Notes under the pieces: model-generated | Database searches by the model: none | Told to the model about the DNA's origin: nothing | The model's input: only the letters and a program-made list of their open reading frames with translations | Shown: in pieces, positions 1-64,000 of the stretch | Position numbering within the stretch: the first letter of the stretch is position 1 | Layout: each line of letters opens with the position of its first letter | NCBI RefSeq assembly: GCF_041886205.1 | Contig: NZ_CP169029.1 | Source: Escherichia coli | GTDB taxonomy: Bacteria; Pseudomonadota; Gammaproteobacteria; Enterobacterales; Enterobacteriaceae | Direction: 5' to 3' (one strand) | Length of the DNA stretch: 64,000 nucleotides | Made by a program: the position numbers and the translations under genes

Positions 1-183
1 GCCCTGAAATCCGTTATTACACCAGAAATTGAACAAAAAATGTTACAGCACACGCCGATCAGACGTCTGGGCCAACCGCAAGATATTGCTAACGCAGCGC
101 TGTTCCTTTGCTCGCCTGCAGCCAGCTGGGTAAGCGGACAAATTCTCACCGTCTCCGGTGGTGGGGTACAGGAGCTCAATTAA
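1..183 (+). CDS. hdhA: 3' end (last 60 codons) of 7-alpha-hydroxysteroid dehydrogenase, short-chain dehydrogenase family; partial, starts upstream of window
   Basis: Open frame from base 1 to TAA at 181-183; C-terminal SDR-like peptide; position upstream of uidR agrees with K-12 gene order. Confidence 0.7.
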
Positions 184-411
184 TACACTAACGGACCGGT
201 AAACAGCCGTACGTGTTGTTTACCGGGATAGCGTGAGCAACTCATCAACGTCTCTGCTAAACAACTGGCAGCCAAATCACGGCTATTGGTTAACCAATAG
301 ATGGATGAAAAGCATACGAATAGAGTGTGCCTTCGCACTATTCAACAGCAATGATAGGCGCTCACCTGACAACGCGGTAAACTAGTTATTCACGCTAACT
401 ATAATGGTTTA

Positions 412-1002
412 ATGATGGATAACATGCAGACTGAAGCACAACCGACACGGACCCGGATCCTCAATGCTGCCAGAGAGATTTTTTCAGAAAATGGATTTCA
501 CAGTGCCTCGATGAAAGCCATCTGTAAATCTTGCGCCATTAGTCCCGGGACGCTCTATCACCATTTCATCTCCAAAGAAGCCTTGATTCAGGCGATTATC
601 TTACAGGACCAGGAGAGGGCGCTGGCTCGTTTCCGGGAACCGATTGAAGGGATTCATTTTGTTGACTATATGGTCGAGTCTATTGTCTCTCTCACCCATG
701 AAGCCTTTGGGCAACGGGCGCTGGTGGTCGAAATTATGGCGGAAGGGATGCGTAACCCACAGGTCGCCGCCATGCTTAAAAATAAGCATATGACGATCAC
801 TGAATTTGTTGCTCAGCGGATGCGTGATGCCCAGCAAAAAGGCGAGATAAGCCCAGACATCAACACGGCAATGACTTCACGTTTACTGCTGGATCTGACC
901 TACGGTGTACTGGCCGATATCGAAGCGGAAGACCTGGCGCGTGAAGCGTCGTTTGCTCAGGGATTACGCGCGATGATTGGCGGTATCTTAACCGCATCCT
1001 GA
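412..1002 (+). CDS. uidR: TetR-family repressor of the glucuronide operon
   Basis: 196-aa ORF with N-terminal TetR-type HTH; divergent position upstream of uidA; length matches K-12 UidR. Confidence 0.9.
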   Translation: MMDNMQTEAQPTRTRILNAAREIFSENGFHSASMKAICKSCAISPGTLYHHFISKEALIQAIILQDQERALARFREPIEGIHFVDYMVESIVSLTHEAFGQRALVVEIMAEGMRNPQVAAMLKNKHMTITEFVAQRMRDAQQKGEISPDINTAMTSRLLLDLTYGVLADIEAEDLAREASFAQGLRAMIGGILTAS

Positions 1003-1340
1003 TCCTCTCTCTCTTTCCGCGGGCTGGTGACAACTGAGCCCGCGTTTCATATCGTAATTTCTCTGTGCAAAAATCATCCTCCCAGGGATCGGAGAATCCC
1101 ACCTGAATATTCATCGTAGCAATATATCATGAGGGTTTATCGCTCCCAATATGTTCGAACGAACGTTCGATTGCTTATTTTATGGCTTCTGTCAACGCCG
1201 TTTTAAAGATTAATGCGATCTATATCACGCTGTGGGTATTGCAGTTTTTGGTTTTTTGATCGCGGTGTCAGTTCTTTTTATTTCCATTTCTCTTCCATGG
1301 GTTTCTCACAGATAACTGTGTGCAACACAGAATTGGTTAA

Positions 1341-4573
<3,233 letters not shown>

Positions 4574-4611
4574 TATTCAATAAAAATAATCAGAACATCA
4601 AAGGTGCAACT

Positions 4612-5877
4612 ATGAGAAAAATAGTGGCCATGGCCGTTATTTGCCTGACGGCTGCCTCTGGCCTTACCTCTGCTTATGCGGCGCAACTGGCTGACGATGA
4701 AGCGGGACTACGCATCAGACTGAAAAACGAATTGCGCAGGGCTGATAAGCCCAGTGCTGGCGCGGGAAGAGATATTTACGCATGGGTACAGGGAGGATTG
4801 CTCGATTTCAATAGTGGTTATTATTCCAATATTATTGGCGTTGAAGGCGGAGCGTATTATGTTTATAAATTAGGTGCTCGTGCTGATATGAGTACCCGTT
4901 GGTATCTTGATGGTGATAAAAGTTTTGGCTTTGCCCTGGGGGCAGTAAAAATAAAACCCAGTGAAAATAGCCTGCTTAAATTAGGTCGCTTCGGGACGGA
5001 TTATAGTTATGGTAGCTTACCTTATCGTATTCCGTTAATGGCTGGCAGTTCGCAACGTACACTACCGACAGTTTCTGAAGGCGCATTAGGTTATTGGGCT
5101 TTAACGCCAAATATTGATCTGTGGGGAATGTGGCGTACACGAGTATTTTTATGGACCGATTCAACAACCGGTATTCGTGATGAAGGGGTGTATAACAGCC
5201 AGACGGGAAAATACGATAAACATCGCGCACGTTCTTTTTTAGCCGCCAGTTGGCATGATGATACCAGTCGCTATTCTCTGGGGGCATCGGTACAGAAAGA
5301 TGTTTCCAATCAGATACAAAGTATTCTCGAGAAAAGCATACCGCTCGACCCGAATTATACGTTGAAAGGGGAGTTGCTCGGCTTTTACGCGCAGCTCGAA
5401 GGTTTAAGTCGTAATACCAGCCAGCCCAATGAAACGGCGTTGGTTAGTGGACAATTGACCTGGAATGCGCCGTGGGGAAGCGTATTTGGCAGTGGTGGTT
5501 ATTTGCGCCATGCAATGAATGGTGCCGTGGTGGATACCGACATTGGCTATCCCTTTTCATTAAGTCTTGATCGTAACCGTGAAGGAATGCAGTCCTGGCA
5601 ATTGGGCGTCAACTATCGTTTAACTCCGCAATTTACACTGACATTTGCACCGATTGTGACTCGCGGCTATGAATCCAGTAAACGAGATGTGCGGATTGAA
5701 GGCGCGGGTATCTTAGGTGGTATGAACTATCGGGTCAGCGAAGGGCCGTTACAAGGGATGAATTTCTTTCTTGCTGCCGATAAAGGGCGGGAAAAGCGCG
5801 ATGGCAGTACGCTGGGCGATCGCCTGAATTACTGGGATGTGAAAATGAGTATTCAGTATGACTTTATGCTGAAGTAA
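4612..5877 (+). CDS. uidC: outer-membrane porin-like protein of the glucuronide operon
   Basis: 421-aa ORF with signal peptide and C-terminal aromatic residue typical of beta-barrels; operon context. Confidence 0.85.
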   Translation: MRKIVAMAVICLTAASGLTSAYAAQLADDEAGLRIRLKNELRRADKPSAGAGRDIYAWVQGGLLDFNSGYYSNIIGVEGGAYYVYKLGARADMSTRWYLDGDKSFGFALGAVKIKPSENSLLKLGRFGTDYSYGSLPYRIPLMAGSSQRTLPTVSEGALGYWALTPNIDLWGMWRTRVFLWTDSTTGIRDEGVYNSQTGKYDKHRARSFLAASWHDDTSRYSLGASVQKDVSNQIQSILEKSIPLDPNYTLKGELLGFYAQLEGLSRNTSQPNETALVSGQLTWNAPWGSVFGSGGYLRHAMNGAVVDTDIGYPFSLSLDRNREGMQSWQLGVNYRLTPQFTLTFAPIVTRGYESSKRDVRIEGAGILGGMNYRVSEGPLQGMNFFLAADKGREKRDGSTLGDRLNYWDVKMSIQYDFMLK

Positions 5878-5884
5878 GAAATAA

Positions 5885-5912
5885 CGCCGGAGAGAAAAAT
5901 CTCCGGCGTTTT
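5885..5912. terminator. GC-rich hairpin with T-run between convergent uidC and ydgA; likely bidirectional intrinsic terminator
   Basis: Inverted repeat GCCGGAGA...TCTCCGGC followed by TTTT. Confidence 0.6.
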
Positions 5913-5921
5913 GGCTGTGAA

Positions 5922-7430
5922 TTACTGCTGCGGAATAGCGGGTACGACCGGAACATTTAATGCCGGCATTGCAAACATACCAACGAAATCTTCCAGTGGC
6001 ATTTTCTGCCCGTTTAACGTTATCTGACCGTTAGTATATTGCAGGCTGGTGGTGATGGTATTGTCCTGCAAGGTGGTCAGACGGAACATCTGCCCCATTG
6101 CTGATGCACCTTCAACTTGCTGTTTCGCCAGTTTTTTCGCTTGATCTTCCTGATAACCTTCCAGCTTCGCTACCTGAGTCATAAACTCAGTTGCCATATC
6201 CACCGGAATGGTCAGTTTCGCATCCAGAGATTTAACCGAACGATCTACTTCCTGCGCCAGCGTTTGCGGCGCTTCTTTAGTCGTTGCCGGATCTTTCAGG
6301 AACAGCGACAGATTCAGGGCACTTTCACCCTGACTGTTTTTCCAGCTTAGCGGCGCGATAGTAATCACCGGATCGCCTTTCAGCATCAGCGGCAGGGCGC
6401 TAAAGAAGGCTTCCGTCACTTTCTCCTGATAAAGTTCGGGGTTGTTGGCAATTTCTGGCTGTGCCAGCAGCGCCTGAGTTTGCGCGTTATATTGCTGGCT
6501 AAACTGATGCCAGGCTTCACCATCAATCTGGCCGACTTTTAAAGTCAGCTTGCCGCTGCCCAGATCCTGATTCTGTACCTTCAGGCTGTTTAGCGAGTAA
6601 TCCAGTTGGCTATTGATCGTTTTACCGTCATTGACCAGATCCGATTTACCGCTGATCTCCATGCCTTCCAGCAGTGCCAGTTCTTTGCCTTCCACTGAAA
6701 TGGTCATTTTTTCCAGTGACAGTTTTTGATTTCCTACACGCTCACCAAAACTTGCCAGCGTGCTGGAACCGTCGGTTTTCAGATTATTAAAGGTCAACTG
6801 CACTTTCTGGTTGTATTCGTTAACTGCGTCTATCCGACCACTTTGCGCCTCCCCGGAAAGGGAGATGGCTTTGCCGTCTCTGTCAGCATTTAACTGGAAC
6901 TCGCCGCCGCTAAAGGCGACTTTTTCATCCTTTTGCTCGTAATTCAGTGGCTTGAGCGAAATATCGGAACTGGAATCACCGCTGTAACCAATGCGCGAGT
7001 TAATCTCAAAAGGCGTTTCACCTTTTGCCATATCAAACAGTGGTTTACTTACTTCGTTATTAACCAGCGTGGTTTGAATTGATGCCATCGACGGGATCAG
7101 GTTCAGTTTTTTAAGCTGGGCAAGCGGGAAGGGACCATGATCAACCGATTCGTTGAAGATGACGCTCTGACCGCTTTTAATCCACGGATTTTCTTTCCCG
7201 GCAATGGGTTTCACCAACAGTTGCAACTGGCTGCTGAATACGCCGCGATGATAGTTTTGATAACTCACTTCCAGGTTGGATTCAGGAGCTGTCAGTTTGA
7301 GTTGCGCGTTCGCCTGCGCGACCATGTCTTCGAGATGGGTTTCAATCTTCTTGCCTGTATACCATGCGCCGCCTGTCCAGACTACGCCTAGCGCAACAAT
7401 GACGCCTACCGCTACCAGCGATTTATTCAT
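5922..7430 (-). CDS. ydgA: DUF945-family periplasmic/membrane-anchored protein
   Basis: 502-aa ORF with N-terminal hydrophobic anchor; K-12 synteny between uidC and manA. Confidence 0.8.
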   Translation of the reverse strand: MNKSLVAVGVIVALGVVWTGGAWYTGKKIETHLEDMVAQANAQLKLTAPESNLEVSYQNYHRGVFSSQLQLLVKPIAGKENPWIKSGQSVIFNESVDHGPFPLAQLKKLNLIPSMASIQTTLVNNEVSKPLFDMAKGETPFEINSRIGYSGDSSSDISLKPLNYEQKDEKVAFSGGEFQLNADRDGKAISLSGEAQSGRIDAVNEYNQKVQLTFNNLKTDGSSTLASFGERVGNQKLSLEKMTISVEGKELALLEGMEISGKSDLVNDGKTINSQLDYSLNSLKVQNQDLGSGKLTLKVGQIDGEAWHQFSQQYNAQTQALLAQPEIANNPELYQEKVTEAFFSALPLMLKGDPVITIAPLSWKNSQGESALNLSLFLKDPATTKEAPQTLAQEVDRSVKSLDAKLTIPVDMATEFMTQVAKLEGYQEDQAKKLAKQQVEGASAMGQMFRLTTLQDNTITTSLQYTNGQITLNGQKMPLEDFVGMFAMPALNVPVVPAIPQQ

Positions 7431-7530
7431 AATGATTATCCATAAAATGAAATCAGGCGGACTGGCCGCCTGAAGGTGTTATAAGCCTTTAATAAGCTTA
7501 GCAAGAGATGTTAATTTTTTCAGTAAGCTC

Positions 7531-8706
7531 TTACAGCTTGTTGTAAACACGCGCTAAACGGCCGTGGCCTTTGACAGTCACCGGTGATTCGTTGGCGGCA
7601 ATAAACGCTGATTCACCCGGTTTAAGCTGTAACTGCTGAGAACCTTTCCACAACGTTGCATCGCCTTCGACGCAGAACAAAATGGCGGCACTCTGCTGGC
7701 TAATGGTGGTTTCTTTATCACTAAGGTCATGCAGCGAGAAGGCAAAATCATCCACTGGAATCGGGAAGTCCAGTTCTGCACCTTGTTTCACCGGCTGGGT
7801 CAACAACTGGTTAGCCGGTTTGGCTTCGAATTTCACATTGGCAACCAGTTCCGGAATATCAATGTACTTAGGCGTCAGACCCGCACGCAGCACGTTATCG
7901 GAGTTCGCCATCACTTCCAGCGCCACGCCTTGCAGGTAAGCGTGCGGTGTTTCAGCGAACAGGAACATCGCTTCGCCAGGATTCAATTTCACCACATTCA
8001 GTAACAGCGGGGAGAACAGGCCGCTGTCTTCCGGGTAAAATTCAGAAATTAAACGAATCGTTTGCCACGGTTCACCCTGCTGACTGTCGAGCGCCGATTT
8101 TAAAATCGCCAGCGCGCGGGATTTTTCTTCACCCTGCATATTCAACAGGCTGGCGAACAGTTCGCTTAAACGTTCGGCATTAGGCTGTTGTAAAAAGTGA
8201 GCAATTGCCGGATGTGCACCTGCGACTGGCTGGAGTAGGGAGACAATCTCGGAAAACTCACGAAACGCGTTCATCGCAAGGAAAGGCGTCAGCGCAAAAA
8301 CCAGCTCCGGCTTGTGGTTAGGATCTTTATAGTTACGCTCGGCGGCATCCATCGGGATACCTGCGGCATTTTCTTTGGCAAAACCGATTTCAGAATTGCG
8401 TTTGTTTGGATGAACCTGAATGGAGAGCGGCTGTGCTGCGCATAATACTTTGAACAGGAAAGGCAGTTCGCCAAAGCGTTTGGCAACGGCCTCTCCGAGC
8501 AGAGTCGATTTATCACTCTCAATCACATCACGCAGTGAAACGATATCTCCGGCGGCATTCTGCACTCGTGAACTGCTTTTCGGATGTGCGCCCATCCACA
8601 GCTCGGCCATCGGCTGGCTGGACGGATTTTCCATACCATAAAGTTCAGTCAACGCCGTTTTGCTGCCCCAGGCATAGTTTTGCACTGAGTTAATGAGTTT
8701 TTGCAT
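7531..8706 (-). CDS. manA: mannose-6-phosphate isomerase
   Basis: ORF track frame; start trimmed to the ATG giving the 391-aa product beginning MQKLINSVQNYAWGS. Confidence 0.9.
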   Translation of the reverse strand: MQKLINSVQNYAWGSKTALTELYGMENPSSQPMAELWMGAHPKSSSRVQNAAGDIVSLRDVIESDKSTLLGEAVAKRFGELPFLFKVLCAAQPLSIQVHPNKRNSEIGFAKENAAGIPMDAAERNYKDPNHKPELVFALTPFLAMNAFREFSEIVSLLQPVAGAHPAIAHFLQQPNAERLSELFASLLNMQGEEKSRALAILKSALDSQQGEPWQTIRLISEFYPEDSGLFSPLLLNVVKLNPGEAMFLFAETPHAYLQGVALEVMANSDNVLRAGLTPKYIDIPELVANVKFEAKPANQLLTQPVKQGAELDFPIPVDDFAFSLHDLSDKETTISQQSAAILFCVEGDATLWKGSQQLQLKPGESAFIAANESPVTVKGHGRLARVYNKL

Positions 8707-8904
8707 GATCAATCCCTGTTTTAATGTGGAAATTAATCCCACTATTAAAGCAAGAATCCTACGGGAAGTAACCTGGAGCCGCAAAAAGTCGTACTAGTCT
8801 CAGTTTTTGTTAAAAAAGTGTGTAGGATATTGTTACTCGCTTTTAACAGGGCAACGGAACACCCGCCCAGAGCATAACCAAACCAGGCAGTAAGTGAGAG
8901 AACA

Positions 8905-10551
8905 ATGTCAAACAAACCCTTTCATTATCAGGCTCCTTTTCCACTCAAAAAAGACGATACTGAGTATTACCTGCTAACCAGCGAACACGTTAGCGTATCT
9001 GAATTTGAAGGGCAGGAGATTTTGAAAGTCGCACCCGAAGCGTTAACTCTGTTGGCGCGTCAGGCGTTTCATGATGCGTCATTTATGCTGCGTCCGGCTC
9101 ACCAACAACAGGTGGCCGACATTCTGCGTGACCCGGAAGCCAGCGAAAATGATAAATATGTGGCGCTGCAATTCCTGCGCAACTCCGACATCGCGGCGAA
9201 AGGTGTTCTGCCAACCTGTCAGGATACCGGCACTGCGATTATTGTTGGTAAAAAAGGGCAGCGTGTATGGACCGGTGGCTGTGATGAAGCGGCGCTGGCG
9301 CGCGGTGTCTATAACACTTATATCGAAGATAATTTGCGCTACTCGCAAAACGCGCCGCTGGATATGTATAAAGAGGTGAATACCGGCACCAATCTGCCAG
9401 CGCAGATCGATCTTTATGCCGTTGATGGCGACGAGTACAAATTCCTCTGTATCGCCAAAGGTGGTGGTTCGGCAAACAAGACGTATCTCTATCAGGAAAC
9501 CAAAGCGTTACTAACGCCGGGGAAACTGAAAAATTACCTGGTTGAGAAGATGCGCACGCTGGGTACGGCGGCCTGTCCTCCGTATCATATTGCGTTCGTA
9601 ATTGGTGGAACTTCTGCAGAAACTAACCTTAAAACAGTGAAACTGGCTTCCGCTAAATACTATGACGAACTGCCAACGGAAGGGAATGAGCACGGTCAGG
9701 CATTCCGCGATGTGGAACTGGAAAAAGAATTGCTGATCGAAGCGCAAAATCTCGGTCTGGGTGCGCAGTTTGGTGGTAAATACTTCGCTCACGACATACG
9801 CGTGATTCGCCTGCCACGTCACGGCGCATCCTGTCCGGTTGGTATGGGTGTTTCCTGCTCTGCTGACCGTAATATCAAAGCGAAGATCAACCGTCAGGGG
9901 ATCTGGATCGAAAAACTGGAACATAATCCAGGTAAATATATCCCTGAAGAGCTGCGTAAAGCGGGAGAAGGCGAAGCGGTGCGCGTTGACCTTAACCGTC
10001 CGATGAAAGAGATCCTCGCACAGTTGTCGCAGTATCCCGTTTCTACACGCTTATCGCTTAACGGCACGATTATCGTCGGTCGTGATATTGCTCACGCCAA
10101 ACTGAAAGAGCGGATGGATAACGGTGAAGGGCTGCCGCAGTACATTAAAGATCATCCGATTTACTACGCGGGTCCGGCCAAAACGCCGGAAGGTTATGCC
10201 TCCGGTTCTCTTGGCCCAACGACCGCCGGACGGATGGATTCTTATGTCGATCAACTGCAAGCGCAGGGCGGAAGTATGATCATGCTGGCGAAAGGCAACC
10301 GCAGCCAGCAGGTGACGGATGCCTGTAAAAAACACGGCGGCTTCTACCTTGGCAGTATCGGTGGTCCGGCCGCTGTATTGGCGCAGGGAAGTATTAAGAG
10401 CCTGGAATGTGTTGAATATCCGGAACTGGGAATGGAAGCCATCTGGAAAATTGAAGTGGAAGATTTCCCGGCGTTTATCCTTGTGGATGATAAAGGAAAT
10501 GACTTCTTCCAGCAGATACAACTCACACAATGCACCCGCTGTGTGAAATAA
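8905..10551 (+). CDS. fumA: class I fumarate hydratase (Fe-S dependent)
   Basis: 548-aa ORF recognised as class I fumarase; fumA-fumC tandem. Confidence 0.9.
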
Positions 10552-10554
10552 ACA

Positions 10555-10580
10555 GAGCCGCCCTTCGGGGCGGTTTTTTT
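10555..10580 (+). terminator. intrinsic terminator downstream of fumA
   Basis: Hairpin AGCCGCCC-TTCG-GGGCGGT followed by a T7 run. Confidence 0.75.
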
Positions 10581-10693
10581 ACATGGCACGAAAGACCAAA
10601 CATTTGTTATCAAATGGTGAATAATAAGTGAGCTAAAAGTTGCTTAACGAAAGCAAAACAGAAAGAAAAAATTAATCAGGTGAGGAGCAGGTC

Positions 10694-13057
<2,364 letters not shown>

Positions 13058-13098
13058 TATAGCACAGTGGTGGTGACTTGACCACCGTGCGCGTAGTG

Positions 13099-14400
13099 TC
13101 AAGCAGAGGTAAATTGCGGGATGTTATGCCATAACGGCCAGCTAAACGAGAAGCGGGCACCACCCAGTTCGCTGGTGTCACAATTAACCGTACCGCCCAT
13201 TGCCAGTGCTATAGAGTGGACAATTGCCAGCCCCAGCCCACAGCCGCCGGTTGAGCGATCCCGGCTGGGATCGAGGCGAACAAAAGGTTCAAAGATATGT
13301 TCGCGGTTTTCTGGGGCAATCCCTGGGCCATCATCCTCAACAATTAATGTCGCTCTATTCCCCGACAGTAGCAGGCTGGTTTCAACCGTTGAATGGCAGT
13401 AGCGCAGGGCGTTATTGAGCAAATTATCCAGCACGCGCTCCATTAAGCGCATATCCAGTGCCGCGTAATTACCTGGCGTGATCGTTTTTATCCGTACCGT
13501 TTTATCGGGCGTTACTGCCTGAATATCTGCCAGATGCGTTGACAGCCACAACGGCAGGTCTGGTTCGCTAAGATGAAGCTCGTTTTGTGGGCGATCGAGT
13601 CGGGCATAAGTCAGCAGCTCTTCAATTAAAGCTTCAAGTTGACTGATATCACGATTCAACGCCTGGGATTCGGCGGCGCTCAGGTTATCGCTCATCTCCA
13701 GTCGATAACGCAGGCGCACTAACGGTGTTCGCAGTTCATGAGCGATACCGTCAATAAGCTGTTTTTTGCTGGCAATCAAGGCGTTGATATTGTCCGCCAT
13801 CTGGTTAAATGCGATACCAAGTCGTTCAAAGCTCGAACCCTCATCAAAGTGGATACGTTCATTGAGATGCCCATCGCCAAATCGTTGCGCCGCAGCTTCC
13901 AGTTTTAACATATCCTGCCAGTGCGGACGCATCCAGATAAACACCGGAAAGGCGAGGGAAATGGCAATAAAAGCGATTAGGGCGATATCCAGCAATCGCA
14001 TCTGATGGAGGTAATAAAGATAAGGAACAGGACCAACTGCCAGCACGTAGTGGCTGCGCGGGATACGCTGCAAAAACGTGTACTGATCGTCCAGGGCGAC
14101 AATTTCGCCGCCACGCAGTCGGTGCATGGAAATATCATCAAGATGGTATTTACTCAGTGGCTCGACACGCAGATCGAAAGAGAGGTTTAAATCCATCTCT
14201 TTCAGCGTCTTACCCCAGTCGTGTGGGGGGATCTCACGCAATTCGCTGCGCATCAGATACAGCGAACTGTTCATCAAATCATCCAGCGACTGTTTGCCCG
14301 CGCGTTCGGCGGTAAATTTGTACACCAGCCCAACCAGCAGAGACATCACAAGGAAGCAGACAAACAATAACAGGTAAAACTGGATAAACAGTTTTTTCAT
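13099..14400 (-). CDS. rstB: sensor histidine kinase
   Basis: 433-aa ORF with TM segments, H-box (HELRTP) and HATPase G-boxes; operon with rstA. Confidence 0.9.
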   Translation of the reverse strand: MKKLFIQFYLLLFVCFLVMSLLVGLVYKFTAERAGKQSLDDLMNSSLYLMRSELREIPPHDWGKTLKEMDLNLSFDLRVEPLSKYHLDDISMHRLRGGEIVALDDQYTFLQRIPRSHYVLAVGPVPYLYYLHQMRLLDIALIAFIAISLAFPVFIWMRPHWQDMLKLEAAAQRFGDGHLNERIHFDEGSSFERLGIAFNQMADNINALIASKKQLIDGIAHELRTPLVRLRYRLEMSDNLSAAESQALNRDISQLEALIEELLTYARLDRPQNELHLSEPDLPLWLSTHLADIQAVTPDKTVRIKTITPGNYAALDMRLMERVLDNLLNNALRYCHSTVETSLLLSGNRATLIVEDDGPGIAPENREHIFEPFVRLDPSRDRSTGGCGLGLAIVHSIALAMGGTVNCDTSELGGARFSFSWPLWHNIPQFTSA

Positions 14401-14403
14401 CGC

Positions 14404-15123
14404 TTATTCCCATGCATGAGGCGCAAAAAGATAGCCTTTGTTACGCACAGTTTTAATGCGATAAGGTTCTGCGGCGTTATCGAGCAGTTTTTTTCTTAAC
14501 CGCGAAATAGCCACATCCACGCTACGATCCAGTCCGTCATAACTGACGCCGCGTAAATTTTTCAGCAATGCATCGCGGTCCATGATTTGCCCGGCATGGG
14601 TAGCTAATTCCCACAATAATTCGAAATCAGCTGTCGAGAGCGAGATTTCAGTGTTAGCCAGGGTGACTACGCGGTTGATGGGATCGATGGTCAACGTGCC
14701 GAAATGCAGGGCTTTGTAGGGAGTCAGATACGTTTCCTGAAGACCTTTGGTCAGTGTGGCTTGCTCATTCTGACGCAAATGCAAACGTAAACGCGCTAGC
14801 AAAACAGCAGGGGGCGTCGTTTTGAGAATATAGTCGCAGGCACCCATTTCCAGTGCCAGGATGTGGTTCATATCGCTATCGAGAGAGGTTAGAAGAACAA
14901 TCGGTCCAGACCACTTTGCGCGTAAATCACGACAAATGGTCATGCCGTCCTTGCCTGGTAGCATGATGTCGAGTAACACCAAATCCGGATTTTCTCGCAA
15001 AATGGTTTCTTCGGCCTGGTCGCCGCGCGGCTCTACGGTAACCTGCATATCATGTTTTGCCAGGTACGCGGCAATCAGTGAACCGACTTCCGCATCATCT
15101 TCCACAAATACGATAGTGTTCAT
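14404..15123 (-). CDS. rstA: OmpR-family response regulator
   Basis: Receiver domain plus winged-helix output; start chosen at ATG giving 239 aa (MNTIVFVEDD). Confidence 0.85.
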   Translation of the reverse strand: MNTIVFVEDDAEVGSLIAAYLAKHDMQVTVEPRGDQAEETILRENPDLVLLDIMLPGKDGMTICRDLRAKWSGPIVLLTSLDSDMNHILALEMGACDYILKTTPPAVLLARLRLHLRQNEQATLTKGLQETYLTPYKALHFGTLTIDPINRVVTLANTEISLSTADFELLWELATHAGQIMDRDALLKNLRGVSYDGLDRSVDVAISRLRKKLLDNAAEPYRIKTVRNKGYLFAPHAWE

Positions 15124-15251
15124 AACATTCACGGTAGATATAAAAACGTCACAATACACCGCGCTGTTTTTACTTACTATCAATCGTTTCTAAACAAGTT
15201 TTCATCAGGTATTCTACTGATGACTTGTTATGGAAGTGTTAAGGTAAAAAG

Positions 15252-15587
15252 ATGGGGCTGGTAATCAAAGCCGCGCTCGGTGCGCTGGTAGTGCTGTTGA
15301 TTGGTGTTTTAGCAAAAACGAAAAATTATTATATCGCCGGGCTGATTCCACTTTTCCCGACCTTTGCGCTTATCGCGCATTATATTGTTGCCAGCGAACG
15401 CGGCATTGAAGCCTTACGCGCAACCATCATTTTTAGTATGTGGTCGATTATTCCCTATTTTGTTTACCTGGTGTCGCTGTGGTATTTCACCGGAATGATG
15501 CGCTTGCCCGCCGCTTTTGTTGGTTCTGTTGCGTGTTGGGGGATAAGCGCATGGGTGTTGATTATATGCTGGATAAAGCTGCATTAA
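15252..15587 (+). CDS. ydgC: GlpM-family small inner membrane protein
   Basis: 111-aa hydrophobic ORF; K-12 synteny. Confidence 0.8.
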   Translation: MGLVIKAALGALVVLLIGVLAKTKNYYIAGLIPLFPTFALIAHYIVASERGIEALRATIIFSMWSIIPYFVYLVSLWYFTGMMRLPAAFVGSVACWGISAWVLIICWIKLH

Positions 15588-16306
15588 CGCAGATGACGAC
15601 CGCCATCAAGTGGGAAACTGCGTCCGGTGACAAAGCAACTGGTAAGTAAGTAATCGACCAGGTCGATCACTTCTTTCTCGCCAGGCGCGGTTTTCATCAG
15701 TGATTTATTCAGCGCCTGTTGTCGATATTCGGCATCATCATGTTCATTAAACAGGATCAGCGATGGCGCAATAGAATTCACTTTCACTTCCGGTGCCAGC
15801 TTGCGGGCAAACGAGCGGGTCATATTATCCAGTGCCGCTTTGCTTGCAGCATAGGCAATATGTTTGTCGCTACCGCGCTCCACCACATAATCGGTAAAGT
15901 GAATGATATCGCTGGCGGCGTGTCCGTGCCCACGCAGTAATCTTTCCAGAGCATGGTTGAGCAGGTAAGGGGTATTAACGTGGATCTGCATCATGCAAGC
16001 CAGTACGTCGGCCAGTGGCGCACCCGCTTTTTCCGCCATCCACGCACTGGCGTTATGCAAAATAGCACGCAGACCATGGGTGCTTTTTAGTACTTCATCG
16101 GCAAACGCCATCACACCGTCGTTGGTCGAAAAATCAGCCTGAATACACTGCGCACCTGCCTTAATCAGTCCATCAATGGCTGGATAGTGCGTCCGATAGC
16201 TGACAATCACCGGTTGCTTTTGATTAATGAAATGCCAGGCGAGGGCGAGGCCGATGCGACGACCTCCGCCAGTAATTAATATTGGCAAGGGCTGGGCTTT
16301 ACCCAT
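15584..16306 (-). CDS. folM: dihydromonapterin/dihydrofolate reductase (SDR family)
   Basis: 240-aa ORF with N-terminal Rossmann motif ITGGGRRIG. Confidence 0.85.
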   Translation of the reverse strand: MGKAQPLPILITGGGRRIGLALAWHFINQKQPVIVSYRTHYPAIDGLIKAGAQCIQADFSTNDGVMAFADEVLKSTHGLRAILHNASAWMAEKAGAPLADVLACMMQIHVNTPYLLNHALERLLRGHGHAASDIIHFTDYVVERGSDKHIAYAASKAALDNMTRSFARKLAPEVKVNSIAPSLILFNEHDDAEYRQQALNKSLMKTAPGEKEVIDLVDYLLTSCFVTGRSFPLDGGRHLR

Positions 16307-16342
16307 CGTTATCTCCTTTGCTATCCAACGATGGGATGAACG

Positions 16343-17725
16343 TTATCCCACCAGCATCCAGGTCGCCGGAACTGAGGCAATTAACAGCATGCCAATCAGC
16401 ACCATTTCCTGACGGTTCAGTACATTATCATGTGTATGCGTTTTGCGCGCATACAGGAAAACCAGCAGCCCCGGCGCATACAGAACAACGGATAACAGCA
16501 AGTGCATTGGACCAGAGGCGTACAATAACCATAAGCCATAAATGCAGGCACCGACACCTACCGCTTTATGCAGTGGACGGGTTGCGATTTTCAGCAAGAA
16601 CGCGCCGACCAGGAAATAGGGCACCAGAATCATTTCTGAGGCGATGGTCAGCAACGTGTTGTAATCGGAACCGGTCAGCCAGATGAGTACCAGACAAATT
16701 TGCACGCAGATGTTGGTCAGCCACAGTGAGGCGGATGGCGCAGCTTGTGCGTTCTGGCGCGCAAAAATGCGCGGGAATGCTTTATGAGTGGCGGCCAGGA
16801 ACGGAACTTCTGCTGCCATGATGGTCCAGCTTAAGTACGCGCCGCAAACGGAAACGATCAAACCGGCAGCGATGATGATTTCGCCCCACGGTCCCATCAT
16901 TTCCACCATCAGACCGGCCATTGACGGGTTACGAATTTCAGCCAGTTCAGGACGTGCCACCACACCCAGTGAAAGCAGCGTTACCAGCAAGTAAACGCCC
17001 AGAGCGGAGAGAACCGCCAGCAGTGTCGCTTTGCCAACATCACGTTTATTACGCGCACGCGCAGAAACAACCACGGCACCTTCCACACCAATGAAAACCC
17101 ACAGGGTGATCAGCATGGTGTTTTTCACCTGTTCCCAAACGGGTACGCCAAGTGCAAGTCCGGTGAAGTCGAGCTTGAAGGTATCCAGTTTGAACATCAT
17201 CATCGCCAGCACAACAAACAGACCCAGCGGCAACAATTTTGCCAGTGTCGCCACCAGGTTAATGCTGGCAGCGGTTTGCACCCCGCGCAGGATCAAAAAG
17301 TGAACAATCCACAATAAAGCCGATGCACCGACTATCGATTGCCAGGTATTACCATCGCCAAACAGGCGCAATTCCGGCGTGTCCGTAAAAAAGCTTAACG
17401 CGGAAAAAACGATCACCAGATAGGAGACGTTGGCGATGACTGCGCACAGCCAGTATCCCCATGCGGAACAAAAGCCGATTAGCTCGCCAAACCCTTCGCG
17501 GGCATAGGTAAAGATACCGCCGTCAAGTTCGGGACGAATGCGCGTGAGGATCAGCATGGCAAAGGCCAGCAATAAAATGCCAGCGCCAGTAATACCCCAG
17601 CCGATGAGCAGTGCTGCCGGGCTGGCAACTGCCGCCATATTTTGCGGCAGACTGAAAACACCCGCGCCCAGCATTGAGCTTAATACCAGCGCGGTGAGTG
17701 CGCTCAGTCCCAGTTTCTTTTCCAT
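16343..17725 (-). CDS. ydgI: APC-family amino acid antiporter (putative arginine:ornithine antiporter)
   Basis: 460-aa polytopic membrane ORF; K-12 synteny. Confidence 0.8.
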   Translation of the reverse strand: MEKKLGLSALTALVLSSMLGAGVFSLPQNMAAVASPAALLIGWGITGAGILLLAFAMLILTRIRPELDGGIFTYAREGFGELIGFCSAWGYWLCAVIANVSYLVIVFSALSFFTDTPELRLFGDGNTWQSIVGASALLWIVHFLILRGVQTAASINLVATLAKLLPLGLFVVLAMMMFKLDTFKLDFTGLALGVPVWEQVKNTMLITLWVFIGVEGAVVVSARARNKRDVGKATLLAVLSALGVYLLVTLLSLGVVARPELAEIRNPSMAGLMVEMMGPWGEIIIAAGLIVSVCGAYLSWTIMAAEVPFLAATHKAFPRIFARQNAQAAPSASLWLTNICVQICLVLIWLTGSDYNTLLTIASEMILVPYFLVGAFLLKIATRPLHKAVGVGACIYGLWLLYASGPMHLLLSVVLYAPGLLVFLYARKTHTHDNVLNRQEMVLIGMLLIASVPATWMLVG

Positions 17726-17910
17726 CGATATCCAGTGATTAAAACGTGATAAGAAGAATAAATATTAGGGCAAAACGCATAAAAATGGAGTTTGCCACTG
17801 AAGCGCGGGATTTTACGAAGAGATGTGTCTGCATGCAATGGTCGCGGGGAAATTTGTGACTAAAAATGCGAAAGGCGGCATCAAGCCGCCTTATAGGAGT
17901 AACTGAATAG

Positions 17911-18855
17911 TTATTTATACAGATCTGCGCTGACGGTCAGGTTATTACCACGTTCCTGCCACTGGCGGGTGATGTGGTAATACTTAGCACCTTTCTTCGC
18001 GGCACGTTTCGCAACCTGATAGGAGACTTCGGTCATGTTGCCGTAGTTGCCAGAGAATTTGATGCTGTCGAACGGGACCATCATCGCTGCGGTCGCTTTG
18101 TTCAGTTCTTCGACTTTAGTGCCATCCGGGAGCGTGACGGTGTAACGCCCGCCTTTTGATGACTGGGTTTCAAAGAAGCGACCGACTTCAGAACTTGGTG
18201 ATGCGGTAGTCGCAACACCCGGGATCTCAACTTTCTTCGCGGCTTCGCCACCGGCAGCCAGAGCTGCACGTCCTGCTTCGGAATCTGCCGGGATCACATC
18301 CGGGCTCTGGACGATACGTTTCTTAGCATCTTTTTTATAGATGAATGCAGTAATACGCTGGTTGCCGCCCTGGTTGGCATCGATTTGACGAACGATGTAG
18401 AAAGAGTAGGCACCTTTCGCTTTTGCCGCTTTGGTGATGGCATCATTGACTTCTGGCTGGCTACGATAGAAGCCCTGGACGGTGACCGTGTCAAACGGTT
18501 CAATCAGAACCGCCTGATCTTTCGGCAGTTCGACAACACCGTTAATTACGCGATTACTTGTTTCTTCTGCTTTTTCAGCATCGGCTTTATAGAGGTCAGC
18601 GACCACACGCCAGTTACCGCTGTTACCAAAATCAGAAGTGTCGACAACATAAAAAGAGGCGGCACCTTCTTTATCTGCGCGACGAGAAACGGCTTTCACC
18701 GCTTCGCCAATAGCATTAAAACGACCGGTAACCACTACACGGTCAAAAGGTTTAACCGCTGCCGCTTGCTCCGGTGTCAGTTCTGTTGCTGCGTTAACGG
18801 AGAATGCCGTAGCAGAAAGCAGTGCCGACGCCAGGAGGGTGTTCTTAAGCTTCAT
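17911..18855 (-). CDS. ydgH: periplasmic protein with three DUF1471 (YdgH/BhsA/McbA-like) repeats
   Basis: 314-aa ORF with signal peptide and three internally repeated roughly 90-aa modules. Confidence 0.8.
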   Translation of the reverse strand: MKLKNTLLASALLSATAFSVNAATELTPEQAAAVKPFDRVVVTGRFNAIGEAVKAVSRRADKEGAASFYVVDTSDFGNSGNWRVVADLYKADAEKAEETSNRVINGVVELPKDQAVLIEPFDTVTVQGFYRSQPEVNDAITKAAKAKGAYSFYIVRQIDANQGGNQRITAFIYKKDAKKRIVQSPDVIPADSEAGRAALAAGGEAAKKVEIPGVATTASPSSEVGRFFETQSSKGGRYTVTLPDGTKVEELNKATAAMMVPFDSIKFSGNYGNMTEVSYQVAKRAAKKGAKYYHITRQWQERGNNLTVSADLYK

Positions 18856-19315
18856 AAAAATAATCCTTCGCCTTGCGCAAACCAGGTACTGGTATTGTTA
18901 TTAACGAGAAACGTGGCTGATTATTGCATTTAAACGGTGTAACTGTCTGCGTCATTTTTCATATCACATTCCTTAAGCCAATTTTAATCCTGCTCAAATG
19001 ACCGTCTATGCTTAAAAAACAGCCGTATCAGCATCAATACTACTGAAGCAACTGAATTGTATAAGTTAATTTAATGTTAAGTAGTGATTCGTGTCGGGGC
19101 GATGTCTCGTTTTATCCGACCGTCGAAGACAATTATCAGTCTTTATCCGGCGTTCTAAGGTGTTTATCCCACTATCACGGCTGAATCGTTAATATTTTGC
19201 GAGTTCACGCCGAAATACTGATTTTTGGCGCTAGATCACAGGCATAATTTTCAGTACGTTATAGAGCGTTTGTTACTAATTTATTTTAACGGAGTAACAT
19301 TTAGCTCGTACATGA

Positions 19316-20911
<1,596 letters not shown>

Positions 20912-20918
20912 GGGGTAA

Positions 20919-22310
<1,392 letters not shown>

Positions 22311-22314
22311 CCCT

Positions 22315-22344
22315 GACGGCCTCTGCTGAGGCCGTCACTCTTTA
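22315..22344. terminator. hairpin between convergent pntB and tqsA, probable terminator
   Basis: Inverted repeat GACGGCCTC...GAGGCCGTC; overlaps the tqsA stop codon. Confidence 0.55.
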
Positions 22345-23369
22345 TTGAGATCGCTTAACAGAACGGCGATGCTTTGACCTCCCGCTGTTTGTTCAAGCGC
22401 AATTTTGACAATAATTGTCAACGGCACGGAAAGCAGCATACCCACCGGTCCTAACAACCATCCCCAAAAAATCAACGACAAAAATACCACCAATGTGGAA
22501 AGCCCCAGCCCACGCCCCATGATGCGTGGCTCCAGAATATTGCCGAAGACCAGATTAATCAGCAGATATCCCGCCAGCACCAGCAACGCTTCGTAGAAGC
22601 CATTAAACACCAGTACCTGAGCGATAGGGGGAATTGCTGCGAGAACTGAACCAATATTAGGGATGTAATTAAGCGCAAAGGCCAGCAATCCCCAGACAAA
22701 AGCGAAGCGAACATCGAGTGCGGCGAGCATCGCCCAGGCGACCAGGCCGGTGATGATGCTGATGGCTGTTTTCAGCACCAGATAATGAGACACACTGTCA
22801 ATCGCACGCTGAATCGCCGCCATCCCTTCAACCGGACGCGCCATCATTTGCTGAAATTTTCCGGGCAATTGTGGCACTTCGAGCAGCATAAACAGCACCG
22901 TCAGCAGCAATAAAAATATTGATGACATGGCATTAGATAACTGCGTCAATAAGTTGGTGAGCAACGTCATCGCCGCGTTCGGATCTATGTAATGCGCCAG
23001 TTGGTCAACTGAGACGTCAATCCCTACGCGTTGCAACAACGGCTCAAGAGCTTGCAGCGGCGTCATAATAGAGTTGCGATATTGCGGTAACGTCCGCGTC
23101 AACTCGTTGAGCGCGGAACCCAGATAAGCTAACAGCAACACCATCGCCATCACGATGATGGTCATCAAAATCGACACTGCCAGTACACGCGGCACACGCC
23201 AGCGGACCATGTGTTGCACCAGCGGGTTAAGAATAACAGCAATAAATAATGCGAGAATAAACGGCACGATGATCTCGGCGGCAAAACGGATACCGCAGAG
23301 AATAATGACCAGCATTCCCAACATAATGACGATTTTTAGGCCATTGAGCGTGATGATCGGCTTTGCCAT
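22335..23369 (-). CDS. tqsA: AI-2 exporter family membrane protein (PerM/TqsA)
   Basis: 344-aa polytopic ORF; K-12 synteny. Confidence 0.85.
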
Positions 23370-23780
23370 GCTTGTCCCCGTTTTTTCTTCCTTTGCTAAT
23401 AATAATGTCTTTTTCGCTCCGTCATCATAACGAAAATCAAACCGCTCAGGTAAAGAAGTGAAAATATTTTGAGTTAATTCTTAAGCTATGATACAAATCA
23501 GGCGTGTTCAACTACCGAGGACAATTATCATCCGCGATGACGAGAAGCAACACTGCGGATAATTGTAATATTATGGACAATTTGTTCAGGACGTTATTTT
23601 CTAAATTTACCCATCTTCGTACCTCATCCACTATCTTGCTCGTAGGTGAGCAGCACTGGCGCAACGCGCTTTAGTCCTTTCTTCTGCCAAAGCTTGCGCT
23701 ATGCGCGGGGCTTGACCAGTTTACTTTGGTTTCGCTGAATTAAGCGAAAATTAAAATAATTCTCTTGCAGGAGAAGGACA

Positions 23781-24146
23781 ATGTATATTTATTGGATTTT
23801 ATTAGGTCTGGCTATTGCTACGGAAATTACCGGTACGCTGTCCATGAAATGGGCGAGCGTCAGTGAGGGAAATGGCGGCTTTATTTTAATGCTGGTGATG
23901 ATTTCTCTGTCGTATATATTTCTCTCTTTCGCCGTTAAAAAAATCGCCTTAGGCGTAGCTTATGCGCTGTGGGAAGGTATCGGTATTTTATTTATTACCT
24001 TGTTTAGCGTTTTGTTATTCGACGAAAGTTTATCGCTGATGAAAATTGCCGGGTTAACCACCCTGGTCGCCGGGATTGTGTTGATAAAATCAGGTACCCG
24101 TAAAGCGCGTAAACCTGAACTGGAGGTGAACCATGGCGCAGTTTGA
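23781..24146 (+). CDS. mdtJ: SMR-family spermidine exporter subunit
   Basis: 121-aa four-helix SMR protein; overlapping pair with mdtI. Confidence 0.85.
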
Positions 24147-24462
24147 ATGGGTTCACGCCGCCTGGCTGGCATTGGCAATCGTGCTGGAAATCGTTGCTAA
24201 CGTCTTTTTGAAATTTTCTGACGGCTTTCGTCGCAAAATATTTGGCTTGCTCTCCCTGGCGGCGGTGCTGGCTGCCTTTAGTGCGCTTTCTCAGGCCGTT
24301 AAAGGGATCGACTTGTCTGTCGCTTATGCATTGTGGGGCGGGTTTGGTATTGCCGCCACGTTAGCCGCAGGTTGGATCTTGTTTGGTCAACGGTTAAATC
24401 GTAAAGGCTGGATTGGCCTGGTCTTGCTGTTGGCTGGAATGATCATGGTGAAACTTGCCTGA
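24133..24462 (+). CDS. mdtI: SMR-family spermidine exporter subunit
   Basis: 109-aa SMR protein; 14-bp overlap with mdtJ. Confidence 0.85.
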
Positions 24463-24500
24463 TGAACACGCTGCCCGCGCTGTCGGGCAGCGTTTGAACA

Positions 24501-25322
24501 TTATTTTTGCGACAGTTGATCCAGCTTGTCGCGAAAACCGGTAACAGAAATGGCCCGGTTATCGGCGCGCCAGCGATCTTTCGCGGCAGGAGCCGAACTT
24601 TGCACCCCAATTAATTGCCAGCCGTCATCGGTATGCAACATCAGAGGCGAACCGCTGTCACCCGGCAAGGTATCGCACTGATGTGACATCACCGACGTTT
24701 GCGCCCAGCCAGTCACTTCACAGTTTTGATGACTGTACAACGTATCGAGATGATCTTCAGGGTATCCCGCCTGAGTCACTTTACGACCTGCCGCTTTTAA
24801 TGCGGCGGTAAGCGCGGCTTTATCTCCCTCAAATAACGGCAACGGCGTAATGCCAGAAGGGGGATTACGTAGCACAATCAATCCGAAGTCCCACGGCGCG
24901 GCTGCGGGAGGTACAATCCAACCATCCCCATCTGCTTTTAACCGCTTTCCCAGTGTCGGATCAACGCGGCCTTCTATGTCGTGGATCTCATAGCGCCAAA
25001 GACCTTTATTTGACACAAAACGCAGCGCCACTGCTTTATCGGCTTTACCCTTTGGAGGTGTCAATAAACAGTGTCCTGCCGTTAATGCCAGATTGGGTGC
25101 AATCAGCGTCGCCGTACATAAATTGCCGCTGGCCGTTTCCAGTTGCCCAACCGCATCCCACGGTAATTGGGTCGTGTCATTCACTGGCACACGATCATCA
25201 TGACCAAAAAACAGGGTGCTGACCTCATCGTTTGCCGATTTGGCAACGTCTGGTTTATCTGCAAACACAAAAGCAGACGTCAAACTAATTGCACCCAACA
25301 CTACAGCAATGGTTGTACGCAT
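24501..25322 (-). CDS. ydgD: secreted trypsin-like serine peptidase
   Basis: 273-aa ORF with signal peptide and serine-protease motifs TAGHC and GDSGSP. Confidence 0.8.
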
Positions 25323-25597
25323 ATCACACTCTGGTGGGTAATTATGATTATTAAAAGCAAACCCTCATAAATACTATAGACGGGACGGGATGAAAGTGGG
25401 AGTAAAATCAGATAACTACAGTCAGGAAAGATAAAAACGGGCGGCAATCAGTGCGCATAAAATAAGGATGATAAGAATGAACTCAAAGCGATAACGGCCC
25501 ACCATACTACCCTCCGCTAAAGGCGGTGCTAAACGTTACCCGCTTAGCACCGTAATTTTCAGGCGCGAGGGGGCGCGCCAGCATTACTGTTGAAAAC

Positions 25598-25906
25598 TTA
25601 CGCTGCGGGTTGTGCAGCAGGTTTTGCCGGTTGCTGATGGCTGTGTTTCCCGGCGTGTTTCTTCGCTGCCTGCGCTTTTTGTTCAGGGGCTTTATGTTCA
25701 GCTTTCGTATTTTTATGATGCTTTTTAGCCGCCTGCGCTTTCTGGGCAGGTGCTGCTTTATGCTGTTTTTTATGATGTGTAGTTTTCGCCGGCGCTGCTT
25801 TGGTGGTCGTCGCAGTCGGAGCAGGTGTGGTCGCAGTCTCTGCAGCAAAGGCGGCAGAAGACAGACCCATAGCAGCGGCAACAACCAGAGCTAATACTTT
25901 TTTCAT
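25598..25906 (-). CDS. asr: acid shock protein (low-complexity, Lys/Ala/His-rich periplasmic protein)
   Basis: Start trimmed to ATG giving 102 aa (MKKVLALVV...); internally repetitive basic sequence. Confidence 0.85.
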
Positions 25907-26329
25907 TGTCATACCCTCAATTTGTTTTTTCATTTAACCCCACTGCGGGGCCGTTGAAATAACTATATCCCTGGGAATGGCAGACTTCCGTGAGTGGTTG
26001 GTTTCAGCGTGTAACGATATGTACAAACGCTGAATAAATTACAGCATTGATAATAACGTATTGTGACTTAAGGGAAATTTAGCTACCAATAATAGTAGTC
26101 TTGATCGGGTTAACTATTTTACTACTTACAAAGCGGTAGAATAACTGCGCATCAGTAATAAATGACACACAGCAAAATGAATCCGTTTATTTGGGTACTT
26201 ATAATCCTGATGACGCTAGACGCGCTGCGGGAATTGGCTGGCGCTTCGTCTATTTTAGGATGGCTATTAACGTTGGTTTGAGCAAGCAATAAGTCCGGAC
26301 GGGTAGTTACCGCAGTCCGGACTTATTTT

Positions 26330-27583
26330 TCAGGCGTGCAGACGACGATGCAAACGCGTCCCGACCAGCAGAGCAATGACCAGCATCAGAGCAATAAATG
26401 CGCCGACGCCGTTCCAGCCATAGTTATGCCAGAAAACACCACCCAGCGTCCCGGCAATACTCGACCCCAGATAGTAACTGAACAGATACAGCGAGGAGGC
26501 CTGGCCTTTAGCGCGTTTTGCGCGGGGGCCAATCCAGCTGCTGGCAACTGAGTGGGCTGCGAAGAATCCTGCTGAGAAGAGTAACATTCCGGCAAAGATC
26601 AGCCACAGCGAGCTGAATAAGGTCATCAGTAAACCAAACAGCATAACCCCCGTCGAAAACAACATCACCGGACCGCGCCCGTAGCGGGTGGTCATGGTTC
26701 CGGCTTTGGGTGAGCTCCATGTACCGGTCAAATAAGCCAGCGATAATAAGCCAACCACGGCCTGACTGACATGCCAGGGGGAAAGCATCAACCGATAGCC
26801 GATGTAATTAAACAGCGTGACGAACGACCCCATCAGCAAAAAGCCTTCTGCGAACAATAACGGTAATCCCCGGTCACGCCAGTGCAGACGAAAGTTGATA
26901 AACAACGTCTTAGGGCGCAGCGAAGTCGGGCGAAAATGGCGTGATTCCGGGAGGATTTTCCAGAACATCAACGCCGAGGCCAGCGCGAAACAACCGATTG
27001 CCGCCAGAGCAATTCGCCAGTTGAAAAAGTCCGTGAAGACACCGCTAATTAAGCGTCCGCTCATGCCGCCAATTGAGTTGCCGCTGATATACAACCCCAT
27101 TGAAAAGGCCACGAAACTGGGGTGGATTTCCTCGCTAAGATAAGTCATGCCAACAGCTGCCACGCCACTTAACGAAAGCCCAATCAAGGCGCGCATAATC
27201 AAAATGCCGTGCCAGCTGGTCATCATTGTCGAAAGTAACGTACAAATGGAGGCCAACAGTAGCGCCGTGACCATCACTGGTTTGCGACCAATGGCATCGG
27301 ATAGGGGGCCAGTAAACAGCAAACCAATAGCCAACATCGCCGTGGAAATGGACAGTGAAATACTACTGTTCGCGGGGGTTAAGCCAAACTCCTGCGAAAG
27401 CACCGGAAGGATAGGCTGCACACAATAGAGAAGTGCAAATGTTGCCAGTCCGGCAGAGAACAGCGCCAGGGTGACGCGCATAAATTGCGGCGTACCGCGT
27501 TTAATAAATTGATTTGGCTGAGAAATGCTTTGCTTGTCAGTGTCGCTTGCCGGAGCGCCATCAACAGTTGTAGTACGGCTCAC
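26330..27583 (-). CDS. ynfM: MFS transporter
   Basis: 417-aa 12-TM ORF; divergent from a LysR regulator as in K-12. Confidence 0.8.
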   Translation of the reverse strand: MSRTTTVDGAPASDTDKQSISQPNQFIKRGTPQFMRVTLALFSAGLATFALLYCVQPILPVLSQEFGLTPANSSISLSISTAMLAIGLLFTGPLSDAIGRKPVMVTALLLASICTLLSTMMTSWHGILIMRALIGLSLSGVAAVGMTYLSEEIHPSFVAFSMGLYISGNSIGGMSGRLISGVFTDFFNWRIALAAIGCFALASALMFWKILPESRHFRPTSLRPKTLFINFRLHWRDRGLPLLFAEGFLLMGSFVTLFNYIGYRLMLSPWHVSQAVVGLLSLAYLTGTWSSPKAGTMTTRYGRGPVMLFSTGVMLFGLLMTLFSSLWLIFAGMLLFSAGFFAAHSVASSWIGPRAKRAKGQASSLYLFSYYLGSSIAGTLGGVFWHNYGWNGVGAFIALMLVIALLVGTRLHRRLHA

Positions 27584-27689
27584 TTGAAATCCTTGCTAAA
27601 TATGCCTGTGGATCAGGCTTATACATAGGGTAGGAAAATCGAATTGTTCTGTCTAATATATTAATAATCTCAAATAAGATGTTTTAAAT

Positions 27690-28583
27690 ATGAATATTGA
27701 ACTTCGTCATCTGCGTTACTTTGTTGCTGTTGCGGAAGAGCTGCATTTCGGGCGCGCCGCTGCCCGCCTGAATATTTCGCAACCGCCGCTAAGTCAGCAG
27801 ATTCAGGCGCTGGAGCAACAAATTGGTGCCCGACTGCTGGCACGAACCAATCGCAGTGTATTGCTGACGGCAGCAGGAAAACAGTTTCTTGCAGATAGTC
27901 GGCAAATCCTGTCTATGGTGGATGACGCTGCCGCTCGCGCTGAAAGACTGCATCAGGGTGAAGCGGGGGAGTTGCGCATTGGTTTTACTTCGTCCGCTCC
28001 TTTTATTCGGGCGGTGTCCGATACGTTATCGCTGTTTCGCCGTGATTATCCCGATGTCCATTTACAAACCCGCGAAATGAACACTCGCGAGCAAATCGCT
28101 CCGCTCATTGAAGGAACGCTGGATATGGGATTGCTGCGTAACACAGCGTTACCGGAGACGCTTGAACACGCAGTCATCGTCCATGAACCGCTTATGGCGA
28201 TGATCCCGCACGATCATCCCCTGGCAAATAACCCGAATGTAACGCTGGCTGAACTGGCGAAAGAACCCTTCGTCTTTTTTGATCCGCACGTCGGGACAGG
28301 GCTGTATGACGATATTCTCGGGCTGATGCGACGTTACCATTTGACGCCCGTCATCACTCAGGAGGTGGGCGAGGCAATGACCATCATCGGTCTGGTTTCC
28401 GCCGGTCTGGGTGTTTCAATTTTGCCTGCTTCATTTAAACGTGTTCAGCTCAACGAAATGCGCTGGGTGCCGATTGCTGAAGAGGATGCGGTTTCTGAAA
28501 TGTGGTTGGTCTGGCCGAAACATCATGAACAAAGTCCGGCTGCGCGTAACTTTCGTATTCATCTGCTGAATGCTCTCAGGTGA
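27690..28583 (+). CDS. ynfL: LysR-family transcriptional regulator
   Basis: 297-aa ORF with N-terminal LysR HTH. Confidence 0.8.
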   Translation: MNIELRHLRYFVAVAEELHFGRAAARLNISQPPLSQQIQALEQQIGARLLARTNRSVLLTAAGKQFLADSRQILSMVDDAAARAERLHQGEAGELRIGFTSSAPFIRAVSDTLSLFRRDYPDVHLQTREMNTREQIAPLIEGTLDMGLLRNTALPETLEHAVIVHEPLMAMIPHDHPLANNPNVTLAELAKEPFVFFDPHVGTGLYDDILGLMRRYHLTPVITQEVGEAMTIIGLVSAGLGVSILPASFKRVQLNEMRWVPIAEEDAVSEMWLVWPKHHEQSPAARNFRIHLLNALR

Positions 28584-28717
28584 GGGAAATTTCAGCGAAA
28601 AAGCCCGAAAAATGTGCTGTTAATCACATGCCTAAGTAAAAATTTGACGACACGTATTGAAGTGCTTCACCATAGCCTACAGATTATTTCGGAGCGCGAA
28701 AATATAGGGAGTATGCG

Positions 28718-29938
28718 GTGGTTGCTGAAAACCAGCCTGGGCACATTGATCAAATAAAGCAGACCAACGCGGGCGCGGTTTATCGCCTGATTGATCAGCT
28801 TGGTCCAGTCTCGCGTATCGATCTTTCCCGTCTGGCGCAGCTGGCTCCTGCCAGTATCACTAAAATTGTCCGTGAGATGCTCGAAGCACACCTGGTGCAA
28901 GAGCTGGAAATCAAAGAAGCGGGGAACCGTGGCCGTCCGGCGGTGGGGCTGGTGGTTGAAACTGAAGCCTGGCACTATCTTTCTCTGCGCATTAGTCGCG
29001 GGGAGATTTTCCTTGCTCTGCGCGATCTGAGCAGCAAACTGGTGGTGGAAGAGTCGCAGGAACTGGCGTTAAAAGATGACTCGCCATTGCTGGATCGTAT
29101 CATTTCCCATATCGATCAGTTTTTTATCCGCCACCAGAAAAAACTTGAGCGTCTAACTTCGATTGCCATAACCCTGCCGGGAATTATTGATACGGAAAAT
29201 GGTATTGTACATCGCATGCCGTTCTACGAGGATGTAAAAGAGATGCCGCTCGGCGAGGCGCTGGAGCAGCATACCGGCGTTCCGGTTTATATTCAGCATG
29301 ATATCAGCGCATGGACGATGGCAGAGGCCTTGTTTGGTGCCTCACGCGGGGCGCGCGATGTGATTCAGGTGGTTATCGATCACAACGTGGGGGCGGGCGT
29401 CATTACCGATGGTCATCTGCTACACGCAGGCAGCAGTAGTCTCGTGGAAATAGGCCACACACAGGTCGACCCGTATGGGAAACGCTGTTATTGCGGGAAT
29501 CACGGCTGCCTCGAAACCATCGCCAGCGTGGACAGTATTCTTGAGCTGGCACAGCTGCGTCTTAATCAATCCATGAGCTCGATGTTACATGGACAACCGT
29601 TAACCGTGGACTCATTGTGTCAGGCGGCATTGCGCGGCGATCTACTGGCAAAAGACATCATTACCGGGGTGGGCGCGCATGTCGGGCGCATTCTTGCCAT
29701 CATGGTGAATTTATTTAACCCACAAAAAATACTGATTGGCTCACCGTTAAGTAAAGCGGCAGATATCCTCTTCCCGGTCATCTCAGACAGCATCCGTCAG
29801 CAGGCCCTTCCTGCGTATAGTCAGCACATCAGCGTTGAGAGTACTCAGTTTTCTAACCAGGGCACGATGGCAGGCGCTGCACTGGTAAAAGACGCGATGT
29901 ATAACGGTTCTTTGTTGATTCGTCTGTTGCAGGGTTAA
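28718..29938 (+). CDS. mlc: ROK-family global repressor Mlc (DgsA)
   Basis: 406-aa ORF with ROK motifs and Cys cluster CYCGNHGC; GTG start as known for mlc. Confidence 0.9.
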   Translation: MVAENQPGHIDQIKQTNAGAVYRLIDQLGPVSRIDLSRLAQLAPASITKIVREMLEAHLVQELEIKEAGNRGRPAVGLVVETEAWHYLSLRISRGEIFLALRDLSSKLVVEESQELALKDDSPLLDRIISHIDQFFIRHQKKLERLTSIAITLPGIIDTENGIVHRMPFYEDVKEMPLGEALEQHTGVPVYIQHDISAWTMAEALFGASRGARDVIQVVIDHNVGAGVITDGHLLHAGSSSLVEIGHTQVDPYGKRCYCGNHGCLETIASVDSILELAQLRLNQSMSSMLHGQPLTVDSLCQAALRGDLLAKDIITGVGAHVGRILAIMVNLFNPQKILIGSPLSKAADILFPVISDSIRQQALPAYSQHISVESTQFSNQGTMAGAALVKDAMYNGSLLIRLLQG

Positions 29939-30062
29939 CATTTTTTAACTGTTCTACCAAAATTTGCGCTATCTCAATTTGGGCCAGGAAAGCATAACTT
30001 AGACTTTCAAGGTTAATTATTTTCCTGGTTTATATTTGTGAAGCATAACGGTGGAGTTAGTG

Positions 30063-30758
30063 ATGCTGAAGCGTTTCTTTATTACCGGTACAGACACTTC
30101 TGTAGGGAAAACGGTGGTTTCCCGCGCATTGCTACAAGCGTTAGCCTCCCAGGGAAAAACGGTTGCGGGATATAAACCCGTAGCGAAGGGGAGCAAAGAG
30201 ACACCCGAAGGGCTGCGTAATAAAGATGCCCTGGTGTTGCAGAGTGTTTCAACCATCGAACTGCCTTATGAAGCAGTTAATCCTATCGCGTTAAGCGAAG
30301 AAGAAAGTAGCGTGGCGCACAGTTGCCCAATCAATTACACCCTCATTTCAAACGGCCTGGCAAACCTGACCGAAAAAGTCGATCATGTCGTGGTAGAAGG
30401 GACTGGCGGCTGGCGCAGTCTGATGAATGATTTGCGTCCACTCTCTGAATGGGTAGTGCAGGAACAACTGCCGGTGTTGATGGTTGTCGGTATTCAGGAA
30501 GGTTGCATTAACCATGCACTGCTAACAGCTCAGGCGATCGCCAACGACGGGCTGCCGCTCATTGGCTGGGTGGCTAACCGAATCAACCCAGGACTGGCGC
30601 ATTATGCGGAAATCATTGATGTGCTGGGTAAAAAACTTCCGGCACCGCTCATTGGTGAACTGCCTTATCTGCCGCGCGCCGAACAGCGTGAACTGGGGCA
30701 ATACATCCGCTTAGCTATGCTGCGCAGTGTGCTGGCGGTAGATAGAGTCACGGTGTAA
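30063..30758 (+). CDS. ynfK: dethiobiotin synthetase paralogue (BioD-like)
   Basis: ORF trimmed to ATG at 30063 ([12 protein letters not shown]), 231 aa, P-loop-like N-terminus. Confidence 0.8.
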
Positions 30759-31967
30759 CGTCCGCGAAATTACCGACGCAATTACGCAGGCAATCAATAA
30801 ACCGGGGAGTAGCTGATACTCCCCGGTCATTTCACATATCATCAACGTCGACATAATCGGCGCGTGCGTGGTCGCCGCCAACAGTGTCGCCATCCCGGTC
30901 AATCCGAGTAAAAGTGTAATTTCTTCGCCATCAGGGAACCATAATCCCAGGCTACGACCATACAACATGCCAATGGCAAGACCGATAAATAGCGTCGGTG
31001 TAAAGACCCCACCGGGTGCGCCGGAACCGCTACTCGCCAGCACGGCACACAGTTTACAAAGGAAGATCCCGGCAATGATTATTAACAGTGGTGGGGCGGT
31101 TAAAAAGGATTGTACGGTGCTATAGCCGTTGCCCCACACTGCAGGTGTGAACAGGGAAAGCAGACCCACGATCAACCCGCCTAGTGCCAGTTGCCAGGGC
31201 GGCGCAAGTTTGAGACTCACAAATCCACGATGACAGGCGTTCATTAACGTTAACAACAGTGGTCCGCACAGACCTGCCAGCACACCTGTACTGATAATCA
31301 GCGCATAGTCACGAGCCTGAACCGTCACTGAGAGTTGTACGTTGTAGAGTAACGCGTCGCTATGATTAATCAGATTGCTAACCAGCAATGCCACGACGGC
31401 GGAAATAATCACCGGGCCGAGAGAGGCCAACATCATAGTGCCAAACAGCACTTCGGCTATAAATAAACTGCCAGCAAGCGGGGCACGATAGGCCGCAGCC
31501 ATTCCCGCCGCGGCCCCACAGGCGATCCATAATTTCCACTCCTGGCGTGGCGTAAAACGTTGGGCAAAACAGGAGGCGGCAAGGGCAGCTAAAAGAATCA
31601 TCGCACCTTCGCGACCAATTGCACTGCCGCTGGTTACTACCAGCAGAGAGGCAAGCGATTTAACCAGGCTTGCTGCGTAATCGAACTGTCCATCGGTTTG
31701 CAACGCTTCCATGTAATCGGTCGGCGCATGAGGGCGTTGTTGGGTAAATTTCTGCCAGCCCATCAGCAACAAACCCGCCGCCAGTCCGCCGAGCGCCGGA
31801 GTTAGCAACCGTCGCCAGGGGGAAAGGTTTGTCGCTGCATTGACCAGACTGCCGGAGTCATTATTGAGGAACAACCACTCCAGTAGCAGCATCGCATGAC
31901 GAAACCCGGCAACGGCAAAGGCCGCGAGAATACCGACGACTGTTGCGATAAGCAGACGGCGGAACAT
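30711..31967 (-). CDS. clcB: ClC-family voltage-gated chloride channel
   Basis: Start trimmed to ATG giving 418 aa ([11 protein letters not shown]...); polytopic membrane protein. Confidence 0.8.
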
Positions 31968-32162
31968 AGTGCGCAGATCCGGATAGATGTGTAGATGATG
32001 CATGAGCAGAAATGGGCAATGAAACACGGGCGACTATTTTGCGGCAAAAGAGGCCAGCCGCAAAAGCAGTGCGTGCTTTAAGAGATAAAAAAAACGTGAC
32101 ACTGTAACCTATTATTGCCGGATTGCGCGTAATCGTCACCATCCGGCAATATTACGGTGATC

Positions 32163-32777
32163 CTATCGAAACAGCGGTTTAACCGCGACAGGAATTAACA
32201 GTTGTGATTGCCATTGCGCCAGCGTTAAGCGAGCCAGTTCACCCAGTGCACGGTAGAAAGGGTGTTCTGCTTTTTCGATAAAAACCTCAAGAAAACGTGT
32301 TGACCACGGAAAAAGGTGCCATGCCAGCAATTCTTCGCATTCTGTCTGGCGACCATTCTCCGCCAACCACGCAGCCATCAACAGCAGTGAACCAAAATGA
32401 TCTTCCGGTTCGTTTTGCTTCATTTCAAACTGAATGCCTTTCTCGCGCATCCACTGACGAAGTGCCAATGTTGAATCGCCAAACAGCACAGATTCGCGAT
32501 CCAGCCAGACCGACCCCCACGGCGGAGACGGCAGTGCCCACGGGCCGACAAACAAACGCTGCCAGGCCTGGGCGTGAGTCTCTTCACACTGTGTCTGAAA
32601 AGCCGTCACCAGCGGCGCTAATGACGCTTCTGGTAGAGGCCACTGAGTTTCCCAGCCGTCACTGGTGAGTACCGCAACCAGAGGTGCGGCTTCCGCACTC
32701 TCTGGAGCGTAATAAAACAGCGCGCCCAACACGCGCGCCGCGACAGAAAAATTATCTTGCTGTGAAAAATGGGTCAT
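32163..32777 (-). CDS. dmsD: Tat proofreading chaperone for DMSO-reductase-family enzymes
   Basis: Start trimmed to ATG giving 204 aa (MTHFSQQDNF...); adjacent to the ynfEFGH operon. Confidence 0.85.
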   Translation of the reverse strand: MTHFSQQDNFSVAARVLGALFYYAPESAEAAPLVAVLTSDGWETQWPLPEASLAPLVTAFQTQCEETHAQAWQRLFVGPWALPSPPWGSVWLDRESVLFGDSTLALRQWMREKGIQFEMKQNEPEDHFGSLLLMAAWLAENGRQTECEELLAWHLFPWSTRFLEVFIEKAEHPFYRALGELARLTLAQWQSQLLIPVAVKPLFR

Positions 32778-32819
32778 TCCTAACATCCTGAAATGTGCGG
32801 GTTGCCCCGCACCAATTTG

Positions 32820-33674
32820 TTAACCTGCAATAGCCATTCCTACTGTCATGTGCAGGCCATAAAAGAGCACACGCCCGATCATCTCACCGCCAAGTATGAG
32901 GATTAGCCCCAGAATAAGTCCGGCAACGTGAGGTTCACGGCGACGAATGAGCGGGCAAAGCCAGCATCCAAGACCTGCGCATAACAATACCACACGCCAG
33001 ACCTGTAAGGAGGCGTAATCTGGTACCAGTGCGCTGGCTTGTTGCACGGATGAGTGAATAGACGCCAGAGACAAACCTTGCAGCACAATCACCCCGGCAC
33101 AAGCGATCAGCGCCAGAACGCTAATGATGGCAAATGGTGTGGTATTAAATGTAACGCGAGCTGCCCGCAGAATTGCGGCAGCAAGTATTGGACCGCTCAA
33201 CAATACCGTCAGGAAGAAAGCCAGCGTAGTGTAACCGTTATGCCAGGTTGGCACGGTGTCGATTTGATACACGCAGGTCATCATCCAGACGAAAATGACG
33301 CCGAGCGCCATGCTGAAAAGTAACCAGAGTTTCCCCAACGCTTGCGGCATTTTACCGATGACTGCCACCAGCCACCATAATCCGCCAACGGCAAAAAATA
33401 TGGAACCGGCAGCAATCTCGTTACTCAGACCAGAAGCTCCGATTCGATTCAGCGAGTTAAACGCCCGCAGTGGCGATCCCAGGTGCATGACAGAGGCAAT
33501 AAACCCGACGCCCATCAACAGCCAGAGGAAAAACATGCCACGGACAATACGCTGACGGTCTGCGTCATTTTTGGCGGCGAACCAGCCAATTCCGCTAACA
33601 ATCAGCGCGCCTACTACGCATTGACCCAATACGGTAAAGATAACCAGTGGCCACTCATGCCATCCATTTCCCAT
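32820..33674 (-). CDS. ynfH: DmsC-like membrane anchor subunit of a DMSO-reductase paralogue
   Basis: Long ORF trimmed to the ATG just downstream of ynfG (MGNGWHEWPLV...), 284 aa, multi-TM. Confidence 0.85.
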   Translation of the reverse strand: MGNGWHEWPLVIFTVLGQCVVGALIVSGIGWFAAKNDADRQRIVRGMFFLWLLMGVGFIASVMHLGSPLRAFNSLNRIGASGLSNEIAAGSIFFAVGGLWWLVAVIGKMPQALGKLWLLFSMALGVIFVWMMTCVYQIDTVPTWHNGYTTLAFFLTVLLSGPILAAAILRAARVTFNTTPFAIISVLALIACAGVIVLQGLSLASIHSSVQQASALVPDYASLQVWRVVLLCAGLGCWLCPLIRRREPHVAGLILGLILILGGEMIGRVLFYGLHMTVGMAIAG

Positions 33675-33675
33675 T

Positions 33676-34293
33676 TTACACTTCCTCCGGATTAGCCAGA
33701 TAACCAGTGGTATCGCCGGTCGGGCGGCTGTTGGCGTTAGGTTTGATAACGATATTGGGTTTTGTGAAATGCGCGCGCGGCAGTGGCGCGACGGCAGCAA
33801 GAGTGCCGTGCTTCTGGCGCAGCTCTTCAATTGGACCGAACTCAAGTGCACGCAGCGGGCAGGATTCGACACATATGGGTTGTTTCCCCTCGGCGACGCG
33901 CGAATAACAACCATCGCACTTCGTCATGTGCCCTTTTTCAGCATTGTACTGTGGCGCGCCGTACGGACAAGCCATGTGGCAGTAGCGGCAGCCGATACAA
34001 ACATCTTCATCAACCACCACAAAGCCATCTTCACGCTTATGCATTGCGCCGCTGGGGCAGACTTTTGTACATGCGGGGTCATCGCAATGGTTACAGGAGA
34101 TGGAGAGATAATAAGCGAACACGTTCTGGTGCCAGACGCCATTATCTTCCTGCCAGTCGCCGCCAGCGTATTCATAAATACGGCGGAAACTGACTTCCGG
34201 GCCAAGATCTTTAAAATCTTTGCACGCCAGTTCGCAGGTTTTACAGCCAGTACAGCGGCTGGAATCGATAAAAAATCCATATTGTGTGGTCAT
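33676..34293 (-). CDS. ynfG: DmsB-like 4Fe-4S ferredoxin subunit
   Basis: 205-aa ORF with four CxxCxxCxxxCP ferredoxin motifs. Confidence 0.9.
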   Translation of the reverse strand: MTTQYGFFIDSSRCTGCKTCELACKDFKDLGPEVSFRRIYEYAGGDWQEDNGVWHQNVFAYYLSISCNHCDDPACTKVCPSGAMHKREDGFVVVDEDVCIGCRYCHMACPYGAPQYNAEKGHMTKCDGCYSRVAEGKQPICVESCPLRALEFGPIEELRQKHGTLAAVAPLPRAHFTKPNIVIKPNANSRPTGDTTGYLANPEEV

Positions 34294-34303
34294 GGGCTAC
34301 TCC

Positions 34304-36727
34304 TTAAACCTTTTCGATCTGGACAAGATTGCTGTGCGACGGGTTTCCCTTTGCCAGCGGTGAAGGGCGGTGAGAGGTCAGAATATTGATACTGCCGCCG
34401 TGATCGACCCGGTCACCAAACATATCCGCTTTAAGCCACGCACCTTGCCCGATGGCGGTAACGCCAGGCAGAATACGCGGAGTCACTTTTGCGGCAATCA
34501 GCATTTCTCCATTATTGTTAAATACCCGCACGGTATCGCCATGACGGATACCGCGTGCCTGAGCATCAATGGGGTTGATCCACACCTCTTGTGGGCAGGC
34601 CTGCTGTAACACATCAATATTGCCGTAGCTGGAGTGGGTACGCGCTTTGTAATGGAAGCCCGTTAACTGCAGTGGATAGGTTTTCCGCAGGGGATCGTCC
34701 CAGCCATCAAAACCTGGGGTATACGCAGGAAGGGGATGAATAATTTCATCTTTTTTCAATTCCCAGGTATCTGCAATCTTCGCCAGTCGTTCAGAATAAA
34801 TTTCGATTTTCCCCGAAGGTGTTTTCAACGGGTTTGCCTGTGGATCTTCACGGAATGCGCGGAAAGCGACGTAGTGTTCTTCCGGGCATTTTTTCTTAAA
34901 GATCCCGGTCGTTTTCATCTCCTCGTAGTCGGGCATCTCAGGGTTACGTTCCTTCGTTTTCGCATGGAGATATTTGATCCATTCATGCTGACTGCGACCT
35001 TCAGTAAAGGTTTGATAAACGTCTGGTCCTAAGCGTTTGGCGACTTCACTCAGCATCCAGTAGATGGGTTTGCGTTCAAATTTTGCTGAGGTTGCGGGTT
35101 GGGCGAGGATCACATAGCCCATATTCCCTGCAGATTCATGAGAGATAAGGTCTTCTTGCTCTGTTGGCATCAGGTCGGGCAACAGGATATCGCAATACTT
35201 AGCCGAGGCCGTCATGAAGTGGTCAATGCCAACAATCATCTCGCACTTGCTGTCATCCTGAAGCACCTCATGGGTGTGATTGATGTCGCCATGTTGATTG
35301 ATCAATGTGTTACTGGCGTAGCACCATAAAAACTTGATGGGGACATCCAGTTTTTCTTTTCCACGAACACCATCACGGGTCGCGGTCATTTCCGTACCAT
35401 GGTCGATGGCATCTGTCCATGTAAAGACGGAAATCTGCGTTTTAACAGGATTCTCGAGCATCGGGAACCATTCTACCCCCAGATCCCAGCTACCTTCGCG
35501 TACGCCTGAGTTGCCGCCGTTTATGCCGACGTTGCCGGTGAGAACGGAAAGCATGGCAATAGCGCGGGATGTTTGCTCGCCGTTGGAATGTCGTTGTGGC
35601 CCCCAACCCTGACAAATATAAGCAGGTTTTGCTGAACCGATCTCTCGTGCCAACTGGATAATTTTTTCTGCCGGGATGCTGGTGATTTTTGCTGCCCATT
35701 CCGGCGTTTTAGCTATGCCGTCAGGCCCTTCGCCCAGAATATAGGCTTTATAATGCGCGTTACGTGGTGCGTTGGCGGGCAGCGTTTTTTCATCGTAACC
35801 AACACAATATTTGTCGAGAAATGGCTGATCGACCATGTTTTCAGTAATCAGTACCCAGGCAATCGCACAGGCCAGTGCGCCATCGGTGCCAGGGCGAATG
35901 GGCAGCCATTCATCTTCACGCCCGGCAGCAGTGTCGTTATAACGTGGATCGATGACGATCATGCGTGCGTTTGAACGTTCGCGGGCTTGCTCGACGTAGT
36001 AAGTGACACCACCGCCGCTCATCCGCGTTTCTGCCGGGTTATTTCCGAACATAACGACCAGTTTCGTATTGGCGATATCATCCGGGCTGTTGCCATCATT
36101 GGCACCGAACATATAACTCATTGCGGCACTGATCTGTGCGGTACTGTAGCTGCCATAGCGACTGAGAAAACCACCGCAAGAGTTCATCAGACGGTACGGG
36201 ACGTTTGAGTTGGTGATGTTTCCGCCATCTACACCTGTTCCGTACAGGACATGTACAGCCTCATTGCCGTAATCTTTTAGGATCCGCCGAAGATTATCAC
36301 TGATGGTATCCAGGGCTTCGTCCCAACTTATCCGTTCAAATTTACCTTCACCGCGCTTGCCGACGCGCTTCATGGGATATTTCAACCTATCAGGATGATT
36401 CATCCGTCGGCGGATAGAGCGCCCGCGTAAACACGCGCGAACCTGATGATTACCGTAGACGTCGTCACCTGTCGTATCAGACTCCACCCAGTACACGGTG
36501 TCATCTTTCACATGCAAACGTAACAGACAGCGGCTCCCGCAGTTAACGGTGCAGGAACTCCAGACCGCTTTCTCTTCTACCGGAACCTCTGCCGCCCGAA
36601 CCATTTGGGAAAATGGCAGAGTGAAAGCACTGCTTGCCAGCGCGAGACTGCCAAGTGCGGAGGTTTTCATCAGACTTCTACGGCTGATTTCAGCCTTCAT
36701 GAGCGCCTCTGTGGTATGGATTTTCAT
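34304..36727 (-). CDS. ynfF: molybdopterin oxidoreductase catalytic subunit, DmsA paralogue with Tat signal
   Basis: About 807-aa ORF with twin-arginine motif (SRRSLMK) and N-terminal Cys cluster; exact start (36727 or 36730) uncertain. Confidence 0.85.
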   Translation of the reverse strand: MKIHTTEALMKAEISRRSLMKTSALGSLALASSAFTLPFSQMVRAAEVPVEEKAVWSSCTVNCGSRCLLRLHVKDDTVYWVESDTTGDDVYGNHQVRACLRGRSIRRRMNHPDRLKYPMKRVGKRGEGKFERISWDEALDTISDNLRRILKDYGNEAVHVLYGTGVDGGNITNSNVPYRLMNSCGGFLSRYGSYSTAQISAAMSYMFGANDGNSPDDIANTKLVVMFGNNPAETRMSGGGVTYYVEQARERSNARMIVIDPRYNDTAAGREDEWLPIRPGTDGALACAIAWVLITENMVDQPFLDKYCVGYDEKTLPANAPRNAHYKAYILGEGPDGIAKTPEWAAKITSIPAEKIIQLAREIGSAKPAYICQGWGPQRHSNGEQTSRAIAMLSVLTGNVGINGGNSGVREGSWDLGVEWFPMLENPVKTQISVFTWTDAIDHGTEMTATRDGVRGKEKLDVPIKFLWCYASNTLINQHGDINHTHEVLQDDSKCEMIVGIDHFMTASAKYCDILLPDLMPTEQEDLISHESAGNMGYVILAQPATSAKFERKPIYWMLSEVAKRLGPDVYQTFTEGRSQHEWIKYLHAKTKERNPEMPDYEEMKTTGIFKKKCPEEHYVAFRAFREDPQANPLKTPSGKIEIYSERLAKIADTWELKKDEIIHPLPAYTPGFDGWDDPLRKTYPLQLTGFHYKARTHSSYGNIDVLQQACPQEVWINPIDAQARGIRHGDTVRVFNNNGEMLIAAKVTPRILPGVTAIGQGAWLKADMFGDRVDHGGSINILTSHRPSPLAKGNPSHSNLVQIEKV

Positions 36728-36787
36728 CATTACTCACTTATTGCTTTTCAAACAAAATGTCATGCCAGAATTTATGGTTGTAGTGGG

Positions 36788-39214
36788 TTATATTTTTTCG
36801 ATCTCGACCAGATTAGTGTGCTGCGGGTTTCCCTTCGCCAGTGGTGAAGGGCGCAGAGTGGTTAGCGTATTCACACAGCCGCCATGGTCGATTTTATCGC
36901 CAGACATATTGGCCTCGTGCCAGGCTCCCTGGCCCATAGCGCTAACTCCAGGGAGAATACGTGGTGTCACTTTGGCTGGTAGCCGAACTTCGCCACGATG
37001 GTTAAACACCCGCACCATATCGCCGTTGGCAATCCCACGTTTCTGCGCATCTATAGGGTTGATCCACACCTCCTGACGGCAGGCTGCTTTCAGGACATCA
37101 ATGTTGCCGTAGGTCGAGTGAGTACGGGATTTGTAATGGAAACCAAACAGTTGCAGTGGGAAGGTTCTACGTTCAGGGGAGTCCCAGCCTTCAAAGGTAG
37201 AGGCATAAACTGGCAGTGGGCTTATCACTTCATCTTTTTCCAGTTCCCAGGTACGGGCAATTTCCGCCAGCTTGCTGGAATAAATTTCAATCTTACCGGA
37301 AGGTGTTTTAAGTGGATTTGCCTCGGGGTCGTCACGAAATGCTTTGTAGGCGACAAAATGACCATTGGGATCTTTACGCTTATAGATACCCATTTTTTTC
37401 AGTTCGTCGTAAGACGGTAACGCCGGATCTTTGGCAAGCATTTTGGCGTACAGATGTTGTAACCATTGTTCCTGCGTGCGACCTTCAGTGAACTTTTGAT
37501 AGACGTCAGGTCCAAGACGTTTCGCGACTTCACTCAGGATCCAGTAAATCGGTTTGCGTTCGAATTTTTCGCTGGTGACAGGCTGGAGGAAAATGAGATA
37601 TCCCATGTTACCGGCGTAGTCGTTAGGAATAATATCTTCCTGCTCAACGGTCATCAGGTCTGGCAGCAGAATGTCGGCATATTTTGCCGATGAGGTCATA
37701 AAGTTTTCGATGACCACAATCATTTCGCATTTCGATTCGTCCTGCAGAATTTCATGCGTTTTGTTGATGTCAGAATGCTGATTAACGAGGGTATTTCCCG
37801 CGTAGTTCCAGATGAACTTAATGGGCACATCCAGTTTATCTTTGCCCCGGACGCCGTCGCGGATTGCCGTCATTTTGGGGCCATGATCGATAGCATCTGT
37901 CCAGCTGAAGCAGGAAATTGACGTTTTGACCGGATTATCCAGCACCGGCAGGCGCTCTATGGTAATGGTATAGGTCGATTCACGCGCGCCACTATTTCCG
38001 CCGCTGATGCCGACATTGCCCGTCAAAATAGGTAACATAGCAATAGCGCGTGCAGTCAGTTCGCCGTTTGCCTGGCGTTGTGGCCCCCAGCCCTGGCAGA
38101 TATAAGCGGGTTTTGCTGTGCCAATTTCACGCGCCAGTTTGATGATACGGTCCTCCGGGATACCGGTAATTTGCGAAGCCCACTGCGGCGTTTTCGCTGT
38201 TTTATCGTCACCTTCACCAAGAATATAGGCTTTATAGTGACCATTTTTGGGTGCATCTGCGGGTAAGGTTTTTTCGTCATAGCCGACGCAGTATTTATCG
38301 AGAAAAGGTTGATCAACGAGATTTTCGTTAATCAATACCCAGGCAATACCCGCAACCAGCGCGGCATCGGTGCCCGGGCGAATAGGGAGCCATTCGTCTT
38401 CACGACCGGCAGCCGTATCGGTATATCGCGGATCGATAACAATCATTTTGGCGTTCGATTTCTCGCGCGCTTTTTCAAGAAGATAAGTGATGCCACCACC
38501 GCTCATGCGGGTTTCTGCCGGGTTGTTACCAAACATCACGACCAGCTTGCTGTTTTCAATATCCGTGGTGCTGTTGCCATCATTACTGCCGTAGGTGTAG
38601 GGCATGGCACAGGAAATTTGCGCAGTGCTGTAGGAGCCATACTGGTTGAGTGAACCGCCGTAGCAGTTCATCAGGCGTTTGACCGCCGAGGCTGATGGCG
38701 AAGAGCGGGTCATATTGCCGCCAACGATCCCCGAAGAGTACTGAATATATACAGCCTCATTGCCATATTGTTCGACGGTTTTCTTCAGGCTACTGGCGAT
38801 AGTATCCAGGGCTTCATCCCAGCTAATCCGTTCGAATTTGCCTTCGCCGCGTTTGCCCACGCGTTTCATTGGGTAATTCAAGCGATCGGGATGATTAATA
38901 CGCCGGCGGATGGAGCGACCGCGCAAACAGGCGCGTACCTGATGGTTGCCGTACTCATCGCTGCCGGTATTGTCAGTTTCCACCCAGGTCACTTCATTAT
39001 CTTTAACATGTAGACGAAGTGCACAGCGGCTACCACAGTTGACGGAACAGGCACCCCAGACCACTTTTTCGCGGGCCTGTTGTACCGATGCTGCTGCATT
39101 GCGCAGGGTAAACGGCAAAGAAAAACCGCCTGCAGCCAGCGCCAGAGAACCTATCGCGGTAGATTTAACGAGTGTTCTGCGGCTGATGCCCACCATTCGT
39201 TCATTTTTGGACAT
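36788..39214 (-). CDS. ynfE: molybdopterin oxidoreductase catalytic subunit, DmsA paralogue with Tat signal
   Basis: 808-aa ORF with twin-arginine motif (SRRTLVK); tandem paralogue of ynfF. Confidence 0.9.
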   Translation of the reverse strand: MSKNERMVGISRRTLVKSTAIGSLALAAGGFSLPFTLRNAAASVQQAREKVVWGACSVNCGSRCALRLHVKDNEVTWVETDNTGSDEYGNHQVRACLRGRSIRRRINHPDRLNYPMKRVGKRGEGKFERISWDEALDTIASSLKKTVEQYGNEAVYIQYSSGIVGGNMTRSSPSASAVKRLMNCYGGSLNQYGSYSTAQISCAMPYTYGSNDGNSTTDIENSKLVVMFGNNPAETRMSGGGITYLLEKAREKSNAKMIVIDPRYTDTAAGREDEWLPIRPGTDAALVAGIAWVLINENLVDQPFLDKYCVGYDEKTLPADAPKNGHYKAYILGEGDDKTAKTPQWASQITGIPEDRIIKLAREIGTAKPAYICQGWGPQRQANGELTARAIAMLPILTGNVGISGGNSGARESTYTITIERLPVLDNPVKTSISCFSWTDAIDHGPKMTAIRDGVRGKDKLDVPIKFIWNYAGNTLVNQHSDINKTHEILQDESKCEMIVVIENFMTSSAKYADILLPDLMTVEQEDIIPNDYAGNMGYLIFLQPVTSEKFERKPIYWILSEVAKRLGPDVYQKFTEGRTQEQWLQHLYAKMLAKDPALPSYDELKKMGIYKRKDPNGHFVAYKAFRDDPEANPLKTPSGKIEIYSSKLAEIARTWELEKDEVISPLPVYASTFEGWDSPERRTFPLQLFGFHYKSRTHSTYGNIDVLKAACRQEVWINPIDAQKRGIANGDMVRVFNHRGEVRLPAKVTPRILPGVSAMGQGAWHEANMSGDKIDHGGCVNTLTTLRPSPLAKGNPQHTNLVEIEKI

Positions 39215-39412
39215 AACTCACTCCCTGTTCTTTATCGTTATATAAAAGTTTATATATTGAATATTTAGCGCGCTAACAATAGAGGGAGTCTACCCATTTT
39301 GGGTTAAGAATTATTAATCCATATCAATAGAAGGGTATGAGTAATAAGGTGGGATTATGTTGTATGTTCAAATCGCCGGATTTGTCATATCCGGCGTTCA
39401 GTCGATAATGTG

Positions 39413-39718
39413 TTACTGCGGTTCGGCAGGCGCGCCATCCTGGCTAGACTGCGCGGGAGCAGAGACGTTACCGCTGGTGGTGCGGGTATAGAGAATTTTA
39501 TGCGTATCATTAGCGCAATGGCCGACGACCTGGGAATCAGGCTGATCAACCTGGTCATTGGGTACAATACTTAACGTGAAGCTGCTTTCGGGTACGCCAT
39601 TATTGATAATGCGCTGTGATATATCGCTCTGTATGCGCTCACAGGATCCCGGCGCGGCGAGTACCGCGGGTGAGGCGAGGGCGAGCAGAAGCGCGGCACA
39701 GCAGGTTGAGAGTTTCAT
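39413..39718 (-). CDS. ynfD: small secreted DUF1161 protein
   Basis: Start trimmed to give 101 aa with signal peptide (MKLSTCCAALLLALASPAVLA). Confidence 0.75.
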   Translation of the reverse strand: MKLSTCCAALLLALASPAVLAAPGSCERIQSDISQRIINNGVPESSFTLSIVPNDQVDQPDSQVVGHCANDTHKILYTRTTSGNVSAPAQSSQDGAPAEPQ

Positions 39719-39825
39719 CATAAGCTCCTTACGCGAAGATAACTTCTTTAAGCATAGCATTTAACGTGTAAAGTACTGTATTTGCTACTATGATTGAGAA
39801 TCATCTCTACTCTCTGGTGACTGTT

Positions 39826-40536
39826 GTGAAATACAAATTACTACCATGCTTACTCGCGATATTCCTCACAGGATGTGACCGCACAGAGGTAACACTTTCA
39901 TTTACCCCTGAGATGGCCAGTTTCTCTAATGAATTCGATTTTGATCCGCTGCGTGGTCCGGTAAAAGATTTCACTCAGACATTAATGGATGAGCAAGGTG
40001 AAGTGACGAAACGTGTTTCTGGGACTTTGTCGGAAGAAGGCTGTTTTGATTCACTCGAATTACTGGATCTGGAAAATAATACCGTGGTCGCTCTGGTACT
40101 GGACGCCAATTATTACCGTGATGCCGAGACGCTGGAGAAGAGAGTACGTTTACAGGGAAAATGCCAGCTAGCAGAATTACCTTCTGCCGGGGTGAGTTGG
40201 GAAACCGATGATAATGGCTTCGTGATTAAAGCCAGCAGCAAACAAATGCAGATGGAATATCGCTATGATGATCAGGGTTATCCGCTGGGTAAAACCACGA
40301 AAAGTAACGACAAAACATTATCTGTCAGCGCCACGCCATCAACGGATCCGATCAAAAAATTAGATTACACAGCGGTTACTTTACTGAATAATCAACGGGT
40401 TGGTAATGTAAAACAGAGCTGTGAATATGACAGTCACGCTAATCCGGTGGACTGTCAGCTAATCATTGTTGATGAAGGAGTAAAACCCGCCGTCGAACGG
40501 GTTTACACCATCAAAAATACGATCGATTATTATTAA
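39826..40536 (+). CDS. ynfC: UPF0257-family lipoprotein
   Basis: GTG start chosen to give 236 aa with lipobox (LTGC). Confidence 0.7.
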   Translation: MKYKLLPCLLAIFLTGCDRTEVTLSFTPEMASFSNEFDFDPLRGPVKDFTQTLMDEQGEVTKRVSGTLSEEGCFDSLELLDLENNTVVALVLDANYYRDAETLEKRVRLQGKCQLAELPSAGVSWETDDNGFVIKASSKQMQMEYRYDDQGYPLGKTTKSNDKTLSVSATPSTDPIKKLDYTAVTLLNNQRVGNVKQSCEYDSHANPVDCQLIIVDEGVKPAVERVYTIKNTIDYY

Positions 40537-40538
40537 TG

Positions 40539-41099
40539 CTATTGTGCGGTCGGCTTCAGGAGAGTCTGACCCGGTGTTTTGTGCTCTGCCAGATACTGAT
40601 GCTGGAATATACACATGCGAATGGCATTACGATATTGACCATTAATAAAGAACTCGTGCATCAATTCACCTTCAACCGAAAAGCCAAGCTTGCGGTAAAT
40701 GTGAATCGCTTTTTCATTCTCTTTATCAACGATCAGATACAGCTTATAGAGATTGAGAACGGTGAAGCCATAGTCCATTGCTAATTTGGCGGCACGGGTT
40801 GCCAGACCTTTCCCCTGATACTCCGGGGAGATAATTATCTGAAATTCTGCGCGGCGATGAACATGGTTAATTTCCACCAGCTCCACCAGACCGGCTTTTT
40901 CGCCGTCACATTCCACCACAAAGCGCCGTTCGCTCTGATCGTGAATATGCTTATCATACAGATCAGAGAGTTCAACAAAGGCTTCGTAGGGTTCCTCAAA
41001 CCAGTAACGCATCACACTGGCGTTATTGTCGAGTTGATGTACATAGCGTAAATCTTCACGCTCCAGCGGGCGTAGCTTAACACTGTGGGCGCTTGGCAT
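40539..41099 (-). CDS. speG: spermidine N1-acetyltransferase (GNAT)
   Basis: 186-aa GNAT-fold ORF recognised as SpeG. Confidence 0.9.
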
Positions 41100-41133
41100 A
41101 ACGTGTCCTTACATTCCTTAAATCAATAACAGG

Positions 41134-41475
41134 TTAGGGGGTAATAACGCGGCCAGTTCGACGGTCCAGGCAGCGCAAAGTATTTGGCTCCCAGTAGGCA
41201 TTGATGTTGGCGCTTTGCTCGCATTTATCGCGGTTATCAAAAGCGGCGTCGGCTTTATCCCACTCTTTTTCAGTGCGTTTATTCACTTTCTGGCGCAGAT
41301 TGCGCGTGTCATTCCATTGCTCTTTTTCCATAGCGGCGTGCTGGCGACTTTGTGCACTGTCGCCAGACTCAATCACCAGTTTGTTAGTTTCGGCATGAAC
41401 AGTTGTGCTCAATGCCAGTGCGCAAGGCAGCAGAAAAGCGAGCAGGCCGATTCGTTTGCTGAGAGTGATTTTCAT
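41134..41475 (-). CDS. ynfB: small secreted DUF1283 protein
   Basis: 113-aa ORF with signal peptide; K-12 synteny. Confidence 0.75.
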
Positions 41476-41609
41476 AATTCATTCCCTGTATGAATGATTA
41501 AAGGTGATTCTACACCATCCACTGCGAACGCAAAACGTACCAGGTGGGTGTTTATATTGATGATATTATGTCGCCCTATAACTATACATGATGTCAATAA
41601 GTGACAAAG

Positions 41610-41936
41610 ATGATTAAAACAACGTTACTATTTTTTGCTACTGCGCTGTGTGAAATTATTGGATGCTTTCTGCCCTGGTTGTGGTTAAAACGAAACGCCA
41701 GTATCTGGCTGTTGCTTCCGGCGGGGATTTCACTGGCGCTGTTTGTCTGGTTGTTAACGTTGCATCCAGCGGCGAGTGGGCGTGTTTACGCGGCTTATGG
41801 TGGCGTTTATGTCTGCACGGCGTTGATGTGGCTGCGCGTTGTGGATGGCGTGAAACTGACTCTTTATGACTGGACGGGTGCGTTGATTGCGCTTTGCGGC
41901 ATGTTGATCATTGTTGCGGGCTGGGGGCGCACGTAG
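41610..41936 (+). CDS. ynfA: UPF0060-family small inner membrane protein
   Basis: Start trimmed to give 108 aa; four hydrophobic helices. Confidence 0.75.
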
Positions 41937-42140
41937 GAACATAAATCCATTTTATCAATAAGATAAGAGGAAGTGTCAGCTGACAAAAGGTATTCTATTT
42001 CATCTTTTGTCAACCATTCACAGCGCAAATATACGCTTTTTTTGTGATCACTCCGGCTTTTTTCAATCTTCATACTTGTATGGTAGTAGCTCAGATGCGT
42101 AGATTTCATGCATCACGACAAGCGATGCAAGGAATCGAAC

Positions 42141-43355
42141 ATGAAGATCGTAAAGGCTGAAGTTTTTGTTACCTGTCCGGGGCGTAATTTCGTCACATTA
42201 AAAATCACCACTGAGGACGGTATTACGGGCCTTGGGGATGCCACCCTCAATGGACGTGAGCTTTCCGTGGCCTCTTATTTGCAGGATCACCTTTGTCCGC
42301 AGCTTATTGGTCGCGATGCGCACCGTATCGAAGATATCTGGCAGTTTTTCTATAAAGGTGCTTACTGGCGTCGCGGTCCGGTTACGATGTCGGCCATTTC
42401 AGCGGTTGATATGGCGCTGTGGGATATTAAAGCCAAAGCTGCCAACATGCCGCTTTACCAGTTACTCGGCGGCGCGTCTCGTGAAGGGGTGATGGTTTAT
42501 TGCCATACCACCGGTCACAGTATTGATGAAGCTCTGGATGATTATGCCCGTCATCAGGAGCTGGGATTCAAAGCCATCCGCGTGCAGTGCGGAATCCCTG
42601 GTATGAAAACCACCTACGGCATGTCGAAAGGTAAAGGTCTGGCTTATGAACCCGCAACCAAAGGACAGTGGCCGGAAGAGCAGCTGTGGTCGACGGAGAA
42701 ATACCTCGATTTCATGCCGAAATTGTTTGACGCGGTACGTAACAAGTTTGGTTTTAATGAACATTTGCTGCATGACATGCACCATCGCTTAACGCCTATT
42801 GAAGCGGCGCGCTTTGGTAAAAGCATTGAAGATTATCGCATGTTCTGGATGGAAGACCCGACGCCTGCGGAAAACCAGGAATGCTTCCGTCTCATTCGCC
42901 AACATACCGTCACACCCATCGCAGTGGGTGAAGTCTTCAACAGCATCTGGGACTGCAAACAACTGATTGAAGAGCAACTCATCGATTATATCCGCACCAC
43001 GCTGACCCATGCAGGCGGAATTACCGGTATGCGCCGGATTGCCGATTTTGCTTCGCTGTATCAGGTACGTACTGGCTCACACGGTCCTTCCGATTTGTCA
43101 CCAGTCTGCATGGCTGCGGCGCTGCACTTTGATCTGTGGGTCCCCAATTTCGGTGTCCAGGAATACATGGGTTATTCCGAACAAATGCTCGAAGTCTTCC
43201 CGCACAACTGGACTTTCGATAACGGCTATATGCATCCGGGAGACAAACCGGGTCTTGGTATCGAATTCGATGAAAAGCTGGCGGCGAAATATCCCTATGA
43301 ACCTGCTTATCTACCAGTCGCACGTCTGGAAGATGGCACGCTGTGGAACTGGTAA
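42141..43355 (+). CDS. rspA: enolase-superfamily mannonate dehydratase-like starvation-sensing protein
   Basis: Start trimmed to ATG ([11 protein letters not shown]...), 404 aa. Confidence 0.85.
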
Positions 43356-43366
43356 GGAGTAAGATA

Positions 43367-44386
43367 ATGAAAAGCATATTAATTGAAAAACCGAATCAAC
43401 TGGCGATTGTCGAACGTGAAATACCCACCCCGTCAGCGGGTGAAGTACGAGTAAAAGTGAAACTTGCCGGAATTTGTGGTTCAGATAGCCATATTTATCG
43501 TGGGCATAATCCTTTTGCGAAATATCCGCGCGTCATTGGTCATGAATTCTTTGGCGTCATTGATGCAGTGGGTGAAGGCGTGGAAAGCGCCAGAGTCGGT
43601 GAACGTGTTGCTGTCGATCCGGTGGTCAGCTGTGGGCATTGCTATCCGTGCTCTATAGGTAAACCGAACGTTTGTACGACACTGGCTGTATTAGGTGTGC
43701 ACGCTGACGGTGGTTTCAGTGAATATGCCGTGGTTCCGGCAAAAAATGCGTGGAAAATTCCTGAAGCAGTGGCCGATCAATATGCGGTAATGATCGAACC
43801 TTTTACCATTGCGGCTAACGTAACCGGACATGGTCAACCGACTGAAAATGATACCGTTCTGGTTTATGGTGCCGGTCCAATCGGCCTGACGATCGTTCAG
43901 GTATTAAAAGGCGTCTATAACGTTAAAAATGTGATTGTTGCCGATCGCATTGATGAACGACTGGAAAAAGCGAAAGAGAGCGGGGCTGACTGGGCGATTA
44001 ATAACAGCCAGACACCGCTTGGCGAGATTTTCACTGAAAAAGACATCAAGCCGACATTAATTATCGATGCGGCTTGTCATCCTTCTATCCTGAAAGAGGC
44101 CGTAACGCTGGCTTCTCCAGCGGCACGTATTGTATTGATGGGCTTCTCCAGTGAACCGTCTGAAGTGATTCAGCAAGGAATTACCGGAAAAGAACTCTCT
44201 ATTTTCTCTTCACGCTTAAATGCAAATAAATTCCCGGTCGTTATCGACTGGTTAAGTAAAGGGTTAATTAAACCAGAAAAATTAATTACCCATACGTTTG
44301 ATTTCCAGCATGTTGCTGATGCCATTAGTTTATTTGAACAGGATCAAAAGCATTGCTGCAAAGTCTTACTCACTTTTTCTGAATAA
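43367..44386 (+). CDS. rspB: zinc-dependent alcohol dehydrogenase family starvation-sensing protein
   Basis: Start trimmed to ATG (MKSILIEK...), 339 aa; GHEFFG and Rossmann GAGPIG motifs. Confidence 0.85.
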   Translation: MKSILIEKPNQLAIVEREIPTPSAGEVRVKVKLAGICGSDSHIYRGHNPFAKYPRVIGHEFFGVIDAVGEGVESARVGERVAVDPVVSCGHCYPCSIGKPNVCTTLAVLGVHADGGFSEYAVVPAKNAWKIPEAVADQYAVMIEPFTIAANVTGHGQPTENDTVLVYGAGPIGLTIVQVLKGVYNVKNVIVADRIDERLEKAKESGADWAINNSQTPLGEIFTEKDIKPTLIIDAACHPSILKEAVTLASPAARIVLMGFSSEPSEVIQQGITGKELSIFSSRLNANKFPVVIDWLSKGLIKPEKLITHTFDFQHVADAISLFEQDQKHCCKVLLTFSE

Positions 44387-44443
44387 TACTAATAACGGCG
44401 AGTAAGTAGTACGCATCTTACCTCTTTTTTAGAGATAACCATT

Positions 44444-44572
44444 ATGACAATAGAAAAACACGAAAGAAGCACTAAGGATTTGGTGAAAGCAGCAGTATCG
44501 GGATGGCTGGGCACTGCGCTTGAATTTATGGATTTCAAGAGTCATACGTGTCAACTATTTGATAAATATTAA
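44444..44572 (+). pseudogene. ydfJ: probable 5' fragment (42 codons) of a ydfJ-like MFS transporter gene interrupted by the prophage
   Basis: Short ORF MTIEKHERSTKDLVKAAVSGWLGTALEFMDF... ending abruptly next to the integrase gene; in K-12 the Qin prophage splits ydfJ beside rspB (recalled, not aligned). Confidence 0.45.
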
Positions 44573-44573
44573 A

Positions 44574-45869
44574 TTAATTTTTCATTGCTTCGTTATGGGG
44601 CATGGTTGGGGCAAACTCGCTTAACTGTGTATTTAACAAAGCTACCTGTGCATTATTGTTTTCAGACATCCATTTTCCGTATACCTGAAATACCATTTGC
44701 GCATCTGCATGGCCCATCTGGTTTGCTATAAATGCCGGGTTAGCACCAGCTGTCAGCGACCAGCAGGCATAAGTATGTCTCGACTGATATGATTTTCGAT
44801 GGCGGAGTCCGGCACGTTTTATCGCTGCGTCCCACATCTGCCTTATTGAGTCAACGGTAAAATGGTCACCATAATTTTTTACTCTCGCTGACACTTCAGG
44901 TTGAAAAACAAAGGTGCATTTATGTTTTTCTGTTCTGCCATACTCTCTGAGGTGAACATCAATGATATGCTCTTTGCTCAGTCTCGTTAATGTCATCTGA
45001 CTCCGGAGAGCGTCGATTGCTGGCTTAATAAGATGAATGACCCGATTGGTTCCCGCCTGTGTTTTTGGGACCGTGAAACGGTCTTTTGCTAAATTTCTCC
45101 TGATCATCATTGTTCCATTTTTCAGATCTATGTCCTCCCATCCAAGTGCACACAGCTCACCAGGGCGAACGCCAGTATAAACAGAAACACACCATAAATT
45201 TTTGGCTTGCTGATTTCTGCACGCATCGATAAGACGGATGAATTCCTCCCGCGAAAGAGGATCCGGAATGGTTCTTGATTCCTTTAATGGCGAGATCCCC
45301 TTAAACGGGTTATCTGCCAGGTAACCGTTATCAACACCAAACTGGAACACGGCGTTAAGATTTGTCATGTAATTATTTACAGTTACAGCCGATCTCCCTG
45401 GTTGTGTAACAATATAGTTACTTTTGGGGATCTGGTATCCAGTCAGTAGCTCTTTACGAACCTCCAGTAATTTTTCTTTATTAATCGATGAGGCAAGATT
45501 TTTTTCACCGATTATGCTCAGGATATTTTTGATGACGGCACGGTATGTGTTGAGTGATGTTTTGGCGACTTCAGTTTCTTTCAGTGCCAGAAATTTTTCA
45601 GCCAGTTCTTTTATGGTTAAATCTTGTCGGGCCTCACCAAATTTTTCCAGATTGCGTGAGGAGGGAAACTGTTTTGCATAGTCGAAAACACCAGTTTTTA
45701 TTGCGTAACAAACAGAGGAGCGTAGTTCACCTGCAACGCGCCTGTTTTTTGCTGTGTCAGGAACCCCCAGATTTTCCCTGACTCTTACGCCTTTATAAAC
45801 AAACCAGATACGTAATTTCCCTCCATGGTTTTCCACGCCTGTCGGATATTTCATTTCAACTTCTCTCAT
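44574..45869 (-). CDS. phage integrase, tyrosine recombinase family
   Basis: 431-aa ORF with C-terminal catalytic motifs (…RHTYACW…HADAQMVFQVYGKW…); adjacent to the presumed attL; true start may be the internal MKYPTG. Confidence 0.85.
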   Translation of the reverse strand: MREVEMKYPTGVENHGGKLRIWFVYKGVRVRENLGVPDTAKNRRVAGELRSSVCYAIKTGVFDYAKQFPSSRNLEKFGEARQDLTIKELAEKFLALKETEVAKTSLNTYRAVIKNILSIIGEKNLASSINKEKLLEVRKELLTGYQIPKSNYIVTQPGRSAVTVNNYMTNLNAVFQFGVDNGYLADNPFKGISPLKESRTIPDPLSREEFIRLIDACRNQQAKNLWCVSVYTGVRPGELCALGWEDIDLKNGTMMIRRNLAKDRFTVPKTQAGTNRVIHLIKPAIDALRSQMTLTRLSKEHIIDVHLREYGRTEKHKCTFVFQPEVSARVKNYGDHFTVDSIRQMWDAAIKRAGLRHRKSYQSRHTYACWSLTAGANPAFIANQMGHADAQMVFQVYGKWMSENNNAQVALLNTQLSEFAPTMPHNEAMKN

Positions 45870-45888
45870 TAGTTAGTGTGGCTTTTAG

Positions 45889-46140
45889 TCAAGTAAGATG
45901 ACGTCTTGGTCTTGCTGATGCCTGGCGCTCAATCCAGCGATCAATTTCTTCCAGGTTGTAAAAGCATGGACTGTTATCCCATGGCATACCGTCATGAGCG
46001 ACATGCTTATATTCCCTTCCTTCCATAAACGATTTTTCCCGGGCCTTTTTTAACGTACCTTTTTTTATTCCTTTCAGCGCAATTAACTGCTCTTCGGATA
46101 CCCATTTGCCGGGAGAGACAATCATGATTACTTCGCTCAT
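45889..46140 (-). CDS. putative excisionase / small DNA-binding protein
   Basis: 83-aa ORF immediately upstream of int in the same orientation. Confidence 0.55.
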   Translation of the reverse strand: MSEVIMIVSPGKWVSEEQLIALKGIKKGTLKKAREKSFMEGREYKHVAHDGMPWDNSPCFYNLEEIDRWIERQASARPRRHLT

Positions 46141-46212
46141 CGATTTCTTTATCTCTTACATCAGACGAGCGCCGGTTGCAGAATACCAGTCACAACCGGC
46201 GACAGTTGAACA

Positions 46213-47935
46213 TTAAGAATCAGCCTGACTCGGGATCAGTTTTTGCCAGATAGCTGAAACGTATTTTGCCTGGTAACGGGCGTCATCAAGTGCATTATGG
46301 CGCTCACCTTCGAATGGAATAGCCGTTCTGGCATCGAAGTCTATGGCTTTCCCCAGCTCAACGATTGTGCGTACATCGCGATCGTTGTAGTAACGCCACG
46401 GGCAGGGGATCCCCTGCCGTTCGTATGAACGGCGCAAAATCGTGTTGTCGAAGTTGGCTCCATTTCCCCAGACATGAACAAAAAATTCACCGGAGTTTTC
46501 GTCGATAAATTCCCGCAATTGTAACAGTGCATCATCTAACGGGATTTCATCGGTCATAATGGCAGATTGCGCTTCGCGTGATTGTTTAAGCCACCATTTA
46601 ATGGTGTCCCGATCAATGACTCCGCCAGCAGTTTCCAGATCGATAGTCTTACTAAATTCCGGTCCCATATCTCCGGTTTGCGGATCGAAAAATATTGCAC
46701 CTATTGAGATAATCGGGGCATCGGGATTTTTTCCCATGGTTTCAAGGTCGATCATCAGATGAATCCCCGCTCTGCTGGTGGATGTGAGATTATGATGACC
46801 GTTTGCCTTAATTAAGGGATCTGACGCCTCGCCAGTTTCACTATCGCTGGCATGATGCTGATTGCCGCCAGTGTTCTCCTTGTGCTGATGCGCAGTGCCT
46901 TCTATTTCCTCCGGATCATTTTCCTGAACTTCAGGCTGATTCTCTCCATCGAATATTTCCTGGTATGTTGCGTCACCCATCACCGCACCACAATCAGGGC
47001 AGTTGCCGCCACCGCTCTGACCGCAGGCGGTGCAGATCTTTTCCGGTTCCTGTTGCACTACTGGTTCAGGTTGTTTCGTTTCTGGCTCGTTTTGTTGCAT
47101 ATTTGGGCTGTTTTGTTCCGCTTTCTGGTCGTTCTGTTCCGTTTCTTGCTGGTTCTGGTTCACAGAATCGCGGGTCTGGATCCCCTTAATCCATTTCGGA
47201 TCATTCGGGTCGCTAATCCCTTCAACAAATTCACCACGTGATACTGCAAGCAGTTCATCGGCGTCAGGCTGGCTGATATTGGCTGCCTGCATAATTTTGT
47301 TTACTTCGTCAGCGGTAACTTTTACTGACCCTGGTTGTGCGGTCGTGTCAGATGCACCAGTATTTTGTTGTGAACCTGAGTATGTACCGTTTTTGCGGGC
47401 GAAATATTCTTCTTTCGTGATTTCAGTAGCCCCAGCAGACAGCGCCTTATCCAGACCAGAAAGTTTATTTGCGCGACCGTATTTTTCGCCATCCTTGTCG
47501 GTGAAGAGGAAGTAGAACGGCCCCTCACGTTCTACAGATGGTTCGACTTCCACTTTGCATTCGGTTTTTTCGTTGTCTGGAATTGCCGTTTCCACTGCAT
47601 CAGTTTCTGGTACTGGCGACGAGAGAGTATCAGTTGCGCTCTGATTTGTTCCTTCATCTTCAAACACGCCCTTTGTAGTCAGGTATTCAGTAATGTATTT
47701 GTTCAGTGCCACAGGGTCTTTGTGAATGTCGATCGGACGTTCACGGACAAGGCCAAAAATAGTCTGGCGGTCGTAGCGAAGGGCATCAGGCTGTTTGCGC
47801 ATTGATGCCGAGATACGCTTCCAGTCTTCGCGGTCGTTGTCGATAACTTCATTTTTTGCCCAGCGATGGATGCTGCCGTCAATGTTTCCGGCATCCACAT
47901 CACCAGGCCAGAGAGCGTAGGCCAGTTCGTCATCC
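46213..47935 (-). pseudogene. 3' portion of a phage exonuclease gene (DnaQ-like DEDDh 3'-5' exonuclease domain) interrupted by IS629
   Basis: Open frame continues upstream from the called ORF right up to the IS629 left end; C-terminus has exonuclease motifs (…MIDLETMG…, …HNALDDA…). Confidence 0.7.
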
Positions 47936-47989
47936 TGAACCGCCCCGGGAATCCTGGAGACTAAACTTCCTGAGAAAGAGGTAAACAGG

Positions 47990-48316
47990 ATGACTAAAAA
48001 TACTCGTTTTTCCCCCGAAGTCCGTCAACGGGCAGTCCGTATGGTTCTGGAAAGTCAGAGCGAATATGACTCACAATGGGCGACAATTTGTTCCATTGCT
48101 CCAAAGATTGGCTGTACGCCGGAGACTCTGCGTGTCTGGGTTCGCCAGCATGAGCGGGATACCGGGGGCGGTGATGGAGGGCTCACCACCGCTGAACGTC
48201 AGCGTCTGAAAGAGCTGGAACGTGAAAATCGTGAACTGCGCCGCAGTAACGATATCCTTCGCCAGGCTTCCGCTTATTTTGCGAAGGCGGAGTTCGACCG
48301 CCTCTGGAAAAAATGA
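47990..48316 (+). CDS. IS629 transposase OrfA (HTH)
   Basis: 108-aa [22 protein letters not shown]...; ends in an A-run slippery site. Confidence 0.85.
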
Positions 48317-49203
48317 TGCCACTGCTGGATAAGCTGCGTGAGCAGTACGGGGTCGGACCGCTATGCAGCGAACTGCATATTGCCCCGTCAACGTATTACC
48401 ACTGTCAGCAACAGCGACATCATCCGGATAAACGCAGTGCCCGTGCGCAGCGCGATGACTGGCTGAAGAAAGAGATACAGCGCGTATACGATGAAAATCA
48501 CAAGGTATACGGTGTGCGTAAAGTCTGGCGTCAGTTGTTACGGGAAGGTATCAGAGTGGCCAGATGCACTGTGGCACGTCTCATGGCGGTTATGGGACTT
48601 GCCGGTGTTCTCCGGGGTAAAAAGGTCCGTACGACCATCAGCCGGAAAGCCGTTGCCGCAGGCGACCGCGTAAACCGTCAGTTCGTGGCAGAACGACCTG
48701 ACCAGCTGTGGGTGGCTGATTTTACTTACGTCAGCACATGGCGGGGCTTCGTCTATGTGGCGTTCATCATTGATGTGTTTGCCGGATACATCGTGGGGTG
48801 GCGGGTCTCATCGTCCATGGAAACGACATTCGTGCTGGATGCACTGGAGCAGGCGTTATGGGCCCGTCGACCGTCCGGCACGGTCCATCACAGTGATAAA
48901 GGTTCTCAGTATGTATCGCTGGCCTACACACAGCGGCTTAAGGAAGCCGGATTACTGGCATCAACAGGAAGTACAGGCGACTCGTATGACAACGCGATGG
49001 CGGAGAGCATCAATGGTCTTTACAAAGCGGAGGTAATACACCGTAAGAGCTGGAAAAACCGTGCAGAAGTGGAACTGGCCACACTCACGTGGGTGGACTG
49101 GTATAACAATCGACGATTGCTGGAAAGGCTGGGCCATACTCCTCCGGCAGAAGCAGAAAAAGCTTATTATGCTTCCATCGGAAACGATGATCTGGCAGCC
49201 TGA
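48313..49203 (+). CDS. IS629 transposase OrfB (DDE integrase domain), -1 frame relative to OrfA
   Basis: 296-aa ORF with DDE motif region; overlaps orfA in the -1 frame as in IS3-family elements. Confidence 0.85.
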
Positions 49204-49245
49204 GTTCACAGATAAAACACTCTCCAGGAAACCCGGGGCGGTTCA

Positions 49246-49760
49246 TCCAGTGTTTTCCATGTCTGCTTGTATTCGCGATGAATGGCAGCAATGACCGGGT
49301 TGATTTTTCCTGTTGAATTTTCAGTGTGCTGTTGATTGGCTCTGGCACGGGCGAGATCAACAACAGACGTGTATTTTCCGGCTTCCTTGCGTTCACCTTC
49401 GCGACGTTTTTTCCAGATGCGCATCTCTGCCTGAATTTCGGGCCATTTGGCACCAGGCTTACATTTATGCTTAACCCACCCGATGGCATGCAGCTTAAGC
49501 TCCGGATACATAGCGTTAACTTCTGGCATTTTCATCAACGCTTCAACGATATGGCCGTCGAATGTTGCCATGTCTTCCTGCAACAATTCCTGTGCGCTAA
49601 TCACCATATCAACAGTGATGTTTTCACATGTGTCGAACTTAACCATGACAGCGTTCTGTACTTCAGGGGCTAGGTTGTCAAAAGTGACGTTCATCGGATC
49701 GGATTCAGTCTCGACCGGGACAAAGGAAGCAGACGCCTCATCCCAGCGGTTTTCCTGCAT
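49246..49760 (-). pseudogene. 5' portion of the IS629-interrupted phage exonuclease gene
   Basis: ORF beginning MQENRWDEASASF... runs into the IS629 right end; its last ~12 called codons are IS-derived. Confidence 0.6.
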
Positions 49761-50017
49761 ATATTCAGCATCCCAGGAATCGAGGGCAGGGCGGGGTATA
49801 CCGGGTTTATCCTCGCAAACAAGAAATTTATAAGCGCAGTCCTGAGCAGCCGGATAATGTTCCAGGAATTGCCAGTGAAATTTTGCGCGGGCGCGACGTT
49901 CATCACCGGCTTCAATGGCAGTGGCTACAGTGAGACGAACTTCGCCGTGCGCTTTCGTGTTGTGTGCCTGCTTTTAACCACGTCAGGCGAGGTGGTATCC
50001 TTAAAATCACCACAGTT

Positions 50018-50593
50018 TTAAGGATTCATTAAGCAATGTCGCAACCACCAATAAATCCGCTTAAGAACATGAAAATTGATTACTGGTATAAAGCGCTTAC
50101 AGTTGTTGGCGCTGCGTTGTTTGTCTTTAATGGAACGTCTTTTTTTGACAGATATCCCGTTGTTCCATTGGATTTTTTGTCCTCCGGCATCTTTTTTATT
50201 GGTTTGGGGGAGTGGATTAATCACCCTCTCAAAGTGAGATTTATTGGTCCTGGAGTTTGGACTCGTGGATATAATCGTTCTTAGTGCGCACTCGGTATCA
50301 TCTTCGACATACTTGGTTGTTTCCTGATTGTTACAGGAGTCGTCAAGTTCTTCTGATGTAAAACCGCAAATGGGGCACGTAACGGGAATTTTGAAAAGCG
50401 TTTCTCCGGGTTCCAGAACAAAATTTTCTGCGGTCTGATTTTGCTTCTCATATTTGTGCTCCGCGTCATTGTGAGAGCACATTCTTATTCTGAGTGCCTG
50501 TTTAAACTCACTGAAGCTGAGAGCTTCTTCGCCTTCGGCAAGACCTTCGAAGTATTCTTCGTAAGCCTTTTCCATGATTGTGTCGAAATCCAT
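50018..50593 (-). CDS. hypothetical prophage early-region protein with CxxC zinc-ribbon-like motif; 3' extent uncertain
   Basis: ATG at 50593 preceded by RBS AGGTGAG; N-terminal ~100 aa protein-like (…VTCPICGFTSEE…), distal part low-complexity and overlapping a plus-strand ORF. Confidence 0.4.
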   Translation of the reverse strand: MDFDTIMEKAYEEYFEGLAEGEEALSFSEFKQALRIRMCSHNDAEHKYEKQNQTAENFVLEPGETLFKIPVTCPICGFTSEELDDSCNNQETTKYVEDDTECALRTIISTSPNSRTNKSHFERVINPLPQTNKKDAGGQKIQWNNGISVKKRRSIKDKQRSANNCKRFIPVINFHVLKRIYWWLRHCLMNP

Positions 50594-50594
50594 A

Positions 50595-50831
50595 TCACTC
50601 ACCTGAGTTTCTTTCCAGCCAGCGACGGGCACCATTTTCGGTTTTAAACGTTTTGCTTTTGGTATACGTCATCGCGGTGAACGTACCGTCCTGGTTGGGG
50701 AACACGCCACATACCGGAGATTCGCTGTTGCCAAGATCGATAGTATCCATGCTGACCTCATTTCCCCTTAACGCCGGGGTAGCGGAACAAAAACCTGCTG
50801 CATAGTTATTAAAGTTGAACCCTGCCGTCAT
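50595..50831 (-). CDS. hypothetical small prophage protein
   Basis: 78-aa ORF whose stop lies 1 nt before the next ATG (translationally coupled arrangement). Confidence 0.4.
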   Translation of the reverse strand: MTAGFNFNNYAAGFCSATPALRGNEVSMDTIDLGNSESPVCGVFPNQDGTFTAMTYTKSKTFKTENGARRWLERNSGE

Positions 50832-51047
50832 GTTCTTACGCCTCGGGCTGGCTACTTAACCCCTGACCACTGCCTGGTAACTCGAAGTATTGCCCTGCAT
50901 TCTGTGGGGCGGGGTGGGTGGCAGGCATATAATGTACTTTGCGTTCATTGTTGTAAAGTACTTTTAGTACATTTTGTGTGTAAAAAAATGAGATGGGATA
51001 AAGTGAAGCACAAACCCGGAGGAAGGCGCTACCGGATTTATGCTGGT

Positions 51048-51467
51048 TTAAGAGGCTTTTTGTTTTTTCTTTCGTGCTAACTCTTCGTAAATTGCATTGT
51101 ACTTCTGTTTTTTCTCTTCAAGAGTTTTTAAAAGTTCATCTGTCTCACTGTCAGGGAGCTCGTCCAGAAGGTCAATGATGATTTTTTGTCTTGGATTTAA
51201 CTCCTGATAGAAACGTACCTGTCCACTTTCTTCTGTATCCTCTCCCAAAAGATAGGTTGGTGTTGTTCCTATTAGTGTTGCTAATTCCCTTAATTTCTCC
51301 CGGCGAGGAATTGTTTCGCCATTAAACCATTTGCTAACCGCTTTTGGTGTTAATTTCATTCGACGGGCAATTTCTGCCTGCCTTCCATGTTGTTCATAAC
51401 CAGCGTTTTCACAGGCTAGCGCAAGCCTACTGGCGAACTCTTTACGCGCTTTATCTTCATGAACCAT
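51048..51467 (-). CDS. prophage repressor, XRE-family HTH (DicA/cI-like)
   Basis: 139-aa ORF with HTH (…MKLTPKAVSKWFNGETIP…); divergent from a Cro-like gene. Confidence 0.75.
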   Translation of the reverse strand: MVHEDKARKEFASRLALACENAGYEQHGRQAEIARRMKLTPKAVSKWFNGETIPRREKLRELATLIGTTPTYLLGEDTEESGQVRFYQELNPRQKIIIDLLDELPDSETDELLKTLEEKKQKYNAIYEELARKKKQKAS

Positions 51468-51546
51468 AAGTTCAATGATATTCGCTCTTGAATGTACTGT
51501 CAGTTCTGTTATAGCATGTACTCAAAGTTCACACTGTGAGGGTGAT

Positions 51547-51801
51547 ATGAACCAGAAAACACTTGAAGATGTAATCAAAACTGTTCGCGTTGCTGTTGTG
51601 GCCGACGTTTGTGGTGTCAGCCAAAGAGCAATCTATAAATGGATGGATAACGGAAAATTGCCTCGCACAGAATATACCGGCGAAACAAATTACGCTGAAA
51701 AAATCGCTCTTGCATCAAACGGATTATTTTCTGCCGATGCAATTTTAACTATTGGCAGGAATAAAACTACTACGAAAAAGCTGATGGGAGTTGATTCATG
51801 A
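51547..51801 (+). CDS. Cro/YdaS-like HTH protein
   Basis: ATG at 51547 with RBS GAGGGTGA; HTH (…VADVCGVSQRAIYKWMDNGKLP…); ATGA overlap with next gene. Confidence 0.65.
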   Translation: MNQKTLEDVIKTVRVAVVADVCGVSQRAIYKWMDNGKLPRTEYTGETNYAEKIALASNGLFSADAILTIGRNKTTTKKLMGVDS

Positions 51802-52223
51802 AAATCAAGCATGAACACATCCGCATGGCGATGAATGCCTGGGCGCATCCGGACGGCGAAAAAGTACCGGCTGCGAAAATTACCAAAGCGTATTTCGAGC
51901 TGGGAATGACGTTCCCGGAACTGTATGACGACAGCCATCCGGAAGCCCTGGCTCGCAATACTCAGAAAATTTTCCGCTGGGTGGAGAAAGACACCCCTGA
52001 TGCGGTTAAAAAAATTCAGGCGTTGTTACCAGCTATCGAAAAAGCAATGCCACCTCTGCTGGTGGCCCGAATGCGCAGTCATAGCTCAGCCTATTTTCGG
52101 GAACTAGTGGAGACGCGGGAACGACTGGTGAGAGACGCTGATGATTTTGTCGCAGTGGCGATCGCTGGTTTCAACCAGATGAATCGTGGTGGCCCTGCAG
52201 GAAATATTGTGGTTGTGCATTGA
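51798..52223 (+). CDS. YdaT-like prophage protein
   Basis: 141-aa ORF beginning MKIKHEHI..., same length class and context as Rac YdaT (recalled). Confidence 0.6.
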   Translation: MKIKHEHIRMAMNAWAHPDGEKVPAAKITKAYFELGMTFPELYDDSHPEALARNTQKIFRWVEKDTPDAVKKIQALLPAIEKAMPPLLVARMRSHSSAYFRELVETRERLVRDADDFVAVAIAGFNQMNRGGPAGNIVVVH

Positions 52224-52294
52224 CTCGCAATATTCATACCGGATCACTTCCGGCAATTTGTGAGTAAAAAGATTCGGTATCAAAAGAGGTGAGT

Positions 52295-53365
52295 ATGGCT
52301 AACGCCTGGCTCAGATTATGGCATGACATGCCAAATGACCCTAAGTGGCGAACAATTGCCAGGGTGTCAGGGCAGCCAATTGCAACAGTGATGGCAGTGT
52401 ATATCCACCTCTTGGTGAGCGCGTCACGAAATGTCACGCGAGGTCACATTGATGTCACGACAGAAGATTTGGCAAGTGCGCTCGACGTGACAGAAGAGGT
52501 AATTGATTCAATTTTGCAGACGATGCAGGGGCGGGTACTTGATGGTGATTTAATCACTGGATGGGAAAAACGCCAGGTGCTTAAAGAGGACAACGGCAAT
52601 ATTTCGCAAACCGCAAAATCTCCTGCAGAGCGCAAGAGGGCGCAGCGAGAGAGGGAAAGAAAGCGGGAACAAAATGGCGATTGTCACGGCGCGTCACGAA
52701 ATGTCACGCACATGTCACGACGAGTCACGACAGATAAAGATACAGATAAAGATACAGATCAAGAAGATCAAAACACTATGGTCCATGGCGTAAAAAACGC
52801 CACGAACCAGGCAGGGGATGTTCAGACCGTCAATCTTGGTCAGCCAGCAGGCACGACACCGGAAGCCGATTCAGCGTATGCGCTGAAAGCCGATTCGGGC
52901 GCTGTGCAGCAGGTGATGACCGCAAGGCCGGAGCAATCACACCAACTGCAGCAGCCCGAAGCCGATTCCGCCATTCAGCGGGAAGCCGATCGGGTAGTCC
53001 CGGAAAACACCGGGCAGTCTGTGGGACGAGTGGATTATCCGGATGTGTTCGAACAGGTCTGGCGGGAGTACCCGTTGCGTGCCGGAGCAAACCCGAAGAA
53101 ATCCGCTTTCAGTGCCTGGAAGGCCAGATTACGCGAGGGGGTGCCACCAGAGGCCATGCTGGATGGCGTGAGGCGTTACGCAAGATACTTGGCGGCTACC
53201 GGGAAAACGGGAACGGAATTTGTTCAGCGAGCGACGACGTTTTTTGGACCGGACCGGAATTTTGAGAACTCCTGGTTGCTCCCGGTAAGCGGCACGAACA
53301 ACCAGCGTTGTGTGAATCATATTTCTGAACCGGATAACGAAATTCCGCCGGGCTTCAGGGGGTAA
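52295..53365 (+). CDS. putative phage replication initiation protein (O/YdaU-like)
   Basis: Position after the cro-like gene; ATG at 52295 with RBS; internal iteron-like DNA repeats. Confidence 0.55.
   Translation: MANAWLRLWHDMPNDPKWRTIARVSGQPIATVMAVYIHLLVSASRNVTRGHIDVTTEDLASALDVTEEVIDSILQTMQGRVLDGDLITGWEKRQVLKEDNGNISQTAKSPAERKRAQRERERKREQNGDCHGASRNVTHMSRRVTTDKDTDKDTDQEDQNTMVHGVKNATNQAGDVQTVNLGQPAGTTPEADSAYALKADSGAVQQVMTARPEQSHQLQQPEADSAIQREADRVVPENTGQSVGRVDYPDVFEQVWREYPLRAGANPKKSAFSAWKARLREGVPPEAMLDGVRRYARYLAATGKTGTEFVQRATTFFGPDRNFENSWLLPVSGTNNQRCVNHISEPDNEIPPGFRG
52421..52760 (+). repeat. iteron-like direct repeats (putative prophage origin) inside the replication gene
   Basis: Exact 19-bp repeat GCGTCACGAAATGTCACGC at 52421-52439 and 52690-52708; about nine GTCAC motifs in two clusters; tandem ACAGATAAAGAT repeat at 52731-52760. 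Confidence 0.65.
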
Positions 53366-53405
53366 GTGTTAATTTCTGGTCATGAGGTAATTTTCAGGAG
53401 GGCTT

Positions 53406-53828
53406 GTGGCAAAAGTTTTTACACAAGAAGAGCGGGAAAAAATTAAAGGGCAGGTTGTTGAACTCGTACGCCAGAGTGGGCGCGAGACGTTAAGACAACT
53501 GGAAACTAAAACTGGGGCAACAAAATATATGATGAACGTTCTGGCCAGAGAGCTGGTTGCCAGTGGCGATGTATACAACTCTGGTTACGGGTTATTCCCG
53601 TCTGAACAGGCGCGTAAGGACTGGCAAAATGCCCGTAAAAAGCTCTCAAGGGCAAAGCTGAAGAAACCATCTGCGGTTGATCCGGACCTTATCTGGTCAT
53701 TACCTGATGGAGAAATACGTCGTTACGACAGGCGTCATAATATGATTTGTACTGAGTGTCGTAAAAGCGAAGTTATGCAGCGCATATTGTCGTTTTATCA
53801 GGGGGATGTTCGGTATTTATTGAAGTGA
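53406..53828 (+). CDS. hypothetical prophage protein
   Basis: 140-aa ORF with GTG start and RBS AGGAGGG 6 nt upstream. Confidence 0.45.
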   Translation: MAKVFTQEEREKIKGQVVELVRQSGRETLRQLETKTGATKYMMNVLARELVASGDVYNSGYGLFPSEQARKDWQNARKKLSRAKLKKPSAVDPDLIWSLPDGEIRRYDRRHNMICTECRKSEVMQRILSFYQGDVRYLLK

Positions 53829-54223
53829 CGAGATTAAAGTGCATTAGTTCAGATGCAAATTGACATTTTGTGGCACAGGGTAGAGCTAGCGTGGTTGTCC
53901 GCTTTGTGCCAACAGCGGACATTATGGAAGGTCAGAGTTAAAGATTAAAATGGGATGCTGTGTGTTTTCTCCAGGTTTTGCTCTATACCTTTCGGGATAC
54001 TCCACCGACAGAATACGAAAATCAACATTATCAACGGCTCGAAGTGTCTAGATTATCCATGGCAATTCATGGGAAATCCCATCCAACGGCTTATGCTTCA
54101 TGTTGCTTTTTGAGATCGCTTCTAGCATAGCTCCACTCAATAATGTTGTCGGGTCGTTGCTGATCGAAAAGGATACGGGATTCAATACCATTACCTAAAA
54201 AGCTGGTACCGGAACTCGGGCTG

Positions 54224-55228
54224 GTGGTCGTTAAGCCGGGCCGTGAATCCATGCCGGTATTCCACAATACCCGGGTACTGGTGGAGCCGGAACCGAAAAG
54301 CATGCGTAATCTGCCGTCCGGGGTCGTTCCTGCCGTTCGCCAGCCGCTGGTGGAAGACAAAACATTGCTGCCGTTTTTCAGTAACGCACGGGTAATTCGT
54401 GCTGCTGGTGGTGCTGGTGCATTGTCTGACTGGCTGTTGCGCCATATTAAATCCTGCCAGTGGCCACACGGCGATTATCATCACAGCGAAACCGTTATTC
54501 ACCGATATGGTACCGGCGCAATGGTGTTGTGCTGGCACTGCGACAACCAGCTGCGTGACCAGACATCCGAATCACTCGAGCAACTTGCTCATCAAAACCT
54601 GTCAGCATGGATGATTGACGTCATCGGTCACGCAATAAGCGGTACGCAGGAGCGTGAATTATCTCTGGCTGAATTATCCTGGTGGGCGGTCCGCAATCAG
54701 CTGGCGGACGCGCTACCGGAAGCGGTATTACGTCGCTCGCTGGGATTACCAGCGGAAAAAATCTGCTCGGTGTACCGCGAAAGCGACATCGTACCGGGAG
54801 AGCAGACCGCCACCAGCATATTGAAACAGCGCACAAAAAATCTTGCACCGTTGCCTCACGCCCACCAGCAACAAAACCCATCACAGGAAAAGACGGTGGT
54901 AAGCATCACCGTTGATCCAGAGTCTCCGGAATCTTTCATGAAGCTGCCTAAACGTCACCGGTGGGTTAAGGAGAAATACACACGCTGGGTTAAGACACAG
55001 CCGTGTGCTTGCTGCGGTATGCCAGCCGACGATCCGCATCATCTGATTGGTCACGGGCAGGGCGGAATGGGAACCAAAGCACATGATCTCTTTGTTTTGC
55101 CTTTGTGCAGAAAGCATCACGACGAGTTGCATACGGATACCGTGGCATTTGAAGAGAAGTATGGCTCCCAACTGGAGCTGATTTTTCGATTTATCGATCG
55201 CGCGCTGGCAATTGGTGTGCTGGCCTAA
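54224..55228 (+). CDS. DUF968-family prophage protein with C-terminal Cys/His (HNH-like) motif
   Basis: C-terminus …[43 protein letters not shown]…; start uncertain (GTG 54224 or ATG 54251). Confidence 0.55.
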
Positions 55229-55245
55229 TTTTGTGGAGTAAGTTG

Positions 55246-55623
55246 ATGCGTGATATTCAGATGGTTCTTGAGCGTTGGGGGGCATGGGCGGCTAATAATC
55301 ATGAAGATGTGACCTGGTCGTCCATTGCCGCCGGTTTTAAGGGATTAATTCCTTCAAAAGTAAGATCTCGTCCGCAATGCTGTGACGATGACGCGATGAT
55401 CATTTGTGAATGTATGGCTCGCCTGAAAAAAAACAACAGCGATTTACATGATTTATTGGTGGACTATTATGTCGGCGGCATGACTTTTATGGCGCTTGCA
55501 CATAAGCATGGGCGATCTGATTGTTGGGTTGGCAGGATGCTCCAGAAAGCTGAGGGCGTAGTGGAGGGCATGCTGATGGTGTTGGATCTCCGATTGGAGA
55601 TGGATGCTGATTGTTCGAAATAA
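55246..55623 (+). CDS. putative late-gene antiterminator (small Q-like family)
   Basis: 125-aa ORF with RBS GGAG, located just upstream of a terminator and the lysis region; family assignment from memory. Confidence 0.45.
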
Positions 55624-55721
55624 TTAAAGGAAAAGTTGCTGTCTGATTTTCATTAGTCTAACATTTTAAATGTTGGAATCGCAACGTAGTTATTATCATA
55701 TAACAGCTTGTTTCCTGATTT

Positions 55722-55750
55722 AGCCAGCCTCCCCAAAGGCTGGTTTTTTT
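55722..55750 (+). terminator. intrinsic terminator about 100 bp downstream of the Q-like gene (candidate tR')
   Basis: Hairpin GCCAGCC-TCCCCAAA-GGCTGG followed by a T7 run. Confidence 0.6.
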
Positions 55751-55778
55751 CTAATAAGTATCATTTCGGGTGGGGATT

Positions 55779-56303
55779 TTATTGTTTAACCCATAATAGT
55801 TCATTGACATTGAATCCCAACTTTTGAGCGGTACGCACATAGTCTGCTTTTACATTATCTGGAATAGTTTGGGTCCTTGCCAGAATCCATAGGTATTCTC
55901 TGTTCGGACCACTGACAAGAGCATACTTATACTCATCATCCAGTTTGATTACATTATAGCCACCATAGAAGGGGCCAAAAAACGAAACTTTCAACGCTGC
56001 AGTTTTAGTATCTCCAGTAAAGTATGCTTTACCTTCGCTCTCGCTCCATTTGTTTTTCGTTGGATCGTATCCACGGTTAAGTACGCGAATCCCTCCGTCG
56101 TTCCGTTTTTCATAAGTAGCGCTGACCTGTTCCAGACCACGTTCGAACCAGTTCTCGAGGCGAGCTATTTCATACCATTTTCCGAGGTAGCGGTTGGCGT
56201 CAAAATTTGTAATCGGCTGCACACCTTTAGGTGGTGTCGGGGCCTTACATGCTATAAGAGTGAAAGAGAGTGCAATGCCAGTCAACACAGGCCATAACTT
56301 CAT
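55779..56303 (-). CDS. outer-membrane lipocalin lipoprotein (Blc-like)
   Basis: 174-aa ORF with lipobox (LIAC) and lipocalin motifs (…NFDANRYLGKWYEIARL…, …KVSFFGPFYGGYNVI…). Confidence 0.75.
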   Translation of the reverse strand: MKLWPVLTGIALSFTLIACKAPTPPKGVQPITNFDANRYLGKWYEIARLENWFERGLEQVSATYEKRNDGGIRVLNRGYDPTKNKWSESEGKAYFTGDTKTAALKVSFFGPFYGGYNVIKLDDEYKYALVSGPNREYLWILARTQTIPDNVKADYVRTAQKLGFNVNELLWVKQ

Positions 56304-56495
56304 AATAAATCCTGTACTTTTGATAGTTGAGAGTAAGTATGAAAGATAGATGAGTACGACCGATCACTTAAAGAACTTTCCTACTATATTAGGAATAGTC
56401 AATAACAGAAAAATTGTCAGTGATGAAGCCAGAAAGGCAATTTAGTCCGTGCACTACAAAGTTTATGTGTTAATGAATTAGTCAAGGGGGAGGAA

Positions 56496-57455
56496 ATGAT
56501 AAAAAAACCTGTGATTGGGATCAGCGGTTGTTTGGGCGGTTCTGCTGTTCGTTTTGATGGTGGTCACAAAAGAGATGACTTTTTAATGGACAAATTAGTG
56601 GAATGGGTAACATTCAGACCAGTATGTCCGGAAATGGCTATAGGGCTGCCAGTTCCGCGTCCTGCTCTACGACTTGTGCGCTCGAAGCAAGGAAATATAC
56701 GGATGTGTTTCAGCCACGACCAGAATGAGGATGTGACAGAGAGAATGACAGAGTTTAGTCGTTCTTATATGGACAAATTAAAGGATGTATCGGGGTTTGT
56801 GGTTTGTGCTAAATCTCCCAGCTGTGGCATGGAGCGCGTGCGTGTCTATGATGAAAATGGTAATCGAGGTCGTAAAGATGGAGTGGGACTATTTACGAGC
56901 ACTTTGATGGAAAAGTTTTCCTGGCTACCGGTTGAAGAGGATGGGCGATTACATGATCCAGTGCTTCGTGAGAATTTTATTGAAAGAGTTTTTGCTTTGC
57001 ATGAGCTCAATCACCTTTACAAGGAGAAATTATCAAGAAGAGAGTTATTAGCTTTTCATAGTCGTTATAAGCTTCAGTTGTTGGCGCATAGCCAGGCAGG
57101 CTATAAAGATATGGGACCATTTGTGGCTGCAATACACGAGTGGGCGGACCTTGAATCATACTTTGAGGTGTATCGTGATAATCTGATGGCGATTCTCAGA
57201 AAACCAGCATCACGTAAAAATCACACGAATGTGCTGATGCATATACAGGGGTATTTTAGTAATTACTTAAGTACACGCCAGCGTAAAGAGTTGAGCGAGG
57301 TTATACTTAACTATCGCTTTGGCACATTGCCTCTTCTTGCGCCGTTGACTCTGCTGAAGCATTATCTGGGTGAGTATCCTAATGATTACTTGCTTACACA
57401 GAATTACTTCGATCCCTATCCGGAAGAACTGGCTCTAAGACTGATGGTGAATTAA
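56496..57455 (+). CDS. DUF523/DUF1722 fusion protein (YbgA-like C-terminal half)
   Basis: 319-aa ORF with conserved Cys residues in the N-terminal half; family call from memory. Confidence 0.5.
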   Translation: MIKKPVIGISGCLGGSAVRFDGGHKRDDFLMDKLVEWVTFRPVCPEMAIGLPVPRPALRLVRSKQGNIRMCFSHDQNEDVTERMTEFSRSYMDKLKDVSGFVVCAKSPSCGMERVRVYDENGNRGRKDGVGLFTSTLMEKFSWLPVEEDGRLHDPVLRENFIERVFALHELNHLYKEKLSRRELLAFHSRYKLQLLAHSQAGYKDMGPFVAAIHEWADLESYFEVYRDNLMAILRKPASRKNHTNVLMHIQGYFSNYLSTRQRKELSEVILNYRFGTLPLLAPLTLLKHYLGEYPNDYLLTQNYFDPYPEELALRLMVN

Positions 57456-57861
57456 CTGTATGCGATATCATCTGAAAGTGATGAGTTCCTGTATGCAGGA
57501 TATTTACAATCGTAAAAACTACGCTATGATGCTCATAGTGTCAGTTTTTATAAAAATCCTGTTCACGCTAAAGAAAACATTGAGATGCAATTTAATGTTG
57601 GTAAACATACCAACCCCAAAAGATTTTATTCAATCTGTTTTTATATGAAGATATTTCAAGTGAATATAAAGAGCATATAATATTATTATTGCACGCAGCT
57701 ATTATAATATAACAGATTAGTTTAATGATTTGTTTTTTGTGAGTTAAACACATGGTTTTATAGTTGTGATGCAATGAGATTTTCCTTATTGTTGAACTGG
57801 CGAATATTGATTTTCCACCTATACTTACCTGGTGTAACCCCAATGATATCAGGTGGATAAT

Positions 57862-58575
57862 ATGTCATACATATGTTCTATCATTTTGGTGTTGAACTCG
57901 TTTGGTGTCCGAATTGGTAAAGAAGATATTTTGTTTAAAAAAGGAAATGCTGTCCTCATTGAATACAATTTAAAAGATCTTTTTTCGTCAAATACAGATC
58001 ATCTAATGATCGTAGATGTTGAGGAGAAAACAGTTAATGATTTCTTTAAAAACTACACACTCTCACCTTTTTCTGTAAGAAGGTTTTATCCGTCATACTT
58101 GATAGTAGAATGTGAAGATTTTTCATTGTTAAAGAACTTGGTTGCATGCTTGAATTGTGATAGCAAAACCGTGGATGTAGTTAGAAATCAAATATCACTT
58201 GCATGTCTTGCTGTCTTATCTTCAGAGAAAATAGTGCAAAGTTTTTTGTTCGGAAGTCTTAATAGCTTAGGTTGTAAAGTTAAGGCTATTATTCACTCGG
58301 ATATCTCAGCGTCATGGAGACTTTGTGATATATCTTCAAGATTATATATGAGCGAGAGTTTGTTAAAAAGAAAATTAAAAGACGAAGGATTATCGTTTAG
58401 TAAATTAATTCTTGAAGAACGAATGATGATGGCGCAAAGATTATTGATCTACAGTAACCATACTGTCGGCAAGGTGGCGGGAATATGCGGGTATGACAAT
58501 GCATCATATTTTGTAAGTGTTTTTAGAGGATATTTTGGTGTGCCTCCGCACCAATATTTATCAAGATTTTCTTAG
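57862..58575 (+). CDS. AraC-family transcriptional regulator
   Basis: C-terminal AraC-type HTH (…LLIYSNHTVGKVAGICGYDNASYFVSVFRGYFGVPPHQY…); RBS AGGTGG before ATG at 57862; gene and flanks visibly AT-rich. Confidence 0.75.
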   Translation: MSYICSIILVLNSFGVRIGKEDILFKKGNAVLIEYNLKDLFSSNTDHLMIVDVEEKTVNDFFKNYTLSPFSVRRFYPSYLIVECEDFSLLKNLVACLNCDSKTVDVVRNQISLACLAVLSSEKIVQSFLFGSLNSLGCKVKAIIHSDISASWRLCDISSRLYMSESLLKRKLKDEGLSFSKLILEERMMMAQRLLIYSNHTVGKVAGICGYDNASYFVSVFRGYFGVPPHQYLSRFS

Positions 58576-58765
58576 AAGATATGATGTGATGGCATTTTAT
58601 AAAGTTATTTTTTGAAGTGTAAGATTATACGATATTTTTAGCTACGCCAGAATAATTGCTGGCGTTTTTCTTTTTGAATAGATGTTCGGGCCTTACGCTA
58701 ATGTAACTTCTTTCCTTCTTCGAACCAAACCGTGTACACCATCCGTTATCTGCGGAGGTGAGGCT

Positions 58766-58981
58766 ATGAAATCCATGGATAAGTTAACAACGGGCATCGC
58801 CTACAGCACCTCTGCAGGCAGTGCTGGCTACTGGTTTTTACAGTTGCTCGATAAAGTCACGCCCTCACAGTGGGCGGCAATAGGTGTATTGGGTAGTCTG
58901 GTATTTGGCATGCTGACGTATCTGACAAATCTTTATTTCAAGATTAAAGAAGACAGGCGTAAGGCTGCGAGAGGAGAGTAA
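58766..58981 (+). CDS. phage holin, class II (S21-like pinholin)
   Basis: 71-aa product [26 protein letters not shown]... with two TM segments; RBS GGAGGTGA; first gene of lysis cassette. Confidence 0.85.
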
Positions 58982-58985
58982 TCCA

Positions 58986-59297
58986 ATGACTCAAGACTAT
59001 GAACTGGTTGTGAAAGGAGTCCGTAATTTTGAGAATAAAGTTACGGTAACTGTAGCCTTACAGGACAAAGAACGCTTTGACGGTGAAATTTTTGGCCTGG
59101 ATGTCGCCATGGACCGTGTTGAAGGAGCTGCGCTGGAGTTTTATGAGGCAGCAGCCAGAATGAGCGTCCGGCAAGTCTTCCTGGAAGTAGCAGAAAAATT
59201 GTCAGAAAAAGTTGAGTCTTATCTGCAGCATCAGTACTCCTTTAAGATTGAAAATCCTGACAATAAGCACGAGCGTCCTCATCATAAATATCTATGA
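58986..59297 (+). CDS. YdfR-like hypothetical protein located between holin and endolysin
   Basis: 103-aa ORF; same position and size as ydfR in K-12 Qin (recalled). Confidence 0.55.
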   Translation: MTQDYELVVKGVRNFENKVTVTVALQDKERFDGEIFGLDVAMDRVEGAALEFYEAAARMSVRQVFLEVAEKLSEKVESYLQHQYSFKIENPDNKHERPHHKYL

Positions 59298-59823
59298 ACA
59301 CAAAAATCAGATACGGCCTGTCGGCTGCCGTTCTGGCGCTGATTGGTGCTGGCGCATCTGCTCCTCAGATACTTGACCAGTTTCTGGACGAAAAAGAAGG
59401 TAACCACACAATGGCATACCGCGATGGTTCTGGCATATGGACCATCTGTCGGGGTGCCACAGTGGTGGATGGAAAAAACGTTTTTCCCAATATGAAACTG
59501 TCGAAGGAAAAATGCGACCAGGTCAACGCCATTGAGCGTGATAAGGCGCTGGCATGGGTGGAGCGCAATATAAAAGTTCCACTGACCGAGCCACAGAAAG
59601 CCGGTATCGCGTCATTCTGTCCCTATAACATTGGCCCTGGTAAGTGTTTTCCGTCGACGTTTTATAAGCGGCTTAATGCCGGTGATCGTAAAGGCGCATG
59701 CGAGGCGATTCGCTGGTGGATAAAGGACGGTGGACGTGATTGCCGCATTCGTTCAAATAATTGTTACGGTCAGGTTATTCGTCGTGACCAGGAGAGTGCA
59801 TTAACCTGCTGGGGGATAGAACA

Positions 59824-59827
<4 letters not shown>
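59294..59827 (+). CDS. phage endolysin, GH24 lysozyme with N-terminal signal-anchor-release (SAR) segment
   Basis: 177-aa ORF; hydrophobic Gly/Ala-rich N-terminus (…LSAAVLALIGAGASA…) followed by lysozyme domain. Confidence 0.85.
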
Positions 59828-60320
<493 letters not shown>

Positions 60321-60683
60321 GGTAATATTAAATCGGAACATTTACATCGCGGAATGTAAAATTTAAATAAAAAGGACTCTTCCATGAGCCAAAATTCCTG
60401 AAATCTTAAGGGTAAGATAAAAGGTCTTAATCAGAATGACACGTTATTATTAATAAATAAAGCTATTCTTTCATTGCTGTGTTTTTCTTTACAAAAGTAA
60501 TCCTTGCTATGGGTGGTTAATCATGCGTTAATGGTGTTCTGGTTTGTTACAAATTTATCTGAAGCAGTCATTGTTATAATTTTATTATTTGTACCTCTTG
60601 AGATTTCCTTGTTGGTTTTTCTCTCTGATATTTTTTTTCGGACCATTCTGCCCAAGGGCTAATTTCTTCAAAAGGTAATAATT

Positions 60684-60896
60684 ATGTCTAACAAAATGAC
60701 TGGTTTAGTGAAATGGTTTAACCCTGAAAAAGGTTTTGGTTTCATCACGCCGAAAGATGGCAGCAAAGATGTGTTTGTCCATTTCTCAGCAATTCAGAGC
60801 AACGATTTCAAAACATTAACTGAGAATCAGGAAGTTGAATTTGGTATTGAGAACGGACCTAAAGGTCCTGCCGCTGTTCATGTAGTGGCGCTTTGA
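60684..60896 (+). CDS. cspI: cold-shock protein (CspA family), prophage-encoded
   Basis: 70-aa [41 protein letters not shown]...; preceded by a long AT-rich leader. Confidence 0.8.
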
Positions 60897-61167
60897 GGTA
60901 GACAATATTACAAACCATATTCACTTTAGATGCCCGTGTTGTCATGGTTCCCAGTATAGAACATCATCTTTTGATGTTTCTGACATGAATCCTTTCGGGG
61001 CAAAATGTATCTTTTGTAAATCAATGATGATTACATTTGATAATATTTCACAATACTTAAATGCCAGCCGTCTGTCGTTGGATTTAAAAAAGTGAAAATG
61101 AAGGCTCCTTCGGGAGTTTTTTTGCTTGGTATCTATTCGATGGATACTCACATACTACGGTAACATC

Positions 61168-61398
61168 ATGAAAAAAATCATAGTTTTTTTTAACTCTGAA
61201 CCAGCAGTGGTAGTGCCAGCGATGACTGGAGTTAACACCATCATGCGTGAATATCCAAATGGCGAAAAAACACACCTTACTGTAATGGCCGCAGGGTTTC
61301 CATCTCTGACCGGAGATCATAAAGTCATTTATGTAGCAGCGGATCGACATGTAACTTCAGAAGAAATTCTGGAAGCAGCAATGAGACTCTTGAATTGA
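61168..61398 (+). CDS. hypothetical small prophage protein
   Basis: 76-aa ORF from ATG at 61168 (MKKIIVFF...); weak RBS. Confidence 0.35.
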   Translation: MKKIIVFFNSEPAVVVPAMTGVNTIMREYPNGEKTHLTVMAAGFPSLTGDHKVIYVAADRHVTSEEILEAAMRLLN

Positions 61399-61570
61399 TT
61401 TGATTCTAATGCATTGATAATAAATGATAATCATCTTTATCTGTTTGTGTGAAATTTAGACCGTCGTATGTTGATTATTGCGATGTTTCATCTTATCTTT
61501 TATACGTTTGCTCCATATAATTGACACTACTGTGTACCAGGACAGTCATAACAGACTAAAAGAGGAAATG

Positions 61571-61744
61571 ATGAACATTGAAGAGTTAAAAACAAAAACA
61601 GAAGCAGATATTTCTGAATATATAACAAAAAAAATCATTGAGCTTAAGAAAAAGACCGGGAAAGAAGTTACCAGTATCCAGTTTACTGCACGGGAAAAAA
61701 TGACTGGTCTTGAAAGCTATGATATCAAGATTGATTTAATCTAG
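61571..61744 (+). CDS. gnsB: GnsA/GnsB-family small protein
   Basis: 57-aa product MNIEELKTKTEADISEYITKKIIELKKKTGKEV...REKMTGLESYDIKIDLI. Confidence 0.75.
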   Translation: MNIEELKTKTEADISEYITKKIIELKKKTGKEVTSIQFTAREKMTGLESYDIKIDLI

Positions 61745-62039
61745 CATGTTTATAGTATTAGCATCAATTTCTCATCAGATGCTATTCAACAATACAAATT
61801 ACCCATAAACCTCGTTTTTACGGGGTTTTGTTATATTTAAACATTACCGAATAGATATAAATCTCGATTGTCGATGGTATTGGTTATGTGACAATACCTA
61901 GTCTTTCCGGTATGCCTGAAGAGAATACAAACGACAGATTATGTAAGGGAAACGCGCTGAAACTTTCACTCTTTCATGCTGAGTGATTTGACGTTATATT
62001 TTTAGCCGCAAGTGAAGAGCAAACGAATGGAGCGACAAA

Positions 62040-62246
62040 ATGCATAAAGATCAATACACTGATGCCCCCTCCCAGGAGCAGGTTCGTGTAAAAACTATGC
62101 TTAATAGCACCATTTCGATGGGTTACCCGGATGTTGTAATTGCATGTATAGAACATCAAGTATCTCTGGAAGCATTCAGGGCAATTGAGGCCGCGTTAGT
62201 AAAGCACGATAAGAATACGAAGGATTATTCCCTGGTGGTTGACTGA
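62040..62246 (+). CDS. hypothetical small prophage protein
   Basis: 68-aa ORF; no recognised family. Confidence 0.3.
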
Positions 62247-62469
62247 TCACCATAACTGCTAACCATTCTGACCATTTCACAAGTGACAGAGTCAATATCG
62301 TATTCTGTCACTGTAAGGCTAATACAGTACTGCAATTCAACTACAGCAATGCCTCGTATTTAGGTGAATTTACAATATCGTCCAGTTCGGATGCCGGCTG
62401 CATTTCTGAAGATAAGGCATTTCGGTTCGCGTATTTTCCCCTCATGCTCGTCAGTCCTGCGCGTAGTAA

Positions 62470-62838
62470 GAAACACCAAACGGGACGGTTACAGTCACCA
62501 TAAGCGATGATCATAACTTTGACCGTCAAATCATTATTCCGCCCATTATCTTTAACGGAATAGCGTATAGCGATCCGGGAAGTGGTAATAACCCGGGAGG
62601 TACAAGATACACGGGTTATGGTTTTGAAGTTCGCAAAAACGGTGTATTAATCGCATCCAGAGAAACTAAAGGGGCCATTCCCGGTAGCTACAGTGCGGTT
62701 ATTGATATGCCGAGTGGCAGGGGAAGCGTCACTCTGGAGTTTAAGGTTTTCCATAAAGGCAATCAGTGGGCAGGTAATATCACCGACTGTACGGTGATTG
62801 TGACCAAAAAAGCCGCTTCCGGCATCAGTATTCGTTGA
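62470..62838 (+). pseudogene. 3' remnant of an upstream tail gene (host-specificity J-like), no start codon
   Basis: 123-codon open frame ending at TGA 62836-62838 with no in-frame start; lies immediately upstream of lom as J does in lambda. Confidence 0.4.
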
Positions 62839-62907
62839 AATTGTTATAACCCATATAAGGGCACCAGAAATGGTGCCTTTTTTATTGCAGAAAAGCGAGA
62901 GGTAATT

Positions 62908-63507
62908 ATGCGTAAACTTTATGCCGCCATTTTGTCCGCAGCCATTTGTCTGGCCGTATCCGGTGCGCCTGCATGGGCATCTGAACATCAGTCCACGCTG
63001 AGCGCGGGGTATCTTCATGCCTCGACGAACGTTCCCGGCAGCGATGATCTTAACGGGATTAACGTGAAATACCGTTATGAGTTTACGGACACACTGGGGC
63101 TGGTGACGTCATTCAGCTATGCAGGAGACAAGAATCGCCAGCTTACCCGTTACAGCGATACCCGCTGGCATGAAGATTCCGTGCGTAACCGCTGGTTCAG
63201 CGTGATGGTGGGGCCGTCTGTGCGCGTGAATGAATGGTTCAGCGCGTATGCGATGGCGGGTGTGGCTTACAGCCGTGTGTCGACTTTCTCCGGGGATTAT
63301 CTCCGCGTAACTGACAACAAGGGGAAAACGCACGACGTGCTGACCGGAAGTGATGACGGTCGCCACAGCAACACGTCTCTGGCGTGGGGAGCTGGCGTGC
63401 AGTTTAACCCGACCGAATCCGTGGCCATTGATATTGCTTATGAAGGCTCCGGCAGTGGCGACTGGCGCACTGACGGTTTCATCGTGGGTGTCGGTTATAA
63501 GTTCTGA
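62908..63507 (+). CDS. lom: Lom/Ail/OmpX-family outer membrane protein
   Basis: 199-aa ORF with signal peptide, beta-barrel features and C-terminal …GVGYKF; RBS GAGAGG. Confidence 0.85.
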
Positions 63508-63533
63508 TTAGCCAGGTAACACAGTGTTATGAC

Positions 63534-63560
63534 AGCCCGCCTGTTCAGGCGGGCTTTTTT
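63534..63560 (+). terminator. intrinsic terminator downstream of lom
   Basis: Hairpin GCCCGCC-TGTTCAG-GCGGGC followed by TTTTTT. Confidence 0.7.
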
Positions 63561-63571
63561 GTGGGGTGAAT

Positions 63572-64000
63572 ATGGCAGTAAAGATTTCAGGTGTACTGAA
63601 AGACGGCACAGGAAAACCGGTACAGAACTGCACAATCCAGCTGAAAGCAAAACGTAACAGCACCGCGGTGGTGGTGAACACGCTGGCCTCAGAAAATCCG
63701 GATGAAGCCGGGCGTTACAGCATGGACGTTGAGTACGGTCAGTACAGCGTTATTCTGTTGGTGGAAGGATTCCCGCCGTCACATGCCGGGACCATCACCG
63801 TGTATGAAGATTCCCGACCCGGTACGCTGAATGATTTTCTCGGTGCCATGACGGAGGATGATGCCCGTCCGGAGGCTCTGCGACGTTTTGAACTGATGGT
63901 GGAAGAGGTGGCGCGTAACGCGTCCGCAGTGGCACAGAACACGGCAGCCGCGAAGAAGTCAGCCAGTGATGCCAGCACATCTGCCCGTGAGGCGGCAACT
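63572..64000 (+). CDS. stf: side tail fibre protein (Stf-like), 5' partial; continues beyond window
   Basis: ATG at 63572 with RBS; 143 codons open to the window edge; N-terminus MAVKISGVLKDGTGKPVQNCTIQLKAKRNS... as in lambda Stf (recalled). Confidence 0.8.
   Translation, partial: MAVKISGVLKDGTGKPVQNCTIQLKAKRNSTAVVVNTLASENPDEAGRYSMDVEYGQYSVILLVEGFPPSHAGTITVYEDSRPGTLNDFLGAMTEDDARPEALRRFELMVEEVARNASAVAQNTAAAKKSASDASTSAREAAT

Follow-up and report, generated by a model that had tools for sequence, protein, structure and literature searches.

The direct repeat TGTTTAGAAACGATTGA, a 17-mer at positions 15180..15196 on the minus strand (the rstA strand) of the 64,000-nucleotide stretch of Escherichia coli DNA analysed here (the window), is very probably the PhoP box of the rstAB promoter, as indicated by its motif, its geometry, its conservation and the literature. 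This agrees with an earlier interpretation made from the letters of the DNA (hereafter the sequence-only reading), which is supported by orthology to a footprinted site, by motif strength combined with conservation and by published PhoP dependence. The element is already known, as a known PhoP box within a known promoter architecture: through this cis-element, PhoQP (Mg2+, acid, antimicrobial peptide) is linked to RstBA (acid) in a two-component cascade that is textbook knowledge for E. coli, Shigella and Salmonella, and confirming the box brings no new biology. What is mildly new is confined to two points, the overlap of the box with the promoter of the divergent gene ydgC and an apparent shift of its register in the Enterobacter clade.

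Locus, sequence and motif strength of the PhoP box

The region of the window that contains the box corresponds to the tus-rstB-rstA / ydgC-folM locus of E. coli, and many complete E. coli genomes match this DNA at 100% identity and carry the same gene annotations. On the minus strand lie tus (12094-13035; open reading frame and RefSeq annotation of identical DNA), rstB, which encodes the sensor kinase and is the second gene of the rstAB operon (13099..14400; open reading frame and annotation), and rstA, which encodes an OmpR-family response regulator of 239 aa (14404..15123; open reading frame and RefSeq annotation of identical DNA). Open reading frames and annotation likewise place ydgC, coding for a GlpM-family membrane protein, on the plus strand (15252-15587) and folM on the minus strand (15584-16306). 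The intergenic region that separates rstA from ydgC measures 128 bp (15124-15251) and has a G+C content of only 34%.

Within this region, the box is identified by its sequence, by its weight-matrix score and by orthology to a footprinted box of Salmonella. It consists of the hexamers TGTTTA (15196..15191) and GATTGA (15185..15180), arranged as a head-to-tail direct repeat in direct orientation relative to rstA; the canonical 5-nt spacer, GAAAC, sets the two hexamers 11 bp apart. Half-site 1 matches the (T/G)GTTTA consensus at 6/6 positions and half-site 2 at 4/6, so that the rstA site has the two consensus-like direct hexamers, 5 nt apart, by which a PhoP box is recognized. Read on the rstA strand, the layout is ...TCATCAGTAGAATACCTGATGAAAACT TGTTTA GAAAC GATTGA T AGTAAGTAAAAACAGCGCGGTG TATTGT GACGTTTTTATATCTACCGTGAATGTT ATG. 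The sequence-only reading had put a repeat resembling (T)GTTTA-N5-(T)GTTTA about 55-75 bp upstream of the rstA start, and both parts of that description hold: the half-sites and their spacer are as given above, the match has the top matrix score, and the box is found on the minus strand 57-73 nt upstream of the rstA ATG (15123). Its span for the feature, 15124-15251, is that of the whole intergenic region rather than of the box itself.

How far such a repeat stands out from its surroundings depends on how matches are scored. Counting mismatches to the strict consensus yields 22 two-mismatch sites and one one-mismatch site in the 64-kb window, mostly inside genes, and the rstA site is not singled out among these 23 sites with at most two mismatches. 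Because mismatch counting is non-discriminating, a log-odds position weight matrix (PWM) was built from the 37 DNase-I-footprinted Salmonella PhoP-box 19-mers of Table 1 in Zwir et al. 2012 (PMC3335776), with rstA's own box omitted. Unlike the mismatch count, this matrix separates the box cleanly: with 15.78 bits it tops all 127,964 positions of the two strands, ahead of a second-best score of 12.86 bits, and on the same scale the footprinted training sites have a median of 13.5 bits and the Salmonella rstA box scores 15.1 bits. First-order Markov simulations predict 0.22 sites of at least this score per 64 kb, and shuffling the 128-bp intergenic region reproduces it in 45 of 20,000 trials (0.2%). 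The weight-matrix scan that the sequence-only reading had proposed as a check thus comes out in its favour, and a real regulatory site proves to have been recognizable by a reader without tools.

These figures bear directly on the possibility that the repeat is a functionless, two-mismatch resemblance to a PhoP box that arose by chance in an AT-rich intergenic region. The abundance of equally mismatched, mostly intragenic sites in the window and the low G+C content of the region are what such an origin would lead one to expect; against it stand the first rank in the matrix scan and the rarity of equal scores among shuffled versions of the region, as well as the orthology to a footprinted site and a register to the -10 element that is conserved across genera (see below). 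Given this score, the conserved register and the orthology, chance is effectively refuted.

The same scan finds no second strong PhoP-like site in the rstA-ydgC intergenic region, where the next scores are at most 10.2 bits, for a register that shares the TGTTTA half-site, and 8.8 bits, in the ydgC leader. Since no other strong PhoP-like site occurs there, nothing places the mapped PhoP site elsewhere in the region, the observation that the sequence-only reading had named as fatal to its proposal.

Elsewhere in the window, the next-best matrix matches include 7543-7561 on the minus strand (12.9 bits), which ranks second and is one mismatch away from the strict consensus, and 24000-24018 on the plus strand (12.1 bits), which ranks fifth. 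They lie inside the coding sequences of manA and mdtJ and were dismissed as probably due to chance.

Promoter geometry and PhoP dependence of rstA

The rstA promoter of Salmonella provides the closest reference for the E. coli site. Its PhoP box, TCGTTTAGAAAAGATTTAT, was delimited by DNase-I footprinting as a single protected region of ~20 nt in direct orientation; it lies 23 nt upstream of the -10 element TATGTT and 42 from +1, the -35 element is TGGAAG with a 17-nt spacer, and the leader measures 21 nt by S1 mapping (Zwir et al. 2012 and Table 2 therein, PMC3335776). The same study assigns the promoter to "architecture III", in which the alpha-CTD of RNA polymerase is needed in vitro, and found that reversing the 17-mer kills promoter activity (PMC3335776). 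Consistent with the S1 data, differential RNA sequencing (dRNA-seq) of strain SL1344 puts the primary rstA start 22 nt upstream of the ATG, just downstream of the -10 (PMC3963941 supplementary file 7).

The E. coli box aligns column for column with the Salmonella one, and the gap to the -10 is 23 nt in both. Of the 17 core bases, 14 are identical between TGTTTAGAAACGATTGA and CGTTTAGAAAAGATTTA, the differences being T/C at position 1, C/A in the spacer and G/T at position 5 of half-site 2; the two boxes further share an orthologous position, a single copy, the direct orientation and a leader of ~21-23 nt. A comparison with published footprints, as suggested by the sequence-only reading, therefore identifies the E. 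coli box as orthologous, by position, to the rstA box footprinted with DNase I in Salmonella. The footprint and the alpha-CTD requirement themselves are features of Salmonella rstA, carried over to E. coli by orthology.

Downstream of the box, the E. coli -10 hexamer is TATTGT (15151..15156, minus strand), contained in a GTGTATnnT block and corresponding to the Salmonella -10 TATGTT listed in Table 2 of Zwir 2012. At a distance of 17 nt from it, a weak -35-like hexamer, TAGTAA (15174..15179, minus strand), occupies the position equivalent to that of Salmonella TGGAAG. By alignment with Salmonella, transcription of E. coli rstA should start at ~15146 (15145..15147, minus strand) with a predicted leader of ~23 nt, and the centre of the box would then fall at about -42. 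No consensus sigma-70 promoter was detected by a scan of positions 15000-15400; this null result is uninformative because the rstA and ydgC promoters both have a poor -35, and no such promoter is expected where, as at rstA, promoter activity depends on an activator.

In terms of the geometries known to support activation, with a direct box preceding the -10 by 11-12 or 21-23 nt, the E. coli site falls in the second class: its 23-nt gap equals that of Salmonella rstA and pagP, and the presence of one strong, direct box at 21-23 nt is what characterizes architecture III. The "architecture I" boxes of phoP, mgtA, yrbL and slyB are similar in that they also conform to (T/G)GTTTA-N5-(T/G)GTTTA, are direct and stand in place of a good -35. 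They differ in being located 11-12 nt from the -10 in a class II-like arrangement, with the alpha-CTD dispensable at mgtA, whereas the 23-nt gap of the rstA box places it an additional helical turn upstream. As for the Salmonella sequence itself, the rstA promoter string reported for SL1344, CGTTTAGAAAATATTTA (PMC3963941 supplementary file 7), differs from the box of Zwir et al., CGTTTAGAAAAGATTTA, by G/T at the first base of half-site 2. Both bases are permitted by the (T/G) consensus.

In response to low Mg2+, mildly acidic pH or cationic peptides, the sensor PhoQ phosphorylates PhoP. By extension from the orthologous Salmonella promoter, a dimer of phosphorylated PhoP (PhoP-P) would bind TGTTTA and GATTGA head-to-tail and, from a box centred ~42 bp upstream of the rstA start, would recruit RNA polymerase; contacts with the alpha-CTD would activate the promoter despite its poor -35 (TAGTAA) and weak -10 (TATTGT). 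In Salmonella, architecture III promoters need the alpha-CTD and work in direct orientation only (PMC3335776). The expected output is an rstA-rstB mRNA that would couple PhoQP to RstBA. Targets of RstBA include asr, csgD, feoB and others. The window also contains asr and a small downstream open reading frame, ydgU/samT, at about 25422-25906 (deduced from 25523-26007 of locus L081), ~10 kb from rstAB; both are direct RstA targets and feedback modulators of RstB (PMC13425233), so that two levels of the PhoP -> RstA -> asr cascade are encoded near each other.

Direct repeats with a ~10-11-bp period are the binding sites of all members of the OmpR/PhoB family, and on this ground the repeat could be assigned not to PhoP but to a relative, such as CpxR, PmrA or an autoregulating RstA; we consider this exceedingly unlikely. 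The RstA box is TACATNTNGTTACA and the CpxR box is GTAAA-N5-GTAAA; inspection of the intergenic sequence by eye revealed neither pattern, and the half-sites fit the consensus of PhoP, not the box of RstA or CpxR. Alternative phosphodonors of RstA and cross-talk, which are discussed in PMC13425233, lend some weight to a different regulator; the experimental literature opposes it, documenting both PhoP dependence of rstA and binding of PhoP-P to the region.

In Shigella flexneri, deletion of phoPQ lowers rstA to 0.07 on microarray and to 0.23 by qRT-PCR, and PhoP-P causes a gel shift of a 220-bp probe delimited by primers that map to 15132-15351 of the window, so that the box is included; the genome-wide motif table of that study does not list rstA (PMC5775216). 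In E. coli K-12, a PrstA-GFP reporter shows a graded response to optogenetically set PhoP levels (PMC13215669), and when a plasmid carries rstA under its native promoter, RstA production is dependent on phoP and on limiting Mg2+ (PMC13425233). The statement of the sequence-only reading that rstA is regulated by PhoP is thus matched by published dependence in E. coli, Shigella and Salmonella. A full-text literature search for the box retrieved the Salmonella string alone and not the E. coli one. Minagawa et al. 2003 (J Bacteriol 185:3696) reportedly characterized E. coli rstAB by S1 mapping, gel-shift assays and DNase I footprints, and the site mapped there is, judging from the Salmonella orthologue, probably 15180-15196. 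Papers citing Minagawa et al. 2003 count rstAB as a direct PhoP target, like the other promoters of the E. coli Mg2+ stimulon; the main text of Harari 2010 makes no mention of rstA.

Conservation and rearrangement of the rstA promoter

The regions upstream of rstA were aligned for 80 enterobacterial loci, 68 of which keep the motif GTGTAT(G/T)(G/T)T at most 60 nt from the ATG. Among these 68 promoters, 38 carry a match of at least 11 bits in the exact architecture III register; in the background, 1.2e-4 of positions score as high. Half-site 2 reads GATTAA, GATTGA or GATTTA in 57/68 and half-site 1 reads TGTTTA or CGTTTA in 41/68. The GTGTATnnT block at the -10 is invariant in 22 aligned genera and conserved in 67 sequences, and half-site 2 (GATTnA) is, like the -10, near-invariant in the alignments. 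Closer to the window, E. coli, Escherichia sp. E1V33 and E. albertii have one and the same 19-mer, and every complete E. coli genome with a match (5,421/5,426) carries an 86-bp promoter segment at an identity of at least 95%. Judging from these alignments, the box and the -10 are conserved in most Enterobacteriaceae, that is, the PhoP box recurs in orthologous promoters.

Two E. coli strains are natural disruptions of the rstA promoter region (genomes H1, NZ_CP172108.1, and H20, NZ_CP122499.1). In strain QL57EC, an IS1 transposase lies between or within rstA and ydgC, which breaks the match into two pieces, with ydgC appearing twice; in strain W409, the match covers only 47% of the 86-bp promoter query.

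A different arrangement is found in the group formed by Enterobacter, Lelliottia, Leclercia, Silvania and Huaxiibacter, where 18 loci display an apparent slide of the box (L028, L029, L037, L039, L041, L042, L050, L051, L056, L057, L058, L060, L062, L073 and others, at about 1430-1475 in each). There, the upstream half-site takes degenerate forms such as TAATTT and TAATTG, and an extra half-site, GGTTAA, is located 11 bp downstream of the GATTAA that is kept. The resulting box, GATTAA-TGGAA-GGTTAA, scores 6.6-9.5 bits with the PWM and lies 12 nt, not 23 nt, from the -10; in the E. cloacae rstA promoter, the apparent shifted box is GATTAATGGAAGGTTAA, again 12 nt from the -10. On this comparison, the box appears to have slid towards the -10 by one half-site (11 bp), a move that would convert architecture III into the class II-like architecture I.

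In Kluyvera, the K. oxytoca group and K. indica, the promoters are rearranged or interrupted. The rstA-ydgC spacer of Klebsiella indica (L033, about 505-1500) measures 996 bp in place of about 128 bp: inserted DNA interrupts the PhoP box, with TTGTTTATA on one side and AAAGAATAATGG on the other, and the extra sequence leaves the old -10 (GGTGTATGTT) ~760 bp upstream of rstA. Some Kluyvera have a PhoP-like box ~50 nt from a TATCGT -10; in other Kluyvera and in the K. oxytoca group, no PhoP-like box was found within 160 nt and the upstream neighbour is not ydgC (Kluyvera loci L044, L048, L063, L024 and L031; K. oxytoca group loci L027, L030 and L032). This pattern suggests that PhoP control of rstA has been lost or rewired in these Kluyvera and K. 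oxytoca-group lineages, and the rearranged promoters fit the rewiring of rstA control already described in enteric bacteria (PMC2650801).

Overlap with the divergent ydgC promoter

Just upstream of the box on the rstA strand is a second block, with the consensus CAGCATAACGGAA and the E. coli sequence AGTAGAATACCTGA, which is as conserved as the box itself and whose consensus on the ydgC strand reads TTCCGTTATGCTG. In SL1344, the primary ydgC start found by dRNA-seq follows TATGCT by 7 nt and precedes the ATG by 28 nt, with the promoter sequence ...TTTCTAAACGAGAGCGGTTCCGTTATGCTACACGCTG (PMC3963941 supplementary file 7). From the position of this start, the conserved block is recognized as the ydgC -10; it also keeps a distance of ~35 nt to the ydgC start in loci with insertions. 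In E. coli, the -10 is TATTCT (15210..15215, plus strand; block 15205-15217) and the -35 position placed from it, TTTCTA (15187-15192, plus strand), is inside the PhoP box. The two promoters are thus back to back: the rstA and ydgC starts are 77 nt apart in Salmonella, and in E. coli the predicted ydgC start at ~15223 would be equally distant from the rstA start at ~15146.

This arrangement raises the question of whether the repeat is conserved mainly as the -35 of ydgC, its PhoP-box appearance in E. coli being secondary. The Salmonella ydgC start, which puts the -10 TATGCT 13 nt from the box and the -35 TTTCTA within it, is compatible with this reading, and part of the conservation of the box could stem from an overlap with a promoter whose -10 block is equally conserved. 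The conserved positions, though, are the PhoP half-sites (GTTTA and GATTnA) at 11-bp spacing and do not form a TTGACA-like hexamer, TTTCTA matching TTGACA at only 3/6 positions; moreover, PhoP footprints on the Salmonella box and activates through it (PMC3335776). A primary role as the ydgC -35 is accordingly highly unlikely, and the two roles can coexist.

Such a coexistence would give PhoP a possible influence on ydgC. According to Zwir et al. (PMC3335776), a reversed box 12 nt from a -10 does not activate transcription, and any effect of PhoP on ydgC is therefore expected to be repression or neutrality; a literature search for regulation of ydgC by PhoP returned nothing relevant. Taken together, the proposal that a single box serves both promoters (activating at about -42 of rstA and reversed at about -35 of ydgC), with PhoP modulating ydgC, and that the box slid by 11 bp from architecture III to architecture I in Enterobacter, Lelliottia and Leclercia, is speculative and, as a whole, doubtful. 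If it were true, PhoP would, in turning on rstAB, at once occlude ydgC and so repress or otherwise modulate it.

The predicted 5' leader of ydgC itself contains a direct repeat shaped like a PhoP box, TGTTAT-GGAAG-TGTTAA (15227-15243, plus strand), with a PWM score of 8.8 bits. The repeat ends in a Shine-Dalgarno sequence (TAAGG) and is conserved as TTGTTAT-N5-TGTTAAGG in many genera; it may simply reflect conservation of the leader and ribosome-binding site, since footprinting in Salmonella gave one PhoP site at rstA (PMC3335776).

An Rfam search of positions 14000-16500 returned two sub-threshold chance matches to snoRNA models, both inside coding regions. Around the ydgC -10, the sequence also forms a perfect 7-bp inverted repeat, TCATCAG-N8-CTGATGA (15202-15223), which is terminator-like on both strands. 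It was rejected as a hairpin or operator, its arms not being conserved even in E. albertii (CCGTCGG...CTGATAC) and showing no compensatory change; within the repeat, the central part, corresponding to the ydgC -10, is alone conserved, and the symmetry of the arms is probably fortuitous.

Follow-up and report, generated by a model that had tools for sequence, protein, structure and literature searches.

The ynfEFGH-dmsD operon of Escherichia coli (also written ynfEFGHI) reportedly encodes a selenate/tellurate reductase, and is said to have been described as such by Lubitz and Weiner in 2003 and by Guymer et al. in 2009. The DmsABC enzyme of the same species has in common with the ynf system a three-subunit architecture, the chaperone DmsD and the type of Tat signal. 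The two systems differ in that the ynf operon contains dmsD and a tandem pair of A-subunit genes, and in that the substrate assigned to it genetically in the literature is selenate/tellurate, not DMSO. The narGHJI and narZYWV sets of E. coli are likewise ancient paralogous Mo-bisPGD systems with dedicated NarJ-family chaperones (PMC4464133). However, in nar an entire operon has been duplicated and the two copies lie at different loci, whereas in ynf the catalytic gene alone has been duplicated, in tandem, and YnfE and YnfF have to make do with a single B subunit, a single C subunit and a single chaperone between them.

We analyzed a stretch of 64,000 nt of E. coli DNA (contig NZ_CP169029.1; referred to below as the window). 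The region 32163-39214 is almost certainly the chromosomal ynfEFGH-dmsD operon of E. coli, with ynfE and ynfF as ancient tandem paralogues that each encode a complete DmsA-type Mo-bisPGD catalytic subunit. Both the gene pair and the operon are already known, and this textbook system is intact here. Its components are the following:

36788..39214, (-) strand: ynfE, gene of the first catalytic (A) subunit, 808 aa (ORF; RefSeq on identical DNA; NF041885)
36728..36787, (-) strand: ynfE-ynfF intergenic spacer, 60 nt
34304..36727, (-) strand: ynfF, gene of the second catalytic (A) subunit, 807 aa per RefSeq (ORF; NF041884)
33676..34293, (-) strand: ynfG, four-cluster Fe-S electron-transfer (B) subunit, 205 aa, single copy (TIGR02951, 264.8 bits vs 214.1)
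32820..33674, (-) strand: ynfH, membrane anchor and quinol-oxidising (C) subunit, 284 aa, single copy (Pfam DmsC PF04976, 427 bits)
32163..32777, (-) strand: dmsD (ynfI), Tat proofreading chaperone, last gene of the operon (NF008632, 346.6 bits vs 162)

The order is thus A-A-B-C-chaperone on a single strand, with spacers of 60 nt (E-F), 10 nt (F-G), 1 nt (G-H) and 42 nt (H-dmsD). In the ORF list of the window ynfE and ynfF lie head-to-tail, both on the (-) strand, and the interval 34304-39214 runs exactly from the ynfF stop to the ynfE start. The first ATG of ynfF is at 36730, in frame and one codon upstream of the annotated start, and from this codon the gene would span 34304-36730 and encode 808 aa. 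No frameshifts or stop codons were found in the ynfE or ynfF genes of the window. Positions 32000-39800 match E. coli 6EVA at 7800 of 7801 positions, and the genes are annotated there as ynfE, ynfF, ynfG, ynfH and dmsD; about 5,300 of 5,426 complete genomes of the species contain this stretch. Gene order and orientation are as in K-12 and Salmonella, and so are the neighbours (ynfD upstream and clcB downstream); across ynfE-ynfF the DNA of K-12 strains is 99.5% identical to the window. There is no difference of substance from the K-12 and Salmonella operon, and the window carries a natural-isolate allele.

The two catalytic subunits

The identity of each protein was established with the curated NCBIfam profile models, in which every subunit passed its own model and failed that of its paralogue. 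YnfE scored 1796.6 bits with the YnfE model NF041885 (cutoff 1675) and 1476.3 bits with the YnfF model (cutoff 1650), and YnfF scored 1774.8 bits with the YnfF model NF041884 (cutoff 1650) and 1482.3 bits with the YnfE model (cutoff 1675). Both exceeded the cutoff of 777.7 bits of the DMSO/selenate family reductase A subunit model TIGR02166 (YnfE 1401.8 bits, YnfF 1286.1 bits), and neither reached the 1600 bits required by the DmsA-specific model (YnfE 1344 bits, YnfF 1320 bits). In both proteins the Pfam domains PF04879 (Molybdop_Fe4S4), PF00384 (Molybdopterin) and PF01568 (Molydop_binding) follow each other in this order, all above their gathering scores. The four cysteines of the FS0 [4Fe-4S] cluster, Cys56/60/64/96 in YnfE and Cys59/63/67/99 in YnfF, are all invariant with DmsA. 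The YSTAQ motif is also present in YnfE and YnfF (from residue 194 in YnfF) and is invariant in DmsA. Its Ser195 in YnfF is the predicted Mo ligand, as is Ser196 in YnfE, which by our own residue count aligns with Ser147 of the R. sphaeroides DMSO reductase 1EU1; we take this residue to be the Mo ligand of that enzyme. A PDB search turned up a structure for none of DmsA, YnfE and YnfF, and the best relatives were soluble DorA/TorA-type enzymes (E ~1e-75).

Twin-arginine motifs are present at residues 11-17 of YnfE (SRRTLVK) and 15-21 of YnfF (SRRSLMK), and downstream of each lie a stretch of hydrophobic residues and an AxA-like site. With the TAT_signal model TIGR01409 (cutoff 16.7 bits) the YnfF N-terminus scored above the cutoff (20.3 bits) and the YnfE N-terminus below it (13.5 bits). 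The YnfE signal has been studied experimentally as a DmsD-bound Tat signal (PMC5203670, PMC3316669), and the n-region of YnfF resembles that of DmsA. The earlier note on this DNA had described two adjacent DmsA-type catalytic genes of 807/808 aa, both with Tat signals and followed by single ynfG and ynfH genes, as a known E. coli tandem duplication; the ORFs, the model scores, the two motifs and the RefSeq names ynfE and ynfF on identical DNA all agree with this description.

Pairwise protein identities were 67.4% for YnfE-DmsA, 66.6% for YnfF-DmsA and 70.9% for YnfE-YnfF. Among the other subunits, YnfH is 57% identical to DmsC (BLASTP) and YnfG is 94% identical to K-12 DmsB (193/205). A conversion between ynfG and dmsB as the source of this last value was rejected, since the proportion of synonymous differences (pS) between the two genes is 0.74, and the protein similarity is thus due to constraint and not to recent conversion.

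Expression and proposed function of the operon

The ynfE promoter is reported to be FNR-activated and NarL-repressed (Xu, Busby & Browning 2009, J Bacteriol 191:3172). A pattern search located one candidate element upstream of the operon:

39314..39327, (-) strand: candidate FNR box TTGATatggATTAA, near-consensus with 1 mismatch, centred ~106 nt upstream of the ynfE ATG

This box may be the site at which the anaerobic ynfE promoter is activated, and TAGACT at 39292-39287 would be the -10-like hexamer of this promoter. In the ynfE-ynfF spacer a weak Shine-Dalgarno-like GTGAG directly precedes ATGATG. It has been reported that RyhB represses ynfF translationally, and that a ynfF-lacZ fusion covering -60..+24 is repressed (PMC4666370). 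In the window this RyhB-responsive element would essentially coincide with the spacer at 36728..36787. An Rfam scan of the whole window found no RNA family in the ynf region; its only matches lie in the prophage part, where an ALIL pseudoknot spans 48271-48387 and a cspA thermoregulator spans 60538-60923.

In the mechanism that the literature suggests, anaerobiosis would lead to transcription of the operon from the FNR-dependent promoter upstream of ynfE, and DmsD would bind the signal peptides of YnfE and YnfF during cofactor insertion. Binding of DmsD to the signal peptides of DmsA, YnfE and YnfF has been documented (PMC5203670, PMC3316669, PMC10609526). The folded A subunit would then be exported via Tat, presumably together with YnfG, and would dock on the sole anchor, YnfH, so that alternative periplasm-facing isoenzymes, YnfE-GH and YnfF-GH, would be formed. 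Electrons would pass from menaquinol through the Fe-S clusters of YnfG to Mo, where selenate (and tellurate) would be reduced, and the iron-sparing sRNA RyhB would add a further layer of control on ynfF by repressing its translation via the intergenic region. As to the substrate, in Salmonella YnfE is responsible for the greater part of the selenate reductase activity in vivo (PMC5203670), a delta-ynfEF strain of E. coli has lost Se(VI) reduction (PMC12724226), and tellurate reduction has reportedly been described by Fujita et al. (2021); recent papers continue to call the physiological substrate of each isoenzyme 'putative' (PMC12096835).

Divergence of the pair and its behaviour as a repeat

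In a self-BLAST of the whole window (E <= 1e-10) ynfE/ynfF was the sole pair reported, with an alignment of 2290 nt and 1114 bits. No exact repeats of at least 22 nt were found anywhere in the window by k-mer scan, and the only other repeat revealed by the self-BLAST and k-mer scans was a 21-nt direct repeat at 52419/52689. The claim of the earlier note that the pair is the largest internal repeat of the window is thus correct. The pairwise alignment that had been suggested as a check, with low identity as the adverse outcome, gave 567/799 identical residues (71%, E = 0) for the proteins by BLASTP and 1682/2412 identical positions (69.7%) for the DNA; at the protein level the identity is therefore not low. 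The longest exact run common to both genes is 17 nt, and no 18-mer is shared. At synonymous sites pS is 0.705 (dS ~2.1, saturated), and at nonsynonymous sites pN is 0.187 (dN 0.215). The DNA identity, the short longest run and the saturated synonymous sites indicate that the duplication is ancient. Salmonella YnfE and YnfF are likewise 71% identical (PMC5203670), which places the duplication before the Escherichia-Salmonella split. The resulting pN/pS of ~0.27 (dN/dS ~0.1) indicates that both copies have been under purifying selection through the long history of the pair.

The earlier note had also regarded the pair as a possible site for misassembly or recombination. If the duplication were recent or an assembly artefact, i.e., one gene written twice, or alleles collapsed or expanded, two co-oriented genes of equal length 60 nt apart would be the expected layout, and this is the layout observed. 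However, such copies would not have diverged to 69.7% DNA identity without a common 18-mer and with saturated synonymous sites, nor would the arrangement recur elsewhere: 5,126 independent genomes among the 5,426 complete ones of E. coli carry the pair in colinear form for 80% or more of its length, and the same two genes are present in Salmonella (PMC5203670). The divergence and conservation figures refute this explanation, whose probability is negligible. A repeat prone to recombination or misassembly would carry long identical or near-identical tracts (tens of nt perfect; more than ~90% overall), and none was found between ynfE and ynfF. On these figures misassembly, as the earlier note had envisaged it, is no realistic risk at copies so far diverged. 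The case of recombination is different, in that two independent in-frame ynfE::ynfF hybrid genes do occur in other E. coli genomes, which would be expected if the pair were an active substrate for recombination or gene conversion and the copies in the window were mosaic or unstable. These hybrids were counted by junction-specific searches only and are rare (about 10 of the 5,426 complete genomes, ~0.2%). Each occupies the ynfD-ynfG interval and substitutes for both genes. Type 1 (WP_104457354.1) was found in ECONIH4, six '0H' strains and CAVP776, and its protein is recorded on 68 contigs of public assemblies; type 2 (WP_256683566.1) was found in JCC-EE 7 and FELIX_MS533. Promoter and signal peptide of the hybrids are E-type, as is the first third to half of the protein, and the rest is F-type. 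When a synthetic hybrid was used as the query, 457 genomes were returned at >=80% coverage, but the reading that these were as many hybrids was rejected, since megablast extends over the E/F homology and the pieces are joined.

RecA-type exchange needs roughly 25 nt of identity or more, and mismatch repair suppresses it between sequences that differ by 30%. The crossovers of the hybrids fall within 10-14 nt of sequence shared by ynfE and ynfF, which points to rare short-homology or illegitimate deletion and not to efficient RecA-type exchange. Furthermore, at 688 diagnostic columns each allele of CFT073, EC958 and BEN5202 is of one type throughout, E or F, and neither gene of the window is shortened. 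Across sliding windows of 60 codons pS ranged from 0.55 to 0.89, so that no window fell below 0.55, no low-pS tract was present, and recent ynfE/ynfF gene conversion was rejected. Hence, it is very unlikely that the pair is an active recombination substrate with mosaic copies here, and, judged by sequence, it is ill suited to classical homologous recombination. The earlier proposal of a possible recombination site stands at the level of the species, where hybrids are found, and not for the window, where nothing has recombined. For the window itself the duplication is of little consequence, and the copies of this sole large internal repeat have diverged too far to put the assembly at risk.

Fate of the pair within the species

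Given that selenate reduction in Salmonella is an activity to which YnfF 'does not contribute greatly' (PMC5203670), the pair might consist of a working gene and a relic, with one copy, likeliest ynfF, redundant and being lost. In uk_P46212 and the ST131 strain EC958, two internal deletions have reduced ynfF to a frameshifted pseudogene of 1,570 bp. This finding, together with the presence of the junction of the 580-bp ynfF deletion in 546 of the 5,426 complete genomes, EC958 among them, argues in this direction, as does the truncation or IS interruption of ynfE in some other strains. However, the ynfF gene of the window is intact, with all cofactor-binding motifs kept and a score above its curated cutoff, the low pN/pS extends to both copies, ~90% of complete E. 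coli genomes retain both genes, ynfF is under RyhB control of its own (PMC4666370), and in some lineages the gene loss affects ynfE as well. We therefore consider the reading of a working gene plus a relic improbable, and prefer that of two complete paralogues. A connection of the ST131 ynfF deletions with the E/F homology was rejected, since they are simple losses within the gene and no obvious repeats flank them.

A broader and speculative possibility, to which we likewise give little weight, is that the E/F redundancy is evolutionarily unstable in E. coli and has been resolved repeatedly, by decay of ynfF, by IS hits in ynfE and by short-homology deletions that yielded functional, circulating YnfE(N)::YnfF(C) domain swaps, so that the window would represent the ancestral, unrearranged state. 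If so, the circulating hybrids would be natural domain swaps that could expose what distinguishes YnfE from YnfF. About 10% of complete E. coli genomes are without a functional ynfF, including that of the ST131 model strain EC958. With this loss and the few hybrid lineages, it depends on the strain whether a figure of "seven S-/N-oxide reductases" applies to E. coli, and ynfF expression data are strain-dependent as well. EC958 is also a strain that has been used in recent S-/N-oxide reductase work.

Identity and layout of the ynfE/ynfF pair

When the open reading frames around 34304-39214 were listed, two 808-codon ORFs, both on the minus strand, were found at 36788-39214 and 34304-36730, and ORFs matching ynfG, ynfH and dmsD came next on the same strand. 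From end to end, the stretch 32000-39800 matched the E. coli 6EVA chromosome (7800/7801, reported as 100.0%), the sole mismatch, at position 32375, being located in dmsD. The 6EVA annotation gives the following features:

36788-39214 (-), ynfE
34304-36727 (-), ynfF, 807 aa, starting at the second ATG of ATGATG
downstream of ynfF (-), ynfG, ynfH and dmsD
flanks: ynfD upstream, clcB downstream

Set against these ORFs and this annotation, both the span 34304-39214 and the lengths of 807/808 aa that the earlier note gave for the pair are exact. On the NCBIfam YnfE model (cutoff 1675) the upstream protein reached 1796.6 bits and the downstream protein 1482.3 bits; on the YnfF model (cutoff 1650) the scores were 1476.3 and 1774.8 bits, respectively. 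Neither protein reached the DmsA-specific cutoff, both far exceeded that of the dmsA_ynfE subfamily, and both carry, in this order, the Pfam domains Molybdop_Fe4S4, Molybdopterin and Molydop_binding. ynfG exceeded the cutoff of the DmsB-type model, dmsD that of the DmsD equivalog, and ynfH matched Pfam DmsC; the models and the 6EVA annotation agree with the genes named earlier, including the single ynfG and ynfH. Four N-terminal cysteines (YnfE 56/60/64/96; YnfF 59/63/67/99) and a YSTAQ motif are present in both proteins; in a PDB search the serine of this motif aligned with the Mo ligand Ser147 of Rhodobacter sphaeroides DMSO reductase 1EU1. The best PDB relatives were soluble DorA/TorA-type enzymes, and the search returned no structure for DmsA, YnfE or YnfF themselves.

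The Tat signals ascribed to both proteins are borne out by a twin-arginine motif in each (SRRTLVK at 11-17 of YnfE, SRRSLMK at 15-21 of YnfF), although with a generic TAT-signal model (cutoff 16.7 bits) the isolated N-terminus passed for YnfF (20.3 bits) and not for YnfE (13.5 bits). The dependence of YnfE on Tat and DmsD has been examined experimentally (PMC5203670; PMC3316669). The n-region of the YnfF signal (N-terminus, 36590-36727) is DmsA-like, matching positions 1-48 of the DmsA model at 46.8 bits, whereas that of YnfE (N-terminus, 39080-39214) is not; the same remark has been made for Salmonella (PMC5203670). Within ynfE and ynfF, the plus strand has antisense ORFs of 114-192 codons at 36498-37076, 36998-37420 and 38309-38653; RefSeq annotates none of these, which are most likely mechanical.

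Divergence of the pair and comparison with DmsABC

YnfE and YnfF share 567/799 identities (71%, E = 0, BLASTP), and in a MAFFT alignment their genes show 1682 matches, 730 mismatches and 30 gap columns (69.7% identity). The pair was described earlier as the largest internal repeat in the window, which is correct, since it was the sole match when the window was compared with itself by BLAST (E <= 1e-10). A k-mer scan of the whole window returned no exact repeat of at least 22 nt and no 18-mer common to both genes, whose longest exact common run is 17 nt. No exact repeat in the window is longer than a 21-nt direct repeat in the prophage region (52419-52439 and 52689-52709, 270 nt apart).

By codon-based Nei-Gojobori counts, ynfE and ynfF differ with pS = 0.705 (dS about 2.1, effectively saturated) and pN = 0.187 (dN = 0.215), so that both genes have long been under purifying selection. 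Across 60-codon windows pS was 0.55-0.89 throughout, and hence there is no recent gene-conversion tract between them. The repeat is old and diverged. Given that YnfE and YnfF of Salmonella are also 71% identical (PMC5203670), the duplication is dated to before the Escherichia-Salmonella split.

Compared with K-12 DmsA, YnfE is 67.4% and YnfF 66.6% identical (YnfE-YnfF, 70.9%). The Fe-S subunits are far closer (YnfG-DmsB, 94%) than the catalytic subunits (67%) or the membrane subunits (YnfH-DmsC, 57%). Gene conversion between ynfG (33676-34293) and dmsB (L004:3415-4032, in the dmsB-carrying locus) was considered and ruled out, because synonymous sites are saturated (pS 0.74; pN 0.037); the high identity therefore reflects constraint, which is very strong for YnfG.

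Recombination, hybrid genes and decay in other strains

With 69.7% identity and a perfect match of at most 17 nt, the sequence of the pair makes it a poor substrate for recombination or misassembly, and assemblers with k of at least 18 see two unrelated genes. Among 5,426 complete E. coli genomes, 5,126 keep the pair in colinear order across 80% or more of its length, so the arrangement is stable in practice. The suggestion that it might be misassembled is unsupported by the identity, the k-mers and this conservation. What the earlier note called a known tandem duplication is indeed one, annotated in 6EVA and found in those genomes; the feature was already known and is intact in the window, and the observation and its interpretation were both right. 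As a possible site for recombination it does qualify elsewhere in the species, but as a rare event, the pair in the window being intact.

Such events were found with a synthetic query in which the last 1200 nt of ynfF ran directly into the first 1200 nt of ynfE. Some genomes carry one 2,427-bp gene between ynfD and ynfG instead of the pair, having cleanly lost one complete 2,484-bp repeat unit:

L009:3501-5927 (ECONIH4), in-frame ynfE::ynfF hybrid, 808 aa, in place of window 34304-39214
L010:3501-5927 (JCC-EE 7), in-frame ynfE::ynfF hybrid, 808 aa, in place of window 34304-39214

When the window genes were aligned with the alleles of CFT073, EC958 and BEN5202, 688 columns proved diagnostic of E or F. 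The JCC-EE 7 hybrid has 232 consecutive E-type sites followed by 456 F-type sites, with the switch point inside the common 14-mer AACCCGGCAGAAAC. In the ECONIH4 hybrid, E-type sites run up to and including column 1161 and F-type sites begin at about column 1172, with the switch inside about 10 nt common to both genes; a single F-type site (column 138) stands apart, and two sites are of neither type. Junction searches returned nine records of the ECONIH4 type at >= 99% identity, eight of them named (ECONIH4, six "0H" strains from Alberta, and CAVP776 from Virginia), and two of the other type (JCC-EE 7 and FELIX_MS533). The ECONIH4-type protein, WP_104457354.1, is present on 68 contigs in public assemblies, which shows that the allele truly circulates and does not stem from an error of a single assembler. 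Hybrids occur in about 10 complete genomes (about 0.2%); the count is a lower bound, since hybrids with a crossover far from the middle would be missed if they ranked below the top matches considered. The two types are independent, each with its switch point in very short common sequence, and we read them as occasional short-homology deletions rather than as evidence of a hotspot.

Decay of single genes was also observed. In the uk_P46212 locus (L002:2501-4070) and the ST131 reference EC958 (L008:5264-6833), only 1,570 bp of ynfF remain, as a frameshifted pseudogene, after two clean internal deletions that took out the equivalents of window 34386-34659 (274 bp) and 35434-36013 (580 bp); the 580-bp junction is present in 546/5,426 complete genomes. 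EC958 ynfF thus cannot give rise to a full-length enzyme. A 2025 study that treated the EC958 gene as functional measured its "ynfF" expression and counted YnfF among possible DmsABC back-up enzymes (PMC12096835). Further, ynfE is truncated beside mobile DNA in NCTC9966, carries an internal deletion in BEN5202, and is interrupted by IS26/aph(3')-Ia or IS3 in other strains. One or two ynfE-ynfF DNA matches fell on plasmid-typed records.

Function, regulation and surroundings

According to the literature, the ynf operon encodes a membrane-bound selenate reductase facing the periplasm (PMC5203670). Fujita et al. 2021 reportedly name the same genes tellurate reductase genes. In Salmonella, catalysis in vivo is mainly by YnfE, with a small share for YnfF, YnfG serving in electron transfer and YnfH in quinol oxidation (PMC5203670), and E. 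coli without ynfEF loses Se(VI) reduction (PMC12724226). DmsD binds the signal peptides of DmsA, YnfE and YnfF and is required for all three enzymes (PMC5203670, PMC10609526, PMC3316669).

The sRNA RyhB represses ynfF translation, and a reporter with ynfF -60..+24 responds to it (PMC4666370); as read from the sequence, this region corresponds to the 60-nt spacer between ynfE and ynfF. A pattern search located a near-consensus FNR box, TTGATatggATTAA, upstream of ynfE at 39327-39314. Xu, Busby & Browning 2009 are reported to describe activation of the ynfE promoter by FNR, with which this candidate box fits.

The window tracks 6EVA from at least 32000, where the comparison begins, to 44536, with three single-base differences. 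The match ends at 44537, inside ydfJ, the remainder of which is replaced (44537-64000) by lambdoid, Qin-like prophage DNA with integrase, exonuclease, replisome organiser and ydfU-like genes. Rfam matches in this part are an ALIL pseudoknot (48271-48387, 120 bits), a programmed-frameshift signal of the IS3 family, and a cspA-type thermoregulator 5' UTR (60538-60923, 113 bits). These surroundings have no bearing on the ynfE/ynfF finding. Upstream of ynfE, directly past the ynfD stop codon, there is a hairpin, GCCGGAT-atgacaa-ATCCGGC (39374-39394, minus strand), which is probably the ynfD terminator and would divide ynfD from the ynfE promoter region.

Follow-up and report, generated by a model that had tools for sequence, protein, structure and literature searches.

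A predicted attL of a Qin-type lambdoid prophage in the 5' end of ydfJ in Escherichia coli

The cryptic prophage Qin of E. coli K-12 MG1655 (NC_000913.3, 1632277..1652745) lies between rspB and ydfI, where it splits the transporter gene ydfJ and carries the small gene ynfP and the integrase gene intQ. In a published survey, Qin was found at the ydfJ locus in 48% of strains, and its integration at the 5' end of ydfJ was described as costing that gene its promoter and 28 codons (PMC6379469). Escherichia phage mEp460_ev081 (LR597641), a relative of Qin, has been described as temperate and functional (PMC10448788). Immunoblotting has revealed the tagged product of K-12 ynfP, the peptide MTIEKHERSTKDLVKAAVSGWLGTALEFMDFKSHAC, which is listed with other small proteins seen in this way (PMC6001520, Table 1).

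We analyzed a stretch of 64,000 nucleotides of E. coli DNA (the window), in which a short open reading frame (ORF) and an integrase gene converge downstream of rspB. Judged by alignment with intact ydfJ genes, other prophages and free phages, this region is almost certainly the attL of a Qin-type (mEp460/Tritos-like) lambdoid prophage inserted in the 5' end of ydfJ. Such a junction has already been described for K-12 and is very common; nothing about it is novel, and its significance beyond a correct annotation is small.

The locus shares with K-12 Qin the rspB-ydfI site, the break after ATGGATTTC, the cores of attL and attR and the start of the short ORF, which is that of ynfP; the int DNA is 99.1% identical over positions 44000-45733. 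It differs in that K-12, due to an IS2 remnant, lacks the first ~41 codons of intQ as well as xis, both of which are present in full in the window, in that ynfP stops 6 codons earlier in K-12, and in most of the prophage interior. The phages mEp460_ev081, Tritos (OV696610), PhiR42_1 (PV340562) and HannyBb (PP925841) have complete genomes of 45-49 kb with head and tail genes, whereas the window copy is integrated, IS-disrupted and deleted, with a size estimated at ~24 kb. With recombination of the lambda type the locus has in common the arm-binding, core-binding and catalytic layout of the integrase, an adjacent xis, an attP beside int and a short core identical to the host sequence. The arm domain of the integrase is, in contrast, of the Arm-DNA-bind_2 type (PF12167), a tyrosine occupies the position of the first active-site histidine, and the target lies inside a coding sequence.

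Host-phage junction downstream of rspB

Left of the prophage, rspB (43367..44386, + strand) is the last host gene still intact; this ORF of 1020 nt for a Zn-dependent oxidoreductase is annotated collinearly in NT1F34, JSMCR1 and K-12. It is followed by codons 1-31 of ydfJ and then by phage DNA, ydfJ being interrupted at the rspB-ydfI host site. As a reference for the uninterrupted gene we used strain GPEC1337, in which ydfJ (1368 nt) is annotated as the MHS-family MFS transporter YdfJ. The first 96 nt of this gene match the window with 99% identity (blastn, E 1e-43), far beyond what chance would give, and the pairwise alignment is perfect through ...GAATTTATGGATTTC (...GGATTTC) and unrelated beyond. 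The host-derived 5' remnant thus defined by alignment comprises 93 nt, or 31 codons (44444..44536, + strand), and identity with the uninterrupted gene ends right after ATGGATTTC (44528-44536). The next bases, 44537..44573, diverge from intact ydfJ and are 100% identical to the sequence beside int in mEp460_ev081; they are the first phage-derived bases and form the int-proximal arm of attP. When positions are mapped by collinearity with the start of ynfP (1652838, equal to window 44444), the end of the feature annotated as 'cryptic prophage Qin' in NC_000913.3 (1652745) falls on window position 44537, the first phage-specific base. The prophage boundary can in this way be placed to the base, with phage DNA from 44537. 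The first-pass annotation had taken the short ORF for the start of an MFS transporter, split by Qin as in K-12, and had expected attL around 44520-44575; both readings agree with these alignments, the attachment site lying at the left edge of that range.

The 9-bp exact core ATGGATTTC (44528..44536) is common to attB, attL, attR and attP and is presumed to be the region of strand exchange, the exact point of exchange presumably lying inside it. Comparison of attL, attR and attB extends the core to an imperfect repeat of 19 bp in attL, TGAATTTATGGATTTCAAG (44521..44539), whose counterpart in attR, TGAATT-ATGGATTTCCAG, differs from it by one indel and one mismatch; this repeat recurs at the right end of the prophage in K-12, NT1F34, JSMCR1 and wlxctx60. 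Side by side, attB reads CTTGAATTTATGGATTTC CAGTTATA, attL of the window CTTGAATTTATGGATTTC AAGAGTCA, and attR TGTGAATT-ATGGATTTC CAGTTATA.

Within the window, blastn and tblastn found neither attR nor any part of ydfJ beyond the 96-nt 5' end, as anticipated in the first-pass annotation, which placed the other end of the prophage outside the window. The matching attR core was found ahead of the 3' part of ydfJ in four genomes that share this left junction (K-12 MG1655, NT1F34, JSMCR1 and wlxctx60), where ...GTGAATTATGGATTTC is followed by CAGTTATATTCG (in longer form, ...ACCTGTGAATTATGGATTTC by CAGTTATATTCG) and then by the remainder of the gene. As the window itself ends inside the prophage, the position of attR in the source genome was estimated by collinearity with wlxctx60, and we infer that it lies at the window equivalent of ~68638, about 4.6 kb past the window end. 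There the right end is predicted to consist of the core GAATTATGGATTTC, ...GTGAATTATGGATTTCCAGTTATATTCG, followed by ydfJ codons 32-455 and ydfI.

The arrangement is best explained by integration of the phage at the 5' end of ydfJ, an MFS transporter gene, through a tyrosine integrase of the lambda type, attP having recombined with attB inside the shared 9-bp core, at ydfJ codons 29-31. On the left, the start region and 31 codons of ydfJ have stayed downstream of rspB and are now read into phage DNA for 11 codons; to the right of the break follow the int-proximal phage arm, int, xis and the early-left genes, with attR and the 3' part of ydfJ predicted past the window end. By the lambda paradigm, Int, bound to arm and core sites, would exchange strands within the 9 bp of identity, and Xis would direct excision. 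A scan of positions 44250-44750 for promoter and terminator consensus sequences found none.

Prophage interior and relation to K-12 Qin

The window prophage matches K-12 Qin in five patches only (92-99% identity), namely int, part of the exonuclease gene, 296 nt near ydfA, ydfU, and a block from the lysis genes to gnsB. To JSMCR1-type prophages the element is 99.7-99.9% identical, and its immunity and replication region resembles JSMCR1 and phage Tritos, not K-12 Qin; Tritos matches 59% of positions 49246-64000 at 96% identity. The prophage may accordingly not descend from the insertion seen in K-12 at all, a separate integration at the same attB, or a later replacement, by an mEp460/Tritos-like phage being the alternative suggested by the small number of shared patches, by the origin of the immunity and replication region, and by free phages of today that share its int and attP. 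Both att arms and int are nevertheless 99% identical to those of K-12, and lambdoid prophages swap modules after integration; the data fit one old insertion with later module exchange as well as repeated insertions. We regard a separate history as a serious possibility, though not the one that we favor; it concerns history only, and the identity of the feature as the attL of a Qin-type prophage is unchanged by it.

Several lesions mark the window copy. The exonuclease gene, related to K-12 ydfE, is cut by an insertion sequence; its C-terminal part (46213..47935, - strand) contains an Rv2179c-like 3'-5' exonuclease domain (Pfam, E 5e-67) and is collinear with its JSMCR1 counterpart, a gene of 2472 nt. 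The inserted element is an IS3-family insertion sequence of 1310 bp (47936..49245, + strand), delimited by its inverted ends and by the uninterrupted target in JSMCR1, with the genes orfA and orfB. It is flanked by a 3-bp target duplication, TCC (47933-47935 and 49246-49248), contains an ALIL frameshift pseudoknot (48271-48387), and is absent from JSMCR1, wlxctx60 and mEp460_ev081. Further along, 928 bp have been lost between two copies of TACAGTGA (junction at 49926-49933, relative to JSMCR1 L004 16321-17247), and with them ~21 codons at the start of the exonuclease gene, ydfD, dicB and dicF. K-12 Qin, in contrast, keeps dicB and dicF. An Rfam search of window positions 44000-64000 found no DicF RNA; the RNA is present in JSMCR1 (L004 17028-17079).

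At the far end (62476-64000), as in wlxctx60, a remnant of the tail-tip gene (gpJ) comes directly after gnsB, without any terminase, head or tail-shaft genes between the two; it is followed by lom (62908-63507) and the beginning of a tail-fibre gene. The arrangement at 61500-64000 has its exact counterpart, among 5426 complete genomes, only in wlxctx60, a strain from an Asian black bear in Japan, whose prophage carries an internal deletion different from that of the window. The window prophage as a whole has no full match among complete E. coli assemblies. By collinearity with wlxctx60, the size of the element is estimated at ~24 kb. With its IS-split exonuclease gene and its 928-bp deletion this copy of the prophage is defective, and it appears to lack the genes for head and tail.

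Two further observations concern the interior. At a junction at 54203-54208, the window is without a 3.8-kb block of JSMCR1 (L004 21531-25296) that holds an AbiH-family abortive-infection gene, a gene for a hypothetical protein of 463 aa, and hokD; this block looks like a variable defence/toxin islet within Qin-type prophages. Ahead of the prophage cold-shock gene cspI, Rfam identifies a cspA thermoregulator, a 5' UTR RNA thermometer (60538-60923).

Integrase, excisionase and the chimeric ORF

The integrase gene (44574..45854, - strand) encodes a tyrosine recombinase of 426 aa; translation from the in-frame ATG five codons further upstream, at 45869, would give 431 aa. In Pfam searches the arm-binding domain Arm-DNA-bind_2 is covered over profile positions 1-65 of 65 (E 1.6e-23), and the catalytic domain Phage_integrase (PF00589) is found with 66 bits against a cut-off of 27 (E 3.9e-18), so that the protein combines a catalytic domain with an arm-binding domain at full length. 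It has the same length as the integrases of mEp460_ev081 and JSMCR1, from which it differs in two residues (425/427 alignment columns match) and in one residue (426/427), respectively. Alignment with the integrase of Tn1549 places R230, K264, R359, H382 and Y392 at the active-site positions; Y356 occupies the position of the first catalytic histidine, which is a His in most family members and a Tyr also in the mEp460_ev081 integrase. Given its near identity to the integrase of a phage reported as functional, the window integrase is presumably active. Next to it, an ORF of 83 aa (45889..46140, - strand) encodes a putative excisionase (Pfam DUF1233, E 1.6e-31), annotated as 'excisionase family protein' in JSMCR1 and wlxctx60.

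The first-pass annotation had remarked that the integrase, unlike that of K-12 Qin, looked complete, and the comparison with K-12 bears this out: intQ is annotated there as a pseudogene behind the IS2 remnant, its frame starting at residue ~42. The frequency of the two states was assessed among 5426 complete E. coli genomes. With a probe of 401 nt, the rspB-ydfJ'-int junction was present in 2694 of these, or about half; in the non-junction genomes among the matches listed, the match stops at the break point, where ydfJ is intact. A longer probe, from rspB through xis, found int and xis DNA adjoining rspB in 2357 of these 2694 genomes at a coverage of at least 80%, which by itself is no proof of an open frame in each of them, while K-12 strains reached a coverage of only 77%. 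The notion that a full-length integrase is an oddity at the ydfJ site was rejected on these counts. Going by probe coverage, full int and xis DNA beside ydfJ' is the usual state and the truncation in K-12 the exception, which makes the truncated K-12 integrase the derived and less common form.

Because the att site, int and xis look intact, the window prophage could still be capable of excision; attR, too, is probably intact. A bolder proposal is that the element excises precisely and so rebuilds ydfJ, acting as a reversible switch of the transporter, and that the translated chimeric 42-aa peptide has a role of its own. If true, the element would be a switch of ydfJ and not a dead remnant; we consider this improbable.

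The peptide in question is encoded by an ORF of 42 codons plus TAA, with an ATG start (44444..44572, + strand), which starts 57 nt past the rspB stop (44386). Codons 1-31 are those of ydfJ, and the encoded residues are identical to YdfJ of GPEC1337; the last 11 codons and the stop are supplied by the phage DNA at 44537..44573. Its stop codon (44570-44572) and that of the integrase (44574-44576, - strand) are separated by one base (44573), in keeping with the gap of 1-2 bp between these converging frames that had been noted before. The ORF has no Pfam match. Of the complete MHS-family MFS transporter, ~455 aa with 12 membrane-spanning segments, it contains residues 1-31 only, and by this comparison it is a remnant of the ydfJ gene and not a transporter.

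In K-12 the collinear ORF is ynfP (b4534, 36 aa), which has the same start, 58 nt from the first base after rspB, at the same offset from that gene as in the window, and encodes MTIEKHERSTKDLVKAAVSGWLGTALEFMDFKSH.... Residues 1-34 are identical in both; residue 35 is T in the window and A in K-12, and the TAA of K-12 is CAA in the window, which adds 6 codons (42 vs 36 aa). Phage genomes carry the CAA version of this stop/sense site. With this, the short ORF can be explained as a ydfJ remnant equivalent to K-12 ynfP.

The annotation of ynfP in K-12, together with the immunoblot detection of its tagged 36-aa product (PMC6001520, Table 1), allows the converse reading, in which the ORF would encode a small protein with its own function and resemble ydfJ only secondarily. 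We think this very unlikely. The N-terminus of uninterrupted YdfJ accounts for 31 of the 42 codons; the other codons are sequence of the attP arm, which is present in free phages without such an ORF start; a single stop/sense change makes the length vary by strain; and the lack of a Pfam match likewise speaks against a separate gene. Detection of the peptide shows that the translation start of ydfJ still works, and is no demonstration of a function of the peptide.

Reconstructed attP and related phages

An attP of 153 nt, rebuilt by fusing the phage-side arms of attR and of the window attL, was searched against phage genomes. One continuous stretch of mEp460_ev081 matches it with 100% identity; in Tritos, PhiR42_1 and HannyBb, where it is likewise uninterrupted, the identity is 98-99.3%. 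In mEp460_ev081, the one phage inspected for gene order, int directly adjoins attP, and xis and the exonuclease gene come next, in the same order as in the window. Because the rebuilt attP is continuous in phage genomes, a random rearrangement is excluded as the origin of the junction.

The insertion sequences and deletions abundant in the window prophage might suggest that an integrase gene was joined to a cut ydfJ without site specificity, for example by a deletion or an IS-mediated rearrangement, but this is refuted by the two phage arms that join into a sequence uninterrupted in four phage genomes, and it is hardly credible given a break at the same base in thousands of genomes, a matching core repeat at the other end of the prophage and the lack of an IS end at the junction. 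Since mEp460_ev081, Tritos and other free phages share its attP and integrase, the locus can serve as an example of a cryptic prophage that has a living relative.

In the attP of mEp460_ev081, a search for repeats and counts of k-mers gave no convincing arm-type binding sites for the integrase. The output consisted only of A-rich words (TGAAAAAAC, in several copies) and a pair containing GGGGCA; neither set is convincing, and we therefore assign no arm sites.

A second core-like sequence, ACCTGTGCATTATTGTTTTCA, was observed at 44644-44664, in the coding sequence toward the 3' end of int. At 18 of 21 positions it agrees with the core region of attP and attR, ACCTGTGAATTATGGATTTCA, which by a rough hand estimate is only marginally unexpected by chance, and in the phage the two are 127 nt apart.

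Sequence related to the attachment region, from the att core into the 3' end of int, is also found in Stx2a-converting phages (LC727844 and others) at ~90% identity, and in some STEC genomes (O121 and others) an int of 94% identity adjoins rspB. From these two likenesses, Shiga-toxin phages whose integrase has diverged seem to use ydfJ as well.

Follow-up and report, generated by a model that had tools for sequence, protein, structure and literature searches.

The window analysed here is a 64-kb stretch of Escherichia coli DNA; over 24.5 kb its backbone shows 100% identity with two strains of the species. It carries a defective Qin-like prophage remnant located in ydfJ and adjoining rspB; the prophage origin given in the initial annotation holds, with the qualification that the prophage was already a defective remnant. 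At the prophage end adjoining rspB, a tyrosine integrase gene (int, 44574–45869, minus strand) was assigned from its open reading frame (ORF), the annotation of relatives and matches to Pfam Arm-DNA-bind_2 and Phage_integrase. An excisionase gene (xis, 45889–46140, minus strand) was assigned from its ORF and from the excisionase-family (DUF1233) annotation of relatives. It lies directly downstream of a ydfE-type exonuclease gene carried in two minus-strand pieces, a 3′ fragment at 46213–47935 and a 5′ fragment at 49246–49930, with a complete insertion sequence of 1,310 bp at 47936–49245 between them. The window shares the order int, xis, exonuclease with relatives L001, L002, L004 and L005, and its copy sits, as is typical of ydfE-type genes, where the early-left operon ends and xis and int follow immediately.

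The insertion sequence belongs to the IS629 group (IS3 family) and lies on the plus strand, its ends (TGAACCGCCCCGGG...CCCGGGGCGGTTCA) and length having been read directly. The left terminal inverted repeat (IRL, 47936–47960, plus strand) was located by its match to the reverse complement of the right end and pairs with the right repeat (IRR, 49221–49245, plus strand), with identity at all 14 outermost positions and at 23 of the first 25. Two open frames were found on the plus strand, orfA (47990–48316, 108 aa) and, in the −1 frame relative to it, orfB (48313–49203, 296 aa). Together they span 1,214 nt (47990–49203), the length of the ‘programmed frameshift’ transposase CDS that PGAP annotates in two pieces in strain 550. 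The transposase is read in the direction opposite to the split exonuclease gene. An ALIL pseudoknot, the IS3-family frameshift stimulator, was detected at 48271–48387 on the plus strand (Rfam RF01497, 120.2 bits against a gathering score of 50, model positions 1–117 of 117).

The element occurs once in the 64-kb window, and full-length, 100% identical copies were found at unrelated loci in other E. coli genomes; it is presumably still active. A partial copy labelled ‘IS629 family’ by PGAP was 100% identical over positions 1–795. The reference length of IS629 in ISfinder is 1,310 bp, and membership of a named isoform conventionally asks for at least 95% nucleotide identity in that database. With its length of 1,310 bp, imperfect inverted repeats starting TGAAC, −1 frameshifted orfA/orfB with the ALIL pseudoknot, 3-bp target duplication and prophage landing site, the element resembles the IS629/IS1203/IS3411 isoform group of O157:H7 and Shigella. 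It differs from the IS1203 isoform of O157:H7 in being about 96% identical at the nucleotide level to the copies annotated under that name, not identical. Published target-site duplications of IS629 are 3–4 bp long, and in O157:H7 62% of IS629 copies lie within prophages (PMC3271280).

The element is flanked by direct repeats of TCC at 47933–47935 and 49246–49248, the latter corresponding to nt 750–752 of the intact 2,472-nt CDS (codons 250/251); these coordinates, like those of the element itself, agree in full with the initial annotation. In uninterrupted relatives such as L001 the site reads GTCATCC|AGTGTTT, with one TCC and the same sequence base for base. A natural IS-free allele was found in L008 (SRR14867109), in which window position 49243 is joined straight to 47935 and the sequence outside the element is 99.98–100% identical to the window. 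Because both the uninterrupted relatives and L008 display the exact empty site, the TCC duplication is not a chance 3-mer. The left junction of the element was also present in the independent assembly L007 (GCA_012344975.2) and the right junction in the independent assemblies L009 (SRR10958933) and L012 (SRR29303307), so neither is an assembly artefact. A search of 5,426 complete E. coli genomes found neither the insertion site of the window nor the IS-occupied allele; the allele was recovered from at least three other public assemblies, and the site may serve as a lineage marker. A Shigella origin of the window, suggested by this absence and by the abundance of IS629 in Shigella, was considered and rejected on the strength of the 24.5 kb identical to two E. 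coli strains. Since the IS-free sister allele is 99.98–100% identical and 100% identical copies of the element are found elsewhere in other strains, the insertion is judged recent.

The 3′ fragment is colinear with WP_001774503.1 and covers codons ~251–823 and the stop. It encodes the central region that resembles RecE, a zinc-ribbon-like stretch rich in Cys, and the DEDDh exonuclease domain, and has no start of its own. Of the 823-codon ancestral gene, the 5′ fragment, placed by frame and alignment, retains codons 24 to ~251; its first in-frame ATG, at 49760, is the ancestral Met80, and its frame enters the insertion sequence and stops after 13 IS codons. In-silico removal of the element and one TCC gave 2,235 nt, or 744 codons with a single terminal stop, and the natural product of L008 (744 aa) was 100% identical to the reconstructed protein. 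The 745-codon single frame of the initial annotation was restored in this way, but that figure starts at the first ATG following a stop and falls short of the ancestral gene, which has 823 codons, of which codons 1–23 and the start were lost in a deletion. Upstream of 49760 the restored frame stays open to the deletion junction at 49926–49930, and it aligns without gaps to residues 24–823 of the intact 823-aa protein, from which it differs by two substitutions.

An exact-product look-up returned recorded products for the 561-aa and 205-aa ORFs and none for the 184-aa ORF that reads from the exonuclease gene into the element. A promoter and terminator scan of 45800–51600 gave counts no higher than the shuffle expectation, and no promoter or terminator created by the element is claimed. 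The PHROG 2082 profile (823 positions) was matched from 1 to 822 by an intact relative; the window copy, after excision, covers residues 24–823 only and has no start before Met80. It is a damaged member of PHROG 2082, a pseudogene, and annotation should show the two ORFs, and likewise the 744-aa gene called in relatives that lack the element, as pieces of a ydfE-type gene of 823 codons. PHROGs also has families confined to the first 257 residues or to the last 263, which can stem from fragments of split genes of this kind, and one family, phrog_20376, models a shorter form starting at residue 295.

Alignment to L001 located a second lesion upstream, a deletion of 930 bp (L001 5478–6407) whose junction at 49926–49930 is a 5-bp microhomology, TACAG. 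The deletion took the start codon and codons 1–23 of the exonuclease gene together with ydfD, dicB and the DicF sRNA, which in L001 lies at 6188–6239, inside the deleted interval; an Rfam scan of the window found no DicF. The junction lies 680 bp from the IS629-group element and has no IS end at it; none of the 5,426 complete genomes searched contains it, but it is present in L008–L012. Because L008 has the deletion without the insertion sequence, the deletion is the older of the two events.

The locus is thus best read, with high confidence, as a ydfE-type gene that received an IS629-group insertion after an earlier 930-bp deletion at a microhomology. In this history, the microhomology deletion took away the start, codons 1–23, ydfD, dicB and DicF, and the 1,310-bp element later transposed in at codon 250/251 and duplicated TCC. 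The outcome is a 5′ piece stopping 13 codons into the element and a startless 3′ piece with the DEDDh domain. That the two halves are instead separate neighbouring genes, which happen to join in frame when the element is removed, is effectively refuted: intact relatives have a single 2,472-nt CDS (823 codons) across the site, the PHROG 2082 match runs end to end and the alignment is free of gaps over the junction. Two adjacent genes with a stop at the junction, which the initial annotation had named as the arrangement that would speak against a single gene, were looked for in the relatives and not found, and its single-gene reading is borne out. No support for separate genes was found; partial PHROG families do exist, but such families can arise from fragments, and the probability left to this reading is negligible. 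It is also extremely improbable that the locus arose by a larger IS-mediated rearrangement, whether an adjacent deletion or a recombination between two IS copies, in place of a simple insertion. The deletion does lie only 680 bp away and IS629-family copies occur in the dicB–ydfB interval of other strains, but the 3-bp duplication is perfect and the empty site is restored exactly, the deletion junction is a microhomology lacking an IS end, and rearrangement is refuted because the IS-free L008 carries the same deletion.

A more serious alternative concerns function. The initial annotation had the insertion as a relatively recent inactivation; recent it is, but since the deletion preceded it the element was probably not the inactivating event and probably entered a gene crippled beforehand. 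On the alternative reading a Met80-started protein of 744 aa is functional in the IS-free allele and IS629 inactivated a working exonuclease gene. Both alleles keep the 744-codon frame fully open; in L008 it is unbroken, identical and called as a gene, and it departs from the intact 823-aa relative at no more than two residues. The catalytic DEDDh domain is at the far C-terminus (residues 642–813), and the shorter phrog_20376 form, with its start at residue 295, may be counted on the same side. An N-terminally shortened protein could accordingly have been made before the element arrived. Against this, the native start, the ribosome-binding region and 23 codons were lost, a further 56 in-frame codons without a start codon precede Met80, and the ATG at 49760 is not preceded at 5–10 nt by an AGGAGG-like Shine–Dalgarno sequence, the closest GGGA ending ~12 nt upstream; the high identity may mean only that both lesions are young. 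We consider it rather unlikely that a working gene was lost to IS629. Under the preferred order, deletion and then insertion, we infer that the gene was non-functional or poorly expressed before the element arrived, and the element would now also keep transcripts that start at the early-left (dicB-operon) promoter from reading through to xis and int.

The C-terminal DnaQ-like exonuclease domain of the initial annotation was confirmed and could be assigned to the DEDDh type. In the intact 823-aa protein of L001, which differs from the window frame at two residues, residues 642–813 matched Pfam PF16473 (Rv2179c-like DEDDh 3′–5′ exonucleases) with E = 1.5e-66 over model positions 2–177 of 177; RNase_T (PF00929) gave E = 6e-4. 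The window translation contains the motifs IDLET, NGANFD and HNALDDA, which fit the pattern D-x-E, D, H-x4-D and which, going by the DEDDh fold in general, would hold the catalytic residues. Alignment with T4 DexA (PDB 8KEL) was distant (E = 3e-7) and covered DexA residues 4–162 including the D-x-E, with IDLET and NGANFD aligned to the corresponding DexA motifs, and ended short of DexA D169. The catalytic domain is therefore named here as a predicted DEDDh 3′–5′ exonuclease and a distant homologue of T4 DexA. Its likeness to DexA and PF16473 concerns the C-terminal ~175 residues, which match the whole PF16473 model, whereas DexA (227 aa) and its E. coli homologue EcD each consist of one small domain and the ydfE-type protein has ~640 additional N-terminal residues. 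A defence-system assignment was considered and dropped, PADLOC having returned only a weak generic match to its DEDDh model (E = 1.4e-5). A literature search on Rv2179c in phage returned nothing relevant.

The recombination function proposed in the initial annotation was not upheld. Residues 245–626 are homologous to positions 270–603 of the 877-position RecE profile NCBIfam NF007259, at 273.4 bits, far below its curated whole-protein cut-off of 1,269 bits for RecE/exonuclease VIII; the same region is also matched by phrog_607 and phrog_412. The similarity to RecE of the Rac prophage, with which the ydfE-type protein shares this central region and the PGAP name ‘exonuclease’, is limited to the non-catalytic central part of RecE, and the C-terminal third of the RecE model, where the RecE nuclease domain lies (about residues 606–866), is uncovered. 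Unlike RecE, the protein gave no RecE-type nuclease domain in Pfam or PDB searches, and no recT/bet-type annealase gene was annotated beside the intact relatives examined, in which the neighbours are xis and ydfD/dicB. The catalytic domain is not that of a RecE or lambda-Exo recombination nuclease.

Membership of the DexA-like ‘HREX’ anti-phage exonucleases asks for a DexA-type fold with conserved 5hmC-recognition residues, loss of the tetramer-forming Asp and protection against T4; EcD, the E. coli DexA homologue that was tested, lacks the Asp at DexA D90 (PMC12153337). Unlike EcD, the ydfE-type protein appears, in the distant alignment, to conserve this Asp. By analogy, the 823-aa protein, with a RecE-like scaffold and a DexA-like DEDDh nuclease, might be an HREX-like prophage nuclease that excludes phages with modified DNA, its repeated loss reflecting selection against a costly or toxic gene and not neutral decay; we regard this as very unlikely. 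A literature search on the ydfE exonuclease of Qin returned nothing, and no functional study of the gene family was found. The IS629 split is ordinary prophage decay, and only the gene family as such might reward experimental work. The significance of the locus lies mainly in correct annotation and in a clean case of stepwise decay of a cryptic prophage, with the before and after alleles both in public data: the toxic dicB/DicF/ydfD module and the exonuclease 5′ end were deleted, and IS629 was then inserted.

Other ydfE-type genes have been damaged by insertion sequences in different ways. K-12 ydfE (b1577, cryptic prophage Qin) is the same gene in the same position, dicB–ydfD–ydfE–(xis)–int adjoining rspB, and in K-12 it is followed by the intQ pseudogene, no xis being annotated. 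Over residues 1–256 it is 96% identical to the 823-aa protein, and here too an insertion sequence truncates the gene. The K-12 gene keeps its 5′ end and has lost everything past codon 256 to an IS2 remnant, whereas the window copy lacks codons 1–23, has IS629 at codon 250/251 and keeps the C-terminal exonuclease domain. In O157:H7 (e.g. strain E32511) the same gene, at 95–99% protein identity, is split into two partial pseudogenes by an IS629-family element, IS1203. This insertion is an independent event; unlike that of the window, it lies at codon ~361 with the element facing the other way, and dicB and ydfD have been retained. With an IS1 interruption in strain PKF8, the gene has been hit by an insertion sequence in at least four of the strains examined (IS629 in the window, IS1203 in O157:H7, IS2 in K-12 and IS1 in PKF8). 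The ydfE-type gene is itself very common in E. coli prophages: with a 2.6-kb query spanning the exonuclease gene, about 3,490 of the 5,426 complete E. coli genomes matched at least 80% of the query.

The IS629-group element was located at 47936-49245, with its transposase ORFs on the plus strand, and measured exactly 1,310 bp, both ends being read directly from the window sequence (left end TGAACCGCCCCGGGAATCC, right end GGAAACCCGGGGCGGTTCA). Its terminal inverted repeats match at 14/14 positions and then at 23 of the first 25, and the trinucleotide TCC is found directly outside both ends (47933-47935 and 49246-49248). A flanking 3-mer is expected by chance in 1 of 64 cases and is weak evidence on its own. 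The uninterrupted site of strain 1190 (L001, the intact-gene reference) reads ...GTCATCC|AGTGTTTTCC..., with a single TCC, and is the same at every base as the window without the IS and one TCC. The same prophage, 99.98-100% identical to the window sequence, is present without the IS in the 65-kb Logan contig SRR14867109 (L008), where 47935 directly adjoins window position 49243. At least three further public assemblies carry the IS-occupied allele: GCA_012344975.2 was 100% identical across 8,212 bp, its contig terminating within the IS, and the contigs of SRR10958933 and SRR29303307 stop 29-30 bp inside the IS right end. With empty sites in L001 and L008 and occupied junctions in these independent assemblies, both a chance repeat and an assembly artefact were therefore ruled out, and the coordinates and TCC repeats of the initial annotation hold. 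The event was a plain transposition: the IS lies antisense to the gene and duplicated 3 bp, corresponding to nt 750-752 in the ancestral CDS.

Excision of the IS and one TCC in silico restored a frame of 2,235 nt (744 codons plus a stop, the sole stop being terminal), and the 744-aa gene called in L008 is 100% identical to this reconstruction. Rather than two adjacent genes with a stop at the junction, intact relatives (strains 1190, 550 and O103 ML775) annotate a single 2,472-nt CDS spanning the site, encoding 823 aa and named 'exonuclease'; the intact protein matches positions 1 to 822 of the 823-position PHROG 2082 profile. The proposed 745-codon gene was thus right as to frame and too short as to length, because the start of the window gene has been deleted. 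The excised frame aligns with residues 24-823 of the intact protein without gaps and with two substitutions; ancestral Met80 corresponds to the ATG at 49760, and the roughly 57 in-frame codons 5' of this ATG retain homology with the intact gene but contain no start codon. As interrupted, the 5' fragment continues for 13 codons into the IS before a stop (...TLD-EPPRVSWRVFYL*), and the 3' fragment carries the nuclease domain without a native start.

The missing start was traced to a deletion junction at 49926-49930, where homology to L001 jumps at a 5-bp microhomology, TACAG. Relative to L001, 930 bp are missing (L001 5478-6407), comprising the start and first 23 codons of the exonuclease gene, ydfD, dicB and the DicF sRNA, the last matched by Rfam at L001 6188-6239 and not found by Rfam in the window. 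ydfD encodes a lysis protein and dicB a cell-division inhibitor, and the deletion looks like the loss of a toxic module from a Qin-like prophage. The junction recurs in five or more public assemblies (draft or Logan), with continuous sequence across it in L009 (SRR10958933), L012 (SRR29303307) and two further assemblies (L010 and L011). Since L008 has the deletion and lacks the IS, the deletion came first and IS629 was acquired later in a sub-lineage. The initial annotation had taken the IS as the inactivating event; the insertion stands, but the older deletion had already removed the native start. Because of this loss, and because inspection of the sequence found no good Shine-Dalgarno ahead of Met80, the gene was probably dead or weakly expressed before the IS arrived. 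The same two points weigh against a functional Met80 form to which the IS dealt the killing blow, which we consider unlikely. The IS separates the early-left promoter region from xis-int and so may also lower read-through expression of these excision genes; a consensus scan for promoters and terminators gave nothing above chance.

Within the element, which is present once in the window, orfA (47990-48316, plus strand, 108 aa) and orfB (48313-49203, plus strand, 296 aa, in the -1 frame relative to orfA) are both open, and the ALIL pseudoknot, the frameshift stimulator of the IS3 family, was matched by Rfam at full length (48271-48387; 120 bits, gathering score 50). The element retains its two ORFs, its termini and its frameshift signal undamaged and can therefore probably still transpose. 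Other E. coli strains carry full-length copies of 100% identity at loci unrelated to this one (e.g. ydhS of strain AREA_504), one partial match of 100% identity is annotated 'IS629 family', and O157:H7 copies annotated IS1203 are approximately 96% identical. These observations are consistent with published data, in which IS629 sub-types diverge by 4-5%, duplications are 3-4 bp and 62% of copies are located in prophages (PMC3271280). The group is very common, with matches of at least 80% length in 3,042 of 5,426 genomes. IS629-family copies were also observed a few hundred bases off, in the dicB-ydfB interval of the same prophage type, in strain 550 (L002 7259-8569, equivalent to window ~50433-50438; 99.9% identity to the window IS) and in O103 ML775 (L005 5632-6845).

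The 'DnaQ-like exonuclease domain' was correctly named: residues 642-813 match the whole model of Pfam PF16473 (Rv2179c-like 3'-5' exoribonuclease, DEDDh; E=1.5e-66), with a weak RNase_T match, and the window copy holds the motifs IDLET, NGANFD and HNALDDA. Precomputed Pfam matches of the 744-aa product include PF27432 (YdfE_C). A recombination function was not borne out. The similarity to RecE is confined to residues 245-626, which match the middle of the profile (NF007259 positions 270-603 of 877; 273 bits, cut-off 1,269) and not the RecE nuclease domain at about residues 606-866; Pfam and PDB searches detected no RecE-type nuclease domain, and the intact relatives examined have no annotated recT/bet-type gene next to this one. 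The sole homologue with a solved structure was phage T4 DexA (8KEL; E=3e-7 with the isolated domain). In a 2025 study (PMC12153337), a small DexA homologue from E. coli, EcD, was shown to degrade 5hmC-DNA and to confer protection against T4. Its homology to the ydfE-type protein is distant, its architecture differs and it lacks an Asp that appears conserved in the latter; the activity is a lead for the family, not a finding.

The gene is widespread, with matches covering at least 80% of a 2.6-kb query that spans it in 3,490 of 5,426 genomes, and has been interrupted independently elsewhere. The K-12 pseudogene ydfE (b1577; L006 4079-4999) is the same gene: it is 96% identical to residues 1-256 and breaks off at codon 256, where an IS2E remnant cuts it, 5-6 codons from the window's IS629 site; O157:H7 E32511 (L004 1914-5698) has an independent IS1203 at codon ~361, and IS1A interrupts the orthologue in strain PKF8. 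IS629-group insertions seem to accumulate in the early-left region of this prophage type. Searched against 5,426 complete E. coli genomes from RefSeq, the probes for the IS junction and the deletion junction each gave no record with coverage of 80% or more, and neither junction was found. The allele is limited to one lineage and not new in kind, every component (IS629 group, PHROG 2082 gene family, type of event) being of a known kind; the remaining interest is the function, predicted from sequence, of a very common ydfE-type exonuclease.

The host element is a Qin-like lambdoid prophage in ydfJ beside rspB. It runs from int (44574-45869) and xis (45889-46140) through the exonuclease remnant and the deletion to ydfA-like ORFs, followed by the repressor (51048-51467), a CII-like/YdaT gene, a replication initiator, a Ren-like gene, an HNH endonuclease, the endolysin (59294-59827), a cspA-type thermoregulator (cold-shock) leader (60538-60923; Rfam RF01766, 113 bits) and lom (62908-63507). 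Endolysin and lom are only ~3 kb apart, all three last features falling inside ~4 kb, and most morphogenesis genes (head, tail) are therefore gone. The prophage is a defective remnant, as is Qin of K-12, and has a cold-shock gene embedded in it, as Qin has cspB/cspI. Over its 24.5 kb of chromosomal backbone the window matches strains 6EVA and wlxctx60 at 100.0% identity. In 6EVA (L003 21068-22435; the prophage end corresponds to window 44400-44574) ydfJ is intact beside rspB, without a prophage, and the attachment site is therefore empty. Near-identical backbones thus differ in whether they carry a degraded prophage, so that it was either lost precisely and recently or the region was replaced by recombination. 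Overlapping the ydfA/ydfB region, a 205-aa minus-strand ORF (50018-50635) with Cys-rich stretches gave no Pfam match; it is predicted by gene callers in several assemblies and absent from the PGAP annotation of L001. A hydrophobic 82-aa ORF lies on the opposite, plus strand at 50036-50284.

Follow-up and report, generated by a model that had tools for sequence, protein, structure and literature searches.

Which strand of a short interval in the immunity region of an Escherichia coli prophage encodes a protein, when both are open? The window, a stretch of 64,000 nucleotides, contains between an exonuclease gene and a helix-turn-helix (HTH) repressor gene (49761-51047) a minus-strand frame whose distal half lies opposite a plus-strand frame, and the initial annotation could not tell which strand is coding over 50018-50285. 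Comparison with relatives gives each strand a different answer: the plus strand is conserved as a protein, and the minus strand is open across lineages, its amino acids being unconserved. The ORF positions of that annotation were all reproduced, and the features relevant to the argument are the following.

51048-51467, minus: DicA/RacR-like repressor with an HTH domain, part of the prophage immunity region (Pfam HTH_3, E=1.8e-9)
50929-50957, minus: candidate early-left (dicB-type) promoter, TTTACA-17-CATTAT (consensus scan, match count at chance level)
50595-50831, minus: mechanical ORF of 78 aa around ydfA (ORF list)
50595-50750, minus: ydfA (DUF1391), 51 aa (Pfam, match to K-12 YdfA, PGAP annotation)
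50018-50593, minus: early-operon ORF of 191 aa (YdfB-like N-terminus, CPxCGF knuckle, antisense tail)
50357-50593, minus: N-terminal 79 codons of this ORF, outside the overlap (pN/pS, codon positions, AF2)
50360-50389, minus: IPVTCPICGF, a single zinc-knuckle-like CPxCG directly upstream of the overlap (cross-lineage conservation)
50018-50356, minus: tail of the ORF, about 112 codons, each codon the exact reverse complement of one in the plus frame
50036-50356, plus: membrane-protein gene of 106 codons, unnamed family (homologues, motifs, AF2)
50282-50284, plus: amber TAG cutting the plus gene (C->A at 50283 with respect to relatives)

The locus is the promoter-proximal part of an early-left operon of the Qin/dicBF type. 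The 78-aa ORF contains DUF1391 at residues 29-76 (Pfam PF07151, E=6.7e-26, 90.1 bits against a gathering cut-off of 27.3), and its sequence is near that of K-12 YdfA (MDTIDLGN...). The following mechanical ORF spans 50018-50635, with the ATG at 50593 as the likely start, preceded by an AGGTGA Shine-Dalgarno sequence and lying 1 nt after the ydfA stop (TGA-T-ATG). Both the translational coupling of the two minus-strand ORFs and the good ribosome-binding site of the larger one, as first proposed, are therefore confirmed, and the minus strand over 50018-50593 is a genuine early-operon ORF coupled to ydfA. Its position between exonuclease and repressor, in the early-left region, was also recognized correctly; the parallel with the kil/ral type of lambda was not, the genes being of the Qin/dicBF type (ydfA, ydfB-like). 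Promoter and terminator scans gave matches at chance level, and neither a promoter driving the plus gene nor a terminator separating the convergent pair could be assigned. Rfam returned no RNA family at E<=1 in the interval 49000-52000, so that no dicF or other sRNA accounts for the region. In strain B7A, an identical TTTACA-17-CATTAT candidate site is present, and the counterpart of the repressor is annotated as a helix-turn-helix protein.

On the plus strand, the proposal of a small hydrophobic membrane protein is borne out by homologues of the family and by three predicted helices. The overlap of the minus ORF with 50036-50284 (82 aa) had been noticed and holds; its extent had been underestimated, as the plus gene runs to 50356. 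Indeed, the 82-aa frame is a shortened copy of a 106-codon gene in which TAG replaces a Ser codon (TCG) of the relatives. Homologues of 102-111 aa are found in E. coli, Yersinia, Herminiimonas, Reinekea and other taxa, and at 40-67% identity they keep a constant length in unrelated genomic contexts. Alignment of the family, which comprises 464 clusters at E<=1e-3 of three-helix proteins of about 100-110 aa, reveals the invariant motifs DYWYKA and GLGEWxNHP, and the AF2 model (pLDDT 83.7) places helices at 17-32, 42-62 and 85-105. Among 5,426 complete E. coli genomes, 804 carry the gene; of 40 RefSeq records sampled, 33 have nothing annotated at the locus.

Codon-position scoring of both strands, a check that the initial annotation had called for, gave differences in the overlap of 11, 7 and 35, of 14, 8 and 56, and of 27, 12 and 70 at the first, second and third positions of the plus frame (position 3 >> position 1 > position 2). 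Substitutions thus fall mainly on plus third codon positions, so that the plus strand is the protein-conserved one, and over the disputed interval it is the strand under protein-level purifying selection. The opposite possibility, that the minus ORF is the sole gene and the plus ORF a spurious shadow, is hardly credible. It could appeal to the phage annotators (HannyBb, mEp390 gp39, Bcep176 gp33) and to PHROGs, which list the minus ORF, and to the interruption of the plus ORF in the window; however, it is contradicted by the codon-position pattern, by the invariant motifs and by distant full-length plus homologues opposite which the antisense frame has 5-17 stops.

Searches of Pfam, NCBIfam, PHROGs and PADLOC gave no significant match for the plus protein; in particular, neither it nor 15 family members matched Pfam SieB or any other Pfam family significantly, and PADLOC gave none. 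Weak matches to DUF7103 (E~0.1) and to a PADLOC CARF model (E=0.02) were dismissed as noise, and a fold search of the model in BFVD gave nothing significant (best E=0.18). By analogy, the gene occupies a site where prophage-expressed genes of the superinfection-exclusion or abortive-infection type are expected, and such a role is a candidate function. The plus protein defines a widespread, unnamed family of small membrane proteins and offers a testable exclusion candidate.

The part of the minus ORF upstream of the overlap behaves as a protein-coding gene. Its N-terminal 79 codons carry polymorphisms at 10 of 135 synonymous against 10 of 543 non-synonymous sites (pN/pS ~0.25), and it is the third positions of the minus frame that vary most between lineages here (83, 70 and 148 differences at positions 1, 2 and 3). 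The first 34 aa match K-12 YdfB (42 aa); similarity over the full length of YdfB is absent, 157 more residues following instead of its SSSAKSNG ending. The B7A copy is labelled a partial ydfB pseudogene by PGAP. AF2 predicts helices at 3-17 and 27-54 with pLDDT 84-91. The CxxC motif pointed out from the first inspection is CPIC, within IPVTCPICGF, whose residues persist while their codons change synonymously; this conservation extends over E. coli, Escherichia sp., Yersinia, the L009 type, Edwardsiella (L066) and L069 (KCPRCGC). Its description as zinc-ribbon-like is not established, as a zinc ribbon requires two Cys/His knuckles (four ligands) and one CPxCG only is conserved across group-1 lineages, where other Cys and His residues vary; homologues of the sister group, group 2, have no cysteine there. 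The pLDDT around the motif is ~62, and the CPxCG ORF has no Pfam match. In most lineages a Shine-Dalgarno sequence and a start codon lie 33-37 codons upstream of the overlap. Collectively, these comparisons indicate that an N-terminal part of about 35-80 aa, including IPxxCPxCGF, is selected as a protein.

In the libraries searched (Pfam, NCBIfam, PHROGs, PADLOC), the minus ORF retrieved PHROGs of its own type only: phrog_35040 matches it at full length and phrog_2061 at the N-terminus. RefSeq WP_000344958.1 is annotated at the corresponding position in strain SCU-313. Assignment of the whole 50018-50593 frame to a known full-length protein had been named as the result that would overturn the first description; the frame is indeed catalogued, as the hypothetical phrog_35040 and WP_000344958.1, whereas a characterised family covering it was not found.

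The tail is different. From the knuckle onwards, the minus ORF runs antisense through the whole membrane-protein gene and terminates a few codons past its start, in an overlap that spans the entire plus gene and is codon-aligned exactly (position 2 opposite position 2). The distal half had been described as low in complexity and is in fact the antisense translation of the membrane-protein gene. In the overlap the minus-frame pN/pS is ~0.8, and minus-strand identity is 0.43-0.60 against 0.84 for the plus strand. Residues 82-171 have pLDDT <50 in the AF2 model, followed by a predicted C-terminal helix at 174-189, and the tail, which is predicted to be disordered, is hydrophilic and basic (K+R 20, D+E 12, mean hydropathy -0.99). 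A constraint of the minus protein on the synonymous sites of the plus gene was not found: codon identity at conserved plus residues equals chance expectation (z~0.2) and is no higher than in pairs including L066, which has no antisense ORF. With regard to an antisense gene pair, both frames are open in most relatives, the plus frame of the window having TAG at codon 83, and purifying selection on both proteins within the overlap was not found, the minus frame showing stop avoidance only.

This stop avoidance is recurrent. Of 26 independent lineages, 14 have a minus tail without any stop, against 1.6 expected (Poisson-binomial P=5e-14) under a null built on the codon usage of a few neighbouring ORFs per locus; halving the codon frequencies leaves P=2e-3. 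Among genes with GC<0.5, 7 of 17 are open against 0.42 expected (P=5e-9). The codons TTA, CTA and TCA, of which between 2 and 5.4 in total were expected per lineage, are at zero in the E. coli cluster, L003, L009, L069, L071, L068/72, L082 and others. An accidental read-through, a by-product of codon choice in the plus gene that would confine meaning to this gene and to the short N-terminal minus gene, is an improbable explanation. It draws on the 7.5% of 106-codon windows in the genes of this window that have no antisense-aligned stop, an empirical rate under which the significance of openness drops to an estimated 1e-4, on high-GC lineages, where an open frame is no great surprise (P0 0.15-0.28), and on PGAP, which usually annotates nothing at the locus. 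Yet not one stop occurs in at least seven low-GC lineages whose synonymous sites are saturated (0.42 such lineages expected), stop counts are bimodal (0 against 5-17), and the frame of every open lineage is in phase with the conserved upstream domain and start codon. Moreover, Leu is encoded by CTT, TTG and CTC rather than by the optimal CTG, which argues for specific avoidance and not for general optimisation. Thus, the open frame would be mildly unusual in this genome alone, while its recurrence across diverged lineages does not appear to be chance: the tail seems to be kept stop-free in many lineages with saturated synonymous sites, with amino acids as free as expected by chance.

Openness also follows orientation. 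Lineages with an open frame mostly have the cassette antisense inside a phage early operon, whereas closed ones mostly have co-directional neighbours, as judged by crude gene calling, and co-directional homologues have 5-17 antisense stops. The rule is not absolute, as L070 and L092 are antisense-embedded with a closed frame. In addition, some E. coli copies have a stop within the minus tail (L041, L044/50, L059), indicating that the tail is dispensable in decaying prophages. The minus frame is fused in frame to ydfB upstream in this window and to ydfC downstream in L014, and these fusions fit the idea that continuous translation matters.

Selection could in principle act on the tail itself, in a true dual coding where it would be a functional disordered basic extension whose length or composition matters and whose exact sequence does not. 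We regard this as unlikely. Stop avoidance across lineages would be expected from it, as selection on length or composition likewise forbids stops, which makes it inseparable in these data from selection on translation only; minus proteins are consistently 151-165 aa in non-Qin lineages, and the hydrophilic, basic tail ends in a predicted helix. However, both the composition and the C-terminal helix follow from the position of the tail antisense to a hydrophobic gene and its invariant DYWYKA motif, plus-synonymous sites show no excess conservation, and the minus-frame pN/pS of the overlap is ~0.8. The Edwardsiella form (L066), where the minus gene ends right after CPICGFTSE with no minus-strand gene beyond, likewise manages without a tail; a homologue search with this short form gave one Edwardsiella cluster.

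Selection on translation is the reading that we prefer, and we hold its parts with different strength. In it, a two-strand cassette lies at the start of an early-left operon of the Qin/dicBF type, and the minus frame would stay open to let translation and transcription pass through the embedded gene; we hold this explanation as evenly balanced. More tentatively, the unit may be a mobile phage cassette, its antisense ORF being selected purely as a 'ribosome bridge' against Rho termination and silencing the enveloped gene in lytic growth. The membrane-protein gene would be a passenger, expressed from the prophage, that was inserted against the direction of an early operon; this operon is on the pL side for E. 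coli, Yersinia and the L009 type and on the pR side for mEp390 and L068. A classical rule holds that Rho/NusG ends transcription where the nascent RNA is antisense or goes untranslated (PMC11551753, PMC5909445). What is selected on the minus strand would be uninterrupted translation across the passenger: ribosomes following RNA polymerase would shield the early transcript from Rho/NusG termination, or from degradation as untranslated antisense RNA, and expression of the early genes beyond the passenger (dicF/dicB/exonuclease, or cII/replication genes) would be preserved. Convergent transcription, in turn, would shut off the membrane-protein gene at the onset of lytic growth. In the literature searched, no ORF is described whose sole apparent purpose is to bring ribosomes across a gene of opposite orientation. 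If true, selection would act on an open frame rather than on its product over >100 codons, and, if translation itself is selected, phages would have a new way to carry a lysogeny-expressed gene backwards in an essential early operon.

The copy in the window is a relic. Three further features, lying downstream in the operon, document its decay.

49926-49933: junction of a 935-bp deletion, with 8-bp direct repeats TACAGTGA (blastn against B7A and HannyBb, junction alignment)
49243-49925, minus: 5' fragment of a YdfE-type exonuclease gene, without start codon (comparison with B7A and HannyBb, junction alignment)
47936-49245, plus: IS3-family element of 1,310 bp with ends TGAACCGCCCCGG and a 3-bp target duplication TCC (boundaries from blastn and junction alignment)

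Lost in the deletion were dicF, dicB and ydfD, together with 21 codons, start codon included, from the 5' end of the exonuclease gene, of which 49761-49933 is a leftover 5' part. DicF scores 72.5 bits in strain B7A and has no Rfam match in 49000-52000 of the window, and the dicF sRNA and dicB, whose presence after the ydf genes marks a dicBF operon, are both missing here. The junction is absent from the 5,426 complete E. coli genomes. The exonuclease gene is further split by the IS3-family element, whose transposase frames are the ORFs 47990-48316 and 48313-49203; B7A has the same kind of element annotated as 'IS3 family transposase'. As for the plus gene, the amber codon, shared by strain B7A and the IMG/VR loci L054-L056, arises from a change that reads Arg->Leu (CGA->CTA) on the minus strand, and a second change in this copy is G46D (G->A at 50172). 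By the amber codon the gene is inactivated or truncated: it keeps the motifs and helices 1-2 and loses helix 3, with its codons still in frame downstream. All in all, a nonsense mutation in the plus gene and a downstream operon that is both deleted and IS-disrupted define the arrangement in the window.

Among known systems, the closest is the dicBF operon of the Qin cryptic prophage of K-12, ydfA-ydfB-ydfC-dicF-dicB-ydfD (PMC5069750). The two share the repressor and promoter context, ydfA, the first 34 aa of YdfB and a ydfE-type exonuclease downstream. They differ in that K-12 has a 396-bp segment (the ydfB tail and ydfC) where the relatives of the window have a 517-bp cassette, and K-12 therefore lacks the membrane-protein gene and the CPxCGF ORF; conversely, dicF, dicB and ydfD are missing from the window. 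The minus ORF of the same cassette is represented, as hypothetical, by mEp390 gp39, Bcep176 gp33, HannyBb CDS0038, phrog_35040 and WP_000344958.1, in whose records the conserved gene of the opposite strand goes unmentioned. This is an annotation blind spot, as the phage records carry only the less conserved strand. In mEp390 the cassette lies in the early-right operon, between cro and cII, and the N-domain of the minus ORF has PGSV...TLxGW in place of the CPxCGF knuckle; in L068 it lies after cII, before a Rha/KilAC gene. A literature search on the RefSeq accessions and on ydfB/ydfC found no description of the cassette and no expression reports for the accessions.

SieB-type genes of lambdoid prophages resemble the plus gene in being small membrane-protein genes that adjoin the immunity region and run against the early-left operon, as sieB of Rac does between kilR and racR, in opposite orientation. 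Unlike them, the plus protein has no sequence relationship to the Pfam SieB family. With systems of Rho polarity, the common element is the rule of translation-transcription coupling, which is the reason proposed here for the open frame.

Among bacteria and phages, long antisense overlaps are a matter of dispute. In E. coli O157:H7, antisense overlapping genes have been described, namely ano (PMC5960689) and three further genes (PMC9927249), and, as in the cassette, standard annotation passes over a long ORF situated antisense to an established gene. Those cases rest on RNA-seq/Ribo-seq of one strain and are mostly young ORFs inside a larger gene (PMC5960689, PMC9927249), whereas the evidence on the cassette is comparative, namely recurrent stop avoidance across phage lineages. 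Here, a small conserved membrane-protein gene is enveloped by an antisense ORF that is stop-free in many unrelated phages without protein conservation. The locus provides an unusually clean comparative case, one strand having a protein-level signal and the other a 'no stop codons' signal only, which recurs and is tied to the orientation of the cassette. In contrast to the O157:H7 genes, it is the longer ORF that envelops a whole conserved gene, and its overlapping part is free of amino-acid constraint.

Within and around the two-strand cassette, formed by a plus-strand gene (50036-50356, 106 codons) and the minus-strand ORF antisense to it, the following features were located.

51048-51467, minus: HTH repressor, the first element reading leftwards on this strand
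50929-50957, minus: promoter-like candidate site, from a scan with a match count at chance level
50595-50831, minus: mechanical ORF
50595-50750, minus: ydfA/DUF1391 (Pfam, E=6.7e-26)
50018-50635, minus: larger mechanical ORF, internal ATG at 50593
50593 (ATG) to 50018, minus: 191-aa ORF
50360-50389, minus: IPVTCPICGF motif, abutting the plus-gene stop codon
50354-50356, plus: TGA ending the plus-gene frame, unbroken beyond the TAG
50282-50284, plus: amber codon TAG replacing a Ser codon of the plus gene
50036-50284, plus: truncated plus ORF
49926-49933: junction of a 935-bp deletion, from comparison with B7A and HannyBb
47936-49245: 1,310-bp IS3-family element splitting the exonuclease gene

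DNA searches identified the region as part of an E. coli lambdoid prophage of Qin/dicBF type, with strain B7A (L001) and phage HannyBb (L002) as closest complete relatives. Both mechanical minus-strand ORFs and the 82-aa plus ORF, claimed by the initial annotation, were recovered in the ORF listing and the raw sequence; the start at 50593, proposed there with a good ribosome-binding site (RBS), is indeed preceded by AGGTGA and lies one nucleotide 3' of the ydfA stop codon in the raw minus strand. The initial observation is borne out, and its interpretation holds in part. The mechanical ydfA ORF has 27 extra codons 5' of the accepted start (MTAGFNFNNYAAGF..., 50751-50831, minus); two homologous loci, L013 and L014, keep this leader, and their cassette ORF begins at the ydfA start position with the same RBS (TAAGGGGAAATGAGG). 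No family match was found for a 30-aa ORF farther upstream of ydfA (50856-50948, minus).

A protein search with the plus ORF retrieved 58 relatives, among them constant-length proteins of 102-111 aa, with identities of 82% in Escherichia sp., 67% in an enterobacterial prophage type, 56% in Yersinia, 46% in Herminiimonas and 43% in Reinekea. Their C-terminus is 24 residues longer than that of the window ORF, and the family alignment contains the invariant motifs DYWYKA and GLGEW.NHP. Against 1.84 billion cluster representatives, a profile search yielded 464 clusters, almost all with proteins of roughly 100-115 aa, and AlphaFold predicts helices at residues 17-32, 42-62 and 85-105 (mean pLDDT 83.7); there is no family match in Pfam, NCBIfam, PHROG or PADLOC and no fold match in BFVD. 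Comparison of homologues shows that the plus strand carries a conserved gene for a predicted membrane protein. The membrane-like ORF of the initial annotation is thus a real gene, while its window version is only a truncated copy, ended by the C-to-A change at 50283 that is common to the window, B7A and three IMG/VR loci; G46D is private to the window. The non-phage homologues of Herminiimonas (L006, 5397-6179) and Reinekea (L007) lie within co-directional clusters of small unknown genes, the former adjoining a DUF5677 gene.

The locus is a relic, and the window copy is degenerate, with an amber codon in the plus gene and the downstream operon deleted. In particular, 935 bp present in B7A (L001 3174-4108) and HannyBb are missing between two 8-bp direct repeats (TACAGTGA), and with them dicF, dicB, ydfD and the first 21 codons, start codon included, of the YdfE-type exonuclease gene. 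Indeed, dicF reaches 72.5 bits with Rfam in B7A and has no Rfam match in the window. A search of 5,426 complete E. coli genomes gave no copy of the junction, which is therefore unique to the source genome. The exonuclease gene is also interrupted by the IS3-family element (ends TGAACCGCCCCGG, target-site duplication TCC), whose length and ends we take to resemble those of IS629; B7A has a related IS at another site of the same gene. Between dicF and dicB, B7A also has a sub-threshold Rfam match to STnc100 that adjoins DicF (L001 3674-3883; 34.5 bits versus a gathering score of 47, E=3.9e-5), in a segment that the window lost by the deletion.

Codons of the plus and minus frames pair exactly in the overlap, each second position facing a second position, so that a minus-frame stop appears as TTA, CTA or TCA in the plus frame. 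Periodicity on both strands, a check advised in the initial annotation, gave an answer: diverged copies differ far more at plus position 3 than at position 1, and least at position 2. HannyBb and L012 have 11, 7 and 35 differences at plus positions 1, 2 and 3 (plus identity 0.84, minus identity 0.60), L068 and L072 have 14, 8 and 56 (0.84 and 0.43), and L068 and L071 have 27, 12 and 70 (0.71 and 0.36). Upstream of the overlap it is minus-frame third positions that vary most ([83,70,148] and [67,39,86]), and the coding signature therefore changes strand at the plus-gene stop codon. The reading that the minus gene alone is real, in line with phage-type records that annotate only this ORF (HannyBb CDS0038, mEp390 gp39, phrog_35040), is contradicted and extremely improbable.

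Codon comparisons also show the minus strand to carry a real early ORF, with a head selected as protein. Residues 1-34 correspond to K-12 YdfB, and the following ~45 finish in IPVTCPICGF, which is kept as amino acids while its codons vary synonymously (CCC/CCT/CCG, TGC/TGT, GGT/GGA, TTT/TTC). The motif is present in E. coli variants, the L009 type, Yersinia and an Edwardsiella prophage (L066), with KCPRCGC in L069; a second group (L068, L071, L072, L082 and mEp390 gp39) has PGSV...(S/T)VTL(I/T)GW in the corresponding position. The non-overlapping part has a pN/pS of about 0.25 in a set of 45 E. coli-type copies. Most lineages have a Shine-Dalgarno sequence and start codon 33-37 codons ahead of the overlap and minus proteins of 151-165 aa; in the Qin type the cassette ORF is joined in frame to the ydfB N-terminus, and in L014 (L014/P0009) the long ORF is also joined in frame to ydfC. 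The L066 minus gene terminates at ...CPICGFTSE*, and its plus gene closes a plus-strand block of co-directional genes.

The tail, antisense to the plus gene, behaves differently. At conserved plus-protein residues there is no excess codon identity, which equals chance expectation (mean z about 0.2) and is no higher than in pairs with L066, which is without the antisense ORF; the tail is thus unconstrained as amino-acid sequence. Residues 82-171 are predicted to be disordered (AlphaFold, pLDDT <50). A functional disordered tail is a rival reading that we regard as rather unlikely given the chance-level codon identity.

Every enterobacterial prophage copy compared has 0 antisense stops over 106 codons despite its 8-11 Leu, 4-6 Ser and GC content of 40-46%, against 5-6 stops in the homologues from Herminiimonas and Reinekea. 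The plus protein was the sole query for lineage loci in IMG/VR and GTDB genomes, so that these loci are unbiased for the antisense frame. Against expectations from local codon usage, 14/26 lineages are stop-free (open) versus 1.6 expected (P=5e-14), and 7/17 versus 0.42 among genes with GC<0.5 (P=5e-9); with codon frequencies halved, stop avoidance has P=2e-3. The remaining (closed) lineages have 2-17 stops, which makes the distribution bimodal. In most open lineages examined the frame finishes 4-19 codons beyond the plus start codon, and so covers the plus gene's RBS too. Since comparable gene stretches of this window are stop-free in 7.5% of cases, one genome's open frame is weak as evidence, and it is recurrence across lineages that counts; a coincidence of codon bias could account for a single such frame and is an improbable source of the pattern. 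Lineage comparisons show a tail selected only for the absence of stop codons.

In crude gene calls, closed lineages have mostly co-directional neighbours, and open ones lie mostly backwards inside an operon, with L070 and L092 as exceptions. The cassette heads the early-left operon, adjoining the repressor, in E. coli, Yersinia and the L009 type, and lies in the early-right operon in phage mEp390 (between cro and cII) and L068 (after cII, before a Rha/KilAC gene); at all these sites the minus ORF and the early operon run in the same direction. The cassette's antisense ORF in mEp390 is gp39 (L095, NC_019721.1, 28963-29418), which encloses the membrane-protein gene; the latter has no annotation and apparently uses TTG as its start codon (MQNPLSKLALDAWYK...). 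With moderate confidence, we infer that the tail stays translatable to keep Rho/NusG, under their general rule on untranslated RNA (PMC11551753, PMC5909445), from treating the early transcript as untranslated antisense RNA, while convergent transcription would silence the passenger plus gene during lytic growth. The cassette offers a testable, possibly new rationale for antisense overlap.

The plus-gene region is an annotation blind spot in RefSeq E. coli. The 321-bp gene is present in 804/5,426 complete genomes, nothing is annotated there in 33 of 40 sampled records, and RefSeq has, inconsistently, the minus 191-aa ORF in some genomes (WP_000344958.1) and the plus 106-aa ORF in others (WP_247162388.1, for example). 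The published dicBF operon comprises ydfA, ydfB, ydfC, dicF, dicB and ydfD only (PMC5069750). Where B7A has a 517-bp cassette (L001 4151-4667), K-12 Qin (L093, MG1655 1648665-1649041) has a 396-bp segment with the ydfB C-terminus and ydfC, and in YdfB of K-12 (42 aa) the N-terminal part of the long minus ORF seems to survive, joined to other sequence. Published antisense overlapping genes of E. coli rest on single-strain expression data and do not have this cassette's pattern (PMC5960689, PMC9927249); the cassette adds a new form to the known antisense gene overlaps.

Follow-up and report, generated by a model that had tools for sequence, protein, structure and literature searches.

The GTACT-type repeats that flank the repressor gene of this prophage are very probably (we put it at about 85%) the operators of an HK022-type lambdoid immunity switch, bound by the 139-residue repressor and controlling the early promoters PL and PR. 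In the 64-kb stretch of DNA analysed here (the window), the unit of the repeats is a 15-bp dyad, TGWAC-N5-GTWCA, of which the GTACT and ATGTACT words are half-sites, and five such dyads surround the repressor gene, two on its left (OL1 and OL2) and three on its right (OR1 to OR3). An OL/OR layout of related motifs on both sides of the gene had been proposed in an initial annotation, and at the sequence level it is supported by alignment with phages HK75 and HK022, by PWM scoring, by homology and by conservation.

Five probable operator dyads and their conservation

The core pattern GWAC-N5-GTWC is matched eight times in the window against 2.6 matches expected, a count reached by none of 100 shuffles, and five of the eight fall inside 600 bp around the repressor gene. 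Two other candidate units were rejected: the ATGTACT heptamer is not significantly enriched on its own (seven occurrences against 4.6 expected, with seven reached by 17 of 100 shuffles), and the 10-bp word AAAGTACTTT proved to be the junction of a half-site with the −35 element of PL. A PWM trained solely on the HK022-type operators of the HK75 annotation, and run over the whole window, ranks the five dyads 1, 2, 3, 6 and 9; between 50500 and 52400 it returns no match above 5.3 bits outside them, and equivalents of HK022 oL3 and OFR were not found there. Operator data for HK022 come from PMC8053113 and from the GenBank record of HK75 as annotated, and HK75, whose operators and pL/pR are annotated as similar to those of HK022, served as the alignment reference. 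In ungapped alignment with HK75/HK022, all annotated elements (oR1-3, oL1-2, pR and pL) land on a site or promoter of the window, with identities to HK022 of 58/75 at OR and 43/54 at OL-PL versus 148/228 in the DNA that encodes the repressor head.

The arrangement is shared well beyond this prophage. Relative to the repressor ATG the three OR sites are centred at −57, −33 and 0, and the OL pair stands 24 bp apart over a TTTACA-17-CATwwT promoter. Salmonella and E. coli loci whose short-form repressors show 62-89% identity keep this layout, including those in which an insertion of higBA separates OL from the repressor gene. Klebsiella and Citrobacter phages with a long CI likewise have the three OR sites, and the OL pair recurs in a Citrobacter phage with a long CI, and the −57/−33/0 positions in HK022, Kp4864-1, Omnitron, L089 and L092. 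Across 28 sites, G2, A4, C5, G11, T12 and C14 are invariant, and in the model proposed here the contacted bases are dyad positions 2-5 and 11-14, with the central five free. Conservation in prophages carrying the same repressor, on which the initial annotation had staked its reading, was found in 76 of 80 near-identical loci, which retain all five exact sites, while only two further GWAC-N5-GTWC matches occur away from these positions in 262 kb. Non-singleton variants affect 0 of 32 core positions versus 43 of 257 other non-coding positions (Fisher p = 0.007), a test that overstates independence because the loci are closely related and in which the conservation of OR3 is confounded with protein constraint, as this site lies partly in coding sequence. 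The central N5 bases form the most variable class in the 81 sequences compared.

Predicted early promoters and the genes they would serve

On the left, the words noted in the initial annotation are where it had placed them (AATGTAC at 50931-50937, AAAGTACTTT at 50955-50964 and GTACATT at 50968-50974) and take on a different meaning. What had been described as inverted arms are indeed present, as the outer half-sites of two adjacent operators, and the palindrome between them is likewise real as a string, consisting of one OL2 half-site and the start of the PL −35. OL1 (50933-50947, TGAACGCAAAGTACA in repressor sense) matches GWAC-N5-GTWC exactly, scores 12.4 bits (rank 9 in 64 kb) and aligns onto HK75 oL1; it is placed in the PL spacer, overlapping the −10. 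OL2 (50957-50971, TGTACTAAAAGTACT in repressor sense), also an exact match, scores 17.0 bits (rank 2), aligns onto oL2 and abuts the PL −35 at a distance of 24 bp from OL1; its TGTAC...GTACT form recurs in HK022 and in Salmonella and Citrobacter relatives. The PL-like promoter itself was found by promoter scan on the minus strand (50929-50957; TTTACA, 17 bp, CATTAT), and its coordinates coincide exactly with the feature annotated as pL in HK75 when the two are aligned without gaps.

PL would drive a leftward operon beginning with ydfA and continuing towards recE, xis and int. The ydfA gene (50595-50750, minus strand) was recognised by a Pfam DUF1391 match over residues 29-76 of a 78-residue open reading frame; its true start is probably an internal ATG giving a 51-residue product, a form that PHROG 751 covers end to end and that is called as 50 residues in relatives. 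A put- or nut-like structured RNA in the PL leader (50745-50925) was considered and found no support, its folding being no better than that of shuffles (z = +0.82); Rfam gave no match in the same leader, and HK022 putL has no similarity to the window past the PL −10. Directly past the repressor stop codon, on the minus strand, lies a stem-loop (51007-51044; −19.2 kcal/mol, z = −4.8, with 0 of 200 shuffles as good) whose stem is invariant in 81 related sequences except at one position, differing in two of the 81, and whose common variants all fall within the loop. As no T-run directly follows the stem, it is only a candidate terminator, which would insulate PL from read-through.

On the right, repressor and cro genes are separated by 79 bp (51468-51546), as the initial annotation had it, and ATGTACT does occur twice in this gap (51492-51498 and 51516-51522). 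Each of these two direct words forms the left half of a dyad, the two dyads standing 24 bp apart; a third right-hand site, over the repressor start codon, had been overlooked. OR1 (51517-51531, TGAACTTTGAGTACA in repressor sense; 16.6 bits, rank 3) and OR2 (51493-51507, AGAACTGACAGTACA in repressor sense; 13.6 bits, rank 6) are both exact GWAC-N5-GTWC matches that align onto HK75 oR1 and oR2, respectively. OR3 (51460-51474, TGAACTTATGGTTCA) spans the repressor ATG (51467-51465), is identical in sequence to oR1 and oR3 of HK022/HK75, has the highest score in the window (19.9 bits, rank 1) and is centred on the repressor ATG in every relative examined. The three centres (51524, 51500 and 51467) are thus 24 and 33 bp apart.

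OR1 lies over the start region of a PR-like promoter read from the sequence on the plus strand (51488-51515; TTGAAT, 16 bp, TG-n-TATAGC), and OR2, which shows no polymorphism in 81 sequences, lies between its −35 and −10. The PR −10 (TATAGC) is weak and falls below the threshold of the promoter scanner; the annotated pR of HK75 maps to 51488-51517 within the 58/75-identical ungapped alignment. PR would drive cro, a cII-like ydaT gene and replication genes. The cro-like gene (51547-51801, plus strand, 84 residues), whose ATG is preceded by a GAGGGTG ribosome-binding site, encodes a homologue of HK022 Cro (60% identity over 73 residues, E = 1e-33), and the second gene of the operon, in the cII position (51798-52223, plus strand), encodes a YdaT-family protein (Pfam YdaT_toxin) that matches PHROG 163, 'CII-like transcriptional activator', at E = 4e-45.

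In the opposite direction, the promoter scan picks out a PRM-like promoter (51475-51503, minus strand; CTGACA, 17 bp, TATCAT; 10/12 matches). Its −10 ends 7 nt before the repressor ATG, and from this we predict a start site that would probably leave the repressor mRNA leaderless. The PRM −35 sits in the central bases of OR2 and reads CTGAYA in every relative, a constancy that the other operator centres do not show. The centre of OR2 lies at −33 relative to the predicted start of PRM, against −42 for its lambda equivalent, a geometry in which the repressor might either activate or inhibit its own promoter. Database start codons for cro and for some repressor homologues, which run the genes through the operator region, are probably wrong.

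A short repressor and the proposed switch

The repressor gene (51048-51467, minus strand) encodes a protein of 139 residues that joins an HK022-CI-like helix-turn-helix head to a DicA-like C-terminal tail. Pfam detects HTH_3 only and no S24 peptidase domain. Over residues 4-102 the head shares 47.5% identity with HK022 CI (tblastn, E = 1e-22), in an alignment that stops where the C-terminal domain of HK022 CI starts, and over residues 1-73 it shares 50.7% with 933W CI; the protein is also 29% identical to K-12 DicA over residues 30-137 (BLASTP, E = 5e-15), and PHROG 5736 covers residues 27-139. The recognition helix is almost unchanged between the window repressor (TPKAVSKWFNGE) and HK022 CI (TPKAISKWFNGE). 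In 933W CI, residues S41, K42, K46 and E51 have been modelled as contacting operator positions 2-6, and S41 and K46 tested by mutation (PMC3317979); both the window repressor and HK022 CI carry P41, K42, K46 and E51. A search of solved structures for close relatives returned only a weak match, the N-terminal domain of P22 C2 (E = 0.006).

We propose that a dimer of the repressor would bind the dyads through its helix-turn-helix. OL1 and OL2 would then cover the spacer/−10 and the −35 edge of leftward PL, and OR1 and OR2 the start site and spacer of rightward PR; with operators occupied over PL and PR, both early promoters should therefore be shut in the lysogen. At OR3, centred on the first base of the probably leaderless repressor mRNA, excess repressor would lower repressor expression, as would Cro during lytic growth, which should use the same sites since it is a homologue of HK022 Cro. 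Dimerisation and any cooperativity of the repressor would have to depend on a tail unrelated to the C-terminal domain of HK022 CI. As this helical tail replaces a LexA-type S24 domain, the repressor should not undergo RecA-linked self-cleavage, and induction would therefore take another route, such as an antirepressor or a stochastic takeover by Cro. A Pfam scan of the ten open reading frames on either side of the immunity region returned Q, morons, lysis genes and Lom with no antirepressor, and a tblastn search of the window gave no homologue of Rem; the prophage, however, continues beyond the window, and an antirepressor might have an unrelated sequence.

The repressor is 100% identical to the 'CI repressor' of Tritos, a near-identical and live phage of strain LF82 (PMC9928086). 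The LF82 prophages induced by ciprofloxacin did not include Tritos, and production of the latter was slightly lowered by trimethoprim (PMC9928086); the former observation fits a repressor lacking a LexA-type cleavage domain. Knock-down of prophage repressors by CRISPRi is detrimental in LF82 (bioRxiv 10.64898/2026.01.05.697630).

Other readings of the dyads have to be weighed against this switch model. They might be relics of an HK022-like ancestor, left unused by a short repressor that acts elsewhere or not at all, as could be expected of a degraded prophage with an IS3-family element in recE, a replaced dicB/dicF segment and lysis genes that run straight into csp and lom, and of a repressor missing the domain that gives HK022 CI its cooperativity. 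We consider this improbable, as core bases are without common variants while neighbouring bases vary, the five sites are intact in nearly all of the 80 loci, the layout persists in Salmonella relatives whose short-form repressors are only 62-65% identical, the live phage Tritos has the same repressor and sites (PMC9928086), and the repressor retains its DNA-contact residues. Alternatively, the dyads might chiefly bind Cro or a different early product, for instance that of the YdaT/cII-like gene, and the 139-residue protein would then not be their main ligand; Cro, through its homology, is expected to recognise these sites, and YdaT-family proteins are DNA-binding regulators. This too seems unlikely to be correct, given that the same sites are CI operators in HK022 and 933W (PMC3317979, PMC8053113) and that the recognition helix of the repressor is so little changed, and Cro binding is in any case already part of the switch model.

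That the left inverted repeat is instead an RNA hairpin, a terminator or a DNA cruciform would agree with the inverted arms first pointed out there and with a terminator scan flagging 50934-50961 on the plus strand (10 pairs, 3 G-C, then TTTT). Yet 50925-50985 folds weakly and no better than its shuffles do (−6.9 kcal/mol, z = −1.05), the flagged strand runs antisense to the genes on either side, at OR the words recur in direct rather than inverted arrangement, and the much stronger hairpin at 51007-51044 is the better terminator candidate, making this reading highly improbable. A chance cluster of A+T-rich, promoter-like words, to which the unremarkable frequency of ATGTACT alone might point, has a negligible probability in our view, since no shuffle attains the observed number of dyads, a matrix trained on HK022 picks out the sites, and their positions are conserved across genera.

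The switch model maps the operators and promoters of an immunity module that is present, as a region covered to at least 80%, in about a fifth of complete E. coli genomes (1020 of 5426) and that is shared by the LF82 phage Tritos; full-text literature searches returned neither a published operator map for this module nor a paper quoting its operator sequences. In it, an HK022-type DNA-reading head with HK022-type operators is joined to a DicA-type tail that is not cleavable, and the model predicts a prophage insensitive to the SOS response and possibly cross-immune with HK022-type phages. More tentatively, and with odds that we place somewhat against it, the short non-cleavable repressor may read the operators of the RecA-cleavable HK022 CI, conferring immunity and a dominant, SOS-blind silencing of HK022-type phages. 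If specificities are shared, the module would make its hosts immune to phages of HK022 immunity, a co-resident or incoming HK022-type phage could stay silent under DNA damage, and a single immunity specificity would have acquired two induction routes through a swap of the C-terminal domain.

Comparison with known immunity systems

The window locus resembles the DicA/DicC-dicBp locus of Qin, a cryptic prophage of E. coli K-12, in its short repressor (135-139 residues), which has a homologous C-terminal tail but lacks a cleavage domain, in having operators in the divergent gap and again at a PL-like promoter beyond the end of the repressor gene, and in the course of that promoter into ydfA-ydfB (PMC10448788, PMC3441716). 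It differs in that the DicA operator Oc, TTGTTAGTCATAACTAACAA, is unrelated to the window dyads (PMC3441716 and the Qin sequence) and in that dicB and dicF are both absent from the window; the repressor scores 56.8 bits against the NCBIfam DicA model PRK09706, which falls short of the cut-off of 101 and is no equivalog-level match. With lambda, the window shares a repressor gene flanked by two clusters of operators that lie over divergent early promoters, a distance of 24 bp between the centres of OR1 and OR2, and a third OR site that would control the maintenance promoter. Lambda operators are 17 bp long and unrelated in sequence to the 15-bp dyads, OL has three sites in lambda versus two here, and lambda CI is RecA-cleavable, unlike the window repressor. 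The relation is one of functional analogy only.

Closer in sequence is the Shiga-toxin phage 933W of the Koudelka laboratory, whose operators are 15 bp long with positions 2-5 conserved and which lacks an OL3 (PMC3317979). As in the window, T or A is allowed at position 3, centres are variable, and only two OL sites stand against three at OR, of which OR3 straddles the cI ATG; K42, K46 and E51 are likewise conserved, whereas S41 of 933W is a proline in the window repressor and HK022, and C replaces T as the outer base at two of the OR sites of 933W. By contrast with the short window repressor, the CI of 933W is full-length and cleavable; it binds non-cooperatively (PMC3317979).

Against HK022 itself, the differences concern what surrounds the operators. 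HK022 CI ends in an S24/LexA-type domain in place of the DicA-like tail, and is described in PMC8053113, in a statement attributed there to Carlson and Little 1993, as binding adjacent OL and OR operators cooperatively, with OL-OR looping. HK022 possesses oL3 and OFR, for which the PWM scan of 50500-52400 shows no equivalents in the window; its pL runs into putL-nun rather than ydfA, with homology stopping at the −10, and its cII is replaced in the window by the YdaT-family protein. The operators proper have the same half-sites, one site being identical, with the same OR spacing of 24 and 33 bp, oR3 across the cI start codon and an OL1-OL2 pair over a homologous pL, and they are accompanied by a repressor head 47.5% and a Cro 60% identical to their HK022 counterparts, the residues at the 933W CI contact positions being the same. 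The immunity specificity is not peculiar to this prophage but belongs to the HK022/933W operator type, which is already known, and HK022 may share it. No new kind of mechanism is revealed, the short repressor being the only slightly unusual feature: this is very probably an OL/OR operator system of a kind already mapped in phage HK022, and an ordinary lysogeny switch.

A probable 15-bp operator unit of HK022 type

The initial annotation had read GTACT-type repeats on both sides of the repressor gene (51048-51467, minus strand; 139 aa, HTH_3) as candidate OL/OR-like operators, and the words on which it relied are present: AATGTAC at 50931-50937, AAAGTACTTT at 50955-50964 and GTACATT at 50968-50974 on the left, and ATGTACT at 51492-51498 and 51516-51522 within the divergent gap, which does measure 79 bp. 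The units drawn from these words are wrong, as they are pieces of probable 15-bp operators: the "inverted arms" correspond to the outer half-sites of OL1 (50933-50947) and OL2 (50957-50971), the "palindrome" AAAGTACTTT combines the inner half-site of OL2 with the start of the -35 of the leftward promoter PL, and the "direct repeats" come from the left half-sites of OR2 (51493-51507) and OR1 (51517-51531). OR3 (51460-51474), spanning the repressor ATG, had been overlooked. The enriched unit is the dyad GTACT-N3-AGTWC, more generally GWAC-N5-GTWC, which has 8 matches in the window where 2.6 would be expected, a count reached in none of 100 shuffles. Five of the 8 start within 600 bp around the repressor gene (50934, 50958, 51461, 51494 and 51518); the calculated expectation of about 0.024 per 600 bp is post hoc, since the pattern was chosen after the sequence had been read. 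The ATGTACT heptamer is ruled out as an enriched unit (7 copies against 4.6 expected in the window, with 17 of 100 shuffles reaching 7).

The GenBank record of phage HK75 annotates oR1-3, oL1-3, OFR, pR and pL as "similar to HK022", and the HK022 operator coordinates used here are this annotation by similarity, checked against the HK022 sequence itself; OR1-3 are also annotated in a 933W-type record. On the repressor-sense strand the window sites (HK022 counterparts in brackets) read TGAACTTTGAGTACA for OR1 (TGAACTTATGGTTCA), AGAACTGACAGTACA for OR2 (GGAACTGATAGTACA), TGAACTTATGGTTCA for OR3 (TGAACTTATGGTTCA), TGTACTAAAAGTACT for OL2 (TGTACTATTGGTACT) and TGAACGCAAAGTACA for OL1 (TGAACTTTAAGTACA). 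Gapless alignment with HK022 gives 58/75 identical positions over OR and 43/54 over OL-PL, compared with 148/228 across the DNA that encodes the repressor head, and places a window site or promoter under each of the annotated oR1-3, oL1-2, pR and pL, with HK75 pL falling exactly on a promoter found by blind scan (50929-50957). As an independent test, about 64,000 positions were scored with a weight matrix trained solely on HK75's six annotated HK022-type operators; the five sites take ranks 1, 2, 3, 6 and 9. The proposed OL/OR-like layout is supported. Two other good matches, at 14.4 bits each, are probably chance: one lies inside recE (47054-47068) and has C at position 3, which 933W CI strongly disfavours, and the other far outside the prophage (11065-11079).

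The N-terminal 100 residues of the repressor are homologous to CI of HK022 (47.5% identity) and of 933W (50.7% over the first 73 residues). Mutagenesis and modelling of 933W CI indicate that S41, K42, K46 and E51 contact operator positions 2-6 of a 15-bp site in which positions 2-5 are conserved, T/A is tolerated at 3 and the centre is loosely specified (PMC3317979). In the alignment P41, K42, K46 and E51 are common to the window repressor and HK022 CI, a single conservative change separates their recognition helices (TPKAVSKWFNGE vs TPKAISKWFNGE), and the Cro-like protein (51547-51801, plus strand; 84 aa) is 60% identical to HK022 Cro. From contact residues, helix and Cro identity we infer a specificity that is HK022-like, not private to this prophage. 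The right half of OR3, GTTCA (51465-51460), doubles as repressor codons 2-3, an overlap that may be the reason why the repressors of HK022, 933W and relatives begin Met-Val-His/Gln.

Conservation of the sites and competing readings

The initial annotation had made its reading depend on conservation of the motifs alongside the same repressor, and among 80 IMG/VR loci whose repressor is 99-100% identical, 76 have the five sites as exact matches at fixed positions, with only 2 exact matches elsewhere in 262 kb. Across the four wholly non-coding sites, non-singleton variants affect 0/32 core bases against 43/257 other non-coding positions (Fisher p = 0.007, only indicative because the loci are closely related), and variability is highest in the central N5 bases. 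More telling than these near-identical loci are distant relatives. An E. coli short form with an 89% identical repressor keeps all five sites, as do two Salmonella short forms (62-65% identical) despite higBA between the repressor gene and OL. The Salmonella higB-higA toxin-antitoxin pair (2053-2720 in relative L089, 2088-2755 in L090) leaves the OL pair beside PL and holds the position of rexAB in lambda; for one Salmonella repressor, P0015, the annotated start is 13 codons too far upstream and the call runs through OR (L090 1501-1545). Klebsiella phage Kp4864-1 and Citrobacter phage Omnitron, which encode full-length CI of ~235-240 aa, likewise carry all three OR sites, centred at -57, -33 and 0 relative to the ATG; Omnitron also has an OL pair over TTTACA-17-CATwwT, and none was found in the stretch of Kp4864-1 scanned. 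All 28 sites compared have G2, A4, C5, G11, T12 and C14, with A/T at positions 3 and 13.

Together, dyad statistics and these comparative data exclude a chance clustering of motifs, and the pattern of variation and the cross-genus conservation make it unlikely that the sites are dead relics. That the left-hand repeat is instead a hairpin or terminator is not supported, as its fold is weak (-6.9 kcal/mol, z = -1.05) and on the wrong strand. Binding by Cro or another protein is not really an alternative to repressor operators, because Cro would be expected to share the sites anyway.

Promoters and the predicted switch

A promoter scan places PL, TTTACA-17-CATTAT, on the minus strand, with OL1 within its spacer and -10 and OL2 adjoining its -35. 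The rightward promoter PR, read from the sequence on the plus strand as TTGAAT, 16 bp and TG-n-TATAGC, is the counterpart of HK75 pR, with OR2 within its spacer and OR1 over its predicted start, so that occupancy of these four sites should keep RNA polymerase off both promoters. The scan also finds a PRM-like CTGACA-17-TATCAT on the minus strand with a -10 ending 7 nt upstream of the repressor ATG; as the ATG lacks a preceding Shine-Dalgarno sequence, the repressor mRNA is predicted to be leaderless, with OR3 centred on the presumed +1. The PRM -35 is formed by the central bases of OR2, whose sequence is CTGAYA in every relative, a conservation not seen at the other operators' centres, and 51475-51512 shows one rare variant in 81 sequences. 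The OR2 centre lies at -33 here as opposed to -42 in lambda, so that bound repressor may either help or hinder PRM. The role of OR3, the promoter start sites, dimerisation and cooperativity, and the induction route are points that we infer.

No spot in the divergent region is more polymorphic among the 80 near-identical loci than the PR -10 bases between OR2 and OR1 (51513-51517, TATAGC/ATG); one variant improves the element to TATAAC. This polymorphism may reflect tuning of PR strength. Directly 3' of the repressor stop, a minus-strand stem-loop (51007-51044; -19.2 kcal/mol, z = -4.8), with common variants in the loop and one varying stem position (2/81 sequences), is a candidate terminator at which repressor transcription probably stops short of PL. 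Within the leader of PL, a box at 50833-50857 (minus strand), AAGTAGCCAGCCCGAGGCGTAAGAA, resembles GAAGTAGCCGCCCGGGGCATATGAA at the same place in the Salmonella relatives (L089 ~2880-2905); the whole PL leader folds no better than shuffles and has no Rfam match.

The prophage, the repressor tail and known systems

The 1.27 kb around the sites is 99.1% identical to Escherichia phage Tritos, an LF82 prophage with an identical repressor, and 1020 of 5426 complete E. coli genomes have a place covering at least 80% of it. Flanking the repressor and cro are ydfA (DUF1391; 50595-50750, minus strand), called as a 78-aa ORF with a true product of probably 51 aa, and, on the plus strand, genes for a YdaT-family/cII-like protein (51798-52223) and a replication (replisome organiser) protein so named in the Tritos annotation and without a Pfam match here (52289-53365). 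Tritos "Cro" is annotated from an ATG at window position 51475 (108 aa; 6916-7242 in the Tritos locus L001), a start that looks wrong, since the HK022 Cro alignment and a ribosome-binding site favour 51547.

The prophage differs from Tritos in three respects: an IS3-family element in the recE-like gene (47936-49242) with orfA/orfB and an ALIL frameshift pseudoknot (Rfam RF01497, 48271-48387), the replacement of the ydfC-dicF-dicB-ydfD segment by ~560 bp of unrelated sequence at 49931-50492, and the right arm beyond 53923. DicF has no Rfam match in the window, and a 205-aa ORF (50018-50635) is YdfB-like close to its N-terminus, starting at about residue 15, before entering the replaced sequence. 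In the right arm (55231-63507) a Q antiterminator is followed by cargo genes for a lipocalin (55779-56303), a 2-thiouracil desulfurase/DUF1722 protein (56496-57455) and an AraC-type regulator (57853-58575), and then by lysozyme, DUF2514, a cspA-type thermoregulator leader (60538-60923) and Lom (62908-63507); no structural genes were seen up to the window end.

Homology to HK022 CI ends where a LexA-type cleavage/oligomerisation domain would start, and the remaining tail of ~50 residues is homologous to that of DicA from the Qin prophage (29% identity overall, E = 5e-15), whose operators are unrelated to the window dyads. DicA is non-cleavable and represses the PL-like dicBp, which runs into ydfA, until relieved by the antirepressor Rem (PMC10448788, PMC3441716); no Rem homologue was found in the window. 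Tritos forms plaques and shows low-level spontaneous induction, its production is slightly lowered by trimethoprim, and strong ciprofloxacin induction is reported only for Gally and Cyrano (PMC9928086), while CRISPRi knock-down of LF82 prophage repressors is detrimental (bioRxiv 10.64898/2026.01.05.697630). The Tritos and CRISPRi observations are consistent with a non-cleavable, DicA-tailed repressor. For HK022 CI, cooperative binding to neighbouring sites and looping between OL and OR are reported (PMC8053113).

Full-text literature searches returned no description of the operators of this module. If true, the most interesting possibility is an SOS-blind repressor giving cross-immunity with HK022-type phages. 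HK022 and 933W already provide precedents for the operator type and mechanism, and DicA for the short-repressor architecture; what is new is a predicted operator map for this very common module and the finding, at the level of homology, that an HK022-type head and operators are coupled to a DicA-type tail.
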